Shown here: positions 1 through 24,000 of the stretch, one piece after another
Layout: each line of letters begins with the position of its first letter
How positions within the stretch are numbered: the stretch's first letter is position 1
From: Marinilactibacillus psychrotolerans
GTDB lineage: Bacteria; Bacillota; Bacilli; Lactobacillales; Carnobacteriaceae_A
DNA length: 24,000 bases
Direction of reading: 5' to 3'
NCBI RefSeq assembly: GCF_900101525.1
Contig: NZ_FMZD01000004.1
Location: forward strand, 55,102-79,101
Program-made: the position numbers and the translations under genes
Notes under the pieces: model-generated
The model's database searches: none
Told to the model about the DNA's origin: nothing
The model's input: only the letters and a program-made list of their open reading frames with translations

Positions 1-384
1 AAGCATACCTGATGAATTAACAGGTTGTGGATCAAAAAGCAGAGGAACACTTCTAAAAGCTACTAGAATTGATCCTGCTAATAAAACAACTGCTGTAATC
101 AAAGCACCTAGTAATGAAAACCGTTGATAACCAAAACTAAATTTATCGTTGCTTTTTTTGGTAGAATATTTCTGGAAAAAAAAGGCAAGACCGACTGAAA
201 CAGAATCTCCTAGATCATGTACAGCATCTGATAAAATAGCTGAACTATTGAAAATAAAACCAAAAATAAATTCCAGACCGGAAAATACAAGGTTTAATAT
301 AAATACAATACCGATATTTTTGACGGTTTGATCGTTTTTAGAAGCTGATTTTGATTGATGGTGATTTTTATTTTGATTAGGCAA
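1..384 (-). CDS. Cation diffusion facilitator (CDF, CzcD/ZitB-like) metal efflux protein; N-terminal 128 codons, with the gene continuing past the left window edge
   Basis: Not in the ORF track because it is edge-truncated with a TTG start. My manual reverse translation is open from 384 to 1: (M)PNQNKNHHQSKSASKNDQTVKNIGIVFILNLVFSGLEFIFGFIFNSSAILSDAVHDLGDSVSVGLAFFFQKYSTKKSNDKFSFGYQRFSLLGALITAVVLLAGSILVAF.... It has the CDF TM2 motif (DAVHDLGD) and a His-rich N-terminus. An AGGAGG RBS (392-397, - strand) lies 7 nt upstream of TTG at 384-382. Confidence 0.75.
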   Translation of the reverse strand, partial: MPNQNKNHHQSKSASKNDQTVKNIGIVFILNLVFSGLEFIFGFIFNSSAILSDAVHDLGDSVSVGLAFFFQKYSTKKSNDKFSFGYQRFSLLGALITAVVLLAGSILVAFRSVPLLFDPQPVNSSGML

Positions 385-514
385 TTCGATTCCTCCTATA
401 TATAATGTATAGTATACTAGTAGTAGCCAATTTCTTATACTCATTATACTTTTCTTTAATCAAGGAATAAAATTATAGGAACTACAGAAATTTATTAAGA
501 AGGAGAAAAGCAGT

Positions 515-1336
515 ATGCTTGAAACATTTAGTTCATTTCATCCCGTTTTACAAGCTTTAATAGCGGGCCTTTTTACTTGGAGTTGTACAATATTCGGCTC
601 TGCATTTGTTTTCTTATTTAAAGATATCAACCGTAAATTTTTAGACGTCATGAATGGTTTTGCAGCAGGCGTCATGATAGCTGCATCATTCTGGTCACTA
701 TTAGCCCCTTCTATCTCCAATGCGGAAGATAGCGGATATGGTATCTGGGCTTTTGTGCCAGCTGCTGTTGGCTTTATGATGGGAGGGTTTTTCTTAAGGT
801 TGATTGATGTAGTGATTCCGCATTTACATTTGAATGAACCGGAAGAAAATAGTGAAGGACCAAAAACAAAAGCTTCCAAGAACTTGCTTCTTTTTCTAGC
901 GATTACCATACATAATATACCAGAAGGTTTATCTGTTGGGGTTGCATTTGGAGCGGTGGTAGCAGGAGCAGCAAACGGAGATGCCTTTTTGAGTGCTGTG
1001 GGCTTAGCTATTGGGATCGGAATCCAAAACATACCAGAAGGGTCTGCTTTATCTATGCCGATTAGAGCAGCAGGCACCAGTAGACTTAAAGCATTCAATT
1101 ATGGACAGCTTTCAGCGATTGTTGAACCAATTGCTGCGGTTATCGGGGCAGTGGCAGTTATTTCAATGGCAGCCATCTTACCGTATGCATTAGCATTTGC
1201 AGCCGGCGCTATGATTTTTGTCGTAGTTGAAGAGTTGATCCCAGAATCTCAGACAAATGGGAATAAAGATATTGCAACCTTATCCTTGATGGTTGGATTT
1301 GTGATTATGATGGTTTTAGACGTTGCATTAGGATAA
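515..1336 (+). CDS. ZIP-family (ZupT/GufA-like) divalent metal (zinc) transporter
   Basis: 273-aa polytopic membrane protein with HNIPEG and QNIPEG motifs typical of ZIP permeases. A GAAGGAG RBS lies upstream of the ATG. Confidence 0.85.
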   Translation: MLETFSSFHPVLQALIAGLFTWSCTIFGSAFVFLFKDINRKFLDVMNGFAAGVMIAASFWSLLAPSISNAEDSGYGIWAFVPAAVGFMMGGFFLRLIDVVIPHLHLNEPEENSEGPKTKASKNLLLFLAITIHNIPEGLSVGVAFGAVVAGAANGDAFLSAVGLAIGIGIQNIPEGSALSMPIRAAGTSRLKAFNYGQLSAIVEPIAAVIGAVAVISMAAILPYALAFAAGAMIFVVVEELIPESQTNGNKDIATLSLMVGFVIMMVLDVALG

Positions 1337-1367
1337 CTCTAAAATAGAATAGATCAATAGCTGGTAC

Positions 1368-1403
1368 AGAGGGATTCCTAAATATGGAAATGACAATCCC
1401 TCT
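1368..1403 (+). terminator. Hairpin downstream of the ZIP gene (9-bp stem AGAGGGATT/AATCCCTCT) with no clear U-tract
   Basis: Inverted repeat read directly at 1368-1376 and 1395-1403. An extended -10 (TGcTATATT, 1423-1431) for secG follows. Confidence 0.35.
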
Positions 1404-1470
1404 AGTAATACAAAAACGTTTGTGCTATATTAAGTAGTGAGAGACTTATGAAAGGGAGGTCAATTCCGAT

Positions 1471-1701
1471 ATGTATGATATATTATTAGGATTTATGCTC
1501 GTATTATCAGTATTTATTATAATCGTAGTTGCAATGCAGCCAACTAAAACGCAGAATGCGTCAAATGCCTTTTTAGGTGGTGCTAGTCAATTATTTGGAA
1601 AACAAAAAGCAAGAGGATTTGAAGCTGTTTTGATTAAAACGACAATCGTCTGCATTGTACTTTTCTTTGTTATTGCTTTAGCCCTAACTCGATTCTTTTA
1701 A
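1471..1701 (+). CDS. secG: Preprotein translocase subunit SecG
   Basis: 76 aa with two TM helices and the typical SecG sequence (MQPTKTQNASNAFLGGASQLFG). It sits in the conserved secG-est-rnr-smpB context. Confidence 0.9.
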   Translation: MYDILLGFMLVLSVFIIIVVAMQPTKTQNASNAFLGGASQLFGKQKARGFEAVLIKTTIVCIVLFFVIALALTRFF

Positions 1702-1726
1702 GTAATTTAAAATACAAACTGATAAG

Positions 1727-1800
1727 GAGCAAATCCACAGTACCCGAGCATGGGGATCCAGCATGCTTAAGCGGACGATGGAATTGCTCTTTTTATTTTG
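1727..1800 (+). terminator. Intrinsic terminator after secG
   Basis: Outer stem GAGCAAATCCA (1727-1737) pairs with TGGAATTGCTC (1779-1789) with one mismatch. There is an inner AGCATG/CATGCT stem, and a TTTTTATTTT tract follows. Confidence 0.6.
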
Positions 1801-1905
1801 GTTAATCAGTAAGCAATAGGTATGAGATTAGTAGGTATTGTATTTTGGTATTAAAAAAGGATCAATTAAGGTAAAATAAAGATATAGAGTTAAGGAGTGA
1901 AAAGA

Positions 1906-2655
1906 ATGAGAGATAAAACAATTTTTTTTGAAAAAGGCCCACGAGCTGTTTTACTTTTCCATGCATTTACAAGTACTCCAAATGATGTGAGAAGTTTAGC
2001 ACGTGCACTAGAACGAGCTGATTATACCGTCTATGCACCTACTTTATCTGGTCACGGAACAGATAATCCGGATGATTTATTTGATTACGGAATTGAAGAC
2101 TGGAAAAAAGATGGGGAAAAAGCCTATGAATTTTTAAAAGAAAAGGGATATAAAGAGATAGCTGTTTTCGGCTTATCATTAGGGGGGATTGTAGCCACAC
2201 ATCTAATGTTAACAAAAGATGTTTTAGCAGCAGGAACGTTTTCTTCTCCAGTGATAGATAATCAAGAGAGTCATGTTCCAGAAAACTTCATGACTTGGTA
2301 TGAAAATCTAAAAGAGCAAGCAGGGTATTCTAGAGAAGAAGTTGCTGGATTAAAAACAGCGGCAGAACCTCAATTGAAAATAATTCTAACAGGACTAAAC
2401 GATTTTATTCAAACGATGGTACCGCAATATAAAAATGTCAAAGGAAATGTATTTATAGGTCAAGGCGGAAGAGATGAAATGATTAATCCTCATCAATCTG
2501 GTGAGTATAGAGACGCCTTAATCAATGCAAATGTAGATTTTCATTGGTATGAAGAAGGTCCGCATAGTATTACAACGGGGCCAACAGGTAAACAATTACA
2601 AGTAGATTTATTATCATTCTTATCTACATTAGAATGGAATGGAGGCAATACATGA
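1906..2655 (+). CDS. est: Carboxylesterase, alpha/beta hydrolase (Est/YvaK-like)
   Basis: GLSLGG nucleophile elbow and conserved position between secG and rnr. I prefer ATG 1906 (AAGGAG RBS 1892-1897, 8-nt spacing) over the track's GTG 1897. Confidence 0.85.
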   Translation: MRDKTIFFEKGPRAVLLFHAFTSTPNDVRSLARALERADYTVYAPTLSGHGTDNPDDLFDYGIEDWKKDGEKAYEFLKEKGYKEIAVFGLSLGGIVATHLMLTKDVLAAGTFSSPVIDNQESHVPENFMTWYENLKEQAGYSREEVAGLKTAAEPQLKIILTGLNDFIQTMVPQYKNVKGNVFIGQGGRDEMINPHQSGEYRDALINANVDFHWYEEGPHSITTGPTGKQLQVDLLSFLSTLEWNGGNT

Positions 2656-4955
2656 GTAAGGAAATGAACGAGGAAGTAAACGAAGAAATAGAACAATTAA
2701 AGCAAAAAGTTTTAACCTTTATTGAAAAAAGTGAATTAAACAGTGTGGAAGTCAATGATATCAGTGAAGGACTAAACAGTACGGGCTCTAAAGATTTTAA
2801 AAAACTGGTCAATGCCATAGCAGAATTAGAACGTGAAGGGAGAATTATACTGACACAGCAAGGGCGATTTAAACTTAAAGAGGCAGAACCAGTTATGCAA
2901 GGCGTATTTAGCGGAACAGATAAGGGTTTTGGATTTGTTCCGATTGAAGAATTTGAAGAAGATATCTTTATTCCACCTCATGAAACAAATTCTGCACTAA
3001 ACGGCGACTTAGTCACTATTGAAGTTACAAAAGAAGCTGTTCCTTGGAAAGGCAAAGGACCTGTGGGAAGAGTATTAGAAGTAGTCGAACGCGCAACGAA
3101 ATCACTTGTAGGAGAATTTCATGCCTATACAGACGATGAAGTAGAAGAACGTGGACTATTTGGTTACGTTCAGACACAAAATAAAAAGTTGCCAAGTATG
3201 AAACTTCAAATTACGGCTAAAGGGATACGACCTGTTGAAGGCAGTATCGTTCAAGTAGAAGTGACAAAGTACCCGAGATCAAGTGAAGAAGATATGTATG
3301 GAATTATCATGCGTACAATTGGACACAAAGATGAACCAGGTATCGAGATTTTAACCATTGTAAACAAATATGGCATCCCTTCTGAGTTTCCAAAAGAAGT
3401 TATTGAAGAAGCAGAAGCGGTACCGGAAAAAATTGCTGAAGAAGACTTAGCTGGCAGACGAGATTTGCGAGATGAAGTCATCGTAACGATTGATGGAGCA
3501 GATGCAAAAGATTTAGATGATGCTGTAGTCGTTAAGAAACTTGAAAACGGACATTTTCACTTAGGCGTTCATATTGCAGATGTTTCACATTATGTAACAG
3601 AAGATAGTGCAATGGATCAAGAAGCATTTGAACGAGGCACGAGTGTCTATTTAACAGATAGAGTGATTCCAATGCTGCCACAGAGACTATCTAATGGAAT
3701 TTGTTCTCTCCATCCAAATGTTGATAGATTAACACTTAGTTGTGAGATGGAAATTGATGCTTCAGGAGACGTGGTCAGCTACGAGATTTTCCCAAGTGTC
3801 ATTAGATCTTATCGTCGAATGACTTATTCAGCTGTAAACGATATTTTGATGGAAAAAGATCCAAAAGCGATGGAGGAACATGCTGATCTTGTAGAACATT
3901 TTGAGACGATGGGCGAACTCCATCATATCTTAGAAAAGAAAAGAGAACAGCGCGGATCGATTGATTTTGATTCAAAAGAAGCAAAAATCGAAGTCGACTC
4001 TGAAGGAAATCCAACAGATATTGTCATTCGTGAACGAGGTATTGGCGAGCGATTGATTGAATCATTCATGCTTACAGCCAACGAGACTGTATCTGAATAT
4101 TATGCAAAACAAGATCTGCCAATTCTTTATCGTATCCATGCGCGTCCAGATGAAGCTAAAATGCAGCGATTTCTCGAATTTGTGACTAGTTTTGGAATTA
4201 ATGTAAAAGGAACAAAGGACAGTGTTTCGCCTAAAGATTTACAAGCTGTAATGAAGGAAGTTAAAGGGAAACCAGAAGAAATTGTGGTTAGTATGCTGAT
4301 GTTGAGATCAATGCAGCAAGCTAAATATGACGTAGATCCTATTGGACACTACGGATTAGCAGCTGATTATTATTCTCACTTTACTTCTCCAATCAGACGT
4401 TATCCAGATTTGATTTTGCATCGTTTGATTCATTACTATGATGAAGTAGCTAAAGACGAGAAAGCACGGAAGCGTTGGGAGAAAAAACTCCCTGAAATCG
4501 CGGAACATAGTTCCAAAACGGAACGTCGTGCCGTAGATGCTGAAAGAGAAACAGATGAATTGAAGAAAACAGAATTTATGGAAGGAAAGATTGGCGAAGA
4601 ATTCGAAGGTCTAGTTACTTCTGTTACAAACTTTGGCATGTTCGTTCAGTTACCCAATTCTGTTGAAGGATTAGTTCATATTTCGAAAATGAATGATGAT
4701 TATTATGAGTTCAGCGAACGTGGACTATTGTTGATTGGACAACATACAGGTAAGATTTTCCGCATCGGAGAACCTGTAAAAGTCAAACTGGTAGCAGCGA
4801 ATAAAGAAGGGTATCAGATTGACTTTGAATTGGCTGACTTACCAGAAGGTGAAAAACCTAAGAAAAAGAAACACGATAAAAAAGCTGATCGTAAAAATCA
4901 GCATACACAAAAAAGAAAAACCAAGAAAAAAAGAACAGGCAAACGCAAGCAATAG
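2652..4955 (+). CDS. rnr: Ribonuclease R (3'-5' exoribonuclease, RNB family) with a C-terminal S1 domain and Lys-rich tail
   Basis: RNB catalytic motifs (IDGADAKDLDDAV, HFTSPIRRYPDL), an S1 domain (GLVTSVTNFGMFVQL) and a basic tail. ATG 2652 is preceded by GGAGG (2641-2645) and overlaps the est stop as ATGA, so I prefer it to track start 2634. Confidence 0.95.
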   Translation: MSKEMNEEVNEEIEQLKQKVLTFIEKSELNSVEVNDISEGLNSTGSKDFKKLVNAIAELEREGRIILTQQGRFKLKEAEPVMQGVFSGTDKGFGFVPIEEFEEDIFIPPHETNSALNGDLVTIEVTKEAVPWKGKGPVGRVLEVVERATKSLVGEFHAYTDDEVEERGLFGYVQTQNKKLPSMKLQITAKGIRPVEGSIVQVEVTKYPRSSEEDMYGIIMRTIGHKDEPGIEILTIVNKYGIPSEFPKEVIEEAEAVPEKIAEEDLAGRRDLRDEVIVTIDGADAKDLDDAVVVKKLENGHFHLGVHIADVSHYVTEDSAMDQEAFERGTSVYLTDRVIPMLPQRLSNGICSLHPNVDRLTLSCEMEIDASGDVVSYEIFPSVIRSYRRMTYSAVNDILMEKDPKAMEEHADLVEHFETMGELHHILEKKREQRGSIDFDSKEAKIEVDSEGNPTDIVIRERGIGERLIESFMLTANETVSEYYAKQDLPILYRIHARPDEAKMQRFLEFVTSFGINVKGTKDSVSPKDLQAVMKEVKGKPEEIVVSMLMLRSMQQAKYDVDPIGHYGLAADYYSHFTSPIRRYPDLILHRLIHYYDEVAKDEKARKRWEKKLPEIAEHSSKTERRAVDAERETDELKKTEFMEGKIGEEFEGLVTSVTNFGMFVQLPNSVEGLVHISKMNDDYYEFSERGLLLIGQHTGKIFRIGEPVKVKLVAANKEGYQIDFELADLPEGEKPKKKKHDKKADRKNQHTQKRKTKKKRTGKRKQ

Positions 4956-4981
4956 CCTGAGACAGAAGGAGGGTGATCTAG

Positions 4982-5443
4982 GTGCCTAAAGGTGAAGGCA
5001 AGCTGATTGCTCAAAATAGGAAAGCAAGATATGAATATAGTATATTGGATACGGTTGAAGCTGGGATCGTACTCAATGGAACAGAAATAAAGTCTATCAG
5101 AGCTGGAAGAATCAATCTGAAAGATGGCTATGCAAGTATCCGAAATGGTGAGATGTTCTTATATAATGTGCATATTGCGCCATTTGAAAAAGGGAACCAG
5201 TTTAATCATGATCCATTAAGAACACGAAAATTATTGATGAAGAAAAAACAAATTGATAAATTCGTTGGAGAAGTGAAACAAGGCGGAGTAACAATCGTTC
5301 CATTAAAAGTCTATATAAAAAATGGATATGCTAAAGTGCTTATCGGATTAGCAAAAGGTAAGAAACAATATGATAAGCGTGAATCCATTAAACGCAAAGA
5401 TCAGAAACGACAAGTAGAGCGTGCATTAAAAGACTATCGCTAA
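4982..5443 (+). CDS. smpB: SsrA-binding protein SmpB
   Basis: 153 aa with canonical SmpB sequence ([11 protein letters not shown]...GTEIKS...RTRKLL). GTG start follows an AGGAGGG RBS. Confidence 0.95.
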
Positions 5444-5449
5444 TAAACC

Positions 5450-5489
5450 AATAAATACCAGAGCATCTAAAACGGCTCTGGTATTTATT
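5450..5489. terminator. Bidirectional intrinsic terminator between convergent smpB and the ABC-2 permease gene
   Basis: Perfect 15-bp stem AATAAATACCAGAGC (5450-5464) / GCTCTGGTATTTATT (5475-5489) with a 10-nt loop. Both sides have A/T-rich flanks. Confidence 0.8.
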
Positions 5490-5519
5490 TATATATTCAT
5501 AATCTATAAAAAAAAACGA

Positions 5520-6347
5520 TTAATTTTTCTTATGATAGAGGTACATTGTAATAGGAGCAAAAATAATAAGCAAAGTGCCAGAAGCTGTAAGGGTCCAGAA
5601 AATATCTGAGAGCATAACATTTCCATGCATTAAGCCTCTTACTGCATCAACAAGAATAGTTATTGGATTAATATGAACAAATAGTTCCAAAGAATGAGGC
5701 ATTGTCTCTGGATCTACAAACGCACTGCTTAAGAATGTGAGTGGGAAAATAACCATCATTGCAATAGTCATTAAAGCGTTTTCGGATTTTAAAACCAAAG
5801 CTAATACATTCCAAATCCAGGATAAACAAAATGCAAAGACTAGCAATAAGGCCACTGCAAAAATCAGTCCAAAGAATCCGCCTTGGGGTCTGAAACCTAA
5901 GATCATTGCAAAAATAATCATTATAATGGAAGCGATCGTGTAGCGTAAGGTATCAAACAACATTGCACCAACTAATGAAGATGGAGACCAGATCGGTAAG
6001 GTCCGCTGTCGATCAAAAAAGCCTTTTTGGATATCTTTATTTAAATCGAGTCCAGTATACATCGTGATTTGAGTCACTGCTTGTACTAAGATTCCCGGCA
6101 AAATGAATTGAAGATATTCTTGAACGGAACCCGCAATGGCGCCTCCGAAAAGATACGTAAACAACAGTAAAAATAAAATGGGCATAGCTGTAATATCCAA
6201 TAAAGCCGTCGGTGCATGCTTCGTTCTGAGAAGAGCCCTCATGGCAAAAATTCTTACAGAAGTAAAAGAATTAGGGGGCGATGGCCGCTTTTTAGAAATG
6301 ATAGTCTTCTGTAAGCGATCTTGACTAATCGACTGATTCTGATCCAT
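5520..6347 (-). CDS. ABC-2 type exporter permease (DrrB-like)
   Basis: 275-aa six-TM protein immediately downstream of a DrrA-like ATPase; AAGGAGG RBS. Confidence 0.85.
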   Translation of the reverse strand: MDQNQSISQDRLQKTIISKKRPSPPNSFTSVRIFAMRALLRTKHAPTALLDITAMPILFLLLFTYLFGGAIAGSVQEYLQFILPGILVQAVTQITMYTGLDLNKDIQKGFFDRQRTLPIWSPSSLVGAMLFDTLRYTIASIIMIIFAMILGFRPQGGFFGLIFAVALLLVFAFCLSWIWNVLALVLKSENALMTIAMMVIFPLTFLSSAFVDPETMPHSLELFVHINPITILVDAVRGLMHGNVMLSDIFWTLTASGTLLIIFAPITMYLYHKKN

Positions 6348-6368
6348 AAAAATCCTCCTTATATAAAT

Positions 6369-7316
6369 TTATTCATCTTCAGTTAGAGCCAAAAATACTT
6401 CATCTAAACTGGGCTGACTAAGGGAAAAAGTAACATATTCAATATGCTGAGCAGTTAAATCAGTTAAAGCTTTAGCAGAAGCAGAAGGATCATCTACTTT
6501 AATAAACAATTGCAAACTCTTTGAGGATTCATGTAAAACAGATCCAACACTTTCTTCTAGAATAGTTTCTGCTTTTTCTCGATCAGCTTCGTTCTTTAAA
6601 GTGATATGGAGCATACCTGAGCCGACAGATGATTTTAGTTCTTGTGCTGTTCCTTCAGCAATGATTTTTCCTTTATTGATTACAGCAATTCGGTCTGCTA
6701 ACTGATCAGCCTCTTCTAAATATTGAGTAGTCAGTAAAACAGTGGTCCCGGCTGATGTTAATGCACGAATGACAGCCCAGACTTGGTTTCTGCTTCTAGG
6801 ATCTAATCCTGTCGTTGGTTCATCTAAAAATAATAAGTCAGGGGTCACTACAATACTAGCGGCGATATCTAGACGTCGGCGCATACCGCCAGAGTATTCT
6901 TTAGCTTGTTTAGAAGCTGCTTCCGCTAGCCCGAAAGCTTCCAGTAGTTCAGCTGAACGGATTTTAGCTTCTTTTTTGCTATAGCCCATCAGTCTGGAAA
7001 TCATAACCAGGTTCTCAGTACCTGTCAAATCTTCATCCACAGAAGCATACTGTCCAGTCAGCGCGATACGGGGACGGATTTTTTTAGCTTCTTTGGCAAC
7101 ATCATGACCGAATATCTTAGCTGTTCCATTATCAATTTTTAGCAAAGTAGTTAACATTTTTAAAGTAGTGGTTTTACCAGCACCGTTTGGTCCAAGAAAG
7201 CCATAAACAGTTCCTTTCTGGATTTTCAAGTCAATCTCGTCAACTGCAGTAAAATCCCCAAATTGTTTGTTTAACCCGTGCACTTCAACAGCGTAATCTT
7301 TTATTTCATTTATCAT
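6369..7316 (-). CDS. ABC transporter ATP-binding protein (DrrA/daunorubicin-resistance-like)
   Basis: Walker [13 protein letters not shown] signature YSGGMRRRL, Walker [13 protein letters not shown]. It also has the C-terminal extension typical of DrrA-type ATPases. Confidence 0.9.
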
Positions 7317-7602
7317 GTTACTCCTCCTTTGTTTTGGGGAAATCGGATTACTCAGGATAGAGTGAAAGCCGAAGTTTATAATTATATTCTACATAATACT
7401 TATCTTGAAGTACATTATATTTATGTAAAGTTGAAACGCCAGAGCAAAGGTCAGAATGCTGTTTAGTTGAAGCTGTATTGAATGTTGATATAAGCAATTC
7501 GTTTAAGATTAATATGAACTTTACCTCATTCTCTTAGCATCCGCCATACAAGTCTGTTACAATATATGAGAAAACATATTTTGGAAGGAGCAACAATTCA
7601 TT

Positions 7603-8283
7603 ATGACTAGTAAAGGTGTCACGATTTATTTTGTTCGTCATGGAGAAACGTATTTAAACTATTACGGACGTATGCAAGGATGGAGTAATGCTCCATTAAC
7701 AGATAATGGTATTGAAGATGTTCGTCGATGCGGACGTGGCTTAACTGATGTGAAATTTGACGCAGTCTATACAAGTGACTTAACACGTACACAAGACACA
7801 GCTTCCATCATTTTAGAAGAAAATAAGCAAACTCCAAAAATGGATATGGTACAAATGCCTGAATTCAGAGAAGTATTCTTTGGCTCTTACGAAGGAATGC
7901 CTGGTTCAGAAGCGTGGAAAAAAGTTGCTGAACAGATGGGGTACGCTTCTTCCCGTGACATGTTCTTAAATACAGAAATTCCAGATCGAATGAATGCATT
8001 TAGAGAAACAGATCCTTACCATGATGCTGAAAACTTTATGATGTTCTGGAATCGTGTGGAACAAGGTCTGATTAAATTGATTGACAAACATCGGGATACT
8101 GGAGAGACTATATTACTAGTAGCTCATGGGGGAACAATTCGTTATATACTACAGAACCTGATTCCTGACTTAACAGATACAAAAGCATTGCTGAACGCAA
8201 GTGTATCTGTAGCGGCTTATCACGATGGTAAATATCATCTTGACCGTTACAATGATGTTTCTCATTTTAGAGATGAAGAATAA
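7603..8283 (+). CDS. Histidine phosphatase family protein (phosphoglycerate mutase-like)
   Basis: RHGET catalytic motif (FVRHGETYLN) and downstream HGG. An extended -10 TGtTACAAT lies at 7555-7563. Confidence 0.85.
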   Translation: MTSKGVTIYFVRHGETYLNYYGRMQGWSNAPLTDNGIEDVRRCGRGLTDVKFDAVYTSDLTRTQDTASIILEENKQTPKMDMVQMPEFREVFFGSYEGMPGSEAWKKVAEQMGYASSRDMFLNTEIPDRMNAFRETDPYHDAENFMMFWNRVEQGLIKLIDKHRDTGETILLVAHGGTIRYILQNLIPDLTDTKALLNASVSVAAYHDGKYHLDRYNDVSHFRDEE

Positions 8284-8309
8284 AATTAGTTAGATTTGAG
8301 GATAAAGTA

Positions 8310-9086
8310 TTGAAACCTAAAGCATTAGTATTTTTTGATCTAGATGGAACATTGTTAAATAATCAGTCAGAACTAGACCAGGATGTTATTGAAGCACTGG
8401 AAAAATTAAAAGTAAATGGTGGAGTGCCTTTTATTTCTACAGGTCGTAGTCACCTGCAAGTGGAACATGTATTAAAAGAGACCGCTATTGATTCCTTTAT
8501 TTCTTTAAATGGACAGTATATTCAATATGAAGGTCAAGATATTTATGAAGGAATCTTTGATCAGAGTCTTTTAGATAGGATCCAATCTAAAGTTGAGGAA
8601 ACCGATATTTCAGTTGCCTATTATAGTAAAGATGGATTCAGAATCACTAGAAAAGATAAAAACTCTACTGAAGCGTATGAGTTTATTCATACTGAAGTTC
8701 CAAAAGTCGATCAAGAGTATAAGAATCATCATGAAATTCTGATGGCTTTACTTTTTACAGAAAACACAACGTTAGATGCAGAATTTTTAGAAGAATTTCC
8801 TGAATTATCTTTCTATCGAAACTCGCCTTTCTCTATTGATACGATCCTAAAAGAAAACTCAAAAGCAATTGGAATTAATCGTTTAGTTAATAAATTAGGA
8901 TTTGAAGAGATACCGACTTATGCATTTGGAGACGGTCCAAATGATTTGGAGATGCTTAAAGAAGTCGATTACAGCGTAGCAATGGAAAATGGTACAGCTG
9001 AAGTCAAAGCTGTTGCTGATTATATTGCAAAGAGTAATATCAATGGTGGAATCGTAGACGGATTAAAACATTTCGGACTGATTTAA
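8310..9086 (+). CDS. Cof-type HAD-IIB sugar-phosphate phosphatase
   Basis: FFDLDGTLL motif I, STGR motif II and GDGPNDLEM motif IV; TTG start. Confidence 0.85.
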   Translation: MKPKALVFFDLDGTLLNNQSELDQDVIEALEKLKVNGGVPFISTGRSHLQVEHVLKETAIDSFISLNGQYIQYEGQDIYEGIFDQSLLDRIQSKVEETDISVAYYSKDGFRITRKDKNSTEAYEFIHTEVPKVDQEYKNHHEILMALLFTENTTLDAEFLEEFPELSFYRNSPFSIDTILKENSKAIGINRLVNKLGFEEIPTYAFGDGPNDLEMLKEVDYSVAMENGTAEVKAVADYIAKSNINGGIVDGLKHFGLI

Positions 9087-9095
9087 TTCTAAACA

Positions 9096-9152
9096 AAAAT
9101 CACACATCTTTTTATCATTTGTCAATCGAATGATAGGAAGGTGTGTGATTTT
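9096..9152. terminator. Compound hairpin between convergent genes, probably a bidirectional terminator
   Basis: 11-bp stem AAAATCACACA (9096-9106) / TGTGTGATTTT (9142-9152) enclosing an inner TCATT/AATGA hairpin. Confidence 0.5.
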
Positions 9153-9171
9153 ATGATATTAAGTATAATTT

Positions 9172-9672
9172 TTATTCATCGTCTTCTACTAAAGAAACAG
9201 GATGAAATTCTTTATCTTTACAAAGTAGAAAATTCAATTCAAAATCATTATGGTATCCTTGAAGATTATATACGATATTTTCACCATTCTGCAATCGATC
9301 TTTACGGAACAAAGAAGGATGCAACTTTTTAACCACATCAATTAAAGCAAGTAACAGCATATCTGGTGTCTTTAATAAATTTCTGAAATCCTCATCGCTA
9401 AGTCGGTAACTTTTAAAGAATTCTTCAGTAAAGTCATTGTCCGGTCTAAGAGCAGATACAAAGCGAAGACTAGTAGGAGTCATGTAACGTAACTTAAATG
9501 AATCACTTTCGCGATCATAAATAATGAAGTCAGCTGAATAAAGCTCTTGGTCCATTTCAAATAGCAGCTTATACTTCTTTATATCAATATCATTTAACTT
9601 TGGATCTTCATCAATCATTGTATTGAATTCTTTTAACAAGCTATCCAAAATTCTCATCTGGTCAAAATTCAT
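9172..9672 (-). CDS. Hypothetical acidic cytoplasmic protein (166 aa); no family recognised
   Basis: Long ORF with an AAGGAGG RBS and its own extended -10 (TGcTATAAT, - strand, 9698-9706). I recognise no motif. Confidence 0.6.
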   Translation of the reverse strand: MNFDQMRILDSLLKEFNTMIDEDPKLNDIDIKKYKLLFEMDQELYSADFIIYDRESDSFKLRYMTPTSLRFVSALRPDNDFTEEFFKSYRLSDEDFRNLLKTPDMLLLALIDVVKKLHPSLFRKDRLQNGENIVYNLQGYHNDFELNFLLCKDKEFHPVSLVEDDE

Positions 9673-9783
9673 TTATCGCACCTCCTTTTTCAATTTTATT
9701 ATAGCATTATCAAAAAAAAATCGCACATCAAACCCTAATTAATGCGACATTGAAAGGTTACACCTACTGAACATAGGCTAGGA

Positions 9784-10188
9784 TCAGTTTGTGCGTTTGT
9801 TATGCCATTTCAGTACATTATAAACTTCCACATTTCGAATCAGATCGATATTCACCCTTTTAACTCGTCCATCTTTTAATTGTAATATAATCTTGTCCCC
9901 TAGATAGCCCATAACTAAGCAATGAACATCTGGGTAAAACTGTCCGTTTCTTAACACATTTGCTTGGATGGCAACGGGAGATTTTGTGAGATAAGCCTCG
10001 TAAAGGACTGTTGAAACCTCTTCTATTGTCATTTCTTCTTTAGCGGTGATGTCGCTTTTCTCATCTTCTGCTTTCATCATTTTCAATGCTTCAGAGTGAT
10101 CTGACAGCATCATTCCTTGCCATTTCTTTATTCCTCGATCTTTATACCCTAACTTATCTGGATTAAGTAGAATGACTTCTTCTGACAT
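9784..10188 (-). CDS. YolD-like protein (PF08863-type)
   Basis: The motif KDRGIKKWQGMMLSDHSEAL resembles the YolD-like signature. I prefer ATG 10188 (MSEEV..., RBS AAAGGGG) because the track's longer ORF (to 10242) runs into the promoter and LexA box. Confidence 0.7.
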   Translation of the reverse strand: MSEEVILLNPDKLGYKDRGIKKWQGMMLSDHSEALKMMKAEDEKSDITAKEEMTIEEVSTVLYEAYLTKSPVAIQANVLRNGQFYPDVHCLVMGYLGDKIILQLKDGRVKRVNIDLIRNVEVYNVLKWHNKRTN

Positions 10189-10229
10189 AGTGATTACCCC
10201 TTTATGCGAATGCATGTTTGTATAGTTTA

Positions 10230-10258
10230 ATAATAGGAACATTCGTTCGAATAGTCAA
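10230..10258 (-). promoter_or_regulatory. Sigma-A-type promoter TTGACT-N17-TATTAT with a LexA (Cheo/SOS) box in the spacer
   Basis: On the - strand the -35 TTGACT is at 10258-10253 and the -10 TATTAT at 10235-10230. The 17-nt spacer contains GGAACATTCGTTCG (10236-10249), which fits GAAC-N4-GTTC. Confidence 0.65.
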
Positions 10259-10439
10259 GTAGAATAATTTGAAATTCCTAACCCGTATCAAGAATGACTT
10301 AGAGGGCTCCTCGTTAGCGTCCTTAGCAATTTTTTTTGATGGGGTTTATTTTAGAAAAATAAGGGGAGCAATGATTGTTTTAAGCAGTTTCATCAACTAT
10401 ACTATGGGTAAACTGAGACTCAAGGAGGAGGAAATAAAA

Positions 10440-10877
10440 ATGAATAGAATCAATCTTATTGCCTTAGGCGTTCAAAATATGGAAAGAGCACTGACTTTTT
10501 ATAAAGGAATAGGGTTTAAATGTTATGAGGATTCTTCCAATCCACCTATCGTATTTTTTGATAATCAAGGGACGAAGTTAGAGTTGTTCCCTTTAAAAGA
10601 GCTGGCACAGGATATTAATGCGCAAACACCCCCGACTATCACACAACAAGGTTTTAATGGAATTACTTTTGCAATTAATACAAAAGAAAAAAGAGAAGTG
10701 GATGAACTGATGGCGTTAGTAAAAGAAAAGGGCGGTACGATAGCCAAAATACCCGAAACTGTATCGTGGGGTGGCTATAGTGGATATTTTCAAGACCCAG
10801 ATGGTTATTATTGGGAAGTGGCCTATGCAGATAGCTGGAAATTTGATGAGCATAATATGTTGGTGATTGAGCCGTGA
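10440..10877 (+). CDS. VOC/glyoxalase-bleomycin resistance family protein
   Basis: The C-terminal FQDPDGYYWEVA motif is typical of the VOC fold. ATG 10440 follows GGAGGAGG; the track's upstream extension from 10269 has no RBS. Confidence 0.8.
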   Translation: MNRINLIALGVQNMERALTFYKGIGFKCYEDSSNPPIVFFDNQGTKLELFPLKELAQDINAQTPPTITQQGFNGITFAINTKEKREVDELMALVKEKGGTIAKIPETVSWGGYSGYFQDPDGYYWEVAYADSWKFDEHNMLVIEP

Positions 10878-10911
10878 TATATAGAAAAGTTTAAAAAGAG
10901 GAGAAATAAGT

Positions 10912-11334
10912 ATGATAGAAATGAAAAGGGTAGGAATGGAAACACTAGATTCAATGGTCGAAAAAGTCTTTGCTGAACAAGATATAGATCATTTTGGAAG
11001 TATAGTGGAAACAAATAAAGAAAAAATAGCCATAGGAGCTTACTTAGACAAGAAGTTAGTCGGAGGAATCGTTGCGGATAAAGAGTACCAAACGATCCAT
11101 GTTTCCTTATTAGTGATTACTCAAGACGCTAGAGGATTATCAATAGGCAGTAAATTGTTGCAGGAAATTGAAACAATCGCAAAAGAAAAGGGCATCATTC
11201 ATATCACTCTTACAACGAGAAGTTATCAAGCAGTCGACTTTTATAAAAAGAATGGCTATACAGTTTTTGCAACCTTAGAAGATATGCCAATAGAAGGCGT
11301 AACAAAGTACTACTTTGATAAAAGACTAAAGTGA
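10912..11334 (+). CDS. GNAT-family N-acetyltransferase
   Basis: 140 aa with an acetyl-CoA-binding motif-A-like segment (ARGLSIGSKLLQEIE) and the tail AVDFYKKNGY. Confidence 0.85.
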   Translation: MIEMKRVGMETLDSMVEKVFAEQDIDHFGSIVETNKEKIAIGAYLDKKLVGGIVADKEYQTIHVSLLVITQDARGLSIGSKLLQEIETIAKEKGIIHITLTTRSYQAVDFYKKNGYTVFATLEDMPIEGVTKYYFDKRLK

Positions 11335-11478
11335 ATAAAGAGTTATCTTCTTAAATATGAATCTCTGTTAGTATTGTTTCTTTGGTCTTTTACTTACGCC
11401 TCTTCAAGTAAGTTTATACAGTAACGTCTTTAGGGTGAGAGTTATTTTGTTGCTTTTTTGTAGCTAAGGTTCTGTATT

Positions 11479-11961
11479 CTATTTTCCTTTTTCAATTTGA
11501 ATATTCGTTTCATTTTCAGTAGCACTTTGAGAAACTAATCTTGCTTGTTCTGCTTTTAATTTTTCTACTTCTTTTTTTAGCTGATTGATCTGCTCATCAA
11601 TATTTGCTAAAGTGACTACTTTGCTTTGTTCTTCCGGGGACATATTTTCTTGTTCTAATTGCTCTTTTTTATTTTGCAAAGCAGTACTATCGAATGTCAC
11701 CAAAATCTCTCCTTTTTTGACCTCTTGATTTTCTTCAAGATTATTTACTTTGATTTTTGTTTCTAGTGGCATATGTTGGTCTTCTGTTTTAGTTGCGGTT
11801 AGTTGAGCCGATGTCCGGATAAAAACTTCTTCTTTTGTAAAAGTCAAGAATAGACTAACCAAGAGAAAGAAAATAATTACAGAGTATAGCACCCACCGAT
11901 AGAATTTCTGATGTTGTTGACTATATATACCTGAGTGGTCAAGCCAGTCGTTCTTATGCAT
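11479..11961 (-). CDS. Bacteriocin ABC-transporter accessory protein (HlyD/ComB-like); N-terminal fragment only (160 aa)
   Basis: It has an N-terminal cytoplasmic stretch, one TM helix (WVLYSVIIFFLLVSLFLTF), the start of the lipoyl-like segment (EVKKGEILVTFDS) and the beginning of a coiled coil. It lies 18 nt downstream of the C39 ABC exporter gene. Typical family members are roughly three times longer. Confidence 0.7.
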   Translation of the reverse strand: MHKNDWLDHSGIYSQQHQKFYRWVLYSVIIFFLLVSLFLTFTKEEVFIRTSAQLTATKTEDQHMPLETKIKVNNLEENQEVKKGEILVTFDSTALQNKKEQLEQENMSPEEQSKVVTLANIDEQINQLKKEVEKLKAEQARLVSQSATENETNIQIEKGK

Positions 11962-11979
11962 TGTTTTGCCTTCCTTATC

Positions 11980-14133
11980 TTAAATTTCCCATAATTGTTG
12001 GTAGAGGCCCTCATTGTAACGCAAATCATCATGGGTACCTTGCTCCACCAATTTTCCTTCGTTAAGTACTAAAATTTGATTACAGACTTTGGCTATAGGT
12101 AAATGATGAGCAATAAAAATCAAGGTTTTCATTTCTAAATTTATCAGGTAGTCTAAAATTGTATGCTCTAAGAACCTATCCAGTCCACTGGTCGCCTCAT
12201 CTAATATTAGGACATCAGCGTCTTTCAATAAGGCACGAGCAATAGCCAATCTTTGCCGTTGACCACCAGAAAGATTGGTTCCGCCCTCTTCTATTATTGT
12301 GTCGTAACGTAAGGGTTGCTGGTTAATAAATGCGCTCAATTGAACTGCATCGCAAACTTCAACTATTCGTTCAAAGCTAGGTGAGATATCTAAGCTAAAG
12401 GTTAAATTCTCAATGATAGATCCACTAAAAAAGAATGATTCCTGGGGAATATAAGTTACTCGGTCGCGTAATTGATGAAAAGGAATGTCTAAATGGTTGA
12501 TATGACCATAACGAATAGTTCCTTCAGACGGGGAGTAAAAATTTACTAGTAATTTTGCTAAGGTAGATTTTCCCGAACCACTAACGCCAACAAAGGCAAC
12601 CTTACTAAATGGTGGAATAGTACAAGATAGATTACTCAAAGTTGGAGGATTCATTTTGTAAGAAAATGAAACATCTTCTAAGCTAATTCCCTGTTGAAAT
12701 GTTTGATCTGTAACAACACGATTAGGGTGTTGGTTAACTGACTCCGTTTCAATAGCAAGAATTTCATTTAAACGTTTGTTGGCAACTTGTGCTGTCTGCA
12801 TTTTTACCTGTAAATTAATGATATTTTGTAAAGGATCAGTAAAAAAAACAAGCAGCGCATTATAAGTAATAAGTTGACCTAAGCTAATCGTACCATCCAT
12901 GACGTAATAAGAACCTACCCATAAAATTAGTGCGCTACTGATTAACTGAATAGCGTGTTTGATGCCTTGTTGGATATTGTCTAAGGTTGACGTACGAAAA
13001 GACTTTTTCATCAATTTAACAAATTCTCGATCGACTAGATCATAGACTTTTTCTTCACCATTGTATGCCTTAATGGTTTCAATCCCCTTAAGGCTTTCAA
13101 TAATACTAGAATTTAAAGTTGCACCAGCAATCATTTCTTCTTGATTCGCTTTTTCATGGTTTTTGACAAAAGCTAAAATAGCAACTAAATAAAAAGGTAA
13201 CGAGGCTAAAGTGATCAAAAATAAGGTAACATTTTGAAAGGCTAAGGTAATCCCTACAATTACGACCATACCAATGTCTAAAAAAACAGACAAGGTGGCA
13301 CTTGCTAAAGCATCAATAATTTTATTAGCGTCAAGAAAACGAGAAATGATTTCTCCCGATTTACGAGTAGCAAAAAAATTCATTGGCAAAGAAAGTACGT
13401 GCTTAAAATATTGAAGCATTATCGTCATACTCATACGTTGGCCCAATATAACTAAGATATAATTTCGGCTATATTCAAATATGATACGAAAGAAGTAGAT
13501 AACAATTAATCCCACAGAGACAACGTTTAAAGCAGAACGGGCTTGGTTAGGAATAAAAAAATCGAGAATTCCTTGAAAATAGAAAGAACTTCCTATGCCA
13601 AAAGAAGTAATAAAAATTGATGCTAAAATAATATTAAAAACAAGCCCTTTTTGATGCCAAATAACTGGTAAAAAAGAATTTATGCTCGCAACTTTTTCTT
13701 TACTAGGAAAGTAAGTTTCTTTGGGAGTAGGCAATAATAAAATACCTGTCCATTCTTTAGCAAATTCTTCAATCGTTATTTTTACTTTCCCTATAGCTGG
13801 GTCATCAATTAATAAGGTCTTTCCTTTTATTCCATAAACAACTACATAATGCATATAGCTATTTTCAATTACAATATGTGCAATTAAAGGTAGTGGTAAC
13901 TCTTTTTCTCCCCACACATCATTATCCGCTTGAACAGCGGGGCAATCAAAAGATAAATGTTCAAATGTTTTCTTTAATCCAAAAGCTGTGGTTCCTTCTA
14001 AATCAGTTCCTGAAAAATCACGTAATTTGTGAATGGAAATTTCTGTCTTGTAATGTTTTAAAATCATGGATATACAAGAAACACCACAATCTTTTTCGTC
14101 TTGTTGCTGAATATGAGTAAAAAGTTTCATCAA
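11980..14133 (-). CDS. Bacteriocin-processing ABC exporter with an N-terminal C39 double-glycine peptidase domain
   Basis: C39 catalytic Cys context QQDEKDCGVSCISMILKHY, six-TM domain, Walker A GVSGSGKST, signature LSGGQRQRL, Walker B LILDEATSGLD. The start is TTG 14133 or ATG 14130. Confidence 0.95.
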   Translation of the reverse strand: MMKLFTHIQQQDEKDCGVSCISMILKHYKTEISIHKLRDFSGTDLEGTTAFGLKKTFEHLSFDCPAVQADNDVWGEKELPLPLIAHIVIENSYMHYVVVYGIKGKTLLIDDPAIGKVKITIEEFAKEWTGILLLPTPKETYFPSKEKVASINSFLPVIWHQKGLVFNIILASIFITSFGIGSSFYFQGILDFFIPNQARSALNVVSVGLIVIYFFRIIFEYSRNYILVILGQRMSMTIMLQYFKHVLSLPMNFFATRKSGEIISRFLDANKIIDALASATLSVFLDIGMVVIVGITLAFQNVTLFLITLASLPFYLVAILAFVKNHEKANQEEMIAGATLNSSIIESLKGIETIKAYNGEEKVYDLVDREFVKLMKKSFRTSTLDNIQQGIKHAIQLISSALILWVGSYYVMDGTISLGQLITYNALLVFFTDPLQNIINLQVKMQTAQVANKRLNEILAIETESVNQHPNRVVTDQTFQQGISLEDVSFSYKMNPPTLSNLSCTIPPFSKVAFVGVSGSGKSTLAKLLVNFYSPSEGTIRYGHINHLDIPFHQLRDRVTYIPQESFFFSGSIIENLTFSLDISPSFERIVEVCDAVQLSAFINQQPLRYDTIIEEGGTNLSGGQRQRLAIARALLKDADVLILDEATSGLDRFLEHTILDYLINLEMKTLIFIAHHLPIAKVCNQILVLNEGKLVEQGTHDDLRYNEGLYQQLWEI

Positions 14134-14166
14134 TGTACAGTGGTCCTTTCAAAATTAAGTTAATAT

Positions 14167-14907
14167 TTATTTCAATTTTTCTTTAATTAGTTTTGCTTTC
14201 CCTAATGCAAAGTTTCTTACTAAGTCAGATTCAAAATAAACAGCACGTTTTTTAAAATTAATTTCTTTTGCATTAATTAAATTCACTAAACAAGATCGAT
14301 TAATCTTGAATAAAGTAGGGTATTTTTTTTCTAATTCAACTAACTTTCCATAAAATTCATATTGACCATTTTTAGTATATAGAGATAATCTATGGGGAAG
14401 CTTAGAAGATTCTAAAAAATAAATATCTTGTAAATCAAGAGTAAATGTTTGAGACCCGATAGAAAATATAAATGCTTGGTTTAAACTAATTTTTGCTTCA
14501 TCAATTCTTTTCTGAGCAAGGAGTAGTAAATCTACAATTTCTGACCGATAGTTATCCAAAGGTTGATCTTTTATCACAAAACCTAATGTTTCCACACGTC
14601 TTTTAATAGTTAAAGGGATCATTTCATCATGTGTTGTAATGAAAATGATTTTTGCTTGGACATCTTGCGCACGTATTTTTTCCGCTAGATCAATTCCGGT
14701 TATAGTGTGGTTTAAATCAATATCTAAAAAGTAAATTCCCTGCTTAGGTTTAAACTTTTTTAAGTAATTTTCTACTTCGTCTGGGCTTTGTGTTTTTAAA
14801 CTGATTTGGAAAAGATCACTATGAAAAAGTGTGAAATTTTGAATGATTGTTTCAATCTGTTGTAGTTGAATAAGTTGATCTTCACAAATAATAATAGGAT
14901 AAGTCAT
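14167..14907 (-). CDS. LytTR-family (AgrA/ComE-like) response regulator
   Basis: N-terminal receiver domain (ICEDQ..., phospho-Asp context YFLDIDL) and a C-terminal LytTR DNA-binding domain (...INRSCLVNL...). Confidence 0.9.
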   Translation of the reverse strand: MTYPIIICEDQLIQLQQIETIIQNFTLFHSDLFQISLKTQSPDEVENYLKKFKPKQGIYFLDIDLNHTITGIDLAEKIRAQDVQAKIIFITTHDEMIPLTIKRRVETLGFVIKDQPLDNYRSEIVDLLLLAQKRIDEAKISLNQAFIFSIGSQTFTLDLQDIYFLESSKLPHRLSLYTKNGQYEFYGKLVELEKKYPTLFKINRSCLVNLINAKEINFKKRAVYFESDLVRNFALGKAKLIKEKLK

Positions 14908-14920
14908 AATAGTTCCTTTC

Positions 14921-16210
14921 TTACCACATCAGGATAATACTAGTGATGAATGTAGAGTTTTTCATTTTGTATTGAATAAACATATTTTGAGTTTTTTCAT
15001 TTATTTCTTGAATCGTGTTCATTCCTAATCCTTTATGATCCGCTTTTGTTGAAACACCCTTTTCCATCAACTTTCTGATAGAAAGGTTAGTTCCTTTATA
15101 GCTATTTTCAAGAAGAAATTCAAGCTGTGAGTCATCTTGATAAATCATAAGAGATAATTTCCGTTCTTCGCTTTCTTTAGAGGCTTCTATTGCATTATCA
15201 AGAACAATACCCAATATTCTTACACAATCAAAAATCGGAATAGGGACTAGTTCAATAGTTTGGTTACATTCTAATTGAATATCTAACTGATTTTCATTTG
15301 CTTGATAAATTTTCGAAATAAAAAGACTTTTTAAATATGAATTTTTTATATTCTTTAATTGTTGACTGCTACTTGATATATCCTTTACAAAATAATGATT
15401 AGAATACTTATCTAATTCATGGACTTGTTTCGAAAAATCTATGTCTTTTTTTAAGTAAGAGATTTCTTTTAAACTGAGTAATAAATTTTTGTAATCATGT
15501 TTAAACTTATTTAGTTTTTCTTGACTTTGTTCTAACTGATCAGTGTATCTCTTTAAATAAATAAGTTCTTGTTCTTTCAACCGTTGCTCATATGTTTCTT
15601 TTTGCTTCTTAGTTGTTCGAACACCTAAAATAAAAATAAATATGGTCTGCACGACAAGGAAAACTAAAATTCCTAAAATGAATTGATCAAATACTTTATA
15701 TTGATGCGCAGTATATGATATGAAGAAAGAAATTCCCCATAGGTAAATCATGCACATAAAAGTTGTAATAGAACTATAGCTTTTAATGATTTTCTGAATA
15801 CTTACCTTTTTGTATAACAAAACAAATATAGTTAGCAAGAAACATTCAAAAATTATTTGTATAATTACATAGTCATAATCATTAACTCCTTGGAAAAATC
15901 TGGGTATCATCAATAATGAGCTAATGATTGATATACTATAACTTACGAGTAAACTTAGCATGAGCTTATTTAAAAGGACAATTTTCTTGTTCCCGTTCTC
16001 TCTCAAGAAAAAATAACTACTAATTATCGGTATCAAATCAGAAAAATCGGTAAATAATTCGATAAAAAAGGTAATTGGAATAAGCACAATTACCTTTGAA
16101 TATTTACTAATTGTAGCTTCATCTTTAGTAACAAAGAATATTAAGAAGTAAAAAATAAAAATATTTATTAACATACGTAGTAAGTAAGCCTTTGTATCAA
16201 TGATAATCAA
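14921..16210 (-). CDS. Peptide-pheromone sensor histidine kinase (HPK10, AgrC/ComD-like)
   Basis: Polytopic N-terminal half with multiple TM helices. H-box FKHDYKNLL, N-box LGIVLDNAIEA and G-box region HKGLGMN. TTG start at 16210 follows GGGAGG. Confidence 0.85.
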   Translation of the reverse strand: MIIIDTKAYLLRMLINIFIFYFLIFFVTKDEATISKYSKVIVLIPITFFIELFTDFSDLIPIISSYFFLRENGNKKIVLLNKLMLSLLVSYSISIISSLLMIPRFFQGVNDYDYVIIQIIFECFLLTIFVLLYKKVSIQKIIKSYSSITTFMCMIYLWGISFFISYTAHQYKVFDQFILGILVFLVVQTIFIFILGVRTTKKQKETYEQRLKEQELIYLKRYTDQLEQSQEKLNKFKHDYKNLLLSLKEISYLKKDIDFSKQVHELDKYSNHYFVKDISSSSQQLKNIKNSYLKSLFISKIYQANENQLDIQLECNQTIELVPIPIFDCVRILGIVLDNAIEASKESEERKLSLMIYQDDSQLEFLLENSYKGTNLSIRKLMEKGVSTKADHKGLGMNTIQEINEKTQNMFIQYKMKNSTFITSIILMW

Positions 16211-16252
16211 GAAAATACCTCCCTGATTAAATTATACGAAAGTTAAAGATTA

Positions 16253-16396
16253 TTAGCAGTTTTTGAAAAAAGAAAAGACACATTGTGCTAAATTAGATGA
16301 GGGGGCCCCTTTAGTTACTGATTTATTACCGCCTCGTATTTGTTTTAATTTTTTTTCAGAACACTCTTCAATTTTTAAGTCTTTTTTATCGTTCAC
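16253..16396 (-). CDS. Induction peptide (bacteriocin-like pheromone) precursor, 47 aa, with a double-glycine leader
   Basis: Absent from the ORF track (<60 aa). My manual translation is (M)NDKKDLKIEECSEKKLKQIRGG / NKSVTKGAPSSNLAQCVFSFFKNC. GTG start at 16396-16394 lies 7 nt after a GGAGGG RBS (16409-16404, - strand). The stop is 42 nt upstream of the kinase gene, the canonical IP-HK-RR order. Confidence 0.8.
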   Translation of the reverse strand: MNDKKDLKIEECSEKKLKQIRGGNKSVTKGAPSSNLAQCVFSFFKNC

Positions 16397-16460
16397 TTTT
16401 ATTCCCTCCAATTTTTTTACAGAGATAGTATGCCATACATTTAGTTATAAAACGAAAAAC

Positions 16461-16491
16461 TTTCCTGAAACGCTAGTAAATTATTCCTGAA
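16461..16491 (-). promoter_or_regulatory. Pair of LytTR-type direct repeats (TTCAGGAAT / TTCAGGAAA, 22-bp phasing) for the IP-HK-RR-ABC operon promoter
   Basis: On the + strand these read ATTCCTGAA (16483-16491) and TTTCCTGAA (16461-16469). A candidate -10 (CATACT/TACTAT, - strand, 16425-16432) lies about 28-30 nt beyond the proximal repeat. Confidence 0.6.
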
Positions 16492-16516
16492 CAATATAAC
16501 CGATAGAAAGTATAGG

Positions 16517-16547
16517 TTAAGGAAGAGTATCGTTGTAGTTCAGGAAT
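16517..16547 (+). promoter_or_regulatory. Pair of LytTR-type direct repeats (TTAAGGAAG / TTCAGGAAT, 22-bp phasing) for the bacteriocin gene promoter
   Basis: Repeats lie at 16517-16525 and 16539-16547. A candidate extended -10 TGgTACAGT (16573-16581) is 28 nt after the proximal repeat; an alternative -10 is TATTAT at 16587-16592. Confidence 0.6.
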
Positions 16548-16623
16548 AAACATTCCACGAATAAAAAAATTGTGGTACAGTCAGCGTATTATCAAAATAT
16601 TTTATGAAGGAGCGTGTGATTAC

Positions 16624-16809
16624 ATGCAAAAGGTTAAAGAACTTAGCGTTAAAGAAATGCAACAAACTAAAGGAGGGAAATATTATGGAAATGGTGTTTC
16701 TTGTAATAAAAAAGGATGCACTGTAGATTGGGGAAAAGCTATTGGAATTATCGGAAATAATGCAGCAGCAAATTGGGCTACAGGCGGAGCCGCTGGTTGG
16801 AATAAATGA
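16624..16809 (+). CDS. Class IIa (pediocin-like) prebacteriocin: 18-aa double-glycine leader plus 43-aa mature peptide
   Basis: [18 protein letters not shown] / [43 protein letters not shown]. It has the YGNGV pediocin box, the Cys9/Cys14 disulfide pair and a GG cleavage site. AAGGAG RBS at 16607-16612. The track's 16570 start is an upstream extension. Confidence 0.95.
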
Positions 16810-16850
16810 TAACTAAAGATACTCATTTTTATATTGTAAAAAAATAAAGA

Positions 16851-16891
16851 AAATACCCATCCATGGTATTACATAACATAGATGGGTATTT
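16851..16891 (+). terminator. Hairpin between the bacteriocin and immunity genes (11-bp stem, 19-nt loop), a possible attenuating terminator
   Basis: AAATACCCATC (16851-16861) pairs with GATGGGTATTT (16881-16891); only a short T-rich tail follows. Confidence 0.45.
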
Positions 16892-17066
16892 ATACTTGCA
16901 CGGGTCTTTTTAGGCAAAGTTTGATATCGAACATGGGTTATAGTTATATTTTATAGTTTCAACAATTATGTTCTACTAGTCAAGCTAAGGCATTTTCAAC
17001 GGCATGTAAAGAAATATACAATATCAATCAAAATTAAAAGTATATTGAATTTAGGAAGGATATTTT

Positions 17067-17363
17067 ATGAGCAAATTAAAATGGTTTTCCGGAGGAAATG
17101 AACGGGCGAAACAAGCAGAAAAAATTATGACTGATTTATTAGATGATCTAAAAACAGACTTAGGTAACGAGTCGCTACAAAAAGTGTTAGAGAATTATCT
17201 TGAAGAGTTAAAACAAAAGAGCGCTTCTGTTCCTATGATTTTGAGTCGAATGAACTTAGATATTTCTAAAGCAATCAGAAATGATCGAGCTGTTTTATCA
17301 GACTATCAATCAAAAAAATTAAAAGAGTTGACTTCCGTATCCAATATTAGATATAAATATTAA
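17067..17363 (+). CDS. Class IIa bacteriocin immunity protein (four-helix-bundle, EntA/PisI/MunC-type)
   Basis: 98 aa. The start MSKLKWFSGG and end SNIRYKY closely resemble my recollection of the mundticin/piscicolin immunity proteins. It lies downstream of the bacteriocin gene; AGGAAGGA RBS. Confidence 0.9.
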   Translation: MSKLKWFSGGNERAKQAEKIMTDLLDDLKTDLGNESLQKVLENYLEELKQKSASVPMILSRMNLDISKAIRNDRAVLSDYQSKKLKELTSVSNIRYKY

Positions 17364-17437
17364 TAGTGGATACAAAGGTATGACTCCAATATAATAGTTT
17401 GTCAGTGTGATAAAATGAATCGTACTGTAGTCTATGC

Positions 17438-17487
17438 AAAAAAAACATCTGATTCCTTTAATTTAAAGGAATCAGATGTTTTTTAGG
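17438..17487. terminator. Bidirectional intrinsic terminator shared by the immunity gene and ssrA
   Basis: Near-perfect long palindrome AAAAAACATCTGATTCCTTTAA / TTAAAGGAATCAGATGTTTTTT, flanked by an A-run and a T-run. Confidence 0.8.
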
Positions 17488-17508
17488 TTACGATTGAACT
17501 TACACAAT

Positions 17509-17875
17509 GGAGTTGAGGGGAGTCGAACCCCTGTCCAGACACATTGGCACTCAAGCCTCTACGTTCATAGTTACACTATTAGATTTCGCTCAACATTAGC
17601 CGCATAACAGGCGTCATGTGTCGCTAGTCTGGTAATCTCTTCTTATTCTTACAGACGGAAAGAATAAGCGTATCCCACTTAATTATAGGACCCAAACGTG
17701 ACACGTGGGCGATGCCAGTTCGGATCACGCTAATAAGCTGTTATTACGCAGCTAAAGCGTAAGTGTTATTATTATTGTTTGCAGTTATATTTAACTGTGA
17801 CGTTGGTATGCAGTCTCGTCACCTGCAGAACGCAACTCAAGCTCAATCTATGCCTGTCGAATCCGTAACAACCCC
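17509..17875 (-). ncRNA. ssrA: tmRNA (SsrA), about 367 nt; tag reading frame GCA AAC AAT AAT AAT AAC ACT TAC GCT TTA GCT GCG TAA TAA
   Basis: On the - strand the 5' end reads GGGGTTGTTACGGATTCGACAGG and the 3' end GGACAGGGGTTCGACTCCCCTCAACTCCA. The acceptor stem has a G3:U pair (Ala identity). The UUAAAUAUAACU element sits directly before the resume codon, as I recall for Bacillus tmRNA. The tag is (A)ANNNNNTYALAA with two stops (17741-17782). CCA is not encoded. Confidence 0.95.
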
Positions 17876-17932
17876 GATATAGAATAAAACTTGAAAGCAA
17901 ATGGATCGTAGAGAACGACCATTTCTAAAAGC

Positions 17933-17941
17933 ATTATAGCA
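17933..17941 (-). promoter_or_regulatory. Candidate extended -10 (TGcTATAAT) for ssrA
   Basis: The + strand ATTATAGCA at 17933-17941 reads TGCTATAAT on the - strand, about 58 nt upstream of the mature 5' end. This would imply a processed precursor. Confidence 0.4.
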
Positions 17942-18048
17942 CAAATTGTTTAGAAATGAAAGTCTGTTCGCTTATCTAAACAATAATCGTGTGATTTACA
18001 TAGACGCTTGTTATAATGAATGAAAAGGTAAGAAAGGTGTACTGATAA

Positions 18049-18783
18049 ATGGATTCAAAAATAACTCAATTAAAAAAATATATAGATGAAGCAGAAATTG
18101 TTGCTTTTTTTGGTGGGGCAGGCGTTTCTACTGAAAGTGGTTTACCTGATTATAGATCACGAAAGGGTCTGTATACAGAAATGGAAGGACAGAAATTAAA
18201 TCCTCAAGAAGTAATGAGTCATAAATATCTGATAGAACATCCTCAAGCTTTCTTTAACCGACGACCTAAAAAAGATAGGGTTGAACCCGAACCAAATGAT
18301 GCACATAAAGTATTGGCCCAAATGGAACAAGCTGGGAAAGATATACGTGTAATCACTCAAAATGTAGACGGTCTTCACCAGAAAGCAGGTCATCGGTTTG
18401 TATTAGAATTACATGGTCATAGTAGAACCTGGTATTGTATGGAATGTTCCAGAGTTTACAAGCCAGAAGAAGTTGAAAAAGATGAACTGAATATACCAAG
18501 ATGCCCAATCGAACAGGGAATCGTCAGACCAAACATTGTATTATTTGGAGAGAACCCAGACAGAGGTATTTTAGAAAAAAGTAAAGAAACGATTAGTAAA
18601 GCACAATTACTAATTATTGCCGGAACATCACTGACGGTAAATCCAGCAAAAAACCTGATCCATCGTTTCAAAGGGAAACATGTAGTAGTCATCAATAATG
18701 AAGAGATAGATACAAGAAATCTAAAAGTCGACCTATATATAGAAGGAAAAGTCGGAGAAACCTTTAAAGCTATAAATGAATAA
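18049..18783 (+). CDS. cobB: NAD-dependent protein deacylase (Sir2 family)
   Basis: GAGVSTESGLPDYRS NAD-binding motif, QNVDGLH catalytic region and Zn ribbon CxxC...C (CMECS...RCP). An extended -10 TGtTATAAT lies upstream. Confidence 0.9.
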   Translation: MDSKITQLKKYIDEAEIVAFFGGAGVSTESGLPDYRSRKGLYTEMEGQKLNPQEVMSHKYLIEHPQAFFNRRPKKDRVEPEPNDAHKVLAQMEQAGKDIRVITQNVDGLHQKAGHRFVLELHGHSRTWYCMECSRVYKPEEVEKDELNIPRCPIEQGIVRPNIVLFGENPDRGILEKSKETISKAQLLIIAGTSLTVNPAKNLIHRFKGKHVVVINNEEIDTRNLKVDLYIEGKVGETFKAINE

Positions 18784-18784
18784 T

Positions 18785-18840
18785 AAAAATACGCTCAGTA
18801 TATAGAGAAATTATTTTCTATACATACTGAGCGTATTTTT
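18785..18840. terminator. Bidirectional intrinsic terminator between the sirtuin gene and the convergent 116-aa gene
   Basis: Perfect 17-bp stem AAAAATACGCTCAGTAT (18785-18801) / ATACTGAGCGTATTTTT (18824-18840). Confidence 0.8.
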
Positions 18841-19191
18841 TTAGTTGCTTATTATTCTGTTTGAACCTTCATCAGAATCATAGTGATAATGCTTATACAT
18901 TTGTGCTAACAGCATAGGATCTGAACTGACTTTATGCATCAGATTAGCAGCAGCCTGCAGAGACTGCTCTTTTTTTGCAGCTCTAGCTTCGTCTGTTTTT
19001 GTACACACGGTCAAATCATCTAATACATTATGAAAATCTTCAAGGAAATTCTTAAACCCATGACTATCTTCCAGCAATACATTTTTTACGGATTGATTTT
19101 TACGATGGAGATAAATTAGGTAGTCTTTTACCGTCATTCCCATGTTTTCAGCGAATGCTACGATCTCTTGATATTCTGTATTTTCTTTCAT
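18841..19191 (-). CDS. Hypothetical protein (116 aa); no family recognised
   Basis: ORF with a plausible RBS (GGTAGAGG) and an operator-like GTTAATA repeat cluster upstream. I recognise no motif. Confidence 0.5.
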   Translation of the reverse strand: MKENTEYQEIVAFAENMGMTVKDYLIYLHRKNQSVKNVLLEDSHGFKNFLEDFHNVLDDLTVCTKTDEARAAKKEQSLQAAANLMHKVSSDPMLLAQMYKHYHYDSDEGSNRIISN

Positions 19192-19642
19192 CCAGATAAG
19201 CCTCTACCTTCTTTCGTTAATAATCATATAGTTAATAAAATATTAACGGAATTATAATATTGGTATTAAATATATTACAATTCTAAAATTTATAAGTGAA
19301 TTTGTAAATAAAAAAAGTGAATAATTAAAATTCTATAATAAATAACAATACCAATTTTATAATTATTCTATTCAAATATAAACAATGAATAAGAAATAAT
19401 AAATAATGAATGTAAGGCATAAAACTCTAATAAGGTAATAGATACGGGAAACTCAACGTTTGAAATTAATAGATATGGAGATATTGAGTAACTAAAAACA
19501 GGAAAATACTAACATAAAGTAACTTGTTCAAAAAAGTGTCACATTTATTCTGCAATCGATTTCAAATCGCTAGAAAAACGTGTGTATAACATATTAAATG
19601 CGAATTATAAGTATTGTTTATTGAATTTACTGACAATTACCA

Positions 19643-19671
19643 TTGACTTTATCATTTAATAAATATAAAAT
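19643..19671 (+). promoter_or_regulatory. Candidate sigma-A promoter for the amidohydrolase/permease operon (TTGACT-N17-TAAAAT)
   Basis: -35 TTGACT at 19643-19648 and -10 TAAAAT at 19666-19671, about 85 nt upstream of ATG 19755. Confidence 0.4.
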
Positions 19672-19754
19672 TTGAAAAAGATTATAAAAATGTGTGTATT
19701 CTAATTTTATAGATTTAAATACATAATTCATTAGACAGAAGGAGTGGAGGATAA

Positions 19755-20981
19755 ATGGGATATAAAATTTGGGAAGAAGCGTTAGCTGCTAATTATAAAA
19801 CGACTGTTTCATGGAGAAGACAGTTACATGAGAATCCAGAACCTTCTTTCGAAGAATATGAAACCCGGAAATATATTGCGGATAAATTAAAATCGTTTGG
19901 GTATGAAGAAATTGAGGAAGAAGTAGGGGGTGGCGGAATTGTTGCTTATCTGAGAGGAAAGCAAGAAGGACCAACAATTGGATTTAGAGCAGACTTTGAT
20001 GCTTTAAAAATTCAAGAAGCTACCGGATTATCTTTTTCATCTAAAAATCCCGGTGTTATGCATGCCTGTGGACATGATGGACATACAGCAACCTTGCTTA
20101 GTGTAGCCAAGGTAATGAAAGAGTATCAGTCTAGTTTATCTGGCACAGTAAAATTTATCTTTCAACATGCAGAAGAAGTTTTACCAGGTGGCGGAAAGGC
20201 AATGGTTGATGCAGGTGTATTAGATGATGTGGATTTCATATATGGACTTCATCTGAGATCACCTCTTGAATACGGTAAAGTTACTTATTGTTCTGGTTAC
20301 GCTATGGCTGCTCCGGACTTCTTTGAAATTAAGATACAGGGTAAAGGTGGACATGCAGCGCATCCTAATGCCACAGTTGATTCAGTTGTGATCGCCTCTT
20401 ATGTAGTGAATCAGCTCCAATCAATCATTAGCCGTAAAAAAGATCCGACTAAATCAGGGGTCCTAACATTCTCTACCCTTAAAGCCGGGGATGGAGCAAA
20501 TAATGTTATTGCGGACAAAGCTTTTCTCAAAGGAACAGTTCGTACATTTGATCCTGAAGTAAGAAATATGATAGAAGATAAAATCAAATTTATGACAGAA
20601 CAAATTTGTAAAGCACATGATGCAACCTGTGAAGTCAATTATGGACGTGGCTATCCAGCGCTTTATAATCATGAAACAGAAACTGAAATAATTGCTGATT
20701 TATTTAAAGAAACATTTGGCGAAGAAACGGTTGAATCAACCCCGTTGCGTATGGGAGGAGAAGATTTTGCTTACTTCTTAGAAGAAAAGCCTGGTTCATT
20801 TTTCTTCGTTAATTCAGGTAATGAAGAAAAGGGAATCATTTATCCTCACCATCACCCAAAATTTGACTTTGATGAACGTGCACTCTTGTTAGGTGGTAAG
20901 TGCTTCTTAGCCATCATTGATCATTACTTGACCGAGAAAGAAACGCATAAAGTTAAAGCATCATCAGTTGTGGGAGAATAG
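19755..20981 (+). CDS. M20D-family amidohydrolase (N-acyl-L-amino acid amidohydrolase / hippurate hydrolase-like), paralog 1
   Basis: MHACGHDGH metal-binding motif, conserved QHAEE and GGEDFAYF, and HHHPKF near the C-terminus. Confidence 0.9.
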   Translation: MGYKIWEEALAANYKTTVSWRRQLHENPEPSFEEYETRKYIADKLKSFGYEEIEEEVGGGGIVAYLRGKQEGPTIGFRADFDALKIQEATGLSFSSKNPGVMHACGHDGHTATLLSVAKVMKEYQSSLSGTVKFIFQHAEEVLPGGGKAMVDAGVLDDVDFIYGLHLRSPLEYGKVTYCSGYAMAAPDFFEIKIQGKGGHAAHPNATVDSVVIASYVVNQLQSIISRKKDPTKSGVLTFSTLKAGDGANNVIADKAFLKGTVRTFDPEVRNMIEDKIKFMTEQICKAHDATCEVNYGRGYPALYNHETETEIIADLFKETFGEETVESTPLRMGGEDFAYFLEEKPGSFFFVNSGNEEKGIIYPHHHPKFDFDERALLLGGKCFLAIIDHYLTEKETHKVKASSVVGE

Positions 20982-21027
20982 TCAATTCGTACTAAATGAA
21001 TAAAGTATAGAAAGAAGGAGAAGGATC

Positions 21028-22215
21028 ATGGCATATGAAACATGGGCAGATGAATTAAAACAAAATTTTGATGAAACCGTCAGCTGGAGAAGGCATTTAC
21101 ATGAACATCCAGAACCTTCATTTGAAGAAAAAGAAACAGCACAGTTTATTTTGGCAAATTTAAAAGAATTTGGGGTAGAAGACATTCAAACGAATGTGGG
21201 TAATGGATATGGAATTGTCGCAAGAATTAAGGGCGCCCATCCTGGACCAACTATTGCGTTACGTGCTGACTTTGATGCCTTAAGAATAAAAGAAGAAGCG
21301 AATGTTCCTTTCAAATCAAAAAAAGAAGGATTCATGCATGCTTGTGGGCATGACGGACATACGGCTTCACTCTTGAGCGTCGCAAAAGTGTTAGTTAATC
21401 ATAAAGATGAATTAAAAGGGAATGTTGTTTTACTTCACCAGAATGCTGAAGAAGTTTTACCTGGAGGAGCCAAGTCAATGGTCGAAGCAGGCGCTTTGGA
21501 AGATGTGGACTATGTATTTGGTATTCATTTAGGAGCTACGCAGGAATTAGGGAAAGTCTACTATAATTATCGTTTTGGATCAGCCAATTCAGATACCTTT
21601 AGATTAAATATTCAAGGAAAAGGTGGACATGGTGCAGCGCCACATGATACGCATGATGCTTTGACGATTGGCACACAAATCGTGTCAAGCTTACAGCAGA
21701 TTGTAAGTCGTTTAGCTGATCCCGTTAAACCGGCTGTTTTGACCTTTGCAGGGTTTAATGCTGGTGGTGAAGCATATAACATCATTGCAGATACAGCTGA
21801 GATCAAAGGAACGATTCGAACGATGCATAAAGAAATACAGGATCTGATGGAGAGTAAATTAAAATCAATTAGCACAGGGATTGCAGAAGCTTTTGATGCA
21901 ACATTAGCTATTGATTATGTTAGAGGTTATCCATCGATTCAAAATGATCCAGCACAAGTGGAAAGAATTAAACAAAAATTTTCAACCGTATTTACAGAAG
22001 AGCTTATGGAAGAAGAAGTAGAAGGATCTATGGGGGGAGAAGATTTTGCTTATTTCTTAAAAGAAAAGCCAGGGGCATTTTTAAGAGTGGGGGCAAAATT
22101 TCCAGAAGATGAGTCTCCATATCCACATCATCATCCTAAATTTGTGATTCATGAAGACTCTTTATTAAGATCTGGAGAAGTATTTTTAGCCATTATTGAT
22201 GAATACCTTAGTTAG
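21028..22215 (+). CDS. M20D-family amidohydrolase, paralog 2 (tandem duplicate)
   Basis: Same motif set (MHACGHDGH, QNAEE, GGEDFAYF, HHHPKF). It is colinear with paralog 1 and roughly half the residues look identical by eye. Confidence 0.9.
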   Translation: MAYETWADELKQNFDETVSWRRHLHEHPEPSFEEKETAQFILANLKEFGVEDIQTNVGNGYGIVARIKGAHPGPTIALRADFDALRIKEEANVPFKSKKEGFMHACGHDGHTASLLSVAKVLVNHKDELKGNVVLLHQNAEEVLPGGAKSMVEAGALEDVDYVFGIHLGATQELGKVYYNYRFGSANSDTFRLNIQGKGGHGAAPHDTHDALTIGTQIVSSLQQIVSRLADPVKPAVLTFAGFNAGGEAYNIIADTAEIKGTIRTMHKEIQDLMESKLKSISTGIAEAFDATLAIDYVRGYPSIQNDPAQVERIKQKFSTVFTEELMEEEVEGSMGGEDFAYFLKEKPGAFLRVGAKFPEDESPYPHHHPKFVIHEDSLLRSGEVFLAIIDEYLS

Positions 22216-22263
22216 AAATTTAAAGTATAAGATACGTTTGTACGAAGCAAAGGGGAGGAAAAT

Positions 22264-23214
22264 ATGCAAAAATTTATCACGAAACGACTGCTGACTGCTA
22301 TTCCAGTATTGATTATGATTTCGATGGCTGCTTTTCTAATGGTGAATTTGACGCCTGGGAATCCAGCGGAATTATACGTAATGCCAGATGCGACTGCAGA
22401 ACAAATTGCTGCTACTGAACGTGCTCTGGGATTAGACCAACCCATGCCAATTCAATATGTTCGTTGGTTAGGAAGAGCCTTAACACTGGATTTAGGCAAT
22501 TCATTTTCAACTAGATATCCTGTATTGCCCATTATCCTTTCTAGATTAATTCCAACTGTTGTTCTGATGGGCTCAACATTATTGTTTTCATATATCATTG
22601 CGATTCCGCTAGGGATTATTAGTGCAAGAAAACAAGGAACTTGGATTGATAATCTACTGACAGGAGGATCCTTTATTGGTGTATCAATCCCTAACTTTTT
22701 CCTGGGACTTGGATTGATTTATATCTTTGCTGTTCGGCTAGGGTGGTTACCGACTGGGGGAATGACAGAATTAGGTGGAAATGGCGGTTTCTTTGAAGTA
22801 CTCAAACATCTTGTCTTACCCGTTATTGTCCTTTCAGCATTCTATATAGCCAACATGTCGAGATATATGCGTTCCACAATGATACAAGTTTATGGAGAAA
22901 ATTATATGCGGACAGCTACAGCAAAAGGATTAGCTTCAAAAACGATTTTAACCAAACATGGATTAAGAAACGCTATGATTCCAGTTATTACAATTATTGG
23001 AACGGATTTGCCTAGATTGGTCGGGGGAGCAATCGTTACAGAGCAAATTTTCCAGTGGCCGGGTTTAGGACGACTAACGATCACGGCGATTCAGCAACGG
23101 GACTATCCGATCTTGATGGCCGTTACGATGCTATCTGCTGTAGTCGTTTTAGTCGCTAACTTGTTAGTAGATATTATGTATGCCGTAGTTGATCCGCGAA
23201 TTAAATATAACTAA
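22264..23214 (+). CDS. Peptide/nickel (Opp/Dpp-type) ABC transporter permease, OppB/DppB-like
   Basis: 316 aa with N-terminal MQKFITKRLL...IPVL, the EAA-loop region (YMRTATAKGL) and C-terminal VDPRI. Confidence 0.9.
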   Translation: MQKFITKRLLTAIPVLIMISMAAFLMVNLTPGNPAELYVMPDATAEQIAATERALGLDQPMPIQYVRWLGRALTLDLGNSFSTRYPVLPIILSRLIPTVVLMGSTLLFSYIIAIPLGIISARKQGTWIDNLLTGGSFIGVSIPNFFLGLGLIYIFAVRLGWLPTGGMTELGGNGGFFEVLKHLVLPVIVLSAFYIANMSRYMRSTMIQVYGENYMRTATAKGLASKTILTKHGLRNAMIPVITIIGTDLPRLVGGAIVTEQIFQWPGLGRLTITAIQQRDYPILMAVTMLSAVVVLVANLLVDIMYAVVDPRIKYN

Positions 23215-23231
23215 TGAAAGGGAGAGAGTAA

Positions 23232-24000
23232 ATGGCTCAAAATATAGGTAGTAACAATAAAACAGAGTCACTTTTCCGCATAGCTGATACTGCTAACCGG
23301 GTAAACTTCCCTGGAAGTTCGGATGAACAGATTGTAACGAATGGCGACAGTTACGTTAAAACGATCGCTAAACGGTTTTTTAAGAATAAAGTCGCTGTAA
23401 TCAGCTTAGCGATCTTCATAGCAATGATTTTAGTTGCAGTCTTTGCGAATCAGCTTTCACCATATGCGAGAGATGCTTCTGTAGGAGGGTTTCGATCTGC
23501 ACCACATGGGAATTATTTTTTAGGAACAGATGATATAGGTAGAGATACGTTGACGAGATTAATTCATGGAACACAAGTCTCTATGATTGTCGGAATATGT
23601 TCTGTTGCAATTTATGTAGTAATTGGAACATCTCTAGGTCTGGTGTCAGGTTACTTTGGTGGCATCATTGATGCGATTATCATGCGCGTGACAGAGGCAT
23701 TTATGTCTTTTCCATTTTTCTTAGTCATTTTGACTTTGGTTTCACTACTTGGATCAGGAATATGGGTCGTCACAATTGTCTTAGGGGTCTTGAGCTGGCC
23801 ACCTTTATGTAGATTAGTTCGTGGGCAAGTTTTAACGTTGAAAGAACAGGATTTTGTGCTGGCAGCTGAGGCAACTGGTTATTCAACATTTGGAATTATG
23901 TTTGTGCATATCTTGCCAAATGTGATTTCACCCATTTTAGTTAATGCTACTTTTGGGATTGCTACAGCGATTTTAACGGAAGCATCCCTTAGCTTCTTAG
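23232..24000 (+). CDS. Peptide/nickel ABC transporter permease, OppC/DppC-like (3'-truncated by the window edge)
   Basis: Not in the track because it is edge-truncated. My manual translation from ATG 23232 gives MAQNIGSNNKTESLF...FLGTDDIGRDTLTRLIHG...MRVTEAFMSFPFFL. A GGAGAGAG RBS lies upstream. Confidence 0.85.
   Translation, partial: MAQNIGSNNKTESLFRIADTANRVNFPGSSDEQIVTNGDSYVKTIAKRFFKNKVAVISLAIFIAMILVAVFANQLSPYARDASVGGFRSAPHGNYFLGTDDIGRDTLTRLIHGTQVSMIVGICSVAIYVVIGTSLGLVSGYFGGIIDAIIMRVTEAFMSFPFFLVILTLVSLLGSGIWVVTIVLGVLSWPPLCRLVRGQVLTLKEQDFVLAAEATGYSTFGIMFVHILPNVISPILVNATFGIATAILTEASLSFL

Follow-up and report, generated by a model that had tools for sequence, protein, structure and literature searches.

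A strain-variable piscicolin 126-family bacteriocin locus beside ssrA in Marinilactibacillus psychrotolerans

The clusters for piscicolin CM22 and piscicolin 126.2 of Carnobacterium maltaromaticum are 93% and 94% identical, respectively, to the piscicolin 126 cluster (PMC12634766, PMC9504619). The CM22 cluster is arranged like the piscicolin 126 clusters, and its peptide, a close relative of the one described here, has been purified and is antilisterial (PMC12634766). The pisA and pisNKR-T-E promoters share a single pisN-pisA intergenic region (PMC9504619). Our literature search found no paper on a class IIa bacteriocin from Marinilactibacillus psychrotolerans, a halotolerant and psychrotolerant bacterium of cheese rinds and marine settings.

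We analysed a 24,000-nt stretch of M. psychrotolerans DNA (the window). Its pheromone-controlled anti-Listeria peptide locus is genuine but ordinary, being a diverged copy of the Carnobacterium piscicolin 126 cluster. The block at positions 11619-17389 is colinear with the C. maltaromaticum CM22/126.2 cluster at 86% nucleotide identity, and blastn returned one single 5.8-kb alignment to each of the loci L007-L011. Locus L009 is strain CM22 itself: the coordinates of its pisA and pisI are those given in print, and the calculated mass of its peptide (4431.9) agrees with the published theoretical value of 4431.93 (PMC12634766). Listeria monocytogenes also carries the cluster, with the divergent layout of the window (pisE-pisT-pisR-pisK-pisN on one side, pisA-pisI on the other). 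An earlier note on this DNA had taken the gene order to be unusual relative to piscicolin 126, which was mistaken, as the gene set is colinear with that of CM22, in identical order and with divergent pisA and pisN promoters. The ORFs that it listed were all confirmed (Table 1), as was its impression of an AT-rich block: GC content is 30.9% in the block and 36.2% and 36.6% in the flanks, with the kinase gene at 26.7% and the regulator gene at 27.8%. The block is likewise AT-rich in the other hosts of the cluster. Taken jointly, orthology to the piscicolin 126 family cluster and a history of foreign arrival followed by loss form an account that we consider likely.

Table 1. Features of the piscicolin-type locus and its surroundings (window coordinates)
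Feature	Position	Strand	Basis or remarks
Segment absent from 15 other M. psychrotolerans loci	11442..16625		blastn breakpoints, junction alignments
pisE', truncated secretion accessory (LcnD/HlyD-type) gene	11479..11961	-	160 aa; alignment to CM22 PisE, TIGR01000
pisT, peptide cleavage/export ABC transporter, N-terminal C39 peptidase	11980..14133	-	TIGR01193; Pfam domains
pisR, AgrA-like response regulator with LytTR DNA-binding domain	14167..14907	-	Pfam LytTR and Response_reg
pisK, AgrC-like (HPK10-type) membrane histidine kinase	14921..16210	-	PF14501 GHKL domain
pisN, induction-peptide precursor	16253..16396	-	NF033383 EntF family; PF19159
Direct-repeat pair TTCAGGAA-N14-TTCAGGAA, putative PisR site upstream of pisN	16462..16491	-	perfect match
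Direct-repeat pair TTAAGGAA-N14-TTCAGGAA, putative PisR site upstream of pisA	16517..16546	+	1 mismatch
pisA, class IIa prebacteriocin	16624..16809	+	PF01721; 18-aa GG leader and 43-aa mature peptide
Hairpin between pisA and pisI	16851..16891	+	19-nt arms, 89% complementary; terminator-like, weak T tail
pisI, immunity protein	17067..17363	+	PF08951; 98 aa
Perfect 45-nt palindromic hairpin, pisI-ssrA gap	17440..17484		self-complementary blastn match; bidirectional-terminator-like
ssrA (tmRNA)	17505..17875	-	Rfam RF00023, 186.8 bits; ARAGORN; 3' end faces pisI

The proposal of a three-component, pheromone-regulated class IIa locus held up throughout, with matches above cut-off to PF01721, PF08951, NF033383, PF14501, LytTR and TIGR01193, so that the bacteriocin, immunity, C39 and LytTR families named in the earlier note were all found. 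PisA scores 44.8 bits against PF01721 (cut-off 24.5), has the YGNGV box and Cys-X4-Cys within that match, and carries a double-glycine leader directly before KYYGNG. The precursor is 92% identical to that of piscicolin CM22/126.2 and 85% identical to a piscicolin-126-like precursor; it matches the solved structures of enterocin HF, sakacin P and pediocin, and the mature peptide has a calculated mass of 4385.9 Da with one disulfide. The cognate immunity gene follows downstream. PisI scores 37.3 bits against PF08951 (cut-off 22.1), aligns over residues 1-98 (E=1.6e-49) to the immunity protein of piscicolin 126 (PDB 2K19), and also matches the mundticin KS immunity protein 2ZRR. Sigma-70-like sites lie upstream of pisI at 16921-16950 and 16993-17022.

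On the regulatory side, the gene for a GG-leader induction peptide lies directly upstream of those for the AgrC-like kinase and the LytTR regulator. PisN scores 69.2 bits against the EntF family (cut-off 35) and is identical to CM22 PisN at 36 of 47 residues; cleavage after its leader, which ends in GG, gives the predicted mature peptide NKSVTKGAPSSNLAQCVFSFFKNC. PisK (54.4 bits against PF14501, cut-off 22; 81% identical to CM22 PisK) shows a full-length alignment to AgrC across residues 17-423, has some 5-6 hydrophobic stretches between residues 1 and 195, and carries its H-box (FKHDYKN) at residue 238. PisR matches both the LytTR (53.8 bits, cut-off 22.6) and receiver (36.9 bits, cut-off 30.2) families, aligns lengthwise to AgrA and is 93% identical to CM22 PisR. 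Paired direct repeats about two helical turns apart (22-bp spacing), which are candidate PisR sites judging from the sequence, gave only two good matches in the 24 kb, where 0.59 would be expected by chance at the 3-mismatch setting, and both fall in the pisN-pisA intergenic region. The promoter-proximal repeat on the pisN side is conserved in Carnobacterium and Listeria, as is the pisA-side pair in the alignment, and the facing TTCAGGAA repeats in the middle of the region form a perfect 12-nt inverted repeat (16481-16492 and 16538-16549).

PisT, 88% identical to its CM22 counterpart, scores 838 bits against TIGR01193 (cut-off 523.85) and combines a C39 peptidase, a six-helix membrane domain and an ATPase in one chain (Pfam C39, ABC_membrane and ABC_tran), with the DCG catalytic-Cys, Walker A, signature and Walker B motifs present. 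The adjoining gene, described in the earlier note as encoding a short accessory protein, is a truncated pisE, the sole listed gene to fall below its curated threshold (117.7 bits against TIGR01000, cut-off 258.85). As the product covers only profile positions 1-115 of 457, the gene is truncated, not naturally short. Over residues 1-118, PisE' shares 68% identity with CM22 PisE (326 aa), and no alignment extends past that point; the protein has one TM-like segment (residues 24-42) and no HlyD_3 domain, which CM22 PisE has at residues 190-282. Several class II systems cannot do without their LcnD-type accessory protein, and this strain may therefore not secrete the peptide. With pisE the only gene that is not intact, regulation and immunity should work and export may be weakened.

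The block is strain-variable within the species, a comparison that the earlier note had called for. Fifteen M. psychrotolerans loci lack a segment of about 5.2 kb, from approximately 11442 to 16610-16625, and all 15 share a single junction, with its right breakpoint at the pisA ribosome-binding site or start codon. What these block-less loci keep is part of the pisA leader, the pisA 3' half, the pisA-pisI spacer with its hairpin, and pisI. A further deletion of 42-46 bp takes out the GG site and YGNGV box, leaving pisA as a decayed remnant. In all 15 block-less loci the immunity gene still encodes its intact 98-aa product, and it was found in every M. psychrotolerans locus examined; its polymorphic codons comprise two synonymous and two non-synonymous, and selection on pisI is weakly indicated. 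The shared junction, the decayed pisA and the intact pisI together argue that the variation reflects loss with immunity retained, and the block-less strains are predicted to be immune non-producers.

Might the block instead be a recent insertion in this strain, with the block-less arrangement ancestral? The intact block is AT-rich and rare, occurring on five contigs against dozens with the immunity gene, and the three NCBI assemblies that carry it may all represent one strain. However, the pisA and pisI sequences retained in block-less strains are 95-99% identical to the window (lowest in L005), and this pisA remnant implies that a complete pisA was once present at the site. Its secondary deletions and in-frame stops also point to decay, and an insertion would have had to restore exactly the pisA 5' part that is lacking. 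We therefore regard recent insertion as highly improbable. Of the accessory, acquired block envisaged in the earlier note, foreign origin and strain variability stand, whereas within the species the difference is the deletion of an older locus.

How far the surviving cluster still functions is harder to judge, and hinges on pisE. The strain could be a fully working producer, in which PisT needs no partner to process and export the peptide and PisE' is either dispensable or helps through its membrane anchor; we entertain this reading tentatively, at somewhat less than an even chance. The mundticin KS locus works with an ABC transporter alone and no accessory gene, and the 160-aa form of PisE' recurs, with one substitution, in a second sample (P0026), which suggests that the truncated form has persisted. 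All other genes are intact, and dN/dS values against CM22 of 0.07-0.29, with dS of 0.36-0.63, indicate long-term purifying selection on the cluster genes. Yet PisE' has lost its entire HlyD barrel domain, what remains of it has diverged more than any other protein of the cluster (dN/dS 0.29), and the lactococcin A and mesentericin systems require their accessory proteins. Alternatively, the locus may be on its way out, releasing no bacteriocin and persisting only transiently, with immunity and perhaps the sensing of foreign pheromones as its useful parts. The truncation of pisE is consistent with this, as is the state of the rest of the species, already without the block yet with pisI, and the best antilisterial M. 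psychrotolerans cheese strains are generally without a known bacteriocin cluster (PMC11545730). Against it, six of the seven genes are full length with conserved motifs, including the catalytic and phosphorylation motifs, and no frameshifts or stops occur in the 5 kb; we rate this reading, like the first, at somewhat less than an even chance.

The position of the locus bears on its origin. A gap of 141 bp separates the end of pisI from the ssrA 3' end. A pis-bearing element abuts that end of ssrA in C. maltaromaticum and L. monocytogenes, in the orientation seen in the window, and a partial ssrA-3' copy marks its boundary; there the pis cluster adjoins HTH, DUF3173, Rep_trans and integrase genes, and a segment of approximately 10.9 kb, ssrA included, is 98.9% identical between Carnobacterium and Listeria. 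Locus L005 carries a prophage at ssrA, which marks this gene as an active integration site in M. psychrotolerans. By shared position and orientation, the window cluster is probably the fossil of an ssrA-integrating element, in line with the foreign origin put forward in the earlier note. A tblastn search of the whole window found no similarity to integrase, Rep, HTH or DUF3173 proteins (all E>0.4), and no tyrosine integrase such as marks a tmRNA-integrated island. The 24-nt 3' end of ssrA occurs only once in the window at up to 3 mismatches, and the left block junction shows no convincing similarity. Lacking mobility genes and a second ssrA 3' copy in the window, the element origin is circumstantial. 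More distant relatives of the cluster in Vagococcus and Enterococcus lie away from ssrA. The wider proposal, that the piscicolin cluster spreads between Carnobacteriaceae and L. monocytogenes as cargo of an ssrA-targeting element of approximately 10.5 kb, with the window locus and the orphan pisI as its fossils, falls just short of an even chance in our estimation.

From established class IIa systems we infer the following signalling and killing steps. PisT would remove the GG leader from the PisN precursor and export the 24-aa peptide, which on accumulation would activate PisK; the kinase would then phosphorylate PisR. Binding of PisR to the putative sites in the shared intergenic region would activate pisA as well as the pisNKRT(E') operon. 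PisT would also process and export the 43-aa YGNGV peptide, expected to kill Listeria and related Firmicutes via the mannose phosphotransferase permease, while PisI would protect the producer. Historically, the cluster would be an import, most likely carried in by an integrative element that targets ssrA, similar to the one found in C. maltaromaticum and L. monocytogenes. The mobility genes would later have been lost, as would the distal half of pisE. One deletion of about 5.2 kb would then have left most strains with only a pisA stump and the immunity gene.

The window adds a new natural 43-aa variant to the piscicolin 126/sakacin P subgroup of antilisterial peptides. The strain comparison is more useful than the locus itself, as it offers a clean case of a bacteriocin cluster lost with immunity retained, which bears on the dynamics of producer, immune and sensitive strains in smear-cheese communities. 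Genome-mining matches to "sakacin P" in M. psychrotolerans may be the dead pisA stump. That L. monocytogenes genomes carry a near-identical piscicolin cluster, immunity gene included, on an element with an integrase is relevant to how durable Carnobacterium-based biopreservation can be. If spread by such an element is real, a transferable production-plus-immunity cassette already circulates among food-protective cultures, cheese-rind commensals and the target pathogen, and M. psychrotolerans would owe to its orphan pisI a standing resistance to bacteriocins of the piscicolin type.

Compared with piscicolin CM22/126.2 of C. maltaromaticum (PMC12634766, PMC9504619), the window agrees in its seven genes, their order and their orientation, with proteins 77-93% identical (truncated PisE' left aside), promoter repeat boxes in common and ssrA adjoining both clusters. 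It differs by L7V, T20K and the loss of the C-terminal Gly in the mature peptide (43 versus 44 aa), by three of 24 positions in the mature pheromone, by a PisE cut to 160 aa and by having no integrase/Rep module. The Carnobacterium/Listeria homolog resembles the Islander-type islands that tyrosine integrases insert at tRNA and tmRNA genes (PMC4383910): its integrase gene lies next to the regenerated ssrA 3' end, and a displaced partial copy of that end sits at the opposite boundary. The window cluster, in the same position and orientation, has neither integrase nor att repeat and can be no more than a fossil of an island of this kind. The mature peptide belongs to the same IGNNxxANxxTGG subgroup as piscicolin 126, whose immunity protein PisI matches end to end; relative to what we take to be the piscicolin 126 sequence, checked by mass only, it shows N12K, S19G, L33W, T34A and loss of Gly44. 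Remnant class IIa clusters and orphan immunity genes occur in non-producers, for example as sakacin P homolog clusters in Latilactobacillus sakei. Most M. psychrotolerans strains likewise have a dead structural gene with an intact immunity gene next to it; unlike remnants of the L. sakei type, they show one junction in 15 of 15 loci, and an intact progenitor allele survives at the same site.

All seven components of the pheromone-regulated bacteriocin locus proposed in the earlier note were recovered at the same positions by a mechanical ORF listing, and six of the seven reading frames scored above curated family thresholds, confirming the predicted gene content. The AT-richness of the block was likewise borne out, with a GC content of 30.9 % compared with 36.2 and 36.6 % in the flanks, and values of 26.7 % for the kinase gene and 27.8 % for the regulator gene. 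PisT retains the DCG catalytic cysteine, Walker A, signature and Walker B motifs, PisK retains its multi-pass N-terminal domain and FKHDYKN H-box, and the acidic pocket of PisR is preserved. Comparison with the cluster of Carnobacterium maltaromaticum CM22 gave dN/dS values of 0.07-0.29 at dS 0.36-0.63, indicating that the genes have been under purifying selection and that their transfer was not recent. An Rfam search of the window matched tmRNA as the sole family.

Features of the pis locus and the tmRNA gene in the window
Feature	Coordinates	Strand	Family or domain evidence
Prebacteriocin, pisA	16624-16809	+	PF01721, 44.8 bits (cut-off 24.5)
Immunity protein, pisI	17067-17363	+	PF08951, 37.3 bits (cut-off 22.1)
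Induction factor, pisN	16253-16396	-	NF033383 EntF family, 69.2 bits (cut-off 35)
Kinase, pisK	14921-16210	-	GHKL domain; whole length aligned to AgrC
Regulator, pisR	14167-14907	-	Receiver + LytTR
Exporter, pisT	11980-14133	-	TIGR01193, 838 bits (cut-off 523.85); C39 domain
Accessory frame, pisE', 160 aa	11479-11961	-	TIGR01000 positions 1-115 of 457, 117.7 bits (cut-off 258.85)
tmRNA, ssrA	17505-17875	-	

The 227 bp intergenic stretch that separates pisN from pisA contains two pairs of TTCAGGAA-like direct repeats with 22 bp spacing, one pair facing each gene, and no other good match to this pattern was present in the 24 kb. Such an arrangement of repeat pairs is expected for LytTR regulators. 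The central, facing TTCAGGAA repeats form a perfect 12-nt inverted repeat, and the promoter-proximal repeats are kept in Carnobacterium and Listeria. A generic promoter and terminator scan of the window stayed at background level. In the circuit that we propose from the sequence, PisN would be cut at its GG site and exported by PisT as the predicted pheromone NKSVTKGAPSSNLAQCVFSFFKNC, which would be sensed by PisK; PisK would phosphorylate PisR, which would activate both promoters. PisA would then be processed and exported by PisT, with PisI protecting the cell. The pisI gene follows pisA at a distance of 257 bp, with a hairpin in between, and has sigma-70-like sites of its own (candidate promoters). 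Pheromone control of pisI from its own promoter was rejected, as a pattern scan of the window revealed no PisR-type repeat pair upstream of the gene.

Exact look-ups assigned all of the proteins to M. psychrotolerans. Six of them (bacteriocin, pheromone, kinase, regulator, transporter and accessory protein) were found on few contigs (three and five in two look-ups), which may all belong to one strain. Many M. psychrotolerans strains encode the immunity protein and its GNAT, Sir2 and M20 neighbours. We compared 15 other loci of the species (L001-L006, L013 and L015-L022). Contigs that are long enough on the upstream side show GNAT, approximately 510 bp, immunity gene, ssrA and Sir2 in this order, with no block; the exception on the right side is L005, which carries a prophage at ssrA and ends inside it. 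By blastn, homology to the 15 loci extends up to ~11441 and resumes inside the bacteriocin gene, and a single junction common to all 15 joins the left flank to the ribosome-binding-site/start region of pisA (~16610-16625). The pisA remnant is recognisable but broken, having lost its start codon and acquired small deletions; a deletion of 42 bp (46 bp in some alleles) between two AAAGGA repeats removes the GG cleavage site and YGNGV box. Its 3' end is still readable (the C-terminal 28-30 residues), with stops upstream and scattered amino-acid changes. The stump occupies the first ~150 bp after the junction, ~230-380 bp upstream of pisI (L001-L022). The block-less loci also keep the pisA-pisI spacer and hairpin, and an intact pisI of 98 aa is present in 15 of 15.

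Because the remnant, the spacer and pisI persist in these loci, a complete pisA must have stood at the site before the deletion, and the block-bearing allele of the window is the older state. The earlier note had regarded the block as strain-variable, and its absence from 15 loci agrees; the accessory label fits the block but not the immunity gene, which lies outside the variable segment. The recent insertion that the note implied is contradicted by the shared junction and the broken remnant, which identify deletion as the source of the variation. The candidate promoter sites of pisI, together with the lack of a repeat pair, would fit its persistence in strains that have no pisA promoter. Within-species dN/dS of pisI was uninformative, resting on four polymorphic codons. 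Genome mining has reported 'sakacin P' matches in two M. psychrotolerans cheese strains (PMC11545730), and these could be the pisA pseudogene stump. A shared deletion with retained immunity is one of the more notable results, going beyond the original finding.

The 'short' accessory protein was mistaken in the earlier note for a native feature, and is a truncated PisE. PisE of CM22 is 326 aa long, scores 348 bits on TIGR01000 (cut-off 258.85) and has an HlyD_3 domain at residues 190-282. PisE' shares 68 % identity with it over residues 1-118, followed by an unrelated 42-aa tail, and lacks an HlyD domain. At the DNA level, homology to the Carnobacterium cluster ends at 11619, within pisE', and since just 285 bp remain on this side before the GNAT gene, the distal half of pisE is absent rather than frameshifted. 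A tblastn search of the whole window with the C-terminal half of PisE gave no match, ruling out relocation by inversion elsewhere in the 24 kb. Profile matches of PisE' to HlyD-family models reach approximately residue 147, which leads us to speculate that the tail may be coiled-coil sequence of an older, longer PisE. Whether the strain still exports the peptide without a complete PisE is, in our judgement, close to evenly balanced. The left breakpoint of the deletion in block-less loci (~11441) lies only ~40 bp past the pisE' stop codon (11479), so that two separate events ended at almost the same place. There is a faint hint that the second deletion may have been guided by AGGGTGAGAG (11432-11441) and the pisA ribosome-binding region AAGGAGCGTG (16607-16616), which are similar over a short length.

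Related pis loci suggest how the cluster arrived. In L007 and L009 (Carnobacterium) and L010 and L011 (Listeria monocytogenes), the genes that come after the cluster encode an HTH protein, DUF3173, a Rep_trans replication initiator and a tyrosine integrase, and the integrase gene ends ~80 bp from the ssrA 3' end. At its far boundary the element has a partial ssrA 3'-end copy, the usual mark of an island inserted into a tmRNA gene. A segment of ~10.9 kb that includes ssrA is 98.9 % identical between C. maltaromaticum CM22 (L009, 3975-14874) and L. monocytogenes (L010, 3975-14878). Both Listeria contigs hold the full piscicolin CM22/126.2 cluster and have internalin genes in their flanks, and L010 encodes its own tmRNA tag, GKEKQNLAFAA. 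That L. monocytogenes has a near-identical cassette on an integrative element is more notable than the locus itself, and none of the 12 papers listed by our literature search combined piscicolin with an integrase or tmRNA.

In the window, 141 bp separate the end of pisI from the ssrA 3' end, and the relative orientation is that of the element. Two of the three tmRNA-island features tested are lacking: no second copy of the ssrA 3' end was found in the window, the left junction showed no convincing att-like similarity, and the HTH, DUF3173, Rep and integrase proteins of the element had no tblastn match anywhere in the window. The L005 prophage demonstrates that the ssrA end is in use as an integration site in M. 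psychrotolerans, and the cluster keeps its low GC content, 31 %, in each of the three hosts. The foreign origin claimed in the earlier note is upheld, and the window cluster is probably a fossil of an ssrA-targeting element. More distant relatives in Vagococcus (P0070) and Enterococcus ferrettii (P0069) are neither at ssrA nor accompanied by integrases, which confines the ssrA link to the pis lineage.

Several neighbouring observations concern these sites. The L005 prophage (4913-12754), directly after pisI, encodes an integrase, repressor-like HTH genes, an anti-repressor and RecT. L005 and the window are homologous up to 17524, and the prophage integrase is only 27 % identical to that of the pis element. 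L007, a C. maltaromaticum contig, has a second, orphan pisI-like gene (3269-3565, within 3100-3606) just outside the left end of the element, with 89 % DNA identity to the pisI region; this gene may be a relic of an element that previously occupied the site. In L008 (10898-12178), the cluster is followed by an ISL3 transposase, with no integrase module and no tmRNA within 20 kb, indicating that the pis cluster has moved by more than one route. L024 of Vagococcus sp. (1515-10614) encodes a peptide 80 % identical, with the same C-terminal half, and shares the divergent pheromone-kinase-regulator/bacteriocin-immunity core; its LcnD-type accessory gene (452 aa) is 4 kb distant, and the interval from 2874 to 5259 has no called transporter gene.

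Within the window, smpB (4982-5443) and ssrA are on opposite strands, 12 kb apart, and compared with C. maltaromaticum, where the order is phosphatase, HAD hydrolase, ssrA and element, the pis-ssrA segment has the inverse orientation. A second strain-variable segment (5490-7508), between smpB and a phosphatase gene, holds a pair of ABC-2-type transporter genes on the minus strand (5520-6347 and 6369-7316) that are present in L001 and missing in L002-L004. Two tandem M20 peptidase paralogues (19755-20981 and 21028-22215; ~66 % DNA identity) have upstream of them a 560-bp intergenic stretch (19192-19754) of ~22 % GC that matched no Rfam family.

Among 5.8 billion proteins searched, none was closer to the window bacteriocin than the piscicolin CM22/126.2 cluster (90 % identity to the cluster representative, 92 % to the 62-aa precursor P0003), followed at 85 % by a piscicolin-126-like peptide, at 80-82 % by peptides of Enterococcus and Vagococcus, and then by enterocin HF and sakacin P. 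P0003, through which L007-L011 were reached, carries the T3N, T16K and V25L substitutions that define piscicolin 126.2 (PMC9504619). In L009, pisA (131,370-131,558), the immunity gene (131,814-132,110) and the calculated mass of the mature peptide (4431.9) all match the values for CM22 in PMC12634766, the mass being the theoretical one. PisI residues 1-98 align to the piscicolin 126 immunity protein (PDB 2K19, E = 1.6e-49). A PisK scan of one genome per species, by an exact-word method that proved too strict, yielded no close relative, only a clostridial kinase of 23 % identity. The cluster proteins had each been named individually by the NCBI PGAP pipeline, and we found no paper on a class IIa bacteriocin of M. 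psychrotolerans.

Window positions 11619-17389 align to each of L007-L011 as one 5.8-kb block at 86 % identity, with the same order and orientation: accessory, transporter, regulator, kinase and pheromone genes on one strand, bacteriocin and immunity genes on the other. The CM22 cluster is arranged as in the piscicolin 126 clusters of strains UAL26 and JG126 (PMC12634766), and the pisA and pisNKR-T-E promoters both lie in the single pisN-pisA intergenic region (PMC9504619). A divergent arrangement that places the transporter after the regulatory genes, which the earlier note had thought unlike that of piscicolin 126, is therefore the piscicolin layout. The locus belongs to the class IIa family and is a piscicolin-126-type cluster, a full-length PisE being the one tested feature that it lacks, and its 43-aa mature peptide has the changes L7V and T20K relative to piscicolin CM22 and lacks the C-terminal glycine.

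What the first reader, a model, noticed from the sequence alone, without database searches (positions are those of the whole stretch)
16253..16396. Unannotated 47-aa induction-peptide gene (GTG start) upstream of the kinase
Reverse-strand translation gives (M)NDKKDLKIEECSEKKLKQIRGG followed by NKSVTKGAPSSNLAQCVFSFFKNC. The first part is a double-glycine leader with Ile-4, Leu-7 and GG. The 24-aa product ends in CVFSFFKNC. That Cys-X7-Cys tail is very like the pheromones I recall for enterocin A (EntF, ...CVFSLFKKCN) and carnobacteriocin (CbnS, ...CVFSFFKKC). The gene is missed by a 60-aa ORF cutoff and by ATG-only callers. A + strand shadow ORF (16263-16490) covers it in the track. Its position (GGAGGG RBS, 42 nt before the kinase gene) is canonical for autoinducer genes.
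Basis: partly seen in the sequence, partly recalled or inferred. Interest (0 to 1): 0.75.

Follow-up and report, generated by a model that had tools for sequence, protein, structure and literature searches.

The report
Known bacteriocin induction-peptide gene (pisN ortholog)
The small reverse-strand gene is real and encodes the secreted signalling peptide that switches on an anti-Listeria bacteriocin cluster, but it is an ordinary member of a well-studied family and public databases already annotate it.

Summary
Window 16253-16396 (-) is a 47-codon ORF with a GTG start, a GGAGGG site 7 nt upstream, and a stop 42 nt before the kinase gene. It has a 23-aa double-glycine leader and a 24-aa product, NKSVTKGAPSSNLAQCVFSFFKNC.

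It scores 69.2 bits (cutoff 35) against NCBIfam NF033383, 'EntF family bacteriocin induction factor'. It is 83% identical to PisN, the piscicolin 126 induction factor of Carnobacterium maltaromaticum. The whole locus is a piscicolin-126-type cluster with the same gene order and 80-93% protein identity. Two divergent promoters share one repeat geometry.

The gene is not unannotated. The window is Marinilactibacillus psychrotolerans, and the exact peptide is in RefSeq as WP_091760629.1 under that family name.

Export of the peptide, and so autoinduction in this strain, is uncertain.

Verdict: interpretation supported, already known, low interest.

The parts
16253..16396 (-). Induction-factor precursor gene (pisN ortholog), 47 codons plus stop. 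Leader codons are 16328-16396 (23 aa, ending GG). The mature 24-mer NKSVTKGAPSSNLAQCVFSFFKNC is 16256-16327. The stop is 16253-16255.
   Evidence: sequence. NF033383, 69.2 bits against cutoff 35. DUF5841, 48.6 bits; identical to WP_091760629.1; 83% identity to C. maltaromaticum PisN, with ATG at the same position in orthologs.
16404..16409 (-). Shine-Dalgarno GGAGGG, 7 nt before the GTG start.
   Evidence: Invariant in all four aligned orthologous intergenic regions.
16427..16491 (-). Putative pheromone-regulated promoter of the pisN-K-R-T operon. Direct repeats TTCAGGAA lie at 16484-16491 and 16462-16469 (22 bp start to start). They are followed by N26, TGG (16433-16435) and the -10-like hexamer CATACT (16427-16432).
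   Evidence: 2 composite matches in the window against 0.03 expected; geometry; proximal repeat and -10 region invariant in orthologs. Matches the '10-bp imperfect direct repeats separated by 12 bp' of CbnR-dependent promoters (PMC1634752). Function is inferred.
16517..16581 (+). Divergent putative regulated promoter of the bacteriocin-immunity operon. It has the same geometry: TTAAGGAA (16517-16524), N14, TTCAGGAA (16539-16546), N26, TGG, TACAGT (16576-16581).
16624..16809 (+). Class IIa (pediocin-like) bacteriocin precursor, 61 aa, a piscicolin 126 variant. The leader is [18 protein letters not shown]. The mature peptide is [43 protein letters not shown].
   Evidence: PF01721, 44.6 bits; 87-92% identity to piscicolin 126 and 126.2 precursors; the only other double-glycine peptide in the window.
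17067..17363 (+). Bacteriocin immunity protein (pisI ortholog), 98 aa.
   Evidence: PF08951 EntA_Immun; 86-87% identity to C. maltaromaticum PisI.
14921..16210 (-). AgrC-like (HPK10-type) sensor histidine kinase (pisK ortholog), 429 aa. It has a hydrophobic N-terminal half, His238 in FKHDYKN, and N and G boxes.
   Evidence: HATPase_c_5; AgrC model E 3.6e-33; motifs, hydrophobic segments; 80-81% identity to PisK; sensor half 76-79%.
14167..14907 (-). LytTR-family response regulator (pisR ortholog), 246 aa, with Asp62 as phospho-acceptor.
   Evidence: Response_reg + LytTR; AgrA model E 5.6e-40; 91-93% identity.
11980..14133 (-). Peptide cleavage/export ABC transporter with an N-terminal C39 peptidase domain (pisT ortholog), 717 aa. 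The DCG Cys (Cys16), the His in MHYVVV (His95), Walker A and B and the LSGGQ signature are all present.
   Evidence: TIGR01193, 838 bits against cutoff 524. (87-88% identity).
11479..11961 (-). Truncated transport accessory gene (pisE remnant), 160 aa. Only residues 1-118 (11608-11961) are homologous to the 326-aa PisE. The HlyD/LcnD_C part is missing.
   Evidence: TIGR01000 matched 1-115 of 457, 117.7 bits, below the cutoff of 258.85. BLASTP covers 1-118 only; tblastn finds no other fragment in the window; the same 160-aa gene is in the public assembly.

Best explanation
The ORF is the pisN ortholog of Marinilactibacillus psychrotolerans. It is the precursor gene of an EntF-family peptide pheromone ('induction factor') and the first gene of a pisN-pisK-pisR-pisT-(pisE') operon in a horizontally acquired piscicolin-126-type class IIa bacteriocin cluster.

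Mechanism, by analogy with the tested CbnS/CbnK/CbnR system:
1. The 47-aa precursor is made at a low basal level.
2. The C39 peptidase domain of the ABC transporter cuts after Gly-Gly during export. This releases the cationic 24-mer NKSVTKGAPSSNLAQCVFSFFKNC. The two Cys residues could form a disulfide.
3. Above a threshold concentration, the multi-pass N-terminal half of the AgrC-like kinase senses the peptide. The kinase autophosphorylates on His238 and transfers the phosphate to Asp62 of the LytTR regulator.
4. The regulator binds the paired TTCAGGAA-type repeats in both divergent promoters. This raises transcription of its own operon (positive feedback) and of the bacteriocin and immunity genes.

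Shown here: the gene, its family, its orthology, the intact catalytic motifs of its partners, and the shared promoter geometry.
Inferred: transcription, cleavage, export, sensing and induction.

Because the accessory transport gene is truncated, whether the loop still closes in this strain is open. I put it at roughly even odds.
For: Family and orthology:
- NF033383 'EntF family bacteriocin induction factor', 69.2 bits against cutoff 35, E 2.6e-19.
- Pfam DUF5841 over the full length, 48.6 bits.
- 83% and 79% identity to C. maltaromaticum peptides that their sources name 'piscicolin 126 induction factor'.
- An exhaustive profile search finds 17 representative clusters. All of the short ones have a GG leader and a C-terminal C-x7-C, and they include EntF-like and CbaX/CbnS-like sequences.

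Synteny:
- The layout immunity<-bacteriocin<-|->IF(47)->HK(429)->RR(246-248)->ABC(716-717)->accessory is identical in the C. maltaromaticum and Listeria loci, including the 42-nt IF-kinase gap.
- Protein identities are 80-93%.

Gene model:
- Orthologs have ATG at the GTG position, and the coding frame is enriched in synonymous changes.
- No terminator lies between the peptide gene and the kinase gene.

Partners:
- Catalytic and phospho-relay residues are present in the kinase, regulator and transporter.

Promoters:
- Two divergent promoters share the geometry repeat-N14-repeat-N26-TGG-hexamer. There are 2 matches against 0.03 expected, and the motifs are conserved in orthologs.

Literature:
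- Synthetic CS peptide activates CbnK/CbnR-dependent promoters that carry two 10-bp repeats 12 bp apart (PMC1634752).
- pisN-pisK-pisR is described as a three-component system (PMC2040187; PMC12634766).
- Piscicolin 126 production is controlled by induction peptide concentration (Gursky 2006, cited; the paper itself is not held).
Against: - There is no expression, cleavage or activity data for this organism.
- The accessory gene retains only PisE residues 1-118 of 326. Reviews list the accessory protein among the four genes needed for class IIa production and for export of the inducer (PMC3546714).
- A survey of M. psychrotolerans cheese isolates found no clear link between putative bacteriocin clusters and antilisterial activity (PMC11545730).
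- Promoter elements are consensus-level inferences. The generic sigma-70 scan did not single them out.
Confidence: 0.88

Rival explanations
1. The gene is genuine but the circuit is dead or decaying in this strain. Without a complete accessory protein, the ABC transporter cannot export and process the precursor. No autoinducer then accumulates and the bacteriocin stays silent. The gene is a relic of a transferred cluster.
For: - The accessory gene is truncated to 118 homologous residues, and no remnant lies elsewhere in the window.
- The accessory protein is listed as required for production and inducer export (PMC3546714).
- Split accessory genes are common in C. maltaromaticum assemblies too (174+126 or 181+126 aa in 3 of the 4 loci shown).
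- Several strains that carry known clusters show no activity (PMC9504619).
- No clear link was found between cluster and phenotype in M. psychrotolerans isolates (PMC11545730).
Against: - All the other genes are intact, with catalytic motifs preserved, and the peptide ORF is open.
- The divercin V41 locus works without an accessory gene (PMC3546714).
- An accessory protein could be encoded elsewhere in the genome, outside the window.
Confidence: 0.4
2. The 24-mer is itself an antimicrobial peptide (a small class IId bacteriocin), rather than, or as well as, a signal.
For: - It is a cationic peptide (calculated pI 9.4) with a double-glycine leader.
- It gives weak, sub-threshold hits to Bacteriocin_IIc (13.4 bits) and bactofencin-type models (16 bits).
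- From general knowledge, some induction peptides such as plantaricin A have antimicrobial activity.
Against: - The bacteriocin-family hits fall far below their cutoffs and cover only the leader. The induction-factor model scores 69 bits.
- No dedicated immunity gene sits next to it.
- It occupies the autoinducer slot directly upstream of the kinase, as in the cbn and pis loci.
Confidence: 0.05
3. The ORF is a chance open frame, or the real gene is the 75-aa + strand ORF 16263-16490.
For: The ORF is short, with a non-ATG start, in AT-rich DNA where open frames are common. The + strand ORF is longer.
Against: - HMM E-values are 1e-12 to 2.6e-19 for the - frame.
- The + strand ORF has no family hit and is interrupted by stops in all orthologous loci.
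- Orthologs keep the - frame open with an ATG start.
Confidence: 0.01

Closest known systems
PisN, induction factor of the piscicolin 126 / 126.2 clusters (pisAINKRTE) of Carnobacterium maltaromaticum
   Same: - 47-aa precursor of the same length, with the same 23-aa leader type and 79-83% identity.
- The mature peptide is identical at 20-21 of 24 positions.
- Gene order is identical, as is the 42-nt gap to the kinase.
- The promoter region aligns over its full length, and the proximal repeat, -10 region and SD are invariant across all four aligned sequences.
   Different: - GTG instead of ATG start.
- Four substitutions in the mature peptide against the piscicolin 126 PisN (T5/I, A8/N, S10/A, N23/K).
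- The host genus is Marinilactibacillus.
- The accessory gene is truncated to 160 aa.
- The cluster lies next to ssrA rather than at the C. maltaromaticum site.
CS (CbnS) and CbaX pheromones of the carnobacteriocin B2/BM1 and A systems (CbnS-CbnK-CbnR)
   Same: - 24-aa mature peptide ending CVFSFFK(K/N)C, with double-glycine processing.
- The gene sits directly upstream of an HPK10 kinase and a response regulator.
- Target promoters have two imperfect repeats 22 bp apart (PMC1634752).
   Different: - Only 11 of 24 mature residues are identical.
- The CbnS leader is 17 aa, against 23 aa here with an N-terminal extension and a Cys at -12.
EntF, enterocin A/B induction factor of Enterococcus faecium
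   Same: It is the name-giver of the NCBIfam family that the peptide matches. It shares the core G-x-P-x-SNL-x-x-CVFS-x-FK-x-C.
   Different: - 12 of 24 positions are identical.
- EntF is a 25-mer with an extra C-terminal Asn.
- Its leader is shorter.

Membership tests
EntF family bacteriocin induction factor (NCBIfam NF033383 / Pfam DUF5841) | Profile score above the curated cutoff | tested here: met
   NF033383 scores 69.2 bits against cutoff 35. PF19159 scores 48.6 bits against cutoff 25, matching 1-47 of 48.
EntF family bacteriocin induction factor (NCBIfam NF033383 / Pfam DUF5841) | Double-glycine leader (GG at -2/-1, hydrophobic residues at -4 and -7) followed by a peptide of about 24-25 aa | tested here: met
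   The leader reads ...CSEKKLKQIRGG|N..., with I at -4, L at -7 and S at -11. The GG column is conserved in the 15-sequence alignment.
EntF family bacteriocin induction factor (NCBIfam NF033383 / Pfam DUF5841) | C-terminal Cys-X7-Cys motif (CVFSxFKxC) | tested here: met
   The motif here is CVFSFFKNC. The first Cys is invariant and the last is nearly invariant across the family alignment.
EntF family bacteriocin induction factor (NCBIfam NF033383 / Pfam DUF5841) | The mature peptide induces bacteriocin production at low concentration | not testable with these tools
   This needs the synthetic peptide and a reporter or producer assay. It has been shown only for relatives: CS in PMC1634752, and PisN in Gursky 2006, as cited.
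Three-component peptide-pheromone regulatory system of class II bacteriocins (IF + HPK10 kinase + LytTR regulator) | The peptide gene lies immediately upstream of, and in the same orientation as, an AgrC-like kinase and a LytTR response regulator | tested here: met
   There is a 42-nt gap to the kinase and no terminator. The kinase matches HATPase_c_5 and the AgrC model. The regulator matches Response_reg + LytTR and the AgrA model. H238 and D62 are present.
Three-component peptide-pheromone regulatory system of class II bacteriocins (IF + HPK10 kinase + LytTR regulator) | Regulated promoters carry a pair of imperfect direct repeats about 21-22 bp apart, upstream of the -35/-10 region | tested here: met
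   Two divergent sites share identical geometry, with 2 found against 0.03 expected. They are conserved in orthologs. Binding was not tested.
Three-component peptide-pheromone regulatory system of class II bacteriocins (IF + HPK10 kinase + LytTR regulator) | A dedicated C39-peptidase ABC transporter processes and exports the peptide | tested here: met
   TIGR01193 scores 838 bits. The C39 Cys and His and the ATPase motifs are present.
Three-component peptide-pheromone regulatory system of class II bacteriocins (IF + HPK10 kinase + LytTR regulator) | A complete transport accessory protein (LcnD/PisE type) accompanies the ABC transporter | tested here: not met
   Only residues 1-118 of the 326-aa PisE are encoded. 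TIGR01000 scores 117.7 bits, below its cutoff of 258.85. This bears on whether the system works in this strain, not on the peptide's family.
Piscicolin 126-type cluster (pisAINKRTE) | Same gene content and order, with high identity in every product | tested here: met
   Identities are IF 79-83%, HK 80-81%, RR 91-93%, ABC 87-88%, bacteriocin 87-92% and immunity 86-87%. The order is identical. The exception is the truncated pisE.

The most novel reading that the evidence does not exclude
The strain may be a 'listener' rather than a producer. With a crippled exporter but an intact kinase, regulator, bacteriocin and immunity genes, it could respond to the nearly identical PisN pheromones (20-21 of 24 residues) released by Carnobacterium maltaromaticum. 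The same could hold for Listeria that carry the mobile piscicolin 126.2 element, in shared cold, salty food niches. On sensing the foreign signal, the strain would switch on its immunity gene. That would be cross-genus eavesdropping on a bacteriocin quorum signal.
Probability: 0.08. Interest if true: 0.55.

Novelty: already known. Interest (0 to 1): 0.12.

Why it matters
The practical value is small. It confirms that 60-aa cutoffs and ATG-only callers miss real, functionally central peptide genes, and that a careful read of raw sequence can recover them. For M. psychrotolerans, a smear-cheese and seafood bacterium studied for antilisterial effects, the cluster encodes a piscicolin-126-like bacteriocin and its switch. 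The truncated accessory gene may explain why genotype and antilisterial phenotype do not match. None of this changes what is known about peptide-pheromone control of class IIa bacteriocins.

Tried and rejected
- Megablast of 11900-17400 against plasmids gave only partial hits of 77-88% identity: the ABC transporter in E. faecalis plasmids and the immunity gene in a C. viridans plasmid. The locus is not a known plasmid.
- Genome-collection scans led nowhere. The alignment A3 was too diverse to search with. Scans with A1 and with the kinase returned nothing useful, so I have no species-wide distribution from that collection.
- I looked for an att-like duplication of the tmRNA 3' end to delimit an island and found none.
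- I looked for a terminator or attenuator between the peptide and kinase genes. There is none. A small hairpin over the kinase SD and start codon is not significant (z -0.96).
- The generic sigma-70 scan is no better than shuffles in this AT-rich DNA (31 found against 28.4 expected). The promoter calls therefore rest on the repeat geometry and on conservation.
- Gursky et al. 2006, the primary PisN experiment, is not held in the library. It is cited only through other papers.
- The alternative TTG start at 16411 (52 aa) is rejected. It overlaps the SD, and orthologs have ATG at the GTG position.
- A scan of all small ORFs for further double-glycine peptides found only the bacteriocin and this peptide.

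Full report
**Observation**

On the reverse strand, 16396-16253 reads GTG AAC GAT ... TGC TAA. It translates to (M)NDKKDLKIEECSEKKLKQIRGG NKSVTKGAPSSNLAQCVFSFFKNC.
- GGAGGG lies at 16409-16404, 7 nt before the GTG.
- The stop ends at 16253, and the kinase TTG start is at 16210, so the gap is 42 nt.
- The leader has Ile at -4, Leu at -7, Ser at -11 and Gly-Gly at -2/-1. The 24-aa product has Cys16-X7-Cys24.
- The + strand ORF 16263-16490 exists. It has no Pfam match and is broken by stop codons in every orthologous locus. It is a shadow frame.

All the descriptive points in the finding are correct.

**More than chance**

- The 47-aa product scores 69.2 bits (curated cutoff 35, E 2.6e-19) against NCBIfam NF033383, 'EntF family bacteriocin induction factor'.
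- It scores 48.6 bits (cutoff 25) end to end against Pfam DUF5841.
- Orthologs in Carnobacterium maltaromaticum and Listeria keep the frame open. They have ATG exactly where the window has GTG.
- Of the six frames, the proposed one has the largest share of synonymous codon changes.
- The longer TTG-initiated version (52 aa, from 16411) overlaps the Shine-Dalgarno site and is not supported.

**Identity and source**

Window 8253-24000 is identical, with 0 mismatches in 15,748 bases, to Marinilactibacillus psychrotolerans assembly GCA_019650195.1, contig BKBI01000008.1. The exact 47-aa protein is already in public databases under four accessions, including WP_091760629.1, named 'EntF family bacteriocin induction factor'. 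It is a called gene in that assembly. 'Unannotated' therefore holds only for the first stage's ORF track.

The closest relatives are C. maltaromaticum peptides that their sources name 'piscicolin 126 induction factor' (PisN), at 83% and 79% identity. In the mature peptide, 20-21 of 24 residues match PisN, 12 of 24 match EntF and 11 of 24 match CS/CbnS.
- CS = SKNSQIGKSTSSISKCVFSFFKKC (PMC1634752).
- EntF = AGTKPQGKPASNLVECVFSLFKKCN (PMC9238271).

An exhaustive profile search of 1.84 billion representative proteins found 17 clusters at E < 1e-3. The short ones all share a GG leader and the C-terminal C-x7-C motif.

**Surroundings**

The window holds a complete piscicolin-126-type cluster in the canonical layout.

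| Gene | Coordinates | Product |
|---|---|---|
| pisA-like | 16624-16809 + | class IIa bacteriocin precursor |
| pisI-like | 17067-17363 + | immunity protein |
| pisN-like | 16253-16396 - | induction factor |
| pisK-like | 14921-16210 - | AgrC-like kinase |
| pisR-like | 14167-14907 - | LytTR response regulator |
| pisT-like | 11980-14133 - | C39-peptidase ABC transporter |
| pisE remnant | 11479-11961 - | truncated accessory protein |

- Gene order and the 42-nt gap between peptide and kinase genes are the same in C. maltaromaticum and Listeria loci.
- Product identities are 80-93%. The flanking housekeeping-type genes (His_Phos_1, HAD) are only about 50% identical.
- G+C falls to 0.275-0.30 across 14-17 kb.
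- These three points argue that the cluster was acquired horizontally.
- The kinase has His238 in FKHDYKN and its N and G boxes. The regulator has Asp62. The transporter has the C39 Cys and His and all the ATPase motifs.
- Only two double-glycine peptides occur in the window: the bacteriocin and this peptide.

**Promoters**

The 227-bp divergent intergenic region carries two sites with identical geometry.
- Minus strand: TTCAGGAA-N14-TTCAGGAA-N26-TGG-CATACT (16491-16427).
- Plus strand: TTAAGGAA-N14-TTCAGGAA-N26-TGG-TACAGT (16517-16581).

The composite repeat pattern occurs twice in the window against 0.03 expected. The proximal repeat, the -10-like element and the SD are invariant in four orthologous regions. 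[quoted passage not shown] No terminator separates the peptide and kinase genes. Co-transcription is therefore likely but remains inferred.

**Mechanism**

The precursor is processed after Gly-Gly and exported by the C39 ABC transporter. The 24-mer accumulates outside the cell. The AgrC-like kinase senses it and phosphorylates the LytTR regulator. The regulator activates both promoters, which gives positive feedback plus bacteriocin and immunity expression.

This mechanism is established for relatives. Synthetic CS activates CbnK/CbnR-dependent promoters (PMC1634752). pisN-K-R is described as a three-component system (PMC2040187, PMC12634766). Piscicolin 126 production depends on induction-peptide concentration (Gursky 2006, cited). 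In this organism, every step after the sequence itself is inferred.

**Caveat**

The accessory gene encodes 160 aa, of which only residues 1-118 match the 326-aa PisE. The HlyD/LcnD_C part is absent and no remnant exists elsewhere in the window. The converging GNAT gene follows 145 bp later.

Reviews list the accessory protein among the genes needed for class IIa production and inducer export, although the divercin V41 locus lacks one (PMC3546714). Split accessory genes also occur in 3 of the 4 C. maltaromaticum loci shown. A survey of M. psychrotolerans isolates saw no clear link between bacteriocin clusters and antilisterial activity (PMC11545730). The peptide gene is genuine, but whether the loop closes in this strain is uncertain.

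**Comparison and novelty**

This is a member of the EntF/CbnS/PisN induction-factor family and the ortholog of pisN. All sequence-level defining features tested here were met. The only feature not met is the completeness of the accessory protein, which concerns the system and not the peptide's family. The gene, its family name and its start are already in RefSeq. The finding is already known and of low interest.

The least ordinary reading still open is a receiver-only or eavesdropping role, given the damaged exporter and near-identical pheromones in co-occurring Carnobacterium and Listeria. It has low probability.

Noticed in passing
window 17505-17875 (-): A tmRNA (ssrA) gene with tag peptide ANNNNNTYALAA (Rfam 186.8 bits). 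Its 3' end faces the immunity gene. tmRNA 3' ends are classic island integration sites, but I found no att-like direct repeat and no integrase in the window.
   Followed up: partly
window 11479-11961 (-), junction near 11608: The transport accessory gene (pisE-like) is truncated. Homology to the 326-aa PisE stops at residue 118 and the rest is missing. The converging GNAT acetyltransferase gene (10912-11334 +) follows 145 bp later.
   Followed up: yes
window 11479-17363 versus flanks 7603-9086: Cluster proteins are 80-93% identical to those of C. maltaromaticum, while the neighbouring His_Phos_1 and HAD hydrolase genes are only about 50% identical. G+C drops to 0.275-0.30 at 14-17 kb. This points to recent horizontal transfer of the cluster within Carnobacteriaceae.
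   Followed up: partly
L007, L008, L009: 2342-5799, next to the cluster at 6032-12416: In C. maltaromaticum and in Listeria, the piscicolin 126.2-type cluster sits beside an integrase, a Rep_trans replication initiator, a DUF3173 gene and an HTH gene. L008 has an internalin-N gene next door, and NCBI names the peptide for L. monocytogenes. This looks like an integrative mobilizable element carrying an anti-listerial bacteriocin and its immunity gene into Listeria itself. I found no paper describing it.
   Followed up: partly
L001, L002, L004: 11434-12414: In 3 of the 4 C. maltaromaticum piscicolin 126 loci shown, the accessory gene pisE is split into two ORFs (174 or 181 aa, plus 126 aa). In L003 and L007 it is a single 326-aa ORF. 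Accessory-gene decay may be common and could explain non-producing carriers.
   Followed up: no
window 16213-16235 (-): A small hairpin (AAUCAGGGAGG...UUCUUGAUU) would sequester the kinase Shine-Dalgarno site and TTG start. The fold is not better than shuffles (z -0.96), so it is probably fortuitous.
   Followed up: yes
window 9172-9672 (-), 9784-10242 (-), 18841-19191 (-): Three ORFs of 166, 152 and 116 aa have no significant Pfam family. They lie between the cluster and the housekeeping genes, and their function is unknown.
   Followed up: partly
window 16328-16396 (-), leader codons: The PisN-like subfamily (DUF5841) has a 23-aa leader with a 6-7-residue N-terminal extension and a conserved Cys at -12. 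The shorter-leader family members (CbnS/CbaX-like sequences) have Leu or Ile at that position. The significance is unknown.
   Followed up: no

Follow-up and report, generated by a model that had tools for sequence, protein, structure and literature searches.

The open reading frame (ORF) at positions 16624..16809 of the Marinilactibacillus psychrotolerans DNA analyzed here (a stretch of 24,000 nucleotides [nt], referred to as the window) is, judged from its sequence, the precursor of a class IIa bacteriocin with a double-glycine leader. It is very probably the pisA homologue of a piscicolin-126-type gene cluster and a natural variant of piscicolin 126.2/CM22, with an apparent mosaic structure that is not a product of recombination. 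The peptide is thus an ordinary piscicolin-126/subgroup I-1 member of class IIa in a new genus, and its sequence is already public.

Translation of the ORF, which lies on the plus strand, exactly reproduced the 61-amino-acid (aa) precursor and 43-aa core given in a preliminary description of this DNA. The 61 codons start with an ATG at 16624, which is preceded by GAAGGAG, and end with a TGA stop codon at 16807-16809; a TTG start at 16570, which would give an ORF of 79 aa, was rejected, since the ribosome-binding site and public gene calls favor the ATG. The precursor scored 44.8 bits with Pfam family PF01721 (Class II bacteriocin), whose curated cut-off is 24.5 (E value of 1.3e-11), which is far above chance. 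Close to its N terminus, the mature peptide carries the YGNGV box, followed by Cys9 and Cys14, for which a disulfide is predicted, then an Asp17 hinge and tryptophans at positions 18, 33, and 41. In oxidized form, the peptide has a calculated average mass of 4385.9 Da and a monoisotopic mass of 4383.1 Da. Mature residues 25-37 fit IGNNxxANxxTGG, the C-terminal consensus by which subgroup I-1 of class IIa has been defined (PMC3546714). The locus likewise has the surroundings of a class IIa gene, namely, a C39-domain ABC transporter to go with the GG leader and an adjoining EntA_Immun-type immunity gene. The following features were assigned in the cluster.

11479..11961, minus strand: truncated export accessory gene (pisE/LcnD-like), 160 aa (homology and a weak BSH_LcnD/Biotin_lipoyl_2 Pfam match)
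11980..14133, minus strand: pisT, ABC transporter with an N-terminal C39 peptidase domain (Pfam, motifs, and 88% identity to the Carnobacterium maltaromaticum gene)
14167..14907, minus strand: pisR, response regulator with a LytTR DNA-binding domain, 246 aa (Pfam Response_reg and LytTR)
14921..16210, minus strand: pisK, membrane histidine kinase (HPK10/AgrC-like), 429 aa (Pfam HATPase_c_5, 1.3e-14)
16253..16396, minus strand: pisN, induction-peptide precursor, 47 aa, GTG start, MNDKKDLKIEECSEKKLKQIRGG/NKSVTKGAPSSNLAQCVFSFFKNC (Pfam DUF5841, 5.8e-12)
16462..16491, minus strand: direct-repeat pair TTCAGGAA-N14-TTCAGGAA facing the pisN-K-R-T-E operon, putative PisR/LytTR boxes (pattern search)
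16517..16546, plus strand: direct-repeat pair TTAAGGAA-N14-TTCAGGAA facing the bacteriocin gene, putative PisR/LytTR boxes (pattern search)
16624..16677, plus strand: double-glycine leader of the bacteriocin precursor, 18 aa, ending in TKGG (translation)
16678..16809, plus strand: mature class IIa bacteriocin, 43 aa, and stop codon (translation, Pfam, and alignments)
16851..16891, plus strand: hairpin (19-nt arms) downstream of the bacteriocin gene, probably a partial terminator (inverted repeat and fold)
17067..17363, plus strand: pisI, immunity protein, 98 aa, 257 nt downstream of the bacteriocin gene (Pfam EntA_Immun)
17505..17875, minus strand: tmRNA (ssrA) gene at the boundary of the locus, 3' end toward pisI (Rfam RF00023, 186.8 bits)

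PisT matched Peptidase_C39 (6.9e-46), ABC_membrane (3.1e-61), and ABC_tran (7e-30), and its DCG Cys motif, Walker A motif (GSGKST), LSGGQ signature, and Walker B motif (ILDE) are intact. The pisN product has a GG-type leader and is 47 aa long in public assemblies; a TTG start at 16411 was rejected, because it overlaps the GGAGG ribosome-binding site and public gene calls favor the GTG at 16396. PisI matched EntA_Immun (PF08951) with an E value of 3.3e-9 and, over its full length, PDB entry 2K19, the "putative piscicolin 126 immunity protein" (E value of 1.6e-49). The hairpin at 16851..16891 folds with −19.1 kcal/mol (z of −2.3); since it has no clear T tract, it may act as a terminator only putatively. 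The GC content was 27.5-30% over positions 14001..17000, which hold the kinase, regulator, pheromone, and bacteriocin genes, compared to 33-40% in most of the window.

The assignment to the piscicolin type rests on the locus as a whole. Positions 11619..17389 were collinear with three C. maltaromaticum loci, at 86.3% nt identity over 5776 nt with 4 gaps, and the identity to the C. maltaromaticum piscicolin 126.2 locus was uniform, ranging from 76 to 92% per 200 nt. The piscicolin 126.2/CM22 cluster of C. maltaromaticum has the same order, with pisE-T-R-K-N divergent from pisA-pisI, and, pisE excepted, the same gene lengths and spacers. Besides PisT, identities to the C. maltaromaticum genes were 93% for PisR (both 246 aa), 81% for PisK (both 429 aa), 79% for PisN, 92% for PisA, and 87% for PisI. 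This piscicolin 126 architecture has been described for Carnobacterium (PMC2040187, PMC9504619, PMC12634766). The window shares the gene order, the nucleotide collinearity, and the PisI-type immunity protein of such clusters and lacks a full-length PisE (∼326 aa); because its PisE has only 160 aa, we class the cluster as one of the piscicolin type with a truncated accessory gene. A sakacin P (spp) cluster would have another gene order and a SpiA-type immunity protein, which the window does not hold: its immunity protein was 85 to 87% identical to PisI (of the 126 and 126.2 loci), 64% identical to MunC, and 53% identical to SpiA.

The closest relative of the precursor was a C. maltaromaticum peptide, P0003, that was found on more than 100 contigs and consists of an 18-aa leader and a 44-aa core. 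It has a computed average mass of 4431.88 Da and a pI of 9.19 and differs from piscicolin 126 by T3N, T16K, V25L, N30K, S37G, K38T, L51W, and T52A (87.1% identity). The reference sequence taken for piscicolin 126 is consistent with P0020 and with the published list of substitutions. That list, given for piscicolin 126.2, comprises eight substitutions relative to piscicolin 126, of which T3N and T16K fall in the leader and V25L changes the YGNGV box (PMC9504619). Piscicolin CM22 has been described with ∼87% identity to piscicolin 126, a mass of 4431.93 Da, and a pI of 9.19 (PMC12634766). P0003 matches both descriptions, and the three are one peptide. Database entries for the P0003 precursor also exist for Listeria monocytogenes (EAK9357334.1) and as "MULTISPECIES [Bacilli]"; the Listeria entry would reflect either contamination or mixing in the assembly or a class IIa producer gene in a genus that is normally the target.

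The 227-nt intergenic region between the two divergent transcription units contains the only two occurrences of TTMAGGAA-N14-TTCAGGAA in the 24 kb, with 0 expected from shuffles, and the two box pairs point in opposite directions. Of the minus-strand pair, the Carnobacterium piscicolin loci conserve the left box, and their second box is degenerate. On the side of the bacteriocin gene, the proximal boxes, the element GTTCAGGAATAA, and a downstream, −10-like TACAGTCAG are invariant in M. psychrotolerans and both C. maltaromaticum loci. From this arrangement we infer that the paired repeats may function as PisR/LytTR boxes. A generic scan for sigma-70 promoters and terminators found promoter-like sites to be no more frequent than in shuffles.

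From what is known of the family, the C39 domain of PisT would cut the 61-aa precursor after the Gly-Gly of the leader and export the peptide, in which a disulfide between Cys9 and Cys14 would form. The 43-aa peptide would then bind the mannose-PTS IIC/IID permease of Listeria and related Gram-positive bacteria and open it as a pore, and the PisI-type immunity protein would protect the producer. PisN, PisK, and PisR would form a three-component peptide-pheromone (quorum-sensing) system that switches on pisA and the divergent pisN-K-R-T-E operon, with control presumably acting via the paired TTCAGGAA boxes in the shared intergenic region. Production of the peptide by this strain and an anti-Listeria activity via the mannose-PTS would be predicted by analogy.

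One feature of the locus speaks against such production. The pisE product has 160 aa instead of 326 aa. Its homology to C. maltaromaticum PisE (68.6% identity) is confined to residues 1-118, and the final ∼45 codons specify a coiled-coil-like tail of unrelated sequence. The DNA ceases to match the Carnobacterium locus at 11619, and no trace of the missing part of pisE was found in the window. The segment 11437..11618 has no counterpart in C. maltaromaticum and is absent from M. psychrotolerans strains that hold only the immunity gene. Such strains are frequent: at 6 of the 8 places in M. psychrotolerans with an identical immunity protein (L014, L016, L017, L018, L019, and L020), the producer genes pisE'-T-R-K-N are missing (∼11437..16645 deleted), and what is left of pisA is a pseudogene remnant that retains the 3' part of the leader and an intact C-terminal coding part and has lost the YGNGV box. 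These loci also keep the hairpin and pisI.

The truncation of PisE could impair export, and the high share of immunity-only places suggests that the species is losing production while retaining immunity. It is therefore conceivable, if on balance doubtful, that the locus is decaying, with an intact structural gene from which no bacteriocin is exported owing to the truncated accessory protein. Data from cheese point the same way. Among smear isolates from Vacherin Mont-d'Or, bacteriocin genes showed no clear association with inhibition of Listeria, and two M. psychrotolerans cheese strains (FAM 23997 and FAM 24102), for which genome mining named "B7: sakacin P" as the closest bacteriocin type, were not clearly better inhibitors than strains without the gene (PMC11545730, from 2024). 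Since that paper and its supplements give no sequence, their "sakacin P"-type gene is only presumed to be the gene in the window. Against decay, pisA, pisN, pisK, pisR, and pisT are all full length with conserved motifs, the promoter boxes are intact, and the truncated pisE ORF retains the N-terminal membrane segment. Moreover, the mundticin KS locus has no accessory gene and consists of only a structural gene, a transporter gene, and an immunity gene, so that accessory proteins are not universally required; Kawamoto et al. are said to have found in 2002 that this three-gene system suffices for production.

The site of the locus is shared between genera. The pis locus abuts the tmRNA gene in both Marinilactibacillus and Carnobacterium, including the contig that carries a piscicolin-126-type locus (L006; tmRNA at 1127..1523). 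In the C. maltaromaticum loci L003 and L005, an HTH-DUF3173-Rep_trans-integrase element lies between pisI and the 3' end of the tmRNA gene (12511..12876 in L003). The window locus differs from the piscicolin 126.2 locus in the genus that carries it, in the truncated accessory gene, and in that pisI and the tmRNA gene are not separated by an integrase/Rep element. Between the genera, the pis locus is 86% identical, compared to 80% for the tmRNA gene and 65 to 68% for neighboring housekeeping genes; together with the adjacency and the low GC content, this suggests horizontal transfer at a tmRNA-linked hot spot. A far-reaching and rather improbable extension of this reading would be that a functional, pheromone-regulated variant was gained by inter-genus transfer at the tmRNA-adjacent site, that it is exported despite the half-length accessory protein, that it is kept in cheese and marine populations as a polymorphism of producers and immune-only "cheaters," and that K20, V7, and the loss of Gly44 shift its potency or target range relative to piscicolin 126.2.

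Two further observations concern gene mobility in these regions. At positions 1269..1565 of L003, beyond pisE, one C. maltaromaticum genome carries a second, orphan PisI-type immunity gene that is 96 to 97% identical to the PisI of the locus, and the ∼118 nt upstream of it match positions 16949..17066 of the window, which suggests that pisI moves with its own promoter. Elsewhere in the window, smpB and a His_Phos_1 gene are separated by two minus-strand genes at 5520..7316, one for a 275-aa protein and one for a 315-aa ABC ATPase that has a DrrA domain at its C terminus; in five strains (L014, L016, L018, L019, and L020), the gene tables place His_Phos_1 directly after smpB. Judged from these gene tables, 5520..7316 appears to be a second insertion between smpB and ssrA that varies among strains.

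The DNA stretch is 100% identical to that of M. psychrotolerans GCA_019650195.1 (contig BKBI01000008.1), and the exact 61-aa precursor is already deposited in NCBI/UniRef (WP_091760632.1, GEL66777.1, GEQ35776.1, and SDC33922.1) under the generic name "leucocin A/sakacin P family class II bacteriocin." The peptide had been put forward as previously unnamed; this holds in that we found no published name for the exact mature peptide in the literature (BAGEL, BACTIBASE, and subscription journals lay outside the search), although the precursor itself is not new to the databases. The identical mature peptide was absent from every other protein cluster (representatives and members) and from other species. 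A scan of species-representative genomes returned 8 relatives, all of which differed from it in the mature part; neither the M. psychrotolerans nor the C. maltaromaticum representative was matched, consistent with strain-variable loci. On PLSDB plasmids, tblastn did not find the identical peptide; its matches were partial and confined to the N-terminal part, since low-complexity filtering removes the Ala/Gly-rich C-terminal half.

That a bacteriocin with exactly this mature sequence already bears a name, so that nothing here is new, seems improbable. The deposited precursor would fit that idea, as would the at least two published names of the nearest relative, piscicolin 126.2 and piscicolin CM22. 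Further names of the piscicolin 126.2 peptide are perhaps maltaricin CPN and piscicocin CS526, with masses of ∼4427 and ∼4430 Da; the computed monoisotopic oxidized mass of piscicolin 126.2 is 4427.10 Da. On the other side, the exact mature sequence occurred only in the M. psychrotolerans entry among cluster representatives and members, a full-text literature search with sequence strings of the mature peptide and near relatives returned no paper with these sequences, and no paper was found that ties Marinilactibacillus to piscicolin or to any named class IIa peptide.

The preliminary description had proposed that the peptide is an N/C chimera of a mundticin/piscicolin-like and a sakacin-P-like bacteriocin. 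Half by half, there is indeed such a likeness. In the N-terminal half, the window peptide differs from mundticin KS by 1 aa and from sakacin P by 5 aa; in the C-terminal half, it differs from sakacin P by 2 aa and from mundticin KS by 4 aa. The corresponding nucleotide differences in codons 1-21 and codons 22-43 were 9/63 and 14/66 for mundticin KS and 17/63 and 7/66 for sakacin P. For this triplet, a 2-by-2 contrast of the halves gave a Fisher P value of 0.04 for nucleotides and 0.24 for amino acids. The pattern disappears once pis126.2 is included: it differs from the window gene by 8/63 in codons 1-21 and by 4/66 in codons 22-43, so that the C-terminal half is also nearer to pis126.2 than to sakacin P, and the half contrast of pis126.2 with sakacin P gave a P value of 1.0. 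Nothing in the gene thus looks recombinant, since its nearest relative is pis126.2 in both halves and the identity along the locus is uniform, albeit at the low power afforded by 129 nt.

Nor is the C-terminal half with Trp33 specific to sakacin P. Among 19 cluster representatives of subgroup I-1, the 11-residue segment with Trp33 occurs in 9, which include peptides from Vagococcus, several Enterococcus species, and metagenomes as well as piscicolin 126.2; W33 was likewise found in 9 and A34 in 14 of them. From the consensus of these representatives, the window peptide departs at 2 positions, fewer than any other of the 19, and at both positions it carries the second most common residue. Being closest to the family consensus, it looks like a mixture of whichever two divergent members it is compared with: wherever subgroup I-1 varies, it carries the majority residue or a near-majority one and therefore matches each reference in the half in which that reference has not diverged. 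Sakacin P has diverged mainly in its N-terminal half (HCGKHS) and mundticin mainly in its C-terminal half, and, as far as these alignments go, this divergence accounts for the triplet pattern, which is not due to a breakpoint in the window gene. The locus agrees with this, being piscicolin type throughout: the sakacin P locus has the unidirectional order sppIP-K-R-A-spiA-T-E, and its DNA matches the window only in short patches of 69 to 77% identity. A true recombinant, with an N-terminal half from a mundticin/piscicolin-like gene and a C-terminal half from a sakacin-P-like gene, is accordingly most improbable, and what little probability we leave to it reflects the low power of so short a gene. 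Because the peptide is not a domain chimera, it tells us nothing new about target choice or immunity recognition in class IIa; PisI proteins that are 97% identical serve Leu33/Thr34 and Trp33/Ala34 piscicolins alike.

Another peptide may be more rewarding in this respect. P0043 (61 aa, on 20 metagenome contigs) has the leader of piscicolin 126.2 except for Q2 in place of K2, and its mature part diverges completely after the first 21 letters, which match. By its sequence, P0043 would be a better candidate than the window peptide for a modular exchange between leader and core or between N- and C-terminal halves.

The peptide described here adds one natural sequence to subgroup I-1, which is consensus-like and has Lys20 and three tryptophans. 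Its source is a salt- and cold-tolerant bacterium of smear cheese, which makes it relevant to the control of Listeria on cheese rinds. More useful biology lies in its surroundings, namely, an accessory gene that is cut short, a deletion derivative with immunity only that is widespread, and a site next to the tmRNA gene that is shared with Carnobacterium.

Among known bacteriocins, piscicolin 126.2 is the closest, with a mature peptide that is the same at 41 of 43 positions, among them a 17-residue segment. Relative to it, the window peptide has L7V, which gives a canonical YGNGV box, and T20K, and it lacks Gly44 through a single change from GGA to TGA at 16807. The leaders are identical at 15 of 18 positions, with three substitutions. 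Piscicolin 126 (C. maltaromaticum JG126/UAL26) has the same locus type and tmRNA adjacency and shares V7 and K20 with the window peptide. It differs in the mature part by K12N, G19S, W33L, and A34T (window to piscicolin 126) and by an extra Gly44. The leader had been called close to that of piscicolin 126, and the database sequence of the piscicolin-126-type leader bears this out, with 14 of 18 positions identical and 4 different. The piscicolin 126 locus has ∼81% nt identity to the window over pisA-pisI, and its immunity protein is 85% identical.

Sakacin P (Latilactobacillus sakei/curvatus) likewise has 43 aa ending in GWNK, with tryptophans at positions 18, 33, and 41 and the same 11-residue C-terminal segment with Trp33. 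Its database sequence differs from the window peptide by the 7 substitutions that had been estimated, 5 of them in the N-terminal half; NMR structures are available (1OG7 and 1OHM). The mundticin KS/enterocin CRL35 group and enterocin HF share VSCNKKGC, another 10-residue segment, and the subgroup I-1 motif with the window peptide. About 4 differences from mundticin had been estimated, and the database sequence of mundticin KS gives 5, namely, T15S, A29S, W33L, N42K, and K43S (window to mundticin KS). Its locus, munA-munB-munC, has no regulatory genes either. The solved relatives closest to the window peptide, by cryo-electron microscopy and NMR, are 7VLY, 1OG7, and 2N4K, and the last of these, enterocin HF, is the best-scoring solved structure. 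Finally, an unnamed peptide of Vagococcus fluvialis (P0022, at L009 and L022), also of 43 aa and ending in GWNK, is identical to the window peptide from residue 16 to the end and differs from it by three substitutions, S8T, N10D, and T15R (window to Vagococcus). Its leader and intergenic region are very different from those of the window, and its immunity protein is 56% identical, yet a divergent IP-HK-RR operon adjoins the structural and immunity genes there as it does in M. psychrotolerans.
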